Origin: Escherichia coli | Lineage (GTDB): Bacteria > Pseudomonadota > Gammaproteobacteria > Enterobacterales > Enterobacteriaceae | NCBI RefSeq assembly: GCF_003334385.1 | Contig: NZ_QOWN01000002.1 | Direction: 5' to 3' (one strand) | DNA: 64,000 nucleotides | Shown: positions 1-64,000 of the stretch, piece by piece | How positions within the stretch are numbered: the stretch's first letter is position 1 | Layout of the letters: every line of letters starts with the position of its first letter | Program-made: the position numbers and the translations under genes | The notes under the pieces: model-generated | The model's database searches: none | Told to the model about the DNA's origin: nothing | Seen by the model: the letters and a program-made list of their open reading frames with translations, nothing else

Positions 1-923
1 CTCAAATGCGAAAGCATCAGCGCACGCGCCAGCCGTTCATCATCCGCTCCGAAGTGTTCTGCTACCACCACCACAGGCATTGTTGCGGTAATCCCCTGGT
101 TACCCGAGCCGGAGTTACTCATAGCCGGAAGCGTAGCGCCGCCCATACGCGCATCGGATGCCGCGCTGGTACGAATCACAATGGATGAAGAGAGATCTTT
201 CGCCAGCAAACCGCGCTCGCACTGTTTTTCCAGCGTCGCGCCAATATGCAGCCCCCACTTACCGCTCAAACCTTCCTGCGATAACGCACAATTTAGCTTC
301 GCGGAATCGAGAATAAAGCGGATCGCCGCAAACGGGACTTCATTGACGAACTTCAGGATCTCAGCCAGCGTCGTTCTGGAAAGCACCGTCAGCGGAGACT
401 CTTGCTCGCCCTCTGCCACACACGCCTGCTGGGTAAACACCACACCATCGTGCGTCTCGATATGCACAATGTTGGTATGCCCGCCGACGATGGTGACACA
501 CGCCCACTTCTCACCGTTCCAGACTTTGGCGCGTGAGAAGAGGATTTCATCGCAAGGTTCCTGGATCTTAACGGAGACTTTCCCCGCCGCCAGCAGTGCT
601 TTGGCATCGGCAATTGCCTGCGCTGTTGCGTCTTTCAGCACTTCCAGCCCGGCGTTGGCATTTCCACCTAACGCCCCCAGCGCCGCCGCAATCGGCAGCC
701 CCACCATTCCCGTGCCGGGAACGGTGACGCCCAGACCGTTCTTCATCAGATTTGGCGAAACCCAGGCTTCTACACGTTCAACCGGACCTTCCAGTTCTGC
801 CGCAGCAACCGCCGCCGCCAGCGCCAGTGAAATCGGTTCAGTACATCCCAGCGCCGGTTTTACTTCCTCCTGAACGGCGAGGATGTAACGCTGCCATAAC
901 GGATTTAAAGTCGAATCAAACAT
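1..923 (-). CDS. cyuA: L-cysteine desulfidase CyuA (YhaM), N-terminal ~307 codons; 3' end lies beyond the window start
   Basis: ATG at 923..921 on the minus strand; the first ~30 codons read by hand ([30 protein letters not shown]...) match YhaM as I recall it. Absent from the ORF track, presumably because no stop lies inside the window; the rest of the frame was not checked base by base. Confidence 0.8.
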
Positions 924-950
924 ATTAAAAACCTTAAAATTTCAGGTAAA

Positions 951-2282
951 TCAAGAAAATGCCAGGAACGGAGAAACACACAGCAACAAACCAGTGACGA
1001 TAATCAGGTACAGAGACATCCCTTTGTATTTGTGCAATGCTGGTACTTTGTAAACCAGCCACGCCGGGATCAGGCACCCTACCATGCCGAAAATCGGGCT
1101 ACAGATAGAGGTGAAGCTCAACACCGGTGCGTTCAGTACGATGGCGCTCCAGGCCAGCAAAATGGCGAAAATCATGATGCCGCGCTGAACGAGATTTTCG
1201 TTAATCTTCTCGGCAGGCATCTTGCGACGCAGGATGTTCATTACGATCCCTTGCGTTGCTTCGCGAAAGCCTAAATAGACGCCAAAGAATGCAGTCATGA
1301 CAGCAAAGATATTGAGAATGACGCTGACCACTTTCACCCACGCTGCGCCGTCACCGCTAATAAACTGTGCGGCAATCGCCAGCGCGGAAATATTCTGCTC
1401 ATAGGCTTTTACCGCTTCGTCATGTCCCATCGCCAGCGTGAACGACACGGCGTAGAAAAAGACGGTGACAAACAAAATGCCAAACGCGATATTCATTGCC
1501 CGCAATGCTTTATGCCGCGCCACTTCAATTGATTTTTCCCGCGAGCGATAAGAGATCACCATCGGACTTAACGTCTGGATAAACAGAATCGACGTCAGGG
1601 TAAACGGCAGCGTAATAATGGCGTTTTTCACCAGCAGCCCCAGCGGCGGTAGCGAACCGACGTTATACAGATGCCACATTCCCACCATCGACACGCCCAG
1701 CGCCGCGACCACCAGCAACTTGGTCAGCACCATGCCGGTCGAAATTTTGAATAACAATTTCTCGCCGCGTGAGGAGATCGCCACCAGAATGCAAATCAGT
1801 ACCAGACCATAAAAGGGACTGTCTGACAGCAACCCTTCCGTCACGCCGAAGGTATGCAGGTAGGAAGCACTATCGTTGGTGATGGCGGTGGAATAGACGA
1901 ACATCCAAATCACCAGCATTACGAAATAGAGCGCACCTAACAGGATGCCCCAGTTTTTACCTAAATAACCGCTAATGACGCTCGGGTAATCTTTACATTC
2001 TGGTGATTCTGCCAGCGTATTAATAAACAATCGCTGAAACAGATACATTGCCGGGTAACCAATCACCGATGAGAGCAAAAATACCCACAATCCCATCAAA
2101 CCGACCTGCACCGGGAGAAAAACAATCCCCGCGCCAATCGCCATCCCGATACTCATAATCACCCAGCCGGTGTCAGTACTGTCGAATTTGATCGCTTCTC
2201 GCCACTCGCTCTCACTCATTCCAGCACGACCCGCCGGGGTCGAAGCGTCTGCAATGACGCCTTTATTCGATGCAATTTCCAT
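951..2282 (-). CDS. cyuP: Cysteine/serine transporter CyuP (YhaO), HAAAP family, 443 aa
   Basis: Track ORF with a multi-helix membrane protein, paralogous to TdcC at 7958..9289; sits immediately upstream of cyuA on the same strand. Confidence 0.85.
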   Translation of the reverse strand: MEIASNKGVIADASTPAGRAGMSESEWREAIKFDSTDTGWVIMSIGMAIGAGIVFLPVQVGLMGLWVFLLSSVIGYPAMYLFQRLFINTLAESPECKDYPSVISGYLGKNWGILLGALYFVMLVIWMFVYSTAITNDSASYLHTFGVTEGLLSDSPFYGLVLICILVAISSRGEKLLFKISTGMVLTKLLVVAALGVSMVGMWHLYNVGSLPPLGLLVKNAIITLPFTLTSILFIQTLSPMVISYRSREKSIEVARHKALRAMNIAFGILFVTVFFYAVSFTLAMGHDEAVKAYEQNISALAIAAQFISGDGAAWVKVVSVILNIFAVMTAFFGVYLGFREATQGIVMNILRRKMPAEKINENLVQRGIMIFAILLAWSAIVLNAPVLSFTSICSPIFGMVGCLIPAWLVYKVPALHKYKGMSLYLIIVTGLLLCVSPFLAFS

Positions 2283-2506
2283 AATTTCTCGCTCAATATT
2301 TTGTAGGGCTTATTATTTTTTTCCGAGCCGCATCAAGGCGATATGCGGTCTACGTTTTTGCAGGCGAGTTATTAGAATAAAGAAATGATACGCGCGAGGT
2401 CAGAGAAAATCTTCACAATCAAGACTTTGAAATAACGGAGATGGATAAGAATTTTCTACTAAATTAATCGCAGGAGAATATTCATTCTCTATTTGCGGCA
2501 GATCAC

Positions 2507-2532
2507 AAAAAAAAGGTGCACATTTGTGCACC
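2507..2532 (-). terminator. Rho-independent terminator after tdcG (end of tdc operon)
   Basis: Perfect palindrome ggtgcaca-tt-tgtgcacc preceded on the plus strand by an A8 run, which is a U-run after the hairpin on the minus-strand transcript. Coordinates approximate. Confidence 0.6.
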
Positions 2533-2556
2533 CAAGGATGAAAGCTGACAGCAATG

Positions 2557-3921
2557 TCAGCCGCAGACCACTTTAATGGCCAGTCCTCCGCGTGATGTTT
2601 CGCGGTATTTATCGTTCATATCTTTGCCGGTTTCATACATCGTCTCGATCACTTTATCGAGTGAAACACGCGGTGCCGAGGTGCGGCGCATCGCCATCCG
2701 CGCGGCGTTTACTGCTTTCACGGCATTAATGGCATTACGTTCAATGCACGGGATTTGTACCTGTCCGGCAACCGGATCGCAGGTCAGCCCAAGGTTATGC
2801 TCCATCGCGATTTCCGCCGCATTGCATACCTGCGCCGGACTGCCGCCCAGTAGTTCAGTTAACCCTGCCGCCGCCATTGAACAGGCCACGCCAATCTCCC
2901 CCTGACAGCCGACTTCCGCGCCAGAGATGGAGGCGTTCATTTTATACAGCGCGCCAATAGCCCCCGCGGCCAGAAAATAGCGGGCAATTGACCGCTCGTT
3001 TACCGGACGACGGAACTTATCGTAATAAGCCAGTACTGCCGGAATAATGCCGCACGCACCGTTAGTCGGTGCCGTTACCACGCGCCCGCCAGCTGCGTTT
3101 TCTTCACTAACCGCCAGCGCGTACATGTTGATCCAGTCGATGACATTCATCGGATCGTTAGAGATGTTATCGCTGGAAACCAGCTGACGACGCAGCGCTA
3201 CGGCACGGCGCGGCACATTGAGCGGACCAGGCAGCACGCCTTCAGTGTTCATCCCACGTTCAATACCGTCATGCATCACTTGCCAGATACGGGCAAAACC
3301 GGCGTCAATTTCCGCTTTGCTGCGCAGCGCTAGCTCGTTGTGCATCATCAGACCAGATATAGACAGGCCGTTGTAATCACACATTTTCAGCAGTTCACCT
3401 GCTGAGTGGAAATCGTAAGGTACGGACGTTTCGACATCGTGCGACAGGCCGAAGTGTTCTTCTTCGACAATAAACCCGCCGCCGACAGAGTAATAGGTTT
3501 TACTTAATAGCTCTTCCTGTCCCTTCCAGGCAGTGATCCGCATTCCGTTCTCATGGCGAGGCAACATTTCGGGATGGAAGATAATGTTCTTTGCTACAGG
3601 AAAATCAACAATATGCGCACCAGATGCCACTGGCAGCCGCCCGCTGCGCGTTACTAACTCTATAAATGCAGGGATCTCATCAATGACAACATCCTGCGGA
3701 CTGTTTCCTGCCAGTCCCATGATGATGGCGACATCCGTGGCATGGCCTTTGCCCGTCAGTGACAACGACCCGTACAGATCGACCACAATATGGCTCGTCG
3801 CGGTTAATAAGCCGCTACTTTCCAGCCGATCAATAAAACTTTTTCCGGCATTCATTGGCCCCACGGTATGCGAACTGGAGGGACCAATCCCAATTTTGAA
3901 AATATCGAATGCACTAATCAT
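2557..3921 (-). CDS. tdcG: L-serine dehydratase TdcG, 454 aa
   Basis: Track ORF 2557..3927; start set at the second in-frame ATG to give [23 protein letters not shown], the Fe-S L-serine dehydratase N-terminus. Confidence 0.9.
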
Positions 3922-3992
3922 ATCCACACCCTCGGATTGCCGTTCAGTGAAGTGGAGCGGAACGACCTTACGACCGTCCCGCTCACGAGGCT

Positions 3993-4382
3993 TTACGCAC
4001 TACGTACTGCGATGGCTTCAATTTCCAGCTTCACATCTTTCGGCAAACGCGCGACCTGCACACAGCTCCGGGTCGGATAGGTCGCCTGATGCTCATCGAA
4101 GAACTGCTTATAGACTTCGTTGATGGTGGCAAAATCATTCAGATCGGTGATAAACACGGTCATCTTGATGATATCGCCCACGCTCAGCCCGGCAGCAACC
4201 ACGATCGCTTTGACGTTTTCGAGGCTTAAACGCGCCTGATCTTGCACATCAGCCGGGATCTCACCGGTCTGTGGGCAAACCGGTATTTGCCCGGAGGTGA
4301 AGACCATGCTGCCTAAATCAACGCCCTGAACATAAGGGCCGATTGCGCCTGGGGCACGTTGCGTTTCGATAATCTTTTTCAT
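3993..4382 (-). CDS. tdcF: RidA-family enamine/imine deaminase TdcF, 129 aa
   Basis: Track ORF 3993..4445 is N-terminally over-extended; start set at internal ATG giving MKKIIETQRAPGAIGPY (YjgF/RidA fold). Confidence 0.9.
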   Translation of the reverse strand: MKKIIETQRAPGAIGPYVQGVDLGSMVFTSGQIPVCPQTGEIPADVQDQARLSLENVKAIVVAAGLSVGDIIKMTVFITDLNDFATINEVYKQFFDEHQATYPTRSCVQVARLPKDVKLEIEAIAVRSA

Positions 4383-4395
4383 ACATCCTCCGGCG

Positions 4396-6690
4396 TCAGA
4401 GCGCCTGGGTAAAGGTACGTGAAATAACATCCTGTTGCTGTTCACGGGTCAGTGCGTTGAAGCGCACGGCGTAGCCAGAGACACGGATTGTCAGGTTAGG
4501 ATATTTTTCCGGGTGCTCGATGGCATCCAGCAGCATTTCCCGATTCATTACGTTGACGTTGAGGTGTTGACCGCCTTCGACATCCGCTTCGTGGTGGAAA
4601 TACCCATCCAGCAGGCCGACAAGGTTGGTTTTACGTACTGGATCTTCTTTGCCCAGCGCCGCAGGAACGATTGAGAAGGTGTACGAGATCCCATCTTTGG
4701 CGTAGGTGAACGGCAGTTTCGCCACCGACGTCAATGAGGCCACGGCACCTTTGCGGTCACGACCATGCATCGGGTTAGCGCCCGGCGCGAACGGTGTTCC
4801 GGCGCGACGACCGTCCGGCGTATTACCGGTTTTCTGGCCGTACACCACGTTAGAAGTGATAGTCAGAATCGACTGGGTAGGGACGGCGTTGCGATAGGTT
4901 GGCAGCGCTTTAATTTTCTTCATAAAGCGTTCAACCAGGTCGCAGGCAATGCTGTCTACGCGCTCGTCGTTGTTGCCGTACTGCGGATATTCACCGTCGA
5001 TTTCAAAGTCCACCACCAGGCCGTTTTCGTCACGGATTGGTTTCACGCGGGCATATTTGATGGCAGACAGGGAGTCCGTCGCCACCGACAGGCCCGCGAT
5101 GCCGCATGCCATAGTGCGATAGACATCACGATCGTGCAGCGCCATCAGCGAAGCTTCGTAGCTGTACTTGTCGTGCATGTAGTGAATGATATTCAGCGCG
5201 CTGATGTACTGCACCGCCAGCCAGTCCATGAAGTGATCGAGGCTGTCCATCACTTTGTCGTAATCCAGCACGTCGTCCATCAGCGGTGCTGTTTTCGGCC
5301 CGACCTGAATCTTCAGCTTCTCGTCCACCCCGCCGTTAATTGCGTAGAGCAGCGTTTTCGCCAGGTTAGCGCGTGCACCAAAGAACTGCATTTGCTTACC
5401 AATCACCATTGGGCTGACGCAGCAGGCAATCGCGTAATCGTCGCTGTTGAAGTCAGTACGCATCAGATCGTCATTTTCATACTGCAAGGAAGAGGTGACG
5501 ATCGACACCTGCGCGGCATATTTTTTGAAGGCAATCGGTAATTCTTCCGACCAAAGAATGGTCAGGTTAGGTTCCGGTGCCGGCCCCATAGTGTGCAGGG
5601 TGTGCAAATAGCGGAAGGAGTTTTTGGTCACCAGCGTACGACCGTCCAGCCCCATCCCGCCGATCACTTCCGTCGCCCAGATTGGGTCGCCGGAGAACAG
5701 CGAATCAAATTCCGGTGTACGCAGGAAGCGTACCATACGGATCTTCATGATGAAGTGATCGATCAGTTCCTGTGCCTGCTGCTCATTGAGTACGCCAGCT
5801 TTAAAGTCGCGCTCAATGTAGATATCGAGGAACGATGCCGTGCGGCCCAGCGACATCGCGCCGCCATTTTGCGATTTCACTGCCGCCAGATAAGCGAAGT
5901 AGAGCCACTGCACCGCTTCCTGCGCATTCTGCGCCGGGCGAGAGATATCAAAGCCATATTTCGCCGCCATTTCCTGAATCTGCAACAGCGCATGACGATG
6001 CTCTGCCAGCTCCTCACGCAGACGGATGGTGGCTTCCAGATCCTCGCCTTTTTCCAGACGAGACTGGAGATCGGCAAATTGCAGTTCGCGTTCACGTACC
6101 AGATAACTGATGCCATACAGCGCTACGCGGCGATAGTCACCGATAATGCGCCCACGGCCATAGCCATCTGGTAAACCGGTCAGCACGCCAGATTTACGGC
6201 AGCGCAGCATATCCGGTGAGTAAACATCAAATACGCCCTGGTTATGGGTTTTACGCAGATCGGTAAACAGATATTCAAATTCACTGTCCATTTCTCGGCC
6301 ATAGGCGTGGAATGAACTTTTAATCATATTAATGCCACCGAACGGGTGTAGCGCACGTTTCAACGGCGCATCCGTTTGCAGGCCAACAATTTTTTCCAGC
6401 GGCTGGTTAATATATCCCGCATCATGAGCGGTAATTGTGGTGGCAATATTGGTATCGAAATCAACCGGCGCGTGGGTTGCATTTTCGATACGGATGCCTT
6501 CCATTACTTTTTCCCACAATTCCGTGGTGGCAGGCGTCGCTTCGGCGAGGAAAGATTCATCGCCTTCATACGGTGTATAGTTATGTTGAATAAAATCGCG
6601 GACATTAATTTCGTTTTTCCAGTCCGTACCTTTAAAGCCAAGCCATGCGTCGGCGTACAGCTTATCGCTGGTATCAATATCTACCTTCAT
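4396..6690 (-). CDS. tdcE: 2-ketobutyrate/pyruvate formate-lyase TdcE (glycyl radical enzyme), 764 aa
   Basis: Track ORF; C-terminal glycyl-radical motif RVSGYAV and PFL-like sequence throughout. Confidence 0.93.
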
Positions 6691-6723
6691 GAAAAATAAT
6701 CTCTCTACAATACTTCAACTAAA

Positions 6724-7932
6724 TTATGCAAATTCTGCGGGCGCGTTAACTTTGCCTAAATGAATGGCATCCAAAGCAATCATTTTTTCTTCGTTAGTCG
6801 GAATAACGGCACAAATGACACGCGCATTTTCACTGGAAACAATTCGCTCACCACAGGAGTTAGAGCGATTATTCATTTCTGTATCAATCTCTAAGCCTAA
6901 TACAGCCAAATGTTCCATGACCAGACGACGAATTAAGCTTGAATTCTCTCCTATTCCGCCGGTGAATATAATTCCATCCAGGCGACGTAATGAAGCTGCG
7001 TGTCCGGCAATATGACGGGCAATTCGGTGAACAAAGGTTTTAATTGCCAGTTGCGCGCGTTCGTGACCTTCATGCCAGGCTTTTTCCAGAACACGTAAAT
7101 CCGAAGAAAGACCGGAAATACCTAATAATCCCGACTCTTTATTCACTACGCGTTCCAGGTCACCCAGGCTCTGGTTGGTTTGGCTGGCGACCCAGGACAT
7201 CGCACCAAAGTCGACATCGCCACTGCGGGTACCCATCATCAAGCCTTCCAGCGGCGTCATTCCCATTGAGGTATCAACACTCTGACCGTTGCGAACCGCG
7301 CAGATTGACGCGCCATTGCCAAGATGCGCCACAACCAGGCCGGAGTCATCTTCCGCCAGATTCAGCAGCGAATGTGCGCGCTGGGAAACATAGCGGTGCG
7401 ACGTGCCGTGGAAACCATAACGGCGTACACCTAACTCTTCATAATATTTCCACGGCAGGCCGTATAAATAAGCTTCCGGAGCCATCGTCTGGTGGAAACT
7501 GGTATCAAATACCGCCACCTGAGTTACGCCCGGAAATAATTGCTGCGCCGATTCAATACCACTTAAATTGGCGTAATTATGCAGGGGTGCCAGTGGAGAA
7601 ACGCGACGGATATTATCAATGACTTCATCGGTAATAATGGCGGACTCGGTAAAAATACTGCCGCCGTGAGCGATGCGGTGGCCAATTAAGGCCACACTGT
7701 CATTTAAATTCCGTTTTTCCAGTTCAAATGCAATTGCCTTCAATGCACCTTCGTAGCTGTGGTGAGCCAGCGGTGCTGGCTCTCCCCCATTTACGGATAA
7801 GAATGCATTTTCCGAGTTAATACCGTCGGCAATACCTGACATTAATACTTCACAGTCGCTGGCATCGAGCACGGAAAACTTAATCGAAGACGAACCACAG
7901 TTAATAACCAAAACAACCGGAAATTCATTCAT
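6724..7932 (-). CDS. tdcD: Propionate/acetate kinase TdcD, 402 aa
   Basis: Track ORF 6724..7944; start moved to internal ATG giving [19 protein letters not shown] (acetokinase family). Confidence 0.9.
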
Positions 7933-7957
7933 CTCTTTTCTCATCCTGAGTTACGGA

Positions 7958-9292
<1,335 letters not shown>

Positions 9293-9310
9293 CTATCCTC
9301 AACGAATTAA

Positions 9311-10300
9311 TTAAGCGTCAACGAAACCGGTGATTTGAGAGACGCGAGAAAGATCGATATTGCCGCCGGAAATAATACTGACGGTTTTTCTGTTTTGAAT
9401 ATATTGGTCTAATTTACCGCTTAATAATGCAGCACATGCCAGAGCGCCTGCGCCTTCGGTGACGACTTTATTGCGCTGAATTAAGGCAATCATACTGTTT
9501 CTGATTTCGTCTTCGCTGACCAGCACGATGTCATCGACTAATTCACGAACGATTTCGTAAGTTAAATTACCCGGGCGGGAGACATCACAACCATCCGCCA
9601 GGGTGCCGGTAGTTCGGTGCGTGGTTATTTCTCCGGAGTGGAAAGAAGCCGCCATGCCGTGAACGTTTTCAGACTGTACGCCAATAACACGAATGGTCGG
9701 GTTAATAGATTTAATTGCCACCGCAATACCAGCAATTAAACCGCCACCACCAATTGGCACAATCACGTTATCGACATCATAGAGATCTTCCATAATTTCC
9801 AGACCAATCGTTCCCTGGCCAGCAATCACTTTCGGATCATCGTAAGGTGGGATAAAAATACGGCCTTCCATTTCGACAATTTCGCTCACTTTAGCGATAG
9901 TGTCGTTGAAGTTATCACCATGCAGAACGACTTCTGCGGAGTAGTCGCACGTTGCCGCTACTTTGGATTTTGGCGCACCTTTTGGCATCACCACTTTACC
10001 GTCGATACCCAGCATCGCGCAGGAGAGGGAAACCCCTTGCGCATGGTTGCCCGCAGAACAGGCCACCACGCCTTTGCGTTTTTCCGCATCGGTCAGTGAA
10101 CTTAATTTATTAAATGCGCCACGAATTTTAAATGAACCCGTACGCTGCATATTTTCAAACTTCAGGAATATTTCACCTTTGCAACGTTCACTAAAATAGT
10201 TGGAGCGAGGCATGCCTGTTTTATAAATTCGCCCAGCCAGTCGTTGTTTCGCTTCAATAATGTCATCAATAGCAACCGGCAGATCGTATGTAATATGCAT
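9311..10300 (-). CDS. tdcB: Catabolic threonine dehydratase TdcB (PLP-dependent), 329 aa
   Basis: Track ORF; PLP lysine motif SFKIRGA near the N-terminus. Confidence 0.93.
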
Positions 10301-10398
10301 TATAAAACCTCTTCGCCTGAATTAAATATGTAGGTAACCGTAACCGACACCTGCAAGACAGACAGGTGGATTATTTATGTTTAAATAAAAACAAATAA

Positions 10399-11337
10399 CT
10401 AACCAACTTCTATTAATTGCCTTCGTCTACACCCATTATAAGATGAATACTCTTTGGCTAATTCCACCAAAACCGATGCTGCTTTTTTAATACGATAATT
10501 TTTCGACCATACCGCGGCATATTGTGCCACAGGTAATGTTTCTTCAACCGGAATAGTAATAAATTGATTAGAACCAAAAGGTGACGTCATATCACAAGGA
10601 ATTACAGTTAAGAAATCAGCATTGAGAACAAGATTATAAATTGTCACGACTGAGTCGGTTTTAACGATGTTTTCAATACTGATGCCATTTCTTTGTAACG
10701 TAGTAAGCAGTTCGCTGTAGTACCCCATATTAGTTTGTGGCAACACCCACTGTTCGTTCTTCAACGACTCCAGCGTGGTGGTGCCGGTGCATGTTCGGGA
10801 CTTACTGGCTACCAGCACAAACTCGGACTCGAACAGCGGCTCAACATGTAAATCCTGAAGCTTCATTTCTGCACTTAACGTACCAATCGCAAAATCCAGT
10901 CGACCGTCGCGGATTGCCGGTAAGAACGAAGACAGTTGCGCTTCATACATAGAAACCTGCGCTTTCGGGAACACCTCTTTGAACTTGTTGATCATCCCTG
11001 ACATAAAAGTAAAACCAATCAATGAAGGAAAACCAAATGAGACTTCCACCACCGCCTCAGAAGACATACCGCTTATCTCATTAACCATATTTTTCATTTC
11101 ACGGGTAATGGATTCGGAACGGGAGAGTAACAATTGACCGGCAGGTGTTAATGTTACACCGGTATTTTTCCGCACCACTAATTCCACACCAAAATAATCT
11201 TCAATATCGTTAATGATTTTACTGACGGCCGGTTGAGTTAACCCTAATTCTTTTGCAGCCGAGCCGATAGAACCACTTCTAATGACTTCCTGAAAGACTA
11301 CCAGGTGCTGCGTTTTCGGAAGAAGAATAGTGCTCAT
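10399..11337 (-). CDS. tdcA: LysR-type transcriptional activator TdcA, 312 aa
   Basis: Track ORF; N-terminal LysR helix-turn-helix and first gene of the tdc operon. Confidence 0.92.
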   Translation of the reverse strand: MSTILLPKTQHLVVFQEVIRSGSIGSAAKELGLTQPAVSKIINDIEDYFGVELVVRKNTGVTLTPAGQLLLSRSESITREMKNMVNEISGMSSEAVVEVSFGFPSLIGFTFMSGMINKFKEVFPKAQVSMYEAQLSSFLPAIRDGRLDFAIGTLSAEMKLQDLHVEPLFESEFVLVASKSRTCTGTTTLESLKNEQWVLPQTNMGYYSELLTTLQRNGISIENIVKTDSVVTIYNLVLNADFLTVIPCDMTSPFGSNQFITIPVEETLPVAQYAAVWSKNYRIKKAASVLVELAKEYSSYNGCRRRQLIEVG

Positions 11338-11400
11338 AACGACCTACGTTAATTACCTCATTGACGGCATGAAGTGTATCAAAATGAAATGAACAGGATA

Positions 11401-11416
11401 TGTGCGACCACTCACA
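11401..11416. promoter_or_regulatory. CRP-binding site upstream of tdcA (tdc promoter)
   Basis: tgtgcgaccactcaca matches the CRP consensus TGTGA-N6-TCACA at 9 of 10 half-site positions; lies about 65 bp upstream of the tdcA start in the tdcA/tdcR divergent region. Confidence 0.6.
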
Positions 11417-11651
11417 AATTAACTTTCAATACTTTCCAGAGTATCGTTGTTACAATTAAATACCTTTAAATATCAACAAGTTAAAGTATAAAAATCAGCA
11501 TAAACCCTGATTTTTGTCAAAAAAAATGACGGGGATAACCATATTTTATGGCGATAACATCATTCGTTATGTGGTTAATACAAAAAAGGGGCTGAGACCA
11601 TATTTCAAGCAATTACCGGATAATTACCAAGCAAAATTTGAGTTAAATTTA

Positions 11652-11870
11652 ATGAGCAAGTTCTCAAATTTTATTATAAATAAACCATTTTCAGTGATAA
11701 ATAATGCGGCATGTCACATTTTTTCACGCTATTTGTTGGAGAACAAACATTTATTTTATCAATATTTTAAAATTTCGAATACATTTATTGATCATCTCGA
11801 ACAATTGATTAACGTCAACTTTTTCTCTTCTGACAGGACGTCATTTTGTGAATGCAATCGTTTTCCATAA
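11652..11870 (+). CDS. tdcR: Small putative tdc operon activator TdcR, 72 aa
   Basis: Track ORF 11514..11870 (118 aa); the annotated TdcR as I recall it corresponds to the C-terminal 72 codons from MSKFSNFIINKPF. Start choice is uncertain. Confidence 0.6.
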   Translation: MSKFSNFIINKPFSVINNAACHIFSRYLLENKHLFYQYFKISNTFIDHLEQLINVNFFSSDRTSFCECNRFP

Positions 11871-12095
11871 ATTCTTCTCCCCTCATAGGCGACGAATAGC
11901 ATTTTGTGTTGAGGATCACAAAACGAATAATTGCTGATCGCCGCGATAAGGTCAGACAAAGACAACAAGGGAAATTTTCACAGAGCTTTTGATCGGCGTA
12001 GGCCACAGAATGTTGCTTCGTTTACTGTAACGCCGGGTAAATGAGCGTTTTTTGATAGTGCGAAAGAACCCTGCGAGGAAAATAAGCATCTATTA

Positions 12096-12665
12096 TTGTT
12101 TGTCATGATGACAAGGCAGGCATCAATGAAAGGCTTCCCAATTGCGCATATTTTTCACCCTTCAATCCCGCCAATGCACGCAGTGGTTAACAATCACAAT
12201 AGAAATATTGATTATTGGACGGTAAAAAGAAAGTTTGCAGAAATTGTCTCCACCAATGACGTTAATAAAATTTACAGTATAAGTAATGAACTGCGGAGAG
12301 TATTATCTGCAATAACTGCATTGAATTTCTATCATGGCGATGTTCCTTCTGTCATGATCCGAATCCAACCGGAAAATATGAGTCCATTCATTATAGATAT
12401 TTCTACAGGAGAACATGATGATTATATCATACAAACATTAGATGTAGGCACTTTTGCACCTTTTGGTGAACAATGTACTTGCTCAGCCGTCAATAAAAAA
12501 GAGCTGGAATGTATTAAGGAGACGATTTCTAAGTATTGTGCAAAATTCACCCGAAAAGAAGCCATCTTAACCCCCCTTGTGCACTTTAATAAAACCAGCA
12601 TTACTTCAGATTGTTGGCAAATTCTCTTTTTTTCACCCGATCATTTTAATAATGATTTTTATTGA
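12096..12665 (+). CDS. yhaB: Uncharacterized protein YhaB, 189-aa ORF
   Basis: Track ORF in an AT-rich segment; no recognisable domain. Position between tdcR and yhaC matches K-12 yhaB. Confidence 0.7.
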   Translation: MFVMMTRQASMKGFPIAHIFHPSIPPMHAVVNNHNRNIDYWTVKRKFAEIVSTNDVNKIYSISNELRRVLSAITALNFYHGDVPSVMIRIQPENMSPFIIDISTGEHDDYIIQTLDVGTFAPFGEQCTCSAVNKKELECIKETISKYCAKFTRKEAILTPLVHFNKTSITSDCWQILFFSPDHFNNDFY

Positions 12666-12686
12666 TTATTTATAAAGGATAAAATA

Positions 12687-13874
12687 ATGTTCCCTGTTTC
12701 ATCAATTGGTAATGATATTAGTAGTGATTTAGTCCGTCGAAAAATGAATGACCTTCCTGAAAGCCCAACAGGAAATAACCTCGAAGCACTAGCACCAGGT
12801 ATAGAAAAACTAAAACAGACCTCTATTGAAATGGTCACTTTACTTAACACGTTACAACCTGGTGGAAAATGCATTATCACTGGTGATTTTCAAAAAGAAT
12901 TAGCGTACTTACAAAATGTAATTCTTTATAATGCCTCGTCTCTTCGTCTGGATTTTTTAGGTTATAACGCCCAAATTATTCAACGATCGGACAATACTTG
13001 TGAACTTACCATTAATGAACCGTTAAAAAACCAGGAAATATCCACAGGTAATATCAATATTAATTGCCCATTAAAAGATATTTACAATGAAATCAGGAGG
13101 TTAAACGTAATTTTTAGTTGTGGGACTGGAGATATCGTTGATCTATCCTCTCTGGACTTACGTAATGTCGATTTAGATTATTATGATTTCACAGATAAAC
13201 ATATGGCTAATACTATTTTAAATCCTTTTAAATTGAATTCAACAAATTTTACTAATGCCAACATGTTTCAGGTTAATTTTGTTAGTTCAACACAAAACGC
13301 CACAATCTCCTGGGATTATTTACTAAAAATAACGCCTGTTTTAATAAGCATTAGCGATATGTATTCTGAAGAAAAAATCAAGTTTGTCGAAAGTTGTTTA
13401 AATGAGCCTGGAGACATTACCGAAGAACAATTAAAAATTATGAGATTTGCAATTATAAAATCTATACCAAGGGCAACTCTTACAGATAAATTAGAAAATG
13501 AATTAACAAAAGAAATATATAAAAGCTCATCGAAAATCATCAATTGCTTGAACAGAATTAAATTACCAGAGATGAAAGAATTCTCATCAGAAAAAATATA
13601 TGATTACATCGATATAATCATTGAAGATTATGAAAATATCAAAGAAAATGCTTATCTGGTCGTCCCCCAAATTAATTATACTATGGATTTAAACATAGAA
13701 GACTCTAGCTCAGAAGAGTTACTTTCAGATAATACCCTCGAGAAAGACGAAAATTCTCCGGACAATGGCTTTGAGGTCGGGGAATATAACACATATGAAG
13801 CATATAACTCAGAGAAGCAATATTTTACCAGAGAGGACTATACGTATGATTACGACCTTTTAAATGCAATATAG
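12687..13874 (+). CDS. yhaC: Uncharacterized protein YhaC, 395 aa, with a pentapeptide-repeat block and an acidic Tyr/Glu/Asp-rich C-terminal tail
   Basis: Track ORF, AT-rich. Residues ~158-198 (RNVDL DYYDF TDKHM ANTIL NPFKL NSTNF TNANM FQVNF) have a hydrophobic residue at every fifth position. Confidence 0.8.
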   Translation: MFPVSSIGNDISSDLVRRKMNDLPESPTGNNLEALAPGIEKLKQTSIEMVTLLNTLQPGGKCIITGDFQKELAYLQNVILYNASSLRLDFLGYNAQIIQRSDNTCELTINEPLKNQEISTGNININCPLKDIYNEIRRLNVIFSCGTGDIVDLSSLDLRNVDLDYYDFTDKHMANTILNPFKLNSTNFTNANMFQVNFVSSTQNATISWDYLLKITPVLISISDMYSEEKIKFVESCLNEPGDITEEQLKIMRFAIIKSIPRATLTDKLENELTKEIYKSSSKIINCLNRIKLPEMKEFSSEKIYDYIDIIIEDYENIKENAYLVVPQINYTMDLNIEDSSSEELLSDNTLEKDENSPDNGFEVGEYNTYEAYNSEKQYFTREDYTYDYDLLNAI

Positions 13875-13989
13875 ACTTAATAACTTCTTACAAAGTCTAT
13901 TATTAATACCGTAGATATTTATTCATCTTACCCTGTGCACCAAAAGCAAAAACTCACTGACGCGGGTTTGAAACTGATGGCAACCGCAA

Positions 13990-14100
13990 AAATGCCTGAT
14001 GCGCTACGCTTATCAGGCCTACGCCATCTCTGCAATATATTGAATTTGCGTGCTTTTGTAGGCAGGATAAGGCGTTCACGCCGCATCCGGCATGAATAAA
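13990..14100. repeat. REP/BIME element (two palindromic units)
   Basis: gcctgatgcgctacgcttatcaggcctac and ggcaggataaggcgttcacgccgcatccggcatg are classic REP sequences. Coordinates approximate. Confidence 0.75.
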
Positions 14101-14117
14101 GCGCACTCAACAATCTG

Positions 14118-14487
14118 AAACCCGCCGGAACGGTTTATTACGTACATCAGGTAAAACTGACCGATAAGCCGCTTTCTTTTGGGTATAGTGTCGTGGACAG
14201 TCATTCATCTTTCTGCCCCTCCAAAAGTAAAAACCCGCCGAAGCGGGTTTTTACGTAAAACAGGTGAAACTGACCGATAAGCCGCTTTCTTTTGGGTATA
14301 GTGTCGTGGACAGTCATTCATCTTTCTGCCCCTCCAAAAGCAAAAACCCGCCGAAGCGGGTTTTTACGTAAACCAGGTGAAACTGACCGATAAGCCGCTT
14401 TCTTTTGGGTATAGCGTCGTGGACAGTCATTCATCTTTCTGCCCCTCCAAAAGCAAAAACCCGCCGAAGCGGGTTTTTACGTAAATC
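14118..14487. repeat. Three tandem 113-bp direct repeats in the rnpB 3' flank, each with a terminator-like hairpin
   Basis: The unit caggtgaaactgaccgataagccgctttcttttgggtatagtgtcgtggacagtcattcatctttctgcccctccaaaag-aaaaacccgccgaagcgggtttttacgtaaa recurs with a 113-bp period. Each copy shares about 45 nt with the 3' end of rnpB and carries the hairpin aaacccgc-cgaa-gcgggttt. A degenerate partial copy precedes them near 14118. Confidence 0.85.
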
Positions 14488-14864
<377 letters not shown>

Positions 14865-14896
14865 GGCGCGCAGTATAGAGGGTTTGCGCGCCCTTG

Positions 14897-16042
14897 TCAC
14901 CCCGCGTTGCGCATTCCAATCGCCAGTGTCGCGGCGATATTACGTGAAGCACGGCAGATATTGTCATAAGCCCCGCGGAATGCTTCGTCCAACGTACCTA
15001 TGCTGGTCAATACGCTGAAGACCGCATCAATGCCATGCTGATGTACAACGCCAACATCATCGGTCAGGCTACCCGCAATGCCAATCACCGGTTTATGGTA
15101 CTTCTTCGCCACGTTTGCGACACCAATCGGTACCTTCCCGTGAATACTCTGGCTGTCAATACGCCCTTCACCGGTGATCACCAGCGTACAATCGTGAATA
15201 TGTTCCTCCAGATTCAGCGCCGTAGTGACGATTTCAATACCACTTTTCAGTTCCGCACCAAGAAACGCCATTAGCGCCGCGCCCATACCACCCGCAGCTC
15301 CTGCACCGGGGACATCTTTCACATCAACATGCAGCGCTTTTTTAATGACCTCGGCATAGTGAGAGAGGTTATTGTCCAGCTCAACAATCATCGCTTCACT
15401 GGCTCCCTTTTGTGGGCCAAAGATGCGCGATGCGCCGTTATCGCCCACCAGCGGATTGGTGACATCACAAGCGACGCGAATGACGCAATCTTTTAAGCGC
15501 GGATCGAGGCCGGAAATATCAATATCATTCAGAGTATTAAGACTACCGCCGCCAAAACCAATTTCATTGCCGTTGGCGTCGCATAATTTCGCCCCCAGCG
15601 CCTGTACCATGCCTGCGCCGCCATCATTTGTAGCGCTGCCGCCAATGCCGATAATAATGTTTGTCGCACCGCTCTCCAGCGCCTGCAGGATTAACTCGCC
15701 TGTGCCGCGTGAAGTGGTCACGAGTGGATCGCGTTTTTCCGCAGGTACCAGCTCCAGCCCACTGGCCGCCGCCATTTCAATAAACGCGGTTTTGCCATCG
15801 CCGGAGATCCCCCAACTGGCATTCACTTTCTCGCCCAGCGGCCCTGTAACCCAGGCGTGACGTTCAGCCCCCTGGGTGGCTGCAATCATCGCTTCCACCG
15901 TTCCTTCGCCACCGTCGGCAACCGGAACAGAAACGTACTGTGCATCAGGAAAAATTTCCCGAAATCCTTTTTCTATCGCCTGCGCAACCTCGCTGGCAGA
16001 TAAACTTTCTTTATAAGAGTCTGGGGCGATTACGATTTTCAT
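14897..16042 (-). CDS. garK: Glycerate 2-kinase GarK, 381 aa
   Basis: Track ORF 14897..16123; start set at internal ATG giving MKIVIAPDSYKESLSA (glycerate kinase family). Confidence 0.9.
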   Translation of the reverse strand: MKIVIAPDSYKESLSASEVAQAIEKGFREIFPDAQYVSVPVADGGEGTVEAMIAATQGAERHAWVTGPLGEKVNASWGISGDGKTAFIEMAAASGLELVPAEKRDPLVTTSRGTGELILQALESGATNIIIGIGGSATNDGGAGMVQALGAKLCDANGNEIGFGGGSLNTLNDIDISGLDPRLKDCVIRVACDVTNPLVGDNGASRIFGPQKGASEAMIVELDNNLSHYAEVIKKALHVDVKDVPGAGAAGGMGAALMAFLGAELKSGIEIVTTALNLEEHIHDCTLVITGEGRIDSQSIHGKVPIGVANVAKKYHKPVIGIAGSLTDDVGVVHQHGIDAVFSVLTSIGTLDEAFRGAYDNICRASRNIAATLAIGMRNAG

Positions 16043-16138
16043 ACCTATGCCTGTTACCACATGACGCCGGAGGGCGTTTCTCTTATTCGGCCTGGATTCC
16101 AGGCCCGGATTGCAATACGCCATCCGGGCACGACGTCA

Positions 16139-17029
16139 TTAACGAGTAACTTCGACTTTCGCCAGTTTTTCGTAGTAGCACGCCAGGGCGCTATGATCCG
16201 CCGTTCCTAAACCATCTGCTCGCAGTGCCTGCATCATCTCCATAACCGCAGCTGTGAGCGGCAGTTGTGCGCCGACGCCGTGAGAAGTATCCAGCGCATT
16301 CGCCAGATCCTTAATATGCAGATCAATACGGAAGCCCGGCTTGAAGTTGCGGTCCATCACCATCGGCGCTTTGGCATCCAGCACGGTACTGCCCGCCAGT
16401 CCACCGCGAATTGCCTGATAAACCAGGTCCGGGTTAACGCCCGCTTTAGTTGCCAGCGTTAACGCTTCTGACATCGCGGCAATATTCAGCGCCACAATGA
16501 CCTGATTTGCCAGTTTGGTGACGTTACCTGCACCGATTTCCCCGGTATGCACCACGGAACCCGCCATCGCTTTCATCAAATCATAGTATTTGTCGAAAAT
16601 AGCCTTGTCGCCGCCCACCATCACTGACAGCGTACCGTCGATGGCTTTCGGTTCACCGCCGCTCACCGGAGCATCCAGCATATCAATGCCTTTCGCTTTC
16701 AGCGCTTCGCTGATTTCACGGCTTGCCAGCGGTGCGATAGAACTCATATCGATCAATACCGTACCTGGCTTCGCGCCTTCAATAATGCCATTCTCACCCA
16801 GCGCCACCTCTTTCACATGAGGGGAGTTTGGCAGCATGGTTATGATGACGTCGCACTGTTCAGCGATCGCTTTAGCCGTAGACGCTGTTTCTGCACCTGC
16901 AGCAATCACGTCAGCAATAGCTTCTGGGTTACGGTCAGCAACCACCAGCGAGTAACCTGCTTTCAGAAGGTTTTTACTCATTGGTTTACCCATAATCCCC
17001 AGGCCAATAAAACCAACTTTCATAGTCAT
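16139..17029 (-). CDS. garR: Tartronate semialdehyde reductase GarR, ~296 aa
   Basis: Track ORF 16139..17038; Rossmann motif GFIGLGIMG near the N-terminus. Three clustered in-frame ATGs; middle one chosen (MTMKVGF). Start uncertain by up to 9 nt. Confidence 0.88.
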   Translation of the reverse strand: MTMKVGFIGLGIMGKPMSKNLLKAGYSLVVADRNPEAIADVIAAGAETASTAKAIAEQCDVIITMLPNSPHVKEVALGENGIIEGAKPGTVLIDMSSIAPLASREISEALKAKGIDMLDAPVSGGEPKAIDGTLSVMVGGDKAIFDKYYDLMKAMAGSVVHTGEIGAGNVTKLANQVIVALNIAAMSEALTLATKAGVNPDLVYQAIRGGLAGSTVLDAKAPMVMDRNFKPGFRIDLHIKDLANALDTSHGVGAQLPLTAAVMEMMQALRADGLGTADHSALACYYEKLAKVEVTR

Positions 17030-17058
17030 ATCAATCATCTCTCTTGTTGCGGTGGTGG

Positions 17059-17829
17059 TTATTTTTTAAAGGTATCAGCCAGTTTCTGAGTGGCAGAGCG
17101 GAAGACGCCGAGATCGCTGCCGACAGCCACAAACGTCGCGCCCCATTCCAGATAACGACGCGCATCGGCTTCGACCGGCGCGAGGATACCGCTGGGTTTG
17201 CCGTGCGCGCTGGCACGGTTAAAAATGTGCTGAATTGCTTTTTGTACATCCGGGTGTGATGCATTGCCGAGATGGCCTAATGCCGCGGCCAGATCGCTGG
17301 GGCCGACGAAGATGCCGTCTACGCCTTCGGTAGCGGCAATGGCATCGACGTTATCTACGCCCTGCTGACTTTCTATCTGGACCAGAATAGTGATGTTCTT
17401 GTTCGACTGAGCGAAATAATCCGCCACGGTGCCAAACATATTGGCGCGGTGAGAAACGGAGACGCCGCGAATGCCTTCCGGTGGGTAACGGGTTGATGCC
17501 ACCGCCAGCTCTGCTTCCTCTTTTGTTTCTACAAAAGGAATCAGGAAGTTATAGAAACCGATATCCAGAAGACGCTTAATAATTACCGGCTCGTTGGTCG
17601 GCACTCGCACTACTGGCGCGCTGGCGCTGCCTTTCAAGGCCATTAACTGCGGAATAAACGTGGAGATATCGTTTGGCGCATGTTCGCCATCCAGCACCAG
17701 CCAGTCAAACCCAGCCAAACCAAGAACTTCAGTGCTAATCGGGTTAGAGAGTGCTGACCAGCAACCAATTTGTACCTGTTTCGCAGCCAGTGCGGCTTTG
17801 AATTTATTCGGGAAAACATCGTTATTCAT
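17059..17829 (-). CDS. garL: 2-dehydro-3-deoxyglucarate aldolase GarL, 256 aa
   Basis: Track ORF; HpcH/HpaI aldolase family, conserved gar operon position. Confidence 0.92.
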
Positions 17830-17844
17830 CGCTTATACCTTTGC

Positions 17845-19179
17845 TTATTTCTGCAATTCCATACGTTTAATGTCGCCAACTACGAAGAGGTAGCAGACCA
17901 TCGCCATCAGCGCTGAACATCCCACGAAAACCAGTGCTGCATTGAAGGAGTGCAGTTCACTTACCAGGTAGCCAATCACCAGTGGAGTGACAATGGAGGC
18001 AACATTGCCAAAGACGTTAAAGACGCCGCCGCAGAGGCCAACAATCTCTTTCGGCGCGGTGTCAGAAATCACCGGCCAGCCCAGCGCACCAAATCCTTTG
18101 CCAAAGAAAGCCAGCGCCATCAGCATGACCACCAGCGTGGTGTTGTTGGTGTAGTTACATAAGATGATGGTGGAAGCCAGCAACATTCCCAGCACAATCG
18201 GTAGCTTACGTGCCAGGGTCAGGGATAAACCGCGTTTGATCAGATAATCCGAGAAGACACCTCCCAGCACGCCGCCCGCAAAACCACACAGTGCTGGAAT
18301 CGAGGCGACCAGACCCACTTTCAGAATCGACATGCCTTTTTCCTGCACCAGATAAATCGGGAACCAGGTGAGGAAGAACCAGGTGATGGTGTTGATAAAA
18401 TATTGTCCGAAAAATACGCCCAGCATCATGCGGTTAGAGAGCAATTGCTTGATGTAATGCAGTTTGGGTCCGCTTGCTGCCGCACTGCCCGGCTTTTTGT
18501 GGTCCATATCGACCACCGCGCCATTTTCAGAGATAAACTTCAGCTCTTCCGCAGACATACGTGGGTGATCTGTCGGGTTATGAATCAACTTGATCCACAG
18601 CGCCGTCAGCACAAAACCAATCACCCCCATAACGGTAAAGACGTGCTCCCAGCCCCAGGCGAAAGTCAGCCAGCCAAGCAGCGGCGAAAAGAGCGCCAGC
18701 GAGAAATATTGCGCCGAGTTAAAGATGGCGGAGGCAGTACCACGTTCTTTCGTCGGGAACCAGGCGGCGACAATTCGGGCGTTCGCCGGGAATGATGGCG
18801 CTTCCGAGAAGCCGAGCATAAAGCGCATAAAGAACATGGAGATCCCTGCCCAGGCCAGCGGGAACATATCAACAAAGCCTTGCAGGAAGGTGAATAGCGA
18901 CCAGAAAAAGAGGCTGTAGGTGTAAACTTTTTTCGAGCCAAACTTATCAAGCAGCCAGCCGCCGGGGATTTGCATCAGCAAGTAGGCCCAGCCAAAAGCG
19001 GAGAAGATGTAACCCATCGAAACCGCACTTAACTGCAACTCTTTTGCCACTTCGGTACCAGCAATAGACAGCGTTGCACGATCGGCGTAGTTAACGGCGG
19101 TAACAATAAAAATAATCAGTAATATTAAATAGCGGGTATGCACGCCTTTCTTTTTTTCGTCAACGGTGTCCAGAATCAT
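17845..19179 (-). CDS. garP: Galactarate/glucarate MFS transporter GarP, 444 aa
   Basis: Track ORF; 12-helix MFS anion:cation symporter as first gene of garPLRK. Confidence 0.92.
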   Translation of the reverse strand: MILDTVDEKKKGVHTRYLILLIIFIVTAVNYADRATLSIAGTEVAKELQLSAVSMGYIFSAFGWAYLLMQIPGGWLLDKFGSKKVYTYSLFFWSLFTFLQGFVDMFPLAWAGISMFFMRFMLGFSEAPSFPANARIVAAWFPTKERGTASAIFNSAQYFSLALFSPLLGWLTFAWGWEHVFTVMGVIGFVLTALWIKLIHNPTDHPRMSAEELKFISENGAVVDMDHKKPGSAAASGPKLHYIKQLLSNRMMLGVFFGQYFINTITWFFLTWFPIYLVQEKGMSILKVGLVASIPALCGFAGGVLGGVFSDYLIKRGLSLTLARKLPIVLGMLLASTIILCNYTNNTTLVVMLMALAFFGKGFGALGWPVISDTAPKEIVGLCGGVFNVFGNVASIVTPLVIGYLVSELHSFNAALVFVGCSALMAMVCYLFVVGDIKRMELQK

Positions 19180-19553
19180 TTTATTTACCTCGGGTACTTA
19201 TGCTGATTTTTATTATTATGGGGAAGGTGTTATTTATGAGTTTCATTTATGCCGTAACGACAATGAACTCGGGAATTAGTATAAGCAGCGCGAGAATAAT
19301 AATCATTGTGCAAATGCTAATTTAATTAATACTATTTAAATATTATTTTGAGCATATGCACATAAGGTTGCGCGCTAAAGCACAGATTTGCGCTTTACCT
19401 TACCGGGCGGCACTGCAATCCCTGAAATGATTGACATTGATCACATTTCTGCGTTTAAACTCCTGACATTCTTATTTCACCCAATGAAGTCATTTATTTT
19501 TAAATGAGACCAGGTCCTCATTTTAATAACCCCTGGCTGGAGAATATTGCACA

Positions 19554-21125
19554 ATGGCCAACATCGAAATCAGACAAGAAACGCCAACTGCGTTTTATAT
19601 AAAAGTTCACGACACAGATAATGTGGCAATTATTGTTAATGATAATGGCCTGAAAGCAGGAACGCGTTTTCCGGATGGGCTGGAATTAATTGAACATATT
19701 CCCCAGGGGCATAAAGTCGCATTGCTGGACATTCCGGCTAATGGTGAAATTATTCGTTATGGCGAAGTGATTGGTTACGCCGTGCGTGCAATCCCACGCG
19801 GAAGCTGGATCGACGAATCAATGGTTGTACTACCGGAAGCGCCGCCGTTACACACGCTGCCACTGGCAACCAAAGTCCCGGAACCCTTACCGCCGCTGGA
19901 AGGATACACCTTTGAGGGCTATCGCAATGCCGATGGCAGCGTGGGCACCAAAAACCTGCTCGGTATCACCACCAGCGTCCACTGTGTGGCAGGCGTGGTG
20001 GACTATGTAGTAAAAATCATTGAACGCGATCTGCTACCGAAATACCCGAACGTCGATGGCGTGGTGGGGCTGAATCATTTGTACGGTTGTGGCGTGGCGA
20101 TTAACGCACCGGCGGCAGTTGTACCTATCCGTACCATTCACAATATTTCGCTGAATCCTAACTTTGGCGGCGAAGTAATGGTGATTGGCCTGGGTTGTGA
20201 AAAGTTGCAGCCTGAGCGCCTGCTGACTGGAACGGATGATGTGCAAGCTATTCCAGTAGAAAGCGCCAGCATTGTCAGTTTGCAGGATGAAAAGCATGTC
20301 GGTTTTCAGTCCATGGTCGAGGATATTTTGCAGATCGCCGAACGCCATCTACAAAAACTGAATCAACGGCAGCGAGAAACCTGCCCGGCTTCAGAACTGG
20401 TCGTTGGTATGCAGTGCGGTGGCAGCGATGCGTTTTCTGGTGTAACGGCAAACCCGGCGGTTGGCTATGCGTCTGATCTACTGGTGCGCTGCGGCGCAAC
20501 GGTGATGTTTTCAGAAGTAACGGAAGTGCGTGACGCGATCCATCTGCTGACACCACGCGCAGTGAACGAAGAGGTCGGCAAACGGCTGCTGGAGGAGATG
20601 GAGTGGTACGATAACTATCTCAATATGGGAAAAACCGACCGCAGCGCCAACCCTTCGCCGGGCAACAAGAAAGGCGGTCTGGCAAACGTGGTAGAGAAGG
20701 CACTCGGCTCCATTGCTAAATCGGGTAAAAGCGCAATTGTTGAAGTGCTGTCGCCCGGTCAACGCCCGACTAAACGCGGATTAATTTACGCCGCGACGCC
20801 AGCCAGCGATTTTGTCTGTGGCACGCAACAGGTGGCTTCGGGTATCACAGTGCAAGTGTTTACGACCGGTCGTGGTACGCCGTACGGCCTGATGGCGGTA
20901 CCCGTCATTAAAATGGCAACCCGCACCGAGCTGGCGAACCGCTGGTTTGATTTAATGGATATTAATGCGGGCACCATCGCTACCGGCGAAGAAACTATTG
21001 AAGAGGTGGGCTGGAAGTTGTTCCACTTTATTCTCGACGTCGCCAGCGGGAAGAAGAAAACCTTCTCGGATCAATGGGGGCTGCATAACCAGCTGGCGGT
21101 GTTTAACCCGGCACCGGTGACCTGA
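19554..21125 (+). CDS. garD: Galactarate dehydratase GarD, 523 aa
   Basis: Track ORF; divergent from garP across a ~370-bp AT-rich control region. Confidence 0.93.
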
Positions 21126-21147
21126 TTTCTTTTGGAACGTCCCTCGC

Positions 21148-21178
21148 AAAACATGGCCTTAGTGCCATGTTTTTATTG
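21148..21178 (+). terminator. Rho-independent terminator downstream of garD
   Basis: Hairpin acatggc-cttagt-gccatgt followed by ttttatt. Coordinates approximate. Confidence 0.6.
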
Positions 21179-21201
21179 TTTAAAGCCCCCACGTCCATTA
21201 A

Positions 21202-21217
21202 TAATGCATTTGCATTA
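21202..21217. promoter_or_regulatory. Palindromic operator in the prlF-yhaV promoter (candidate PrlF/YhaV autoregulatory site)
   Basis: Perfect inverted repeat taatgca-tt-tgcatta about 15 bp upstream of a ttataat -10-like hexamer and ~55 bp upstream of prlF. Confidence 0.5.
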
Positions 21218-21273
21218 CCTTAGTTCAAGCTTATAATTTGAGCAGAAAACAGGCTGTAAAAGGACAGTGAATC

Positions 21274-21609
21274 ATGCCCGCTAATGCTCGCTCTCACGCT
21301 GTACTGACCACTGAATCAAAGGTCACGATACGCGGACAAACAACTATCCCCGCGCCAGTGCGTGAGGCCTTAAAACTGAAGCCAGGCCAGGACAGCATTC
21401 ATTACGAAATTCTGCCTGGTGGGCAAGTATTTATGTGCCGACTGGGAGATGAACAGGAGGATCATACTATGAATGCATTTTTGCGTTTTCTGGATGCAGA
21501 TATCCAGAACAACCCGCAAAAAACTCGTCCATTCAACATTCAACAAGGAAAGAAACTTGTCGCTGGCATGGACGTCAACATTGATGATGAGATTGGCGAC
21601 GACGAATAA
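21274..21609 (+). CDS. prlF: Antitoxin PrlF (SohA), AbrB/SpoVT-type DNA-binding, 111 aa
   Basis: Track ORF; acidic C-terminal tail; stop overlaps the yhaV start (TAATG). Confidence 0.9.
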   Translation: MPANARSHAVLTTESKVTIRGQTTIPAPVREALKLKPGQDSIHYEILPGGQVFMCRLGDEQEDHTMNAFLRFLDADIQNNPQKTRPFNIQQGKKLVAGMDVNIDDEIGDDE

Positions 21610-22073
21610 TGGATTTTCCACAAAGGGTTAATGGTTGGGCGCTATATGCTCATCCCTGTTTTCAGGAAACCTACGACGCTTTAGTTGCCGAAGTCGAGAC
21701 ATTAAAGGGAAAAGATCCTGAAAATTATCAGAGAAAAGCCGCCACAAAGTTATTGGCGGTAGTCCATAAAGTGATTGAGGAGCATATCACGGTCAATCCA
21801 TCATCACCGGCATTCCGTCATGGCAAGTCGTTAGGCTCTGGGAAAAATAAAGACTGGTCACGGGTAAAATTTGGTGCTGGTCGTTATCGTCTCTTCTTTC
21901 GTTATAGTGAAAAAGAGAAAGTCATCATTCTGGGATGGATGAACGATGAAAACACTCTGCGCACCTACGGTAAAAAAACAGATGCCTATACCGTATTCAG
22001 CAAAATGTTAAAAAGAGGACATCCTCCTGCCGACTGGGAAACCCTCACCCGAGAAACAGAAGAAACCCATTGA
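21609..22073 (+). CDS. yhaV: Toxin YhaV (ribosome-dependent mRNA endoribonuclease), 154 aa
   Basis: Track ORF translationally coupled to prlF; matches YhaV. Confidence 0.9.
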   Translation: MDFPQRVNGWALYAHPCFQETYDALVAEVETLKGKDPENYQRKAATKLLAVVHKVIEEHITVNPSSPAFRHGKSLGSGKNKDWSRVKFGAGRYRLFFRYSEKEKVIILGWMNDENTLRTYGKKTDAYTVFSKMLKRGHPPADWETLTRETEETH

Positions 22074-22127
22074 TGGTGTTCACAATGCCCGCCGAACGCA
22101 TTCGTGTTGACCAGCGGGCATCCTTTC

Positions 22128-22937
22128 TCACTCCCCGACCAGAATCACTTCAACCCCAGCCTTTCGCAGTCCTTCCAGGCTATCCGCAGGAATGCCTTCA
22201 TCAACAATGATCATGTCGATACGTTGAGTATCAATGATCTTATGTAAACTGGAACGATTGAACTTACTGGAATCGGTGACCACGATGATCCGTTCCGCAA
22301 CTTCGCACATCCGACGGTTTAAACGAGCTTCATCTTCATTATGTGTGCTGACGCCGCGCTCCAGATCGATCGCATCTACACCAAGAAACAGCATATCGAA
22401 GTGGTAATTTTGCAGCGATTGCTCAGCCTGATCGCCGTAAAAAGATTGCGACTGACGGCGCAAATGCCCGCCGGTCATCAGCAGCTCAACGCCTTCCGCT
22501 TCCAGCAACGCATTAGCCACGTTCATACCGTTGGTCATCGCAATTACGTCAGTGTGCTTGCGCATCAGACGAGCAATCTCAAAAGTGGTGGTCCCGGAAT
22601 CGAGGATAACCCGATGACCTGGCTGAATCAACTCAACGGCAGCTTTCGCAACGCTGCGTTTCATCGCGGTGTTCAGTGCGCTTTTATCTTCCACTGATGG
22701 CTCGACTGACGGCGTCGTGCTATCGCAGATCAACGCGCCACCATAGGCACGCACAGCGATCCCCTGCTTTTCCAGAAACGCCAGATCGTTGCGGATCGTC
22801 ACAGTAGATACGCCATACAATGCCGACAGATCGTTAACCTGCACACTCCCTTGCTGTCGCAGACGCTGAATGATCTGTTCTCGTCGCTCGCTGGTGCCAG
22901 TCACTCGCTTCTCACCTGAAGCGTCGGTATTACTCAT
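22128..22937 (-). CDS. agaR: DeoR-family repressor AgaR of the aga/kba regulon, 269 aa
   Basis: Track ORF; N-terminal helix-turn-helix and C-terminal sugar-phosphate binding domain, divergent from kbaZ. Confidence 0.92.
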
Positions 22938-23185
22938 AGTAAGTCCTTTCGTAAAACTTTCGTTTCATTTCGTTTTGCCTATTAACGCCTTTCTATTAAG
23001 CAAATGCAAGCCCACCTTGCCCATTGACGCAAGCTACTCTCGTTTCAGTGACTTTCATTATGTTTCTTTTGTGAATCAGATCAGAAAACTATTATCTTTC
23101 GTTTTATTTTTATCTCACCATGACGCAGTATCAACTGAAACAAAACGAAAGATTAATATCGCAGTAATCTGAACTGGAGAGGAAA
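22938..23185. promoter_or_regulatory. agaR/kbaZ divergent control region with an array of AgaR operator-like repeats
   Basis: Multiple CTTTCGTTT / AAACGAAAG-type motifs (cctttcgtaaaactttcgtttcatttcgttttgcc; atctttcgttttattttt; aaacaaaacgaaagatt). Confidence 0.6.
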
Positions 23186-24466
23186 GTGAAACATCTGACA
23201 GAAATGGTGAGAGAGCACAAAGCGGGCAAAACAAATGGAATTTATGCCGTTTGTTCCGCACATCCGCTGGTGCTGGAGGCTGCAATCCGCTACGCCAGTG
23301 CAAACCAAACGCCGTTACTGATTGAAGCAACCTCCAATCAGGTAGACCAGTTCGGCGGTTATACCGGAATGACGCCCGCCGATTTTCGCGGCTTTGTTTG
23401 TCAGCTCGCCGACTCGTTGAATTTCCCGCAGGATGCGTTGATTCTGGGTGGTGACCATCTGGGGCCAAACCGCTGGCAAAACCTGCCGGCCGCTCAGGCA
23501 ATGGCCAATGCCGATGATTTGATTAAAAGCTACGTTGCGGCAGGATTCAAAAAAATCCACCTTGATTGCAGCATGTCCTGTCAGGACGATCCGATTCCCT
23601 TAACTGATGACATCGTGGCTGAACGCGCCGCCCGTCTGGCGAAAGTGGCGGAAGAAACCTGTCTTGAACACTTTGGCGAAGCCGATCTGGAGTATGTCAT
23701 TGGTACCGAAGTGCCGGTACCTGGCGGCGCGCATGAAACCTTAAGCGAGCTGGCGGTCACCACGCCGGATGCCGCCCGCGCCACGCTGGAAGCCCATCGT
23801 CACGCCTTTGAAAAGCAAGGTTTGAATGCCATCTGGCCACGCATCATTGCCCTGGTGGTTCAACCCGGCGTCGAATTCGATCACACCAACGTTATTGATT
23901 ATCAGCCCGCCAAAGCGAGCGCCTTAAGCCAGATGGTCGAAAACTACGAAACGCTGATTTTCGAAGCGCACTCTACCGATTATCAAACGCCGCAATCGCT
24001 GCGCCAGCTGGTGATTGACCACTTTGCCATTCTGAAAGTTGGCCCAGCGCTGACCTTCGCCCTGCGTGAAGCTCTGTTCTCTCTGGCGGCGATTGAAGAA
24101 GAACTGGTGCCAGCGAAAGCCTGTTCTGGTCTGCGTCAGGTGCTGGAAGACGTGATGCTCGACCGCCCGGAATACTGGCAAAGCCACTACCACGGTGACG
24201 GCAACGCGCGTCGTCTGGCGCGTGGTTATAGCTACTCGGATCGCGTGCGCTATTACTGGCCGGACAGCCAGATTGATGACGCTTTCGCTCATCTGGTACG
24301 TAATCTGGCGGATTCACCAATTCCGCTGCCGCTGATCAGCCAGTATCTGCCGCTGCAGTACGTGAAAGTTCGCTCCGGCGAGCTGCAGCCAACGCCACGG
24401 GAACTCATTATCAACCATATTCAGGACATCCTGGCGCAGTACCACACAGCCTGTGAAGGCCAATAA
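23186..24466 (+). CDS. kbaZ: Tagatose-1,6-bisphosphate aldolase non-catalytic subunit KbaZ (AgaZ), 426 aa
   Basis: Track ORF with GTG start; first gene of the aga PTS operon. Confidence 0.92.
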
Positions 24467-24488
24467 GCAAAACAAAGAGGAACACGCT

Positions 24489-24962
24489 ATGCCAAATATT
24501 GTTTTAAGCCGGATTGATGAACGCTTGATTCACGGTCAGGTCGGCGTTCAATGGGTCGGATTTGCGGGGGCAAATCTGGTGCTGGTAGCCAACGATGAGG
24601 TTGCCGAAGATCCGGTACAACAAAACCTGATGGAAATGGTACTGGCAGAAGGGATCGCCGTACGTTTCTGGACGCTGCAAAAAGTTATCGACAACATTCA
24701 TCGCGCCGCCGATCGACAGAAAATCCTGCTGGTTTGTAAAACACCCGCCGATTTCCTGACGCTGGTGAAAGGTGGCGTTCCGGTGAATCGCATTAACGTT
24801 GGCAATATGCACTACGCCAATGGCAAACAACAAATCGCCAAAACGGTTTCTGTGGATGCGGGCGATATCGCAGCATTTAACGACCTGAAAACCGCTGGGG
24901 TGGAATGCTTCGTTCAGGGCGTCCCGACAGAGCCTGCTGTGGACCTCTTTAAATTACTTTGA
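24489..24962 (+). CDS. agaV: PTS EIIB, N-acetylgalactosamine-specific (AgaV), 157 aa
   Basis: Track ORF 24453..24962; start set at internal ATG after the RBS aagagga, giving MPNIVLSRIDERLIHGQ with the mannose-family EIIB phospho-His motif. Confidence 0.88.
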   Translation: MPNIVLSRIDERLIHGQVGVQWVGFAGANLVLVANDEVAEDPVQQNLMEMVLAEGIAVRFWTLQKVIDNIHRAADRQKILLVCKTPADFLTLVKGGVPVNRINVGNMHYANGKQQIAKTVSVDAGDIAAFNDLKTAGVECFVQGVPTEPAVDLFKLL

Positions 24963-24972
24963 GGGATTCATC

Positions 24973-25752
24973 ATGGAAATCAGCCTGTTGCAGGCATTTG
25001 CGTTGGGCATTATCGCCTTTATCGCTGGCCTGGATATGTTTAACGGCCTAACCCATATGCACCGCCCGGTGGTCCTCGGCCCGTTGGTCGGGCTGGTACT
25101 TGGCGATCTGCATACCGGAATTTTAACCGGCGGTACGCTGGAACTGGTGTGGATGGGGCTGGCCCCGCTGGCGGGCGCACAGCCGCCTAACGTGATTATC
25201 GGTACTATCGTCGGCACGGCGTTTGCCATTACTACTGGCGTGAAACCCGATGTCGCAGTAGGTGTCGCCGTACCTTTCGCTGTCGCAGTACAGATGGGGA
25301 TTACCTTCCTGTTCTCGGTGATGTCCGGCGTGATGTCTCGCTGCGACCGGATGGCGGAGAACGCCGATACTCGCGGCATTGAACGCGTGAACTATCTGGC
25401 ACTGCTGGCACTCGGCATTTTCTATTTTCTCTGCGCTTTCCTGCCTATCTACTTCGGCGCGGAACATGCAAAAACCATCATTGATGTCCTGCCGCAACGA
25501 TTAATCGACGGCCTCGGCGTCGCGGGCGGCATCATGCCAGCAATCGGTTTTGCCGTGCTGCTGAAAATCATGATGAAAAACGTCTACATCCCCTACTTCA
25601 TCCTGGGCTTTGTTGCCGCCGCCTGGCTCAAGTTACCAGTGCTGGCTATTGCTGCCGCTGCGCTGGCGATGGCGCTGATCGACTTGCTGCGTAAATCTCC
25701 TGAACCGACTCAACCTGCGGCACAGAAAGAGGAATTTGAAGATGGCATCTAA
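24973..25752 (+). CDS. agaW: PTS EIIC, N-acetylgalactosamine-specific (AgaW), full-length 259 aa
   Basis: Track ORF; mannose-family IIC membrane protein, paralogous to AgaC at 31262..32065. Confidence 0.88.
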   Translation: MEISLLQAFALGIIAFIAGLDMFNGLTHMHRPVVLGPLVGLVLGDLHTGILTGGTLELVWMGLAPLAGAQPPNVIIGTIVGTAFAITTGVKPDVAVGVAVPFAVAVQMGITFLFSVMSGVMSRCDRMAENADTRGIERVNYLALLALGIFYFLCAFLPIYFGAEHAKTIIDVLPQRLIDGLGVAGGIMPAIGFAVLLKIMMKNVYIPYFILGFVAAAWLKLPVLAIAAAALAMALIDLLRKSPEPTQPAAQKEEFEDGI

Positions 25753-26620
25753 TCAAACCACCCTGCCGAACGTCAGTGAAAACGAAGAAACATTGCTGAC
25801 TGGCGTCAATGAAAACGTGTATGAAGATCAGAGCATTGGCGCGGAGCTGACGAAAAAAGATATCAACCGCGTCGCCTGGCGTTCCATGCTGTTACAAGCG
25901 TCTTTTAACTACGAACGTATGCAGGCTTCTGGCTGGTTGTACGGTCTGCTGCCTGCTCTGAAAAAGATCCACACTAATAAACGCGACCTGGCGCGCGCCA
26001 TGAAGGGGCATATAGGTTTCTTCAATACCCATCCGTTTCTGGTGACGTTTGTTATCGGCATTATCCTTGCGATGGAGCGTTCTAAGCAGGACGTTAACAG
26101 TATTCAGAGCACCAAAATTGCCGTCGGTGCGCCGCTTGGCGGGATTGGCGATGCAATGTTCTGGCTAACGCTACTGCCGATTTGTGGCGGGATTGGAGCC
26201 AGTCTGGCATTGCAAGGCTCCATTCTTGGCGCAGTCGTCTTTATTGTGCTGTTCAACGTGGTACACCTGGGGCTGCGTTTTGGTCTGGCGCATTATGCTT
26301 ACCGCATGGGCGTGGCGGCGATTCCACTGATTAAAGCGAATACCAAAAAAGTCGGCCATGCTGCGTCTATCGTTGGGATGACGGTAATCGGTGCGCTGGT
26401 GGCAACCTATGTTCGTTTAAGCACCACGCTGGAAATCACGGCGGGCGACGCAGTGGTTAAGTTACAGGCTGATGTTATCGACAAACTGATGCCGGCCTTC
26501 TTACCGTTGGTCTACACCCTGACCATGTTTTGGTTGGTACGCCGCGGCTGGAGTCCGCTGCGTCTGATTGCAGTTACCGTGGTTCTCGGCATCGTCGGTA
26601 AATTCTGCCATTTCCTTTAA
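25736..26620 (+). CDS. agaE: PTS EIID, N-acetylgalactosamine-specific (AgaE), ~292-294 aa
   Basis: Track ORF; mannose-family IID, paralogous to AgaD; overlaps the agaW 3' end. Confidence 0.88.
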   Translation: MKMASNQTTLPNVSENEETLLTGVNENVYEDQSIGAELTKKDINRVAWRSMLLQASFNYERMQASGWLYGLLPALKKIHTNKRDLARAMKGHIGFFNTHPFLVTFVIGIILAMERSKQDVNSIQSTKIAVGAPLGGIGDAMFWLTLLPICGGIGASLALQGSILGAVVFIVLFNVVHLGLRFGLAHYAYRMGVAAIPLIKANTKKVGHAASIVGMTVIGALVATYVRLSTTLEITAGDAVVKLQADVIDKLMPAFLPLVYTLTMFWLVRRGWSPLRLIAVTVVLGIVGKFCHFL

Positions 26621-26637
26621 ATACAATGAGGTATTAG

Positions 26638-27072
26638 ATGTTAAGTATTATTTTGACAGGGCATGGCGGGTTTGCCAGCGGCATGGAAAAAGCAATGAAG
26701 CAAATTCTCGGTGAGCAATCGCAGTTTATCGCCATCGATTTTCCGGAAACCTCAAGCACCGCGCTGCTTACATCGCAGCTTGAAGAGGCCATCGCCCAAC
26801 TGGATTGTGAAGACGGCATTGTTTTTCTGACGGATTTGCTGGGCGGCACGCCGTTTCGCGTAGCTTCAACGCTGGCGATGCAAAAACCGGGCTGTGAAGT
26901 GATCACCGGCACCAATTTGCAACTGCTACTGGAGATGGTGCTGGAGCGCGAAGGGTTAAGCGGTGAAGAATTCCGTGTACAGGCGCTGGAGTGTGGACAC
27001 CGAGGGCTGACCAGTCTGGTGGACGAGTTAGGCCGCTGCCATGAAGAATGTCCGGTCGAGGAAGGAATATGA
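26638..27072 (+). CDS. agaF: PTS EIIA, mannose family (AgaF), 144 aa
   Basis: Track ORF; EIIA-Man fold N-terminus MLSIILTGHGGFASG. Confidence 0.88.
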   Translation: MLSIILTGHGGFASGMEKAMKQILGEQSQFIAIDFPETSSTALLTSQLEEAIAQLDCEDGIVFLTDLLGGTPFRVASTLAMQKPGCEVITGTNLQLLLEMVLEREGLSGEEFRVQALECGHRGLTSLVDELGRCHEECPVEEGI

Positions 27073-28202
27073 CACACGTTCTGCGCGCCAGAAGGCTGCT
27101 GACTGAAGAGGGATGGCTCGATGACCATCAGTTGCGTATTGCTGACGGTGTCATCGCAGCAATCGAACCGATTCCAGCGGGCGTGACTGAACGCGATGCG
27201 GAACTGCTCTGCCCTGCTTACATCGACACCCATGTACACGGTGGTGCGGGCGTTGATGTAATGGATGACGCGCCGGATGTACTCGACAAGCTGGCAATGC
27301 ACAAGGCACGCGAAGGTGTCGGCAGTTGGTTACCGACCACCGTAACCACGCCGCTTAATACCATTCATGCGGCGCTGAAACGTATTGCTCAACGTTGCCA
27401 ACGCGGCGGACCTGGTGCGCAAGTGCTGGGGAGTTATCTCGAAGGACCGTACTTCACGCCGCAGAATAAAGGCGCGCATCCGCCGGAGTTGTTTCGCGAG
27501 CTTGAAATTGCCGAGCTGGATCAGTTGATTGCCGTTTCTCAGCACACCTTACGTGTGGTAGCGCTGGCACCGGAAAAAGAAGGGGCATTGCAGGCCATCC
27601 GCCATCTTAAACAGCAAAACGTAAGGGTGATGCTGGGGCATAGCGCGGCGACCTGGCAACAAACCCGCGCCGCATTTGATGCTGGTGCCGACGGCCTGGT
27701 GCATTGCTATAACGGGATGACAGGTTTACATCACCGCGAACCGGGAATGGTTGGCGCGGGATTAACGGACAAGCGCGCCTGGCTGGAACTGATAGCCGAT
27801 GGTCATCATGTGCATCCGGCGGCAATGTCGCTGTGTTGTTGCTGTGCGAAAGAGAGAATCGTACTGATCACCGACGCGATGCAGGCAGCTGGGATGCCGG
27901 ATGGTCGCTATACGTTATGTGGTGAAGAAGTGCAGATGCACGGTGGCGTTGTCCGTACCGCGTCTGGTGGGCTGGCGGGCAGTACGCTGTCTGTTGATGC
28001 GGCAGTGCGCAATATGGTCGAGTTGACGGGCGTAACGCCTGCGGAAGCCATCCATATGGCGTCGCTGCATCCGGCGCGAATGCTGGGTGTTGATGGTGTT
28101 CTGGGATCGCTTAAACCGGGCAAACGCGCCAGCGTCGTTGCGCTGGATAGCGGGCTACATGTGCAACAAATCTGGATTCAGGGTCAATTAGCTTCGTTTT
28201 GA
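27069..28202 (+). CDS. agaA: N-acetylgalactosamine-6-phosphate deacetylase AgaA, full-length 377 aa
   Basis: Track ORF 27048..28202; start set at ATG after the RBS gaagga (MTHVLRARRLL); NagA-like amidohydrolase. Overlaps the agaF stop. Confidence 0.88.
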   Translation: MTHVLRARRLLTEEGWLDDHQLRIADGVIAAIEPIPAGVTERDAELLCPAYIDTHVHGGAGVDVMDDAPDVLDKLAMHKAREGVGSWLPTTVTTPLNTIHAALKRIAQRCQRGGPGAQVLGSYLEGPYFTPQNKGAHPPELFRELEIAELDQLIAVSQHTLRVVALAPEKEGALQAIRHLKQQNVRVMLGHSAATWQQTRAAFDAGADGLVHCYNGMTGLHHREPGMVGAGLTDKRAWLELIADGHHVHPAAMSLCCCCAKERIVLITDAMQAAGMPDGRYTLCGEEVQMHGGVVRTASGGLAGSTLSVDAAVRNMVELTGVTPAEAIHMASLHPARMLGVDGVLGSLKPGKRASVVALDSGLHVQQIWIQGQLASF

Positions 28203-28204
28203 TA

Positions 28205-28375
28205 GTTTGCTCCTTTATTGGGCCTTCACTTCCCCCGTAAGGCCTTTCTTTTTCTTTCGTTTTGATCTGTGCAGCGGTGTCGGATGCGACGCTAACGCGT
28301 CTTATCCGACCTACAGTTGGTGACCGCAAGGCCGGATAAAGCGTTTGCGCCGCATCCAGCAATCCCTTTTGCTTC
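28205..28375. repeat. REP/BIME cluster between agaA and agaS
   Basis: REP-like palindromic units gtcggatgcgacgctaacgcgtcttatccgacctac and ggccggataaagcgtttgcgccgcatccagc. Coordinates approximate. Confidence 0.7.
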
Positions 28376-28552
28376 CTTTATCTTTTCTTTCAACGATCAC
28401 AAATTTCGTTTTATTTCTTTTTTCTCCATTGAACTTTCAGTTTCTTTTCTATAGATTTTAATCAACGAAAGACATCACCAAGTGAAATGAAACGAAAGGC
28501 AAGTGAAAGCGACAACGCCCGACGTCAAGTTCATCAGACTAAGGATTGAGTT
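28376..28552 (+). promoter_or_regulatory. agaS promoter region with AgaR operator-like repeats
   Basis: Dense CTTTC / GAAAG repeats (tctttcaacgatcacaaatttcgttttatttc...gaaatgaaacgaaaggcaagtgaaagcg) of the same family as the agaR/kbaZ region. Confidence 0.55.
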
Positions 28553-29707
28553 ATGCCAGAAAATTACACCCCTGCTGCCGCCGCAACCGGTACATGGACT
28601 GAAGAAGAGATCCGCCATCAGCCTCGCGCATGGATCCGTTCACTCACCAACATCGACGCGCTACGTTCCGCGCTCAATAACTTCCTTGAACCGTTACTGC
28701 GCAAAGAGAATCTGCGGATCATCCTGACCGGAGCCGGAACGTCGGCATTTATCGGTGACATCATCGCGCCGTGGCTCGCCAGCCATACCGGTAAAAACTT
28801 CAGCGCCGTACCGACCACCGATCTGGTCACCAATCCGATGGACTACCTGAACCCAGCTCATCCGCTGCTGTTGATCTCCTTCGGTCGATCCGGCAACAGC
28901 CCGGAAAGCGTCGCAGCCGTGGAACTGGCAAATCAATTTGTACCGGAATGCTATCACCTGCCGATCACCTGCAACGAAGCGGGCGCTCTTTACCAAAACG
29001 CGATCAACAGCGATAACGCGTTTGCCCTGCTGATGCCCGCAGAAACGCACGATCGCGGCTTTGCGATGACCAGCAGCATTACCACCATGATGGCCAGCTG
29101 CCTCGCGGTTTTCGCACCTGAGACGATCAACAGCCAAACCTTCCGCGACGTGGCGGATCGTTGCCAGGCGATCCTGACCTCACTGGGCGATTTCAGCGAA
29201 GGTGTGTTTGGTTACGCACCGTGGAAACGGATCGTTTATCTCGGTAGCGGTGGCTTACAGGGCGCAGCACGCGAGTCGGCGCTGAAAGTGCTGGAACTGA
29301 CGGCGGGTAAACTGGCGGCCTTTTATGATTCTCCAACCGGATTCCGTCATGGACCAAAATCGCTGGTCGATGACGAAACGCTGGTGGTGGTATTTGTCTC
29401 CAGCCACCCTTACACCCGTCAGTATGATCTTGATCTGCTGGCTGAACTTCGCCGTGACAACCAGGCAATGCGTGTAATCGCCATCGCCGCGGAAAGCAGC
29501 GACATCGTCGCTGCCGGTCCACATATCATCCTGCCACCGTCACGTCACTTTATCGACGTTGAGCAGGCATTTTGCTTCCTGATGTACGCCCAGACGTTTG
29601 CACTGATGCAGTCGCTGCACATGGGCAATACGCCGGATACCCCATCAGCCAGTGGCACCGTTAACCGCGTGGTGCAAGGCGTAATCATTCATCCGTGGCA
29701 GGCATAA
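28553..29707 (+). CDS. agaS: Galactosamine-6-phosphate deaminase/isomerase AgaS (SIS domains), 384 aa
   Basis: Track ORF; tandem SIS-domain protein at the conserved position. Confidence 0.92.
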   Translation: MPENYTPAAAATGTWTEEEIRHQPRAWIRSLTNIDALRSALNNFLEPLLRKENLRIILTGAGTSAFIGDIIAPWLASHTGKNFSAVPTTDLVTNPMDYLNPAHPLLLISFGRSGNSPESVAAVELANQFVPECYHLPITCNEAGALYQNAINSDNAFALLMPAETHDRGFAMTSSITTMMASCLAVFAPETINSQTFRDVADRCQAILTSLGDFSEGVFGYAPWKRIVYLGSGGLQGAARESALKVLELTAGKLAAFYDSPTGFRHGPKSLVDDETLVVVFVSSHPYTRQYDLDLLAELRRDNQAMRVIAIAAESSDIVAAGPHIILPPSRHFIDVEQAFCFLMYAQTFALMQSLHMGNTPDTPSASGTVNRVVQGVIIHPWQA

Positions 29708-30580
<873 letters not shown>

Positions 30581-30746
30581 TCATTAGTTTTTTATGATTT
30601 ATCCCAATGTACTTCCCGATTAATATCGGGGAGTGCCTTAATGGAAAAGGAGATAACTAAACCTTAATAAATACATCACTACAATATCGCAACAATAATA
30701 TATTTAAAAAAATTATATTATTCAACTTTATGGTGAGGATTACACA

Positions 30747-31223
30747 ATAACCAGTCCAAATATTCTCTTAACCCGTATTGATAACCGTCTGGTTCACGGT
30801 CAGGTTGGCGTGACCTGGACATCCACCATCGGTGCAAATCTGCTGGTAGTCGTGGATGATGTTGTCGCTAACGATGATATTCAACAGAAATTAATGGGTA
30901 TTACCGCGGAAACCTACGGCTTTGGCATTCGTTTCTTTACTATCGAAAAAACCATTAACGTCATCGGCAAAGCTGCACCACATCAGAAGATCTTCCTGAT
31001 TTGCCGTACGCCACAAACGGTACGTAAATTGGTAGAAGTTGGTATTGACCTGAAAGATGTCAACGTCGGCAATATGCATTTCTCGGAAGGGAAAAAGCAA
31101 ATCAGCAGTAAAGTTTATGTCGATGACCAGGATCTCACGGACTTACGTTTTATTAAACAACGTGGCGTGAATGTTTTCATTCAGGACGTCCCTGGCGATC
31201 AAAAAGAACAAATCCCTGACTAA
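30747..31223 (+). CDS. agaB: PTS EIIB, galactosamine-specific (AgaB), 158 codons if initiated at the expected position
   Basis: Track ORF 30810..31223 starts at a GTG. The reading frame continues upstream and encodes the EIIB phospho-His segment TSPNILLTRIDNRLVHGQ. The codon at the expected start, 7 nt after the SD ggtgagga, reads ATA; there is no in-frame ATG/GTG/TTG between the upstream stop (~30705) and 30810. Confidence 0.7.
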   Translation: MTSPNILLTRIDNRLVHGQVGVTWTSTIGANLLVVVDDVVANDDIQQKLMGITAETYGFGIRFFTIEKTINVIGKAAPHQKIFLICRTPQTVRKLVEVGIDLKDVNVGNMHFSEGKKQISSKVYVDDQDLTDLRFIKQRGVNVFIQDVPGDQKEQIPD

Positions 31224-31261
31224 ATCTAAAATCGCCTTAATATTGGTTTGAGGTAATAAAA

Positions 31262-32065
31262 ATGCATGAAATAACCCTACTTCAGGGATTATCCCTGGCG
31301 GCGTTAGTTTTTGTTCTGGGGATTGATTTTTGGCTGGAAGCCTTATTTTTATTCCGCCCGATAATCGTTTGTACCCTAACTGGCGCTATTCTCGGTGATA
31401 TTCAGACTGGCTTAATTACCGGTGGTCTGACAGAGTTGGCTTTCGCCGGATTAACCCCTGCAGGTGGTGTTCAGCCGCCCAACCCGATTATGGCGGGTCT
31501 GATGACCACCGTCATTGCATGGTCTACGGGCGTTGATGCCAAAACAGCAATTGGTCTTGGCCTGCCGTTTAGTTTGTTAATGCAGTACGTCATTCTGTTC
31601 TTCTATTCCGCTTTCTCATTATTTATGACCAAAGCCGATAAATGCGCGAAAGAGGCGGATACGGCAGCGTTTTCCCGGCTTAACTGGACAACGATGCTCA
31701 TCGTCGCTTCAGCGTATGCGGTGATTGCTTTCCTCTGTACTTACCTGGCACAGGGGGCGATGCAGGCGCTGGTGAAAGCGATGCCCGCCTGGCTGACCCA
31801 CGGCTTTGAAGTGGCTGGCGGTATTCTGCCTGCCGTTGGTTTTGGCTTGCTGCTGCGCGTAATGTTCAAAGCGCAATATATCCCTTACCTGATCGCCGGT
31901 TTCCTGTTTGTTTGCTACATCCAGGTCAGCAACCTGTTGCCGGTTGCCGTACTGGGCGCAGGCTTTGCGGTGTATGAGTTTTTCAATGCGAAATCCCGGC
32001 AGCAAGCGCAACCGCAGCCCGTTGCCAGTAAAAATGAAGAAGAGGACTACAGCAATGGGATCTGA
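31262..32065 (+). CDS. agaC: PTS EIIC, galactosamine-specific (AgaC), 267 aa
   Basis: Track ORF; mannose-family IIC. Confidence 0.92.
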   Translation: MHEITLLQGLSLAALVFVLGIDFWLEALFLFRPIIVCTLTGAILGDIQTGLITGGLTELAFAGLTPAGGVQPPNPIMAGLMTTVIAWSTGVDAKTAIGLGLPFSLLMQYVILFFYSAFSLFMTKADKCAKEADTAAFSRLNWTTMLIVASAYAVIAFLCTYLAQGAMQALVKAMPAWLTHGFEVAGGILPAVGFGLLLRVMFKAQYIPYLIAGFLFVCYIQVSNLLPVAVLGAGFAVYEFFNAKSRQQAQPQPVASKNEEEDYSNGI

Positions 32066-32846
32066 AATCAGTAAAAAAGATATCACCCGTCTGGGCTTTC
32101 GTTCGTCGCTGCTGCAAGCGAGCTTTAACTACGAAAGGATGCAGGCGGGCGGTTTTACCTGGGCGATGTTGCCGATCCTGAAAAAGATTTATAAGGACGA
32201 CAAACCGGGCTTAAGCGCGGCGATGAAAGATAACCTCGAATTTATTAATACCCACCCGAATCTGGTCGGATTCCTGATGGGGTTATTAATTTCGATGGAA
32301 GAAAAAGGAGAAAACCGCGACACCATTAAAGGCCTCAAAGTGGCACTGTTTGGCCCAATCGCCGGGATTGGCGATGCGATTTTCTGGTTTACTTTGTTGC
32401 CGATTATGGCGGGAATTTGCTCATCATTTGCCAGCCAGGGAAACCTGCTGGGGCCGATTCTATTTTTCGCCGTTTACCTGCTTATCTTTTTCCTGCGCGT
32501 CGGCTGGACCCACGTCGGTTATTCAGTCGGCGTGAAGGCGATCGATAAAGTGCGAGAGAACTCGCAGATGATTGCCCGTTCGGCAACCATCCTCGGGATC
32601 ACGGTAATCGGCGGGCTGATCGCTTCGTATGTGCATATTAACGTGGTGACATCGTTTGCCATCGACAATACCCACAGCGTTGCGCTGCAGCAGGATTTCT
32701 TCGATAAAGTCTTCCCGAACATTTTACCGATGGCCTACACCCTGCTGATGTATTACTTCCTGCGGGTGAAAAAAGCGCATCCGGTGCTGTTAATCGGCGT
32801 GACTTTTGTGCTCTCTATTGTTTGTTCCGCATTCGGCATTTTGTAA
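32055..32846 (+). CDS. agaD: PTS EIID, galactosamine-specific (AgaD), 263 aa
   Basis: Track ORF 31908..32846 is over-extended into agaC; start set at ATG giving MGSEISKKDITRLGFRSSLLQASFNYERMQ; overlaps the agaC stop by 11 nt. Confidence 0.9.
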   Translation: MGSEISKKDITRLGFRSSLLQASFNYERMQAGGFTWAMLPILKKIYKDDKPGLSAAMKDNLEFINTHPNLVGFLMGLLISMEEKGENRDTIKGLKVALFGPIAGIGDAIFWFTLLPIMAGICSSFASQGNLLGPILFFAVYLLIFFLRVGWTHVGYSVGVKAIDKVRENSQMIARSATILGITVIGGLIASYVHINVVTSFAIDNTHSVALQQDFFDKVFPNILPMAYTLLMYYFLRVKKAHPVLLIGVTFVLSIVCSAFGIL

Positions 32847-33602
32847 ATGGAACGAGGCACTGCGTCTGGTGGTGCCTCTTTACTTAAGGAATTTCATCCT
32901 GTGCAAACCCTTCAGCAAGTTGAAAACTATACGGCGTTAAGTGAACGTGCCAGCGAATATTTATTGGCCGTGATCCGTAGCAAACCGAATGCCGTGATTT
33001 GCCTGGCGACCGGAGCCACGCCATTACTGACGTATCATTATCTGGTAGAAAAAATCCACCAGCAGCAGGTTGATGTCAGCCAGCTCACCTTCGTGAAGCT
33101 CGACGAATGGGTGGATCTGCCATTAACGATGCCAGGCACCTGCGAAACTTTCCTGCAACAGCATATCGTGCAGCCGCTGGGGCTACGTGAAGACCAGCTC
33201 ATCAGCTTTCGCTCCGAAGAGATAAATGAGACAGAGTGCGAACGGGTAACGAACCTGATTGCGCGCAAAGGCGGTCTGGATTTATGCGTTCTCGGATTGG
33301 GGAAAAACGGTCATCTTGGGCTGAACGAACCGGGAGAAAGCCTGCAACCGGCCTGCCATATCAGTCAACTTGATGCCAGAACACAGCAACATGAGATGTT
33401 AAAAACCGCGGGTCGCCCCGTGACTCGTGGGATCACCTTAGGCCTGAAGGATATTCTCAATGCCCGCGAAGTTTTGTTACTGGTGACTGGCGAAGGAAAG
33501 CAGGATGCGACAGATCGTTTTCTCACGGCTAAAGTCTCTACCGCTATCCCGGCTTCATTTTTATGGCTGCACAGTAACTTTATTTGTTTAATTAACACCT
33601 AA
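32847..33602 (+). CDS. agaI: Galactosamine-6-phosphate isomerase/deaminase AgaI (NagB-like), 251 aa
   Basis: Track ORF; GlcN6P deaminase family, last gene of the aga cluster. Confidence 0.9.
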   Translation: MERGTASGGASLLKEFHPVQTLQQVENYTALSERASEYLLAVIRSKPNAVICLATGATPLLTYHYLVEKIHQQQVDVSQLTFVKLDEWVDLPLTMPGTCETFLQQHIVQPLGLREDQLISFRSEEINETECERVTNLIARKGGLDLCVLGLGKNGHLGLNEPGESLQPACHISQLDARTQQHEMLKTAGRPVTRGITLGLKDILNAREVLLLVTGEGKQDATDRFLTAKVSTAIPASFLWLHSNFICLINT

Positions 33603-34002
33603 CCAGATGAAAAATTTGCTCAAAATGTTTAAATTAACTTATGTAACAGTCACGCATTATATTAAATAACATTTGACTGGGTTGAACATAACGCCGATAG
33701 CAAAAGGAGTTATGTTCAACAATTTAATTTTAGATATACATATAACTTGTTCTATTAATAAATCACCTCGTATTCTGACTCGCCCCCTGGCGCAGCAAAG
33801 TCAGGCATTTATACTCTTTTGAATACATAGAAAATTGATATCAATATAATGAAAATATCAAATATTTGCATATAAATATAATCTTAAAGTTCAGTCTATT
33901 TAATGTTCAATGAAATATTTCTGCCTGTATAATCTTTAAAGATGTTGAACATATATTCACATTAAATATGATTATGTACTTGTTACAAGGATAAGGTTAT
34001 AT

Positions 34003-34587
34003 ATGAATAAAGTTACAAAAACAGCTATTGCGGGCTTACTTGCGCTTTTCGCAGGTAATGCCGCTGCAACCGATGGTGAAATAGTTTTTGATGGCGAGAT
34101 TTTAAAATCCGCTTGTGAAATCAATGACTCTGATAAGAAAATTGAAGTTGCTCTTGGTCACTATAATGCCGAACAGTTTCGTAATATTGGCGAGCGTAGC
34201 CCAAAAATTCCATTCACTATTCCTTTAGTTAACTGCCCAATGACTGGGTGGGAGCACGATAACGGCAACGTTGAAGCGTCTTTCCGTCTATGGCTGGAAA
34301 CGCGAGATAATGGCACCGTCCCTAACTTCCCTAATCTGGCAAAAGTAGGCTCTTTTGCTGGCATAGCGGCAACAGGTGTGGGTATCCGTATTGACGATGC
34401 GGAAAGCGGAAACATTATGCCACTGAATGCTATGGGCAATGATAACACGGTTTATCAGATCCCGGCGGAATCCAATGGTATTGTCAATGTTGACCTCATC
34501 GCTTACTACGTATCAACCGTAGTTCCATCAGAAATCACCCCAGGGGAAGCAGACGCTATCGTTAACGTAACGCTGGATTACCGTTAA
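34003..34587 (+). CDS. yraH: Fimbrial major subunit-like protein YraH, 194 aa
   Basis: Track ORF; signal peptide MNKVTKTAIAGLLALFAGNAAA and fimbrial subunit C-terminus; first gene of the chaperone-usher operon. Confidence 0.88.
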   Translation: MNKVTKTAIAGLLALFAGNAAATDGEIVFDGEILKSACEINDSDKKIEVALGHYNAEQFRNIGERSPKIPFTIPLVNCPMTGWEHDNGNVEASFRLWLETRDNGTVPNFPNLAKVGSFAGIAATGVGIRIDDAESGNIMPLNAMGNDNTVYQIPAESNGIVNVDLIAYYVSTVVPSEITPGEADAIVNVTLDYR

Positions 34588-34593
34588 TACGTT

Positions 34594-34628
34594 AGGGCGT
34601 TATCTGACCTGTCAGATAACGCCCTTTT
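34594..34628 (+). terminator. Hairpin terminator/attenuator after yraH
   Basis: gggcgttatctgac-ctg-tcagataacgccc followed by tttt, immediately after the yraH stop. Coordinates approximate. Confidence 0.6.
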
Positions 34629-34666
34629 CCTTCCTCTTTCTCGTTGTATCAGGTTGAAAAATAACT

Positions 34667-35362
34667 ATGTCAAAACGAACATTCGCGGTGATATTAACCT
34701 TGTTGTGTAGCTTCTGTATTGGCCAGGCGCTTGCAGGAGGAATCGTTTTACAGCGAACGCGAGTGATCTATGATGCCAGCCGCAAAGAGGCTGCGTTACC
34801 TGTCGCAAACAAAGGCGCAGAAACGCCTTATTTACTGCAATCATGGGTAGATAATATAGATGGTAAAAGCCGTGCCCCATTTATTATAACCCCACCGCTA
34901 TTTCGTCTTGAGGCTGGCGATGACTCATCACTGCGAATTATTAAAACAGCTGATAACCTGCCTGAAAATAAAGAGTCGCTGTTCTACATTAATGTTCGTG
35001 CCATTCCAGCAAAGAAAAAATCAGATGATGTTAATGCTAACGAGTTGACGCTGGTATTTAAAACACGGATCAAAATGTTTTATCGCCCCGCACACCTGAA
35101 GGGACGGGTAAACGATGCGTGGAAATCACTGGAATTTAAACGTAGTGACCATTCACTCAATATATATAACCCAACTGAATATTACGTCGTATTTGCCGGA
35201 CTGGCAGTCGATAAAACCGATCTCACAAGCAAAATTGAATATATCGCGCCCGGAGAACATAAACAGTTACCACTTCCTGCATCTGGCGGAAAGAACGTGA
35301 AATGGGCTGCGATCAATGATTATGGCGGCAGTTCCGGGACAGAAACTCGTCCACTGCAATAA
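34667..35362 (+). CDS. yraI: Periplasmic fimbrial chaperone YraI (PapD-like), 231 aa
   Basis: Track ORF; signal peptide and PapD-family chaperone sequence. Confidence 0.88.
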
Positions 35363-35390
35363 AAAATATAAAAACACAGGTCATCAGGGA

Positions 35391-37907
35391 ATGCCACAAC
35401 GACACCACCAGGGACATAAACGCACACCGAAACAGTTGGCGCTCATCATCAAACGTTGTTTGCCGATGGTGCTCACTGGCAGCGGCATGCTTTGCACTAC
35501 CGCTAACGCCGAAGAGTATTATTTCGACCCCATTATGCTGGAAACCACAAAAAGTGGTATGCAAACAACCGATCTGTCGCGTTTTTCAAAAAAATATGCA
35601 CAACTACCAGGAACTTATCAGGTTGATATCTGGCTGAATAAAAAGAAGGTTTCACAGAAAAAAATTACATTTACCGCCAATGCAGAGCAACTTCTGCAGC
35701 CACAGTTTACGGTAGAACAACTACGTGAGCTGGGGATTAAGGTGGATGAAATCCCGGCGCTGGCTGAAAAAGATGACGATAGCGTGATCAACTCGCTTGA
35801 ACAAATCATTCCCGGTACAGCTGCTGAATTTGATTTCAATCATCAGCAACTTAATTTGAGCATTCCCCAAATTGCACTGTACCGTGATGCAAGAGGTTAC
35901 GTCTCCCCTTCTCGTTGGGACGATGGTATACCAACGCTGTTTACCAACTACTCGTTTACAGGTTCTGATAACCGTTACCGCCAGGGCAATCGTAGCCAAC
36001 GACAGTACCTGAATATGCAAAATGGTGCTAATTTTGGCCCCTGGCGATTACGCAACTATTCCACATGGACACGCAACGATCAGACATCAAGCTGGAATAC
36101 CATCAGTAGTTATTTACAACGTGATATCAAGGCGTTGAAGTCTCAGTTGCTTCTGGGAGAAAGCGCCACCAGCGGCAGTATTTTTTCCAGCTACACCTTT
36201 ACTGGCGTGCAACTCGCTTCCGACGATAATATGTTGCCAAACAGCCAGCGCGGATTTGCCCCAACGGTACGCGGTATCGCAAACAGTAGTGCAATCGTGA
36301 CTATCAGGCAAAATGGTTATGTGATCTATCAAAGCAACGTGTCAGCGGGTGCCTTTGAAATTAACGATCTCTACCCCTCTTCCAACAGCGGCGATTTAGA
36401 AGTCACGATTGAAGAAAGTGACGGTACACAACGTCGCTTTATCCAGCCTTATTCTTCATTACCCATGATGCAGCGACCTGGGCATCTAAAGTATAGCGCG
36501 ACCGCTGGACGCTATCGCGCTGATGCAAACAGTGATAGCAAGGAACCCGAATTTGCTGAAGCCACGGCAATATATGGTTTGAATAATACTTTTACGCTGT
36601 ATGGCGGCCTGCTCGGTTCTGAAGATTATTATGCGCTGGGGATCGGTATCGGCGGCACACTTGGCGCACTGGGCGCGTTGTCGATGGATATCAACAGAGC
36701 TGACACCCAATTCGATAACCAGCACTCTTTTCATGGCTATCAATGGCGTACGCAGTACATCAAAGATATCCCGGAAACCAACACCAATATCGCTGTCAGC
36801 TACTATCGCTATACCAACGATGGCTATTTTAGTTTTAATGAAGCCAATACCCGCAATTGGGACTATAACAGTCGCCAAAAAAGTGAAATTCAATTCAACA
36901 TCAGCCAGACAATATTTGATGGGGTAAGTCTGTATGCCTCCGGTTCGCAGCAAGACTATTGGGGCAATAACGATAAAAACAGGAATATCTCTGTTGGGGT
37001 TTCCGGCCAGCAATGGGGAGTTGGTTACAGCCTGAATTATCAATACAGCCGCTACACTGATCAAAATAATGACCGCGCACTCTCTTTGAATCTCAGTATT
37101 CCGTTAGAACGCTGGTTACCGCGTAGCCGGGTTTCCTATCAGATGACCAGCCAGAAAGATCGCCCAACCCAACATGAAATGCGTCTTGATGGCTCACTGC
37201 TGGATGATGGTCGCCTGAGCTATAGCCTGGAACAAAGTCTGGATGACGATAACAACCATAACAGTAGCCTGAACGCCAGTTACCGTTCACCTTATGGCAC
37301 CTTCAGTGCCGGATACAGCTACGGTAATGACAGCAGCCAATACAATTACGGCGTTACCGGCGGCGTGGTTATCCATCCTCATGGCGTGACGCTCTCGCAA
37401 TATCTGGGCAACGCTTTTGCGCTTATCGATGCTAACGGAGCATCTGGCGTGAGGATACAAAACTATCCGGGGATTGCTACCGATCCTTTTGGCTATGCAG
37501 TGGTTCCTTATCTCACAACTTATCAGGAAAACCGTCTCTCGGTAGATACTACGCAGCTGCCCGATAACGTCGATCTTGAACAAACAACACAGTTTGTGGT
37601 GCCCAACAGAGGTGCAATGGTAGCGGCGCGTTTCAACGCCAATATCGGTTATCGCGTACTTGTTACAGTCAGCGATCGCAACGGTAAACCGTTGCCCTTT
37701 GGCGCTCTTGCCAGCAACGATGATACGGGGCAACAAAGTATCGTCGATGAGGGCGGCATACTATATCTCTCTGGGATATCGAGTAAATCACAAAGCTGGA
37801 CTGTACGCTGGGGAAATCAGGCAGATCAACAATGTCAGTTTGCTTTCAGTACACCGGATTCAGAACCTACAACCTCTGTATTACAAGGCACAGCGCAGTG
37901 CCATTAA
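35391..37907 (+). CDS. yraJ: Outer-membrane fimbrial usher YraJ, 838 aa
   Basis: Track ORF 35316..37907; start set at internal ATG (MPQRHHQGHKRTP...); usher family. Confidence 0.88.
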   Translation: MPQRHHQGHKRTPKQLALIIKRCLPMVLTGSGMLCTTANAEEYYFDPIMLETTKSGMQTTDLSRFSKKYAQLPGTYQVDIWLNKKKVSQKKITFTANAEQLLQPQFTVEQLRELGIKVDEIPALAEKDDDSVINSLEQIIPGTAAEFDFNHQQLNLSIPQIALYRDARGYVSPSRWDDGIPTLFTNYSFTGSDNRYRQGNRSQRQYLNMQNGANFGPWRLRNYSTWTRNDQTSSWNTISSYLQRDIKALKSQLLLGESATSGSIFSSYTFTGVQLASDDNMLPNSQRGFAPTVRGIANSSAIVTIRQNGYVIYQSNVSAGAFEINDLYPSSNSGDLEVTIEESDGTQRRFIQPYSSLPMMQRPGHLKYSATAGRYRADANSDSKEPEFAEATAIYGLNNTFTLYGGLLGSEDYYALGIGIGGTLGALGALSMDINRADTQFDNQHSFHGYQWRTQYIKDIPETNTNIAVSYYRYTNDGYFSFNEANTRNWDYNSRQKSEIQFNISQTIFDGVSLYASGSQQDYWGNNDKNRNISVGVSGQQWGVGYSLNYQYSRYTDQNNDRALSLNLSIPLERWLPRSRVSYQMTSQKDRPTQHEMRLDGSLLDDGRLSYSLEQSLDDDNNHNSSLNASYRSPYGTFSAGYSYGNDSSQYNYGVTGGVVIHPHGVTLSQYLGNAFALIDANGASGVRIQNYPGIATDPFGYAVVPYLTTYQENRLSVDTTQLPDNVDLEQTTQFVVPNRGAMVAARFNANIGYRVLVTVSDRNGKPLPFGALASNDDTGQQSIVDEGGILYLSGISSKSQSWTVRWGNQADQQCQFAFSTPDSEPTTSVLQGTAQCH

Positions 37908-37917
37908 GGATAAAAAA

Positions 37918-39009
37918 ATGAAAAGAGCGCCTCTTATAACAGGTCTTTTGTTGATATCCACATCCTGCGCTTATGCCTCCTCAGGAGGGTGTGGAGCCGA
38001 CAGCACTAGCGGTGCGACAAATTACAGCAGTGTGGTTGATGATGTTACGGTGAACCAGACAGATAACGTGACAGGACGGGAGTTTACCTCTGCAACGCTA
38101 AGTAGCACTAACTGGCAATACGCCTGTTCCTGCTCTGCGGGTAAGGCAGTTAAACTTGTCTATATGGTCAGCCCCGTACTTACCACCACTGGACATCAGA
38201 CAGGATATTACAAACTCAATGACAGCCTGGATATTAAAACCACATTACAGGCAAACGACATTCCAGGACTCACAACCGACCAGGTTGTCTCTGTTAACAC
38301 CCGATTCACACAGATAAAAAACAACACGGTATATTCTGCTGCAACCCAAACGGGTGTTTGCCAGGGTGATACGTCTCGTTATGGACCCGTTAATATTGGT
38401 GCGAACACCACCTTTACCCTGTATGTCACCAAGCCATTTCTCGGCTCGATGACCATTCCGAAAACGGATATTGCCGTCATTAAAGGCGCGTGGGTCGATG
38501 GAATGGGAAGCCCGTCTACAGGTGACTTCCATGATTTAGTCAAGTTATCGATTCAGGGAAATCTCACCGCCCCACAGTCGTGCAAAATTAATCAGGGCGA
38601 TGTTATTAAGGTTAATTTTGGATTCATCAATGGTCAGAAGTTTACCACCCGCAATGCCATGCCAGACGGTTTTACTCCAGTAGACTTTGATATCACTTAT
38701 GACTGTGGTGATACTTCAAAGATTAAAAACTCGTTGCAAATGCGCATCGACGGTACAACTGGGGTAGTAGACCAGTACAACCTGGTCGCCAGGCGAAGAA
38801 GTTCAGACAATGTGCCCGATGTCGGTATTCGTATTGAAAATCTCGGCGGCGGAGTTGCAAATATTCCTTTTCAGAACGGTATCCTTCCCGTTGATCCTTC
38901 CGGGCATGGCACCGTCAATATGCGCGCCTGGCCAGTTAATCTGGTCGGTGGTGAGCTGGAAACAGGAAAATTTCAGGGCACAGCCACCATTACCGTCATC
39001 GTGCGGTAA
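37918..39009 (+). CDS. yraK: Fimbrial adhesin-like protein YraK, 363 aa
   Basis: Track ORF 37660..39009 over-extended; start set at ATG giving MKRAPLITGLLLISTSCAYA signal peptide. Confidence 0.85.
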   Translation: MKRAPLITGLLLISTSCAYASSGGCGADSTSGATNYSSVVDDVTVNQTDNVTGREFTSATLSSTNWQYACSCSAGKAVKLVYMVSPVLTTTGHQTGYYKLNDSLDIKTTLQANDIPGLTTDQVVSVNTRFTQIKNNTVYSAATQTGVCQGDTSRYGPVNIGANTTFTLYVTKPFLGSMTIPKTDIAVIKGAWVDGMGSPSTGDFHDLVKLSIQGNLTAPQSCKINQGDVIKVNFGFINGQKFTTRNAMPDGFTPVDFDITYDCGDTSKIKNSLQMRIDGTTGVVDQYNLVARRRSSDNVPDVGIRIENLGGGVANIPFQNGILPVDPSGHGTVNMRAWPVNLVGGELETGKFQGTATITVIVR

Positions 39010-39017
39010 AAGAAGAC

Positions 39018-39041
39018 GTTGCGTTTTGATTAACGCAACGC
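39018..39041. terminator. Bidirectional hairpin terminator between convergent yraK and rsmI
   Basis: cgttgcgtt-ttgatt-aacgcaacg with T-runs on both sides. Coordinates approximate. Confidence 0.55.
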
Positions 39042-39051
39042 TTCGGCACTG

Positions 39052-39912
39052 TTACCCCTGCTGCTCCAGCGCATACTTATACAGCGCATTTTTCTTCACG
39101 CCGTGAATTTCTGCGGCCAGCGCCGCCGCTTTTTTCAGCGGCAGTTCTGCCTGTAGCAGCGCCAGCGTGCGCAGGGCATCGGCGGGTAAGTCTTCTTCCT
39201 GTGCTTTATGACCTTCGACAATCAGCACCATTTCGCCTTTGCGACGGTTTTCATCTTCCTTTACCCACGCCAGCAGCTCGCCAACGGGCGCGCCGTGAAT
39301 GGTTTCCCAGGTTTTGGTCAGCTCACGCGCCAGAACCACGTAGCGGGATTCGCCTAATACCGCAACGATATCTTCCAGGCTATCTAACAGACGGTGGGTA
39401 GATTCATAAAAAATCAGCGTGCGCGGCTCCGCTTCAATGGCTTTTAGCGCATCACGGCGGCCTTTTGATTTGGCAGGTAAAAAGCCTTCGTAACAGAAAC
39501 GGTCAGAGGGTAAACCCGCTGCGCTTAACGCAGTGATAGCAGCACACGGCCCGGGTAGCGGCACCACGCGGATCCCCGCTTCACGGCAGGTACGCACCAG
39601 ATGGTAGCCAGGATCGTTAATTAGCGGCGTTCCGGCATCGGAAACCAGCGCAATGTTTTGCCCCTCTTGCAGCTTCGCCAGCAGCGTTTCAGCTTTTTGT
39701 TGTTCGTTATGGTCGTGCAGCGCAAACAACCGGGCATTAATCCCAAAATGTTGCAGCAATAAACCGGTGTGACGAGTATCCTCGGCGGCAATCAGATCAA
39801 CGGCCTGTAATACCTCTAACGCACGCTGGGTGATATCCGCCAGATTGCCGATTGGCGTCGGTACAATGTAAAGCTGGCCCTGAGAATTATCCGCCGATTG
39901 GTGTTGTTTCAT
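39052..39912 (-). CDS. rsmI: 16S rRNA (cytidine1402-2'-O)-methyltransferase RsmI, 286 aa
   Basis: Track ORF; tetrapyrrole-methylase fold ([15 protein letters not shown]). Confidence 0.92.
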
Positions 39913-39976
39913 TGTGTCGTCCGTATTGCCGATTTAATATTGAGCATTGCGTAAAAAAAATATCACTGGATACATT

Positions 39977-42013
39977 ATGGTACCCTCAACATTTTCTCGT
40001 TTGAAAGCCGCGCGTTGTCTGCCTGTTGTTCTGGCAGCCCTGATTTTCGCCGGTTGTGGCACCCATACTCCCGATCAGTCCACTGCTTATATGCAGGGCA
40101 CGGCGCAGGCTGATTCTGCCTTTTATCTTCAGCAGATGCAGCAAAGCTCTGATGATACCAGGATCAACTGGCAATTACTCGCCATTCGTGCACTGGTGAA
40201 AGAAGGTAAAACCGGGCAGGCGGTTGAGTTGTTTAACCAACTACCGCAAGAACTGAACGATGCTCAGCGTCGCGAGAAAACACTGCTGGCGGTAGAGATT
40301 AAACTGGCGCAGAAAGATTTTGCTGGCGCGCAAAACTTGCTGGCGAAAATCACACCTGCCGATTTAGAACAAAACCAGCAAGCGCGTTACTGGCAGGCAA
40401 AAATCGATGCCAGCCAGGGGCGTCCTTCCATTGATTTACTGCGCGCGTTAATTGCTCAGGAACCGCTGCTTGGCGCGAAAGAAAAACAGCAGAATATTGA
40501 TGCCACCTGGCAGGCGCTCTCCTCCATGACTCAGGAACAGGCGAATACGCTGGTGATCAACGCCGACGAAAATATTCTGCAAGGCTGGCTGGATCTGCAG
40601 CGCGTCTGGTTTGATAACCGTAACGATCCCGACATGATGAAAGCCGGGATCGCCGACTGGCAGAAACGTTATCCGAACAATCCGGGCGCGAAAATGCTGC
40701 CAACGCAGTTGGTTAACGTAAAAGCGTTTAAACCAGCCTCGACCAACAAAATCGCCCTGCTGTTGCCACTGAATGGCCAGGCAGCGGTATTTGGTCGCAC
40801 TATTCAGCAAGGCTTTGAAGCGGCGAAAAATATCGGCACTCAGCCAGTGGCAGCTCAGGTAGCTGCCGCACCTGCCGCAGACGTAGCTGAACAACCTCAG
40901 CCGCAAACCGTGGATGGCGTTGCCAGCCCGGCACAAGCCTCGGTTAGCGATCTGACCGGTGAACAGCCTGCAGCCCAGCCGGTGCCTGTAAGCGCCCCGG
41001 CGACAAGCACCGCAGCGGTAAGCGCACCCGCAAATCCATCCGCAGAGCTGAAAATCTACGATACCTCATCACAACCACTTAGCCAGATCTTAAGCCAGGT
41101 TCAGCAGGATGGCGCGAGTATTGTGGTCGGTCCGTTGCTGAAAAATAACGTTGAAGAGTTGCTGAAGAGCAACACTCCGCTGAACGTACTGGCACTGAAC
41201 CAGCCGGAGAATATCGAAAATCGCGTCAATATTTGTTACTTCGCGCTTTCACCGGAAGACGAAGCGCGCGATGCAGCGCGTCATATTCGTGACCAGGGTA
41301 AACAAGCGCCGCTGGTGCTGATCCCACGCAGTTCATTGGGCGATCGCGTAGCCAATGCGTTTGCGCAAGAGTGGCAGAAACTGGGCGGCGGCACCGTTCT
41401 GCAACAAAAATTTGGTTCCACCAGCGAATTACGCGCGGGTGTTAACGGCGGTTCTGGTATTGCTTTAACGGGTAGCCCGATTACTCTCAGAGCGACAACC
41501 GACTCCGGCATGACGACCAACAATCCAACGCTGCAAACCACGCCAACCGATGACCAGTTCACCAATAATGGCGGTCGTGTCGATGCGGTGTACATTGTGG
41601 CAACGCCGGGTGAAATCGCTTTTATCAAACCGATGATCGCCATGCGTAACGGTAGCCAGAGCGGTGCAACGCTGTACGCCAGCTCCCGCAGTGCGCAAGG
41701 GACCGCTGGCCCGGATTTCCGACTGGAGATGGAAGGCTTGCAGTACAGCGAAATCCCGATGCTGGCAGGCGGTAATCTACCGTTAATGCAGCAGGCACTC
41801 AGCGCGGTGAATAACGATTATTCACTGGCTCGCATGTATGCGATGGGCGTCGATGCCTGGTCGCTGGCAAATCATTTCTCACAAATGCGCCAGGTTCAGG
41901 GTTTTGAAATCAACGGTAATACCGGAAGCCTGACGGCTAACCCGGATTGCGTGATTAACAGGAACTTATCATGGCTACAGTACCAACAAGGTCAGGTAGT
42001 CCCCGTCAGTTAA
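39977..42013 (+). CDS. lpoA: Outer-membrane lipoprotein LpoA (activator of PBP1A), 678 aa
   Basis: Track ORF 39947..42013; start set at ATG giving [27 protein letters not shown] (lipobox); TPR N-domain and Pro/Ala/Gln-rich linker. Confidence 0.9.
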
Positions 42014-42366
42014 CCACCAAACAGACCGGCGATGCGTGGGAAGCACAAGCGCGTCGCTGGCTGGAAGGCAAAGGACTGCGGTTTATCGCCGCTAACGTGA
42101 ACGAGCGTGGCGGCGAGATCGATCTGATAATGCGTGAAGGCCGGACCACCATTTTTGTCGAGGTACGCTATCGCCGCTCTGCGCTTTATGGCGGCGCGGC
42201 AGCCAGTGTGACCCGCAGCAAACAACACAAATTATTACAGACTGCCCGCTTGTGGCTCGCGCGTCATAATGGGAGTTTTGATACTGTGGATTGCCGGTTC
42301 GATGTGGTAGCCTTCACCGGGAATGAGGTTGAGTGGATTAAGGATGCCTTTAATGACCACTCATAA
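41971..42366 (+). CDS. yraN: UPF0102 protein YraN (predicted endonuclease fold), 131 aa
   Basis: Track ORF overlapping the lpoA 3' end. Confidence 0.88.
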
Positions 42367-42385
42367 TTAAGGTTTAAGGATTAGC

Positions 42386-42976
42386 GTGCAAGAAAGAATT
42401 AAAGCTTGCTTCACTGAAAGCATTCAAACTCAAATTGCGGCGGCAGAGGCGCTTCCGGATGCCATCTCCCGTGCAGCCATGACGCTGGTTCAGTCTCTGC
42501 TCAATGGCAACAAAATCCTCTGTTGTGGTAATGGAACTTCCGCTGCCAATGCACAGCATTTTGCTGCCAGCATGATCAACCGTTTCGAAACGGAGCGGCC
42601 CAGCTTACCTGCCATTGCACTAAATACTGATAATGTTGTCTTAACGGCGATTGCCAACGATCGCTTACATGATGAAGTGTATGCAAAACAGGTGCGGGCG
42701 CTGGGTCATGCGGGAGATGTATTGTTAGCCATTTCCACCCGTGGCAACAGCCGCGATATTGTTAAAGCAGTTGAAGCCGCCGTTACGCGTGATATGACCA
42801 TTGTGGCATTGACCGGCTATGACGGCGGCGAACTTGCAGGTTTGTTAGGGCCACAGGATGTGGAGATCCGCATTCCTTCGCATCGTAGTGCTCGCATTCA
42901 GGAAATGCATATGCTGACGGTAAATTGCCTGTGCGATCTGATCGATAACACGCTTTTCCCTCACCAGGATGATTAA
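42386..42976 (+). CDS. diaA: DnaA initiator-associating protein DiaA (SIS domain), 196 aa
   Basis: Track ORF with GTG start; SIS phosphoheptose-isomerase-like sequence. Confidence 0.92.
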
Positions 42977-42985
42977 GGAGAATAC

Positions 42986-43561
42986 ATGAAGGCATTATCG
43001 CCAATCGCAGTCCTTATTTCCGCGCTGCTGTTGCAAGGTTGTGTTGCCGCTGCCGTAGTGGGTACCGCTGCTGTGGGTACCAAAGCCGCAACTGACCCAC
43101 GCAGTGTCGGCACCCAGGTGGACGATGGTACCCTGGAAGTGCGCGTGAACAGCGCATTGTCGAAAGACGAACAGATTAAGAAAGAAGCGCGCATTAATGT
43201 AACGGCCTATCAGGGCAAAGTGCTGCTGGTTGGGCAGTCACCAAATGCTGAACTTTCGGCTCGCGCCAAACAGATTGCTATGGGCGTAGACGGTGCCAAC
43301 GAAGTGTATAACGAGATTCGTCAGGGCCAGCCGATTGGTCTGGGCGAAGCATCTAACGATACGTGGATCACCACCAAAGTGCGTTCGCAGCTCTTAACCA
43401 GCGACCTGGTGAAATCGTCCAACGTGAAAGTGACCACCGAAAACGGTGAAGTGTTCCTGATGGGGCTGGTGACTGAACGTGAAGCGAAAGCGGCGGCAGA
43501 TATTGCCAGCCGGGTGAGCGGCGTGAAGCGGGTAACTACGGCGTTTACGTTTATTAAATAG
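42986..43561 (+). CDS. dolP: Outer-membrane lipoprotein DolP (YraP), dual BON domains, 191 aa
   Basis: Track ORF; lipobox LLLQGC and two BON domains. Confidence 0.92.
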   Translation: MKALSPIAVLISALLLQGCVAAAVVGTAAVGTKAATDPRSVGTQVDDGTLEVRVNSALSKDEQIKKEARINVTAYQGKVLLVGQSPNAELSARAKQIAMGVDGANEVYNEIRQGQPIGLGEASNDTWITTKVRSQLLTSDLVKSSNVKVTTENGEVFLMGLVTEREAKAAADIASRVSGVKRVTTAFTFIK

Positions 43562-43562
43562 C

Positions 43563-43665
43563 AGCCCCTTGTAATGCCTGATGCGACGCTTGCCGCGTCT
43601 TATCAGGCCTACAACGATACAAACCGTAGGTCAGATAAGGCGTTTACGCCGCATCCGACATGTTT
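43563..43665. repeat. REP/BIME element between convergent dolP and yraQ
   Basis: gcctgatgcgacgcttgccgcgtcttatcaggcctac and ggtcagataaggcgtttacgccgcatccgacatg palindromic units. Coordinates approximate. Confidence 0.75.
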
Positions 43666-43674
43666 TCCCTCAAA

Positions 43675-44715
43675 TCAGAACAACAGCGCCAGCCCGCCGA
43701 CAATCACACCAGACACTGCCACCATCGCCCCTGTCAGCCATAAGGCTTTCGCCGGGAACGCTTTGCGCAGCATAATCAGTGACGGCAAACTCACTGCCGG
43801 GAGCGTCATCAACAATGCCAGCGCCGGAGCGGTTCCCATACCTGCCAGCATCATCGTTTGTACAATCGGAATTTCTGCTGCCGTGGGAATGACAAACAAG
43901 CATCCTGCTACCGCCATCGCCACCACCCACATCAGGCTGTTATCGACAGCACCATCGGCATGGGGGAATAACCAGACGCGAGCGGCACCCAACACCAGTA
44001 CTGCAAGGATGTAAACCGGGATCGTACTCCAGAAAAGCGTCCATAGCGCCCTGCCCCAGCGGCTAAAAAACCCGCCCTGTGCTTCCGGTATGTCAATTTC
44101 GACCGGTGCCTGCGTTTGCGGTGTTTCACGCACCCATTTTTGCACCAGCGTCGCAATCAGCAACACCATCACCAGCCCGGCCACCAGACGAATCACCGCA
44201 AAACCCCAGCCGAGGACAAAGCCCATAAACACCAGCGTCGCCGGGTTTAACACCGGATTGCCCATCCAGAATGCCAGCGCACCGCCCATCGACACCTGTT
44301 GGCGACGCATTCCCGCCGCGACCGGAGCCGCACAGCAGGTACACATCATGCCCGGCAACGAAAACAGCGTTCCCAGCAGCGTGCCGCGAAAGCGCGATTG
44401 CCCAAGCGTACGCAACAACCAGTCACGCGGGATCAGCACCTGAATCAACGAACCGAGGATCACCCCCAGCACCGCCGCTTTCCATACCGCGAGGAAATAG
44501 ATCATCGCGTAATCCAACGCCGCCTGCCATGGGTTAGCATCCGCCTGCGCAAGGATAGATTTACCGATACTGTGGGTTTCGGCAGCAGTAAACGCTTTGC
44601 CGTAGTAAGGTTCCCATTTCACATACCAGAGACCGGCAATGACAACGAGAAAGAAAAGCGCGGGTTTCCACCACTGAATGGGCGTTGCCGCCTGAGATGA
44701 AGACTGACCAGTCAT
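43675..44715 (-). CDS. yraQ: Predicted permease YraQ, 346 aa
   Basis: Track ORF; polytopic membrane protein. Confidence 0.88.
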   Translation of the reverse strand: MTGQSSSQAATPIQWWKPALFFLVVIAGLWYVKWEPYYGKAFTAAETHSIGKSILAQADANPWQAALDYAMIYFLAVWKAAVLGVILGSLIQVLIPRDWLLRTLGQSRFRGTLLGTLFSLPGMMCTCCAAPVAAGMRRQQVSMGGALAFWMGNPVLNPATLVFMGFVLGWGFAVIRLVAGLVMVLLIATLVQKWVRETPQTQAPVEIDIPEAQGGFFSRWGRALWTLFWSTIPVYILAVLVLGAARVWLFPHADGAVDNSLMWVVAMAVAGCLFVIPTAAEIPIVQTMMLAGMGTAPALALLMTLPAVSLPSLIMLRKAFPAKALWLTGAMVAVSGVIVGGLALLF

Positions 44716-44787
44716 AGCATTCCCCAGGAATAAGTTATGATAATTGAGCGCGTGAATATTACGCTCACTATCAATTCTTGGGAATAA

Positions 44788-46048
<1,261 letters not shown>

Positions 46049-46069
<21 letters not shown>

Positions 46070-64000: not shown

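Follow-up and report, generated by a model that had tools for sequence, protein, structure and literature searches.

The yraHIJK locus of Escherichia coli K-12: an intact, cryptic, Lpf-like chaperone-usher operon with a conserved hairpin after its major-subunit gene

Is a fimbrial operon that is silent in standard data sets still complete, what would keep it silent, and how might it deliver more of its major subunit than of its assembly proteins once switched on? These questions are raised by positions 33603-39041 of a 64,000-nucleotide stretch of E. coli DNA (the window, here always the whole stretch), which are the yraHIJK operon of E. coli K-12, an intact four-gene chaperone-usher system from the Lpf-like branch of the gamma fimbriae. 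The operon is already known: it is annotated in every K-12 record, its forced expression and deletion have been published, and its H-NS-bound upstream region has been catalogued. Because it is well known and intact, and was read correctly by the earlier note made from the sequence, the region is ordinary rather than new. The preferred reading, to which a probability of about 0.85 is given, is that of an intact, cryptic operon held down by H-NS, in which a hairpin after yraH would lead to an excess of yraH RNA and a hairpin at the far end would serve the neighboring gene rsmI.

Gene content and the YraK adhesin

The operon consists of the following genes.
34003-34587, + strand: yraH, major fimbrial subunit, 194 aa (Pfam Fimbrial 27-193, E 8.6e-28)
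34667-35362, + strand: yraI, periplasmic chaperone, 231 aa (Pfam PapD_N 25-144, E 5e-41; PapD_C 168-222, E 1e-11)
35391-37907, + strand: yraJ, outer-membrane usher, 838 aa (Pfam PapC_N 44-190; Usher 206-748, E 7e-216; PapC_C 757-822)
37918-39009, + strand: yraK, two-domain tip adhesin, 363 aa (Pfam Fimbrial 211-362 only; homology to LpfD)

The components of a chaperone-usher fimbrial operon are all present, namely a chaperone, a full-length usher, a pilin with a Fimbrial domain and a two-domain tip adhesin, and the claim that YraH, YraI, YraJ and YraK form a complete set is borne out by Pfam, NCBIfam, PDB and structure-model evidence. The four open reading frames are uninterrupted, and their coordinates agree with the PGAP and MG1655 annotations. 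The YraH translation begins with a signal-like sequence and ends in TLDYR. In YraJ, whose start is M26 of an 863-aa open reading frame, the Pfam domains span the full length and no internal stop is found; the start of yraK is M87 of a 449-aa open reading frame. Frameshifts, which had been named as evidence that would count against the operon, were looked for and none was found: a single mismatch separates 7501 bases from MG1655 (NC_000913.3), a G instead of a T at 35735 (GGG/GGT), which is synonymous at Gly115 of YraJ. Several complete genomes carry the yra stretch at 100% identity. The chaperone and usher genes are separated by 28 nt and the usher and adhesin genes by 10 nt in the window, and in seven orthologous loci the corresponding spacers measure between -10 and 70 nt.

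YraK, annotated in MG1655 as 'putative fimbrial adhesin YraK', consists of an N-terminal receptor-binding domain (about residues 21-200) and a C-terminal pilin domain (211-362), and it is closest to LpfD (PDB 5AFO). This structure was matched by phmmer over residues 45-360 (E 1e-11). The structure prediction that had been proposed as a check gave an AlphaFold2 model with a pLDDT of 83, and the best Foldseek match of this model is 5AFO (E 5e-20), followed by CsuE, FimH, PapG and CupB6. The adhesin is highly divergent across genera. The N-terminal domain (about residues 21-200) is therefore a reasonable target for a glycan and extracellular-matrix screen for its receptor. According to Korea et al. 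2010, the cryptic operons of K-12, once expressed, are said to assemble surface fimbriae. That study is referred to in passages of PMC8174762, PMC7098969 and PMC4128348.

The AT-rich spacer upstream of yraH

Four features of the region upstream of yraH may bear on its expression.
33603..34002, + strand: agaI-yraH intergenic spacer, promoter region and published H-NS-bound 'promoter island', GC 27%
33836..33864, + strand: TTGATA-17-TCAAAT, promoter predicted from genomic SELEX with the RpoD holoenzyme (PMC3946193)
33870..33890, + strand: 21-bp upstream motif, consensus ATATAAATA-N-AATCC(G/T)AAAAT, present in 11 of 12 yra-like loci
33928..33933, + strand: TATAAT, conserved -10-like hexamer, likely core promoter with an implied 5' UTR of about 60 nt

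A very AT-rich region of about 400 bp had been noticed upstream of yraH, and the numbers agree: the spacer has 27% GC against 51% for the window, the 400 bp with the lowest GC content in the entire 64 kb lie at 33622-34021, and just 0.1% of 400-bp windows have as little GC. The orthologous leaders are likewise poor in GC (23-41%). In K-12, the agaI/yraH spacer belongs to a published list of 78 promoter islands (3285165_325; Panyukov and Ozoline 2013, PMC3661553), with H-NS occupancy in the ChIP data sets of Kahramanoglou and of Oshima ('K' in Table 1, PMC3661553), and genomic SELEX marked both an H-NS site and a promoter bound by RNA polymerase in it (PMC3946193). The spacer is strongly AT-rich and lies in front of an accessory locus, as such islands do. 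The description of the operon as cryptic and H-NS-silenced is in line with the literature (PMC3661553, PMC3946193, PMC4128348, PMC3559732), where it is named among the 'functional but cryptic' fimbriae (PMC4128348, PMC3559732). Judging from the published ChIP occupancy, H-NS bound to the spacer would keep the operon nearly silent in laboratory culture. Expression has been recorded: yraH is induced upon overexpression of BolA (PMC4337573), urinary isolates in vivo and STEC express yra (PMC4128348, PMC6033998), and in STEC of the HUS group yraH, yraI and yraJ were jointly up by about 2 log2 units (PMC6033998).

Transcription would start within this spacer. The promoter predicted by SELEX is polymorphic between E. 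coli lineages, others having TTCATA...TAAAAT, and a promoter scan found promoter-like sites not to be enriched over shuffles (8 found vs 10.6 expected). The most likely promoter, judging from conservation, is the one whose -10 box would be the TATAAT at 33928-33933, some 70 nt ahead of the yraH start codon. This hexamer, or a near variant, begins 54-58 nt downstream of the start of the 21-bp motif in 10 loci. In the 11 loci that carry it, the motif itself precedes the ATG of the major-subunit gene by 127-163 nt, with 16-20 of 20 consensus positions matched, and it occurs once within the 64-kb window. Its score was reached by none of 300-500 shuffles in 10 loci and by 3 of 500 in L006. When compared by eye with the consensus sequences of IHF, Lrp, CpxR, PhoP, RcsB and H-NS, it gave no convincing match; it has an ATAAAT core in common with the H-NS high-affinity site, and as the match is limited to that core, no factor is assigned to it. 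When the proximal leader was searched with BLAST in all E. coli genomes, no other operon turned out to have a paralogous copy of it upstream. From its place at about -69 to -49 relative to the inferred start, the motif might be a regulator site (an H-NS counter-silencer or a class I activator) common to the yra-like operons of Escherichia, Citrobacter, Salmonella, Klebsiella and Kluyvera, although this proposal is speculative and improbable. Were it true, the factor that binds the motif would reveal the natural signal that turns on this 'cryptic' fimbria, and a conserved promoter-proximal motif could in any case help to trace the inducing regulator.

Hairpins after yraH and yraK

Two hairpins were found, one after the first gene and one after the last.
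34594..34629, + strand: stem-loop (34594-34625) and TTTT, candidate partial intrinsic terminator and/or 3' stabiliser, by fold energy and conserved position
39016..39041, - strand: hairpin between the convergent genes yraK and rsmI, terminator-like for rsmI only, by a U-rich tail on the - strand only

The strong hairpin that had been described directly after yraH is real, and its T-run amounts to TTTT only. It starts 6 nt past the stop codon; 7 of the 14 base pairs of its perfect stem are G-C, and the loop is 4 nt long. It folds at -23.5 kcal/mol, where shuffled sequences gave -7.7 +/- 2.2 (z -7.1), and none of 200 shuffles was as stable. The four Ts are followed by CCTTCC, so that the tail UUUUCCUU has 5-6 U in 8 nt; it is short, and the element passed a terminator scan. 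A REP-like repeat was considered as the identity of the hairpin and ruled out, since the hairpin occurs once per E. coli genome. An Rfam scan of 33000-39600 at E <= 1 returned no known RNA family and one chance viral match. Within E. coli, the 12-bp core of the stem is unchanged in 6 lineages, and only the loop and the base of the stem vary. On a wider scale, the comparison covered 12 yra-like operons of six genera, and in every one a strong hairpin follows the major-subunit gene, its stem differing in sequence between loci; in the divergent locus L009, one arm has changed so that a G-U pair forms, and the loop has an insertion. The U-tract of the orthologues ranges from UUUUUU to almost none: it is good or partial (5-6 U in 8 nt) in seven of the 12 loci, including the K-12 window, and poor (1-4 U in the first 8 nt) in the other five (L005, L007, L008, L021, and L022).

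That the hairpin is kept while its stem sequence differs argues for a role at the RNA level, either partial termination or protection of the yraH 3' end, or both. The hairpin may terminate a fraction of the transcripts, block 3'-to-5' exonucleases, or act in both ways. By analogy with papA, and given its conserved position, it probably gives an excess of yraH-only RNA over full-length yraHIJK, and each chaperone, usher and adhesin would then be matched by many rod subunits. With a poor U-tract in five of the 12 loci, classical intrinsic termination cannot be what all of them have conserved. The same five loci favor an alternative in which the hairpin would chiefly stop 3'-to-5' exonucleases once the RNA has been cut by an endonuclease, with efficient read-through and a subunit excess due to differential mRNA decay. 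Decay of this kind is on record for two fimbrial operons, pap and CFA/I, according to the passages of PMC5927463 and PMC4423207 that cite it. However, the seven loci with 5-6 U in 8 nt after the stem, and a window element that passes a standard terminator scan, speak against it, and the exonuclease barrier is a tentative second choice as the chief role. The two activities are compatible rather than mutually exclusive. Across this fimbrial family, a hairpin behind the gene for the major subunit is a conserved structural feature. Its persistence in loci that lack the U-tract points to stabilisation of RNA 3' ends in addition to termination.

At the opposite extreme, the hairpin could be an efficient terminator, leaving yraH essentially monocistronic and yraIJK either unexpressed or dependent on a separate internal promoter. 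The very stable stem (-23 kcal/mol) followed by UUUU would suit this, as would a promoter-like TTTACA-16-TATGAT (10/12 matches) inside yraI at 34747-34774. This site is nevertheless located downstream of the yraI start and so cannot drive yraI, and shuffled sequence has sites of its kind at least as often. Korea et al. 2010 reportedly obtained functional Yra fimbriae from one constitutive promoter set in front of the operon. The expression of yraH, yraI and yraJ also moves together (PMC6033998), and their joint rise in HUS-group STEC fits read-through past the hairpin. Efficient termination is accordingly regarded as quite improbable. Against the attenuator role itself, the genomic-SELEX table gives the transcription unit as 'yraHI' and so marks no boundary at the hairpin (PMC3946193). 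The supplements of Dar and Sorek 2018 include fim and lack yra.

The hairpin at 39016-39041 had been taken as a bidirectional terminator between yraK and rsmI. The structure is real on both strands (z -3.7 on the + strand and -4.7 on the - strand), but the - strand, in the sense of rsmI, carries the U-rich tail CUUCUUUUAC, whereas the + strand continues with CUUCGGCAC, which has no U-run. As the U-rich tail is found on the rsmI strand only, the bidirectional reading is not upheld. Most plausibly, the hairpin terminates or stabilises the rsmI mRNA; for yraK, it is at best a 3' structure devoid of a U-tract. It belongs to the haplotype that contains yra, and strains that are yra-less have a different hairpin at this junction. 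The yra operon is strongly divergent and the adjoining rsmI is conserved.

The distribution of the operon bears on a more radical alternative, that yra is a decaying remnant which no longer functions in E. coli today. In its favor, the operon is silent in laboratory culture and missing from about 40% of complete E. coli genomes, IS elements are inserted in it in some strains, and yra pseudogenes are present in Shigella flexneri (PMC6854044). However, all four open reading frames of the window are intact, the operon is retained in 3271 of 5426 complete E. coli genomes (at least 80% query coverage, 95-100% identity), intact orthologous operons are found in five genera besides Escherichia, and the expression in urinary isolates and STEC is hard to square with decay, all of which makes a remnant very improbable. 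The weakest alternative, that the 32-bp palindrome works as DNA, as the operator of a dimeric regulator, and not as an RNA structure, can draw on the perfect 14-bp inverted repeat and on GalR sites predicted within yraH and yraI (PMC5110547), but orthologous loci keep the hairpin and not its sequence, a structural rather than sequence-specific signature, and it is the least credible of these readings. GalR itself was rejected as an explanation, its sites being in silico predictions only that lie away from the hairpin.

Comparison with known systems

The yra locus can be compared with three kinds of known system. First, H-NS-bound promoter islands lie upstream of horizontally acquired genes, and the agaI/yraH spacer is itself a listed member of this class, with no difference to report; islands are also catalogued upstream of the fimbrial genes sfmA, elfA, yadN, and ybgD (PMC3661553).

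Second, the yraH hairpin had been likened to the attenuators of the pap and fim operons. The likeness to an attenuator stands in so far as a hairpin occupies the same position in all 12 orthologous operons and has an analogue in pap, and the fim half of the comparison is weak, because the fimA-fimI spacer, at the same relative position, folds no better than shuffled sequence (z 0.02). Better analogues than fim are pap, elf, and yad. As in yra, a stable stem-loop lies directly 3' of the major-subunit gene and ahead of the assembly genes in papA, elfA, yadN, and sfmA. In MG1655, a GC-rich stem of 9 bp (z -5.1) is found in elfA-elfD and a 13-bp stem with UUUUAAUU after it in yadN-yadV; the hairpin of sfmA is less clear (z -2.1). 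The 3' end of the papA mRNA is an RNase-resistant terminator structure (PMC5927463). The pap operon differs in an additional RNase E cleavage between papB and papA, yraH having no papB-like gene upstream. The fimA-fimI spacer yields FimR2 (annotated as b4838), a 35-nt sRNA that is processed by RNase E and binds CsrA (PMC9723502). FimR2 and the yraH hairpin are unrelated in sequence, and no Rfam family matched in the yra region; that the hairpin marks a stable, FimR2-like regulatory RNA derived from the 3' UTR is less likely than the regulator-site reading of the 21-bp motif.

Finally, the closest relatives of the operon as a whole are the lpfABCD(E) operons of Salmonella and E. coli (gamma-1), with which yra shares the order major subunit, chaperone, usher, and two-domain adhesin. 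In NCBIfam, Lpf families are the top match for YraI (LpfB, 195 bits) and YraK (LpfD, 76 bits), and YraJ is a near-tie between LpfC (740 bits, model positions 24-841 of 842) and a generic usher model (741 bits). These scores are all far below the curated equivalog cut-offs (195 vs 360 for LpfB, 740 vs 1271 for LpfC, and 76 vs 412 bits for LpfD). YraK aligns with LpfD over both domains, yet the identity is only about 20%. In addition, yra has no fifth gene (lpfE) and occupies another chromosomal site. LpfD-like adhesins had already been noted in the YraJ/UshC subgroup (Stubenrauch et al. 2017, PMC5717340). On these sequence comparisons, the yra operon is Lpf-like, and not Lpf.

The yra locus and its chromosomal site

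The DNA at ~33.6-39.0 kb of the window is E. coli K-12 DNA. A 5.8-kb query from this region finds several complete genomes at 100% identity, and MG1655 (NC_000913.3) shows a single mismatch across 7.5 kb, at position 35735 (G in the window, T in MG1655), which is synonymous at Gly115 of YraJ. The window DNA is therefore K-12-like, yet not identical to NC_000913.3.

Genes (from the annotation) and hairpins of the region; z compares fold energy with that of shuffled sequence
32847-33602, agaI
34003-34587, yraH, 194 aa, major subunit
34594-34625, stem-loop with a 14-bp perfect stem and a 4-nt loop, 6 nt past the yraH stop codon
34667-35362, yraI, 231 aa, chaperone
35391-37907, yraJ, 838 aa, usher
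37918-39009, yraK, 363 aa, adhesin
39016-39041, hairpin between convergent yraK and rsmI (z -3.7 and -4.7)
39052-39912, minus strand, rsmI
from 39947, lpoA

The yra operon is one of the 12 chaperone-usher operons of K-12 (PMC8174762). That the operon exists and is cryptic, that H-NS binds its AT-rich region and that YraK resembles LpfD is all published or annotated already, and the earlier note read the locus correctly overall. The four-gene operon is intact, as claimed there: all four ORFs keep their reference lengths and none is interrupted. Since yraJ and yraK are both uninterrupted and full length, neither carries the frameshift that the note had named as evidence against its reading. The bidirectional terminator proposed between yraK and rsmI stands only in part. 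The hairpin at 39016-39041 is real, but its U-rich tail (CUUCUUUUAC) is found on the minus strand only, in the rsmI sense, whereas the sequence downstream of yraK reads CUUCGGCAC, without a U-rich tail; the element is thus not bidirectional by the canonical definition. At the same junction, the hairpins of E. whittamii and Klebsiella are GC-rich and lack U-tracts, and in two Citrobacter loci just 4-5 nt separate the adhesin gene from rsmI.

The operon is subject to a presence/absence polymorphism, being carried by 3271 of 5426 complete E. coli genomes. The empty site (L002) consists of agaI, 49 bp and rsmI, with a junction hairpin different from that of the yra-carrying haplotype. The breakpoints (~33572 and ~39054) lie inside the 3' ends of agaI and rsmI, and the two haplotypes therefore encode alternative C-termini, AgaI having 255 aa and RsmI 287 aa at the empty site versus 251 and 286 aa. 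The operon adjoins convergent rsmI-lpoA in E. coli, E. whittamii, Salmonella, Klebsiella, C. amalonaticus and C. sedlakii (L004, L005, L006, L008, L021 and L022, compared with window 34003-39912). In the four syntenic loci compared (L004, L005, L006 and L008), RsmI is 93-97% identical versus 43-68% for the Yra proteins. The chromosomal site is conserved, whereas the fimbrial cassette that it holds diverges fast or has been replaced repeatedly. Individual strains show further changes: E. coli PM4 has an IS4-like ISVsa5 transposase inside the yra locus, with the chaperone annotated as two pieces, and in the O157:H7 strain H6437 an internal stop makes agaI a pseudogene.

The AT-rich leader

The agaI-yraH spacer (33603-34002) has a GC content of 27%, versus 51% for the window, and holds the lowest-GC 400-bp stretch of the 64 kb. 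The leaders of 11 orthologous operons have 23-41% GC in loci of 47-56%. The suggestion of a very AT-rich, H-NS-silenced leader agrees with these values and with published data. The spacer is one of 78 MG1655 'promoter islands', flagged as foreign-gene-associated, and is H-NS-bound in the ChIP data sets of Kahramanoglou and Oshima (PMC3661553). Genomic SELEX found an RpoD-holoenzyme binding site overlapping an H-NS site, with a predicted promoter, TTGATA-17-TCAAAT, that corresponds to window 33836-33864 (PMC3946193). The yra fimbriae are cited among those that are 'functional but cryptic', yet they were detected in vivo in urinary isolates (PMC4128348). Induction was reported in HUS-associated STEC (PMC6033998) and upon BolA overexpression (PMC4337573).

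Two motifs were found in the leader. The first is a 21-bp motif (ATATAAATA-N-AATCC(G/T)AAAAT, window 33870-33890) that precedes the major-subunit ATG by 127-163 nt in 11 of 12 yra-like loci, from five genera. Counted from the motif start, a -10-like hexamer (TATAAT at 33928-33933 in the window) begins 54-58 nt further downstream in 10 of those 11 loci. Probably the hexamer marks the actual core promoter and the motif a regulatory or UP-like element upstream of it. The second is the 8-mer TTGAACAT, four of whose six copies in the window fall in the 400-bp leader (33682-33689, 33712-33719, 33903-33910 and 33945-33952), a count reached by none of 20,000 shuffles. With two copies per strand, they form two inverted pairs, the first of which folds into a hairpin (-18.9 kcal/mol, z -5.9) ~80 nt past agaI. 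These repeats are kept in the O157 and O114 lineages and are absent in the other genera compared.

In strain TUM9757 (L020, 3288-4040), an IS1A located 39 bp upstream of the yraH ATG replaces the AT-rich leader, and the garP-to-agaI region is lost too; this loss could derepress the operon. In ~84 genomes the proximal leader is matched no more than partially. Elsewhere in the window, three further very AT-rich 400-bp stretches (13166-13565, 11412-11811 and 12533-12932; GC 0.27-0.33) may be additional H-NS-type regions.

Protein roles and likeness to Lpf

Pfam domains agree with the assigned roles: Fimbrial in YraH, PapD_N and PapD_C in YraI, and PapC_N, Usher and PapC_C spanning the full length of YraJ. 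In YraK, already a 'putative fimbrial adhesin' in the MG1655 annotation, the Fimbrial (pilin) domain is confined to residues 211-362, and the N-terminal half matched no Pfam family. Full-length YraK can be aligned over residues 45-360 (E 1e-11) with LpfD, a long-polar-fimbria adhesin of solved structure (5AFO). YraK was also modelled with AlphaFold2 on 48 homologues (pLDDT 83, pTM 0.65). In a Foldseek search of the PDB, the predicted fold is closest to 5AFO (E 5e-20), followed by the two-domain tip adhesins CsuE, FimH, PapG and CupB6.

Lpf is also the nearest NCBIfam family for the chaperone YraI (LpfB, 195 bits) and YraK (LpfD, 76 bits), with a near-tie for the usher YraJ (LpfC, 740 bits, versus 741 for the generic usher model). 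All three Lpf scores are far under the equivalog cut-offs, and the yra operon is therefore Lpf-like, but not Lpf. Stubenrauch et al. 2017 (PMC5717340) had earlier assigned YraJ and UshC to one 'Gamma*' subgroup, in which the adhesins are LpfD-like.

A conserved hairpin after the major-subunit gene

The strong hairpin noted directly after yraH is confirmed: its 14-bp stem folds at -23.5 kcal/mol, versus -7.7 +/- 2.2 for shuffled sequence (z -7.1), and is followed by the tail UUUUCCUUCC. The element is single-copy. Across six E. coli lineages a 12-bp core stem is invariant, and only the loop (CCTG or CCTT) and the base of the stem vary. With the K-12-type G at 34595, the stem is 14 bp long instead of 12.

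Comparative evidence is stronger than the window fold alone. The comparison set comprised 11 yra-like four-gene operons, with adhesins 38-82% identical to YraK, from an Escherichia-like contig, E. whittamii, Salmonella enterica (2 loci), Klebsiella (2 loci), Citrobacter portucalensis, C. amalonaticus, C. sedlakii, Kluyvera and Ewingella. All 11 have a stable 11-17 bp hairpin starting 2-20 nt past the major-subunit stop codon; unlike this spacer, the chaperone-usher and usher-adhesin spacers are short. The stems differ in sequence; in the divergent locus L009, a change on one side of the stem produces a G-U pair, and the loop carries an insertion. Structure kept without sequence conservation argues for a function at the RNA level. 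Conversely, a DNA operator at the palindrome is argued against by the unlike stem sequences. The U-tract is good (5-6 U in 8 nt) in L003, L004, L006, L023 and L024, partial in the window and L009, and poor in L005, L007, L008, L021 and L022. With the hairpin conserved and the U-tract inconsistent, the favoured reading is that the hairpin would terminate part of the transcripts and/or block 3' exonucleases, yielding a yraH-only 3' end.

The earlier note had likened this hairpin to the attenuators of pap and fim operons. The analogy is sound for pap, where an RNase-resistant terminator structure shields the mRNA of papA (PMC5927463), a precedent for the post-yraH hairpin. It does not hold for fim, since the fold of the MG1655 fimA-fimI spacer (L015) is no more stable than that of its shuffles (z 0.02) and there is no comparable hairpin, although it contains the annotated sRNA FimR2. 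Strong hairpins like that of yraH follow elfA (elfA-elfD, L018) and yadN (yadN-yadV, L019) in MG1655, whereas the one after sfmA (sfmA-sfmC, L017; z -2.1) is weaker and less clear. The post-yraH hairpin is a new example of an element type that is already known, and the comparison across loci now supports it well.

Follow-up and report, generated by a model that had tools for sequence, protein, structure and literature searches.

REP-type palindromic units at five gene junctions of a 64-kb stretch of Escherichia coli DNA, and the insertion of IS621 at their tails

The palindromic units (PU) known as REPs are sorted into the types y, z1 and z2, and their combinations into BIME-1 and BIME-2, according to the definitions collected by Ton-Hoang et al. 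(PMC3333891). The same source counts 584 REPs in K-12, reports that the long (L) linker of BIME-1 is bound by IHF, and describes changes in the copy number of BIME-2; a second count gives 355 annotated REP elements for K-12 (PMC4550694). The y REPs of BIME-2 have been connected with gyrase (PMC6379681), and a genome-wide study found BIME-1 to be present or absent between strains and BIMEs to be enriched in strain-specific loops (PMC1187871). One REP array, REP325, gives rise to naRNA4, which consists of a y-linker-z2 unit (PMC4550694). REPs are also established targets of insertion sequences (PMC1525189), and in the case of IS621 the natural target was defined as the 11-nt sequence ATCAGGCCTAC (PMC11208160). 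As described below, the elements studied here reproduce these systems closely, and all our observations are textbook REP/BIME and IS621 biology, already known.

The DNA analysed (the window) is a stretch of 64,000 nucleotides from E. coli contig NZ_QOWN01000002.1 (assembly GCF_003334385.1). Its alignment with K-12 MG1655 showed 99.96% identity over positions 1-25348 and 99.97% over 27644-46577, and the aga cluster is intact in it, unlike in K-12. The gene map was taken from the annotations of K-12 and of strain SCU-104, which is 100% identical to the window over the dolP/yraQ stretch. Ten flanking genes were re-checked: rnpB, which was placed via Rfam, and the nine protein-coding genes that flank the five REP junctions, all of them intact open reading frames at their mapped coordinates. 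Three of the junctions are convergent (yhaC/rnpB, dolP/yraQ and yhbW/mtr) and two are co-directional (agaA/agaS and infB/rbfA); across the five junctions, none of the REP elements of the window sits in a divergent promoter region.

Motif counts give evidence that a repeat family is represented in this DNA. The REP tail motif CTTATCMGGCCTAC, allowing up to two mismatches, occurred 8 times, against 0.38 occurrences expected from shuffles, and none of 100 shuffles reached 8. The head motif is less specific (15 occurrences versus 7.9 expected) and was only marginally enriched. To avoid circularity, detection and typing relied on three reference REPs (y, z1 and z2) taken from Durrant et al. 2024 (PMC11208160). 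Window-wide, these references gave significant matches (E at or below 3.5e-4) at nine places only, and a hidden Markov model built from the nine units recovered all of them at E at or below 3e-5, the next match having an E of about 1. Since the references match those nine places and nowhere else, the list of five sites is complete for the window. The RefSeq MG1655 record examined lists no REP features. From the published K-12 counts and the length of the MG1655 chromosome (4,641,652 bp), about 8 units at about 5 loci would be expected per 64 kb; nine units at five loci were observed, so that the density of REPs is typical, with no enrichment.

An initial annotation of this DNA had placed REP-like units in five ranges and had suggested a consensus scan and y/z typing. 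REP units were indeed found inside every range, all nine match the y, z1 or z2 references, and the units passed both this comparison and the hairpin test. Some of the proposed limits needed to be redrawn. In the range 28205-28375, REPs begin at 28277 and the portion 28205-28276 is not REP; the range 51040-51149 holds one intact REP, the remainder being only two half-REP remnants (51051-51080 and 51115-51141); and the "rnpB repeats" listed as REPs turned out to be a separate 113-bp tandem array at 14118-14510. The units and their linkers are the following:

13992-14022, plus strand: REP A1, type z1; identity to the z1 reference 30/30 (29/30 over the 29-nt unit); DNA hairpin of -8.4 kcal/mol, z -4.4
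14023-14057, unstranded: long (L) linker of BIME-1, 35 bp; IHF-like motif ATTCAATATATTG at 14033-14045 on the minus strand
14058-14093, minus strand: REP A2, type y, tail-to-tail with A1; 33/35 to the y reference; hairpin z -2.1
28277-28314, plus strand: REP B1, y/z2 hybrid; 30/35 to y and 30/37 to z2; hairpin of -11.5 kcal/mol, z -4.8
28325-28362, minus strand: REP B2, type y, degenerate foot (no CTAC); 31/35 to y, E 3e-7; weak fold, z -0.7
43574-43612, plus strand: REP C1, type z2; 35/37 to z2; hairpin z -4.9; starts 14 nt past the dolP stop
43613-43625, unstranded: short linker of BIME-2, 13 bp, from the sequence
43626-43661, minus strand: REP C2, type y; 32/35 to y; hairpin z -2.7; starts 15 nt past the yraQ stop
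51051-51080, plus strand: half-REP remnant (GCCTTATCCG...CCTAC); partial matches only
51081-51112, minus strand: REP D1, type z1, with tail ATCAGGTCTAT; 26/30 to z1; hairpin z -3.3
51115-51141, minus strand: half-REP remnant, inverted with respect to the left one; partial matches only
59829-59866, minus strand: REP E1, type z2, foot CAAC; 33/37 to z2; hairpin z -5.7
59870-59905, plus strand: REP E2, type y, degenerate foot, head-to-head with E1; 30/35 to y; z -0.85

Each unit is an imperfect palindrome of 30-39 nt whose identity to the type references ranges from 26/30 to 35/37, and a CTAC/GTAG foot is found in most copies. The canonical fold (stem, internal loop, stem) was obtained for 9/9 units, and for seven of the nine no more than 4 of 200 shuffles did as well or better, with B2 and E2 folding no better than shuffles. 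Across the nine copies, 97% of the cells of the outer stem, which has eight pairs, are paired, compared with 28-47% in slid registers, and this stem carries compensatory changes at two positions (G-C/T-A and C-G/T-A). The exact CTAC foot is present in A1, A2, B1, C1 and C2, it differs by one change in D1 (CTAT) and E1, and it is absent from B2 and E2; these four copies may be decaying and non-functional. The hybrid character of B1 derives from a y-like G-C stem position combined with a z2-like centre. All nine units are extragenic, lying 3' of stop codons and between intact open reading frames. They thus share with the REP/PU family (y, z1 and z2) their length, the imperfect palindrome with internal mismatch, the foot, the extragenic 3' position and sequence identity, and no essential difference was found, the departures being the y/z2 hybrid and the four degraded feet. 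We put at about 95% the probability that the five sites belong to the E. coli REP (palindromic unit) family as ordinary copies arranged in BIMEs.

At yhaC/rnpB, a z1 unit, an L linker and an inverted y unit occur as a single copy, the arrangement that defines BIME-1, an element also described as RIP or RIB. The nature of the linker was examined in a sample of 5,426 complete E. coli genomes, in which a 49-bp linker query including the flanking tetranucleotides found, in a distant-mode search, a median of 10 and up to 21 places per genome; megablast with a 63-bp linker query was too strict to reveal this repetition (median of 1 place). Because it is repeated in this way, the yhaC/rnpB linker is the L motif of the family. 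The 63-bp megablast query detected the uninterrupted BIME-1 core at this junction in some 3,800 genomes out of 5,426, which fits the published present-or-absent behaviour of BIME-1 (PMC1187871). The IHF-like match at 14033-14045 has one mismatch to the consensus WATCAANNNNTTR. A scan of the window with the IHF consensus showed no enrichment (52 matches versus 57 expected), so that the motif alone is not significant and the IHF site is a candidate only because the linker is homologous to the L motif of BIME-1. In summary, the yhaC/rnpB element has in common with BIME-1 the z1 unit, the 35-bp linker, the inverted y, the single copy, a linker repeated about ten times per genome and presence or absence between strains; it differs in the one mismatch of its IHF motif, and IHF binding at this copy would be expected from the literature.

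The remaining z1 unit, D1, stands alone at yhbW/mtr between the two inverted half-REP remnants, and the REPs at agaA/agaS form an atypical tail-to-tail pair in the intergenic region. A terminator scan at agaA/agaS found no site. Just after agaA and within the range first proposed for this junction, positions 28221-28248 form a hairpin (GGGCCTT...AAGGCCT) with a T-rich run behind it; this hairpin is not REP-like and was not called by the simple terminator scan.

The initial annotation had also regarded the REPs as insertion hotspots, and this proposal was borne out by IS621. The window itself contains no copy of this element. The tails of A1 and C1 are exact copies of the 11-mer ATCAGGCCTAC, with the CT core at 14019-14020 (A1) and 43609-43610 (C1), and in D1 the core reads AG on the plus strand, at 51083-51084. 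The broken matches observed at yhaC/rnpB and yhbW/mtr proved to be IS621 insertions, located exactly at A1 in two stretches (L004 and L005) and at D1 in a third (L008). The A1 junction reads ...TTATCAGGC-CT-[IS621]-CT-ACGCC..., and the D1 junction, on the REP strand, ...TTATCAGGT-CT-[IS621]-CT-ACG.... As the junctions carry CT on both sides, the insertion point of IS621 is the CT core of the REP tail, and the element has the same orientation as the REP. Chimeric queries joining flank and insertion sequence detected IS621 at A1 in 251 and at D1 in 401 of the 5,426 genomes. Since C1 has the exact 11-mer, a synthetic C1-IS621 junction was built as a prediction, and it was found in 7 of the 5,426 genomes, four of which are derivatives of one isolate. 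Three of the five sites are therefore used by IS621, in each case at the CT core of a z-type REP tail. The supplements of Durrant et al. 2024 (PMC11208160) make no mention of these junction genes. Compared with the natural REP target of IS621, the exact 11-mer in A1 and C1 and the CT-flanked insertions oriented with the REP are shared, and the difference lies in D1, the most occupied site, whose target is imperfect: in the occupied stretch L008 (2724-2730 and 4003-4010) it reads ATCAGGTCTAC, whose seventh position is a T, and in the window (51081-51091) it reads ATCAGGTCTAT.

Three IS621 landing pads thus lie within 40 kb, and their occupancy across the 5,426 genomes differs more than 50-fold without following the match to the target. 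Inherited copies form part of these counts, which do not give the number of insertion events. The uneven occupancy of the three nearby targets is probably explained by clonal inheritance. It is distinctly improbable that the gap reflects an insertion preference, in which local context or tolerance of the position-7 mismatch would shape bridge-RNA targeting in nature.

A broader role had been attributed to the REPs, namely that of recombination break-points at the limits of variable or accessory DNA, the instances named being the yhaBC islet and the segment deleted from the aga cluster of K-12. REP junctions are in fact more variable than average: at least 80% of the yhaC/rnpB junction is kept in only 3,425 of the 5,426 genomes, and the yhbW/mtr junction in 4,837 of them. 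In strain SCU-482, moreover, the position of the yhbW/mtr REP cluster is occupied by two genes, one of the L,D-transpeptidase family and the other a hypothetical gene of 531 bp (L006 9521-10928, corresponding to window 51033-51149), and the published enrichment of BIMEs in strain-specific loops (PMC1187871) points in the same direction. However, most of the variability at yhbW/mtr is IS621 insertion (401 of about 589 genomes), and two REP junctions are stable, with at least 80% of a 1.2-kb query kept in 5,306 of 5,426 genomes at agaA/agaS and in 5,423 of 5,426 at infB/rbfA. The two specific examples did not hold either. The K-12 MG1655 deletion covers window positions 25349-27643 (the 3' part of agaW, agaE, agaF and the 5' part of agaA), and its ends fall inside agaW and agaA at a 6-bp GCGACC microhomology (9/10 bases alike); no REP was found at either end, the right one being about 635 bp from B1, the nearest REP. 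This microhomology speaks for a simple deletion in which no repeat element took part. In E2348/69, the losses in yhaB and yhaC are two deletions internal to the genes. A separate block of about 0.5 kb (approximately window 13953-14464), with the BIME-1 and 113-bp repeats, is also absent from this strain; as the BIME-1 is missing within the block, it is part of the variable DNA and not its edge. We consider it unlikely that the REPs delimit variable segments as break-points. The comparison of junctions across strains for REP-bounded indels accordingly gave a divided answer: insertions of IS621 within REPs and BIME polymorphism were found, and the yhaBC and aga examples were not sustained. The same division applies to the initial interpretation as a whole, in which the REP/BIME identity, the location at 3' junctions, the insertion hotspots and the BIME polymorphism stood, and the yhaBC islet and K-12 aga boundaries fell.

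BIME polymorphism is best seen at dolP/yraQ, which contains one BIME-2 unit (z2, 13-bp linker, y), the arrangement defining this class. The RNA 3' ends of dolP and of yraQ each fold into two REP hairpins (z -4.1 and -4.4). In strain YJ1 the 91-bp z2-linker-y unit is doubled, giving two units (+91 bp). A scan based on the DolP C-terminus, with one genome per species, returned 45 stretches, of which the 37 enterobacterial ones were analysed. E. albertii carries four tandem z2-y units downstream of dolP (eight REPs with a period of about 91 bp; L014 748-1120), two such units were found in E. whittamii, E. coli SCPM and Escherichia sp. MOD1-EC7003, and some Citrobacter have one or two REPs at this position. 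In Enterobacter, Kosakonia and Lelliottia no REP was found downstream of dolP, where the spacers measure only 34-45 nt. Since it is present across Escherichia with one to four units, the dolP BIME is old in this genus, with a changing copy number. The features shared with BIME-2 are the z2-y unit, the short linker and the variable number of units at the locus (one, two, four), a behaviour described for the class (PMC3333891); the window differs in having a single unit, and a role of gyrase at dolP/yraQ would rest on the literature only.

A further allele was encountered at this junction. In E7-1N7 and SCU-482 the BIME is replaced by a different, 121-bp spacer (L010 563-683 and L006 approximately 2065-2185, orthologous to window 43562-43674), and this replacement is present in 429 of the 5,426 E. 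coli genomes. The core of the spacer, CCCTCTCCCCAAAGGGGAGAGGG, is another dispersed G+C-rich palindromic repeat, with a median of 6 places per genome and no copy within the window; we take it to resemble boxC.

The infB/rbfA pair deserves separate consideration because of its match to the Rfam model of naRNA4 (RF02564), which covers positions 59832-59902 on the minus, transcribed strand and reaches 68.1 bits where the gathering score is 59.5. This score, the conservation of the pair in all but three of the 5,426 genomes, and the fact that naRNA4 itself is a y-linker-z2 unit (PMC4550694) would agree with a gene dedicated to a naRNA4-type small RNA that binds HU and condenses the nucleoid, in place of a generic BIME unit. 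Against this, RF02564 models one y-l-z2 BIME-2 unit, so that a good score is possible for a y/z2 pair placed head-to-head; the infB/rbfA linker is 6 nt shorter than that of the model; and the nusA-infB-rbfA transcript includes the pair, with a terminator hairpin immediately after it. In the RNA, the infB-rbfA spacer is predicted to fold into the y and z2 hairpins and then into a further, strong hairpin that resembles a terminator and has a U-run (z -6.6). The locus therefore shares with naRNA4 a y and a z2 hairpin with a linker between them and a score above the gathering threshold, and differs in being a single unit at another locus, with a shorter linker and within an operon mRNA. A dedicated naRNA4-type gene seems to us highly improbable, and to us the Rfam match denotes a "BIME-2-like unit" and does not speak for a gene of a nucleoid RNA. 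The junction is interrupted in strain 22AH104, where an IS4-family transposase gene lies between rbfA and infB (L007 1784-2971; about window 59786), near the terminator hairpin and the REP pair; this strain is one of only three genomes without the intact infB/rbfA junction.

A reading of the hairpins as intrinsic terminators specific to their genes, or as palindromes due to chance, with no repeat family behind them, would suit their position at gene 3' ends and their G+C-rich stems, but this has hardly any chance of being correct, given that no REP is followed by a T-run, that no terminator-like site was found at agaA/agaS, that identity to published REP types is clear (26/30 to 35/37), and that the family recurs at many places per genome (median of 5 for the dolP/yraQ query and of at least 36 for the yhaC/rnpB query, the 113-bp array included). 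Plain terminators were rejected on these grounds. A REPtron, in which REPs flank tnpA-REP and a Y1 transposase gene is therefore adjacent, was also discarded: no transposase-named product is annotated in window 23000-64000 or in the co-linear K-12 stretch for 1-23000, which indicates dispersed REP copies and not a REPtron.

Taking the REP/BIME reading as the working model, the expected activities of these elements can be outlined from the literature. The family would have been spread and resized by the TnpA-REP tyrosine transposase, encoded elsewhere in the genome. In RNA, REP hairpins may protect upstream mRNA from 3'-to-5' exonucleases, and stabilisation of transcripts by the REPs of the window is plausible, being consistent with their position and predicted hairpins only. 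The distance from the stop codon to the start of the REP hairpin is 14 nt for dolP, 15 nt for yraQ and about 12 nt for infB, and it is longer for mtr (about 41 nt), agaA (76 nt) and yhaC (119 nt). REPs less than 16 nt from a stop codon belong to the class reported to lower translation, as cited in PMC12306157, so a hairpin within 15 nt of the stop could reduce the translation of dolP, yraQ and infB. At the DNA level, the BIME-1 linker might bind IHF, the y units of BIME-2 might bind gyrase or be cut by it, and the bridge RNA of IS621 would recognise the REP tail, with recombination at the CT core.

Beyond correct annotation, the significance of these results is small, as the roles of REPs as insertion sequence targets and as sources of intergenic polymorphism have already been published. 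Of use are the precise coordinates and types of the nine units, the correction that neither the K-12 aga deletion nor the decay of yhaBC is bounded by REPs, and the population counts of IS621 use at three REPs, this element being of practical interest as a bridge recombinase.

Several minor observations concern the surrounding DNA. The 113-bp array comprises 3.5 copies of its unit downstream of rnpB, each with a terminator-like hairpin AAACCCGCCGAAGCGGGTTTTT, and is not REP; it is absent from E2348/69, and elsewhere its matched spans vary by strain, some by about one unit (1,188 or 1,230 bp for 1,301 and 1,117 query bases). Rfam matches above the gathering score, all expected for the region, were obtained for SraG (57804-57975, plus strand), the S15 leader (58205-58319, minus strand) and RNase P RNA (14488-14864, minus strand). 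Lastly, a perfect 9-bp hairpin, GCCGGATGA...TCATCCGGC, is found beside mtr in SCU-482.
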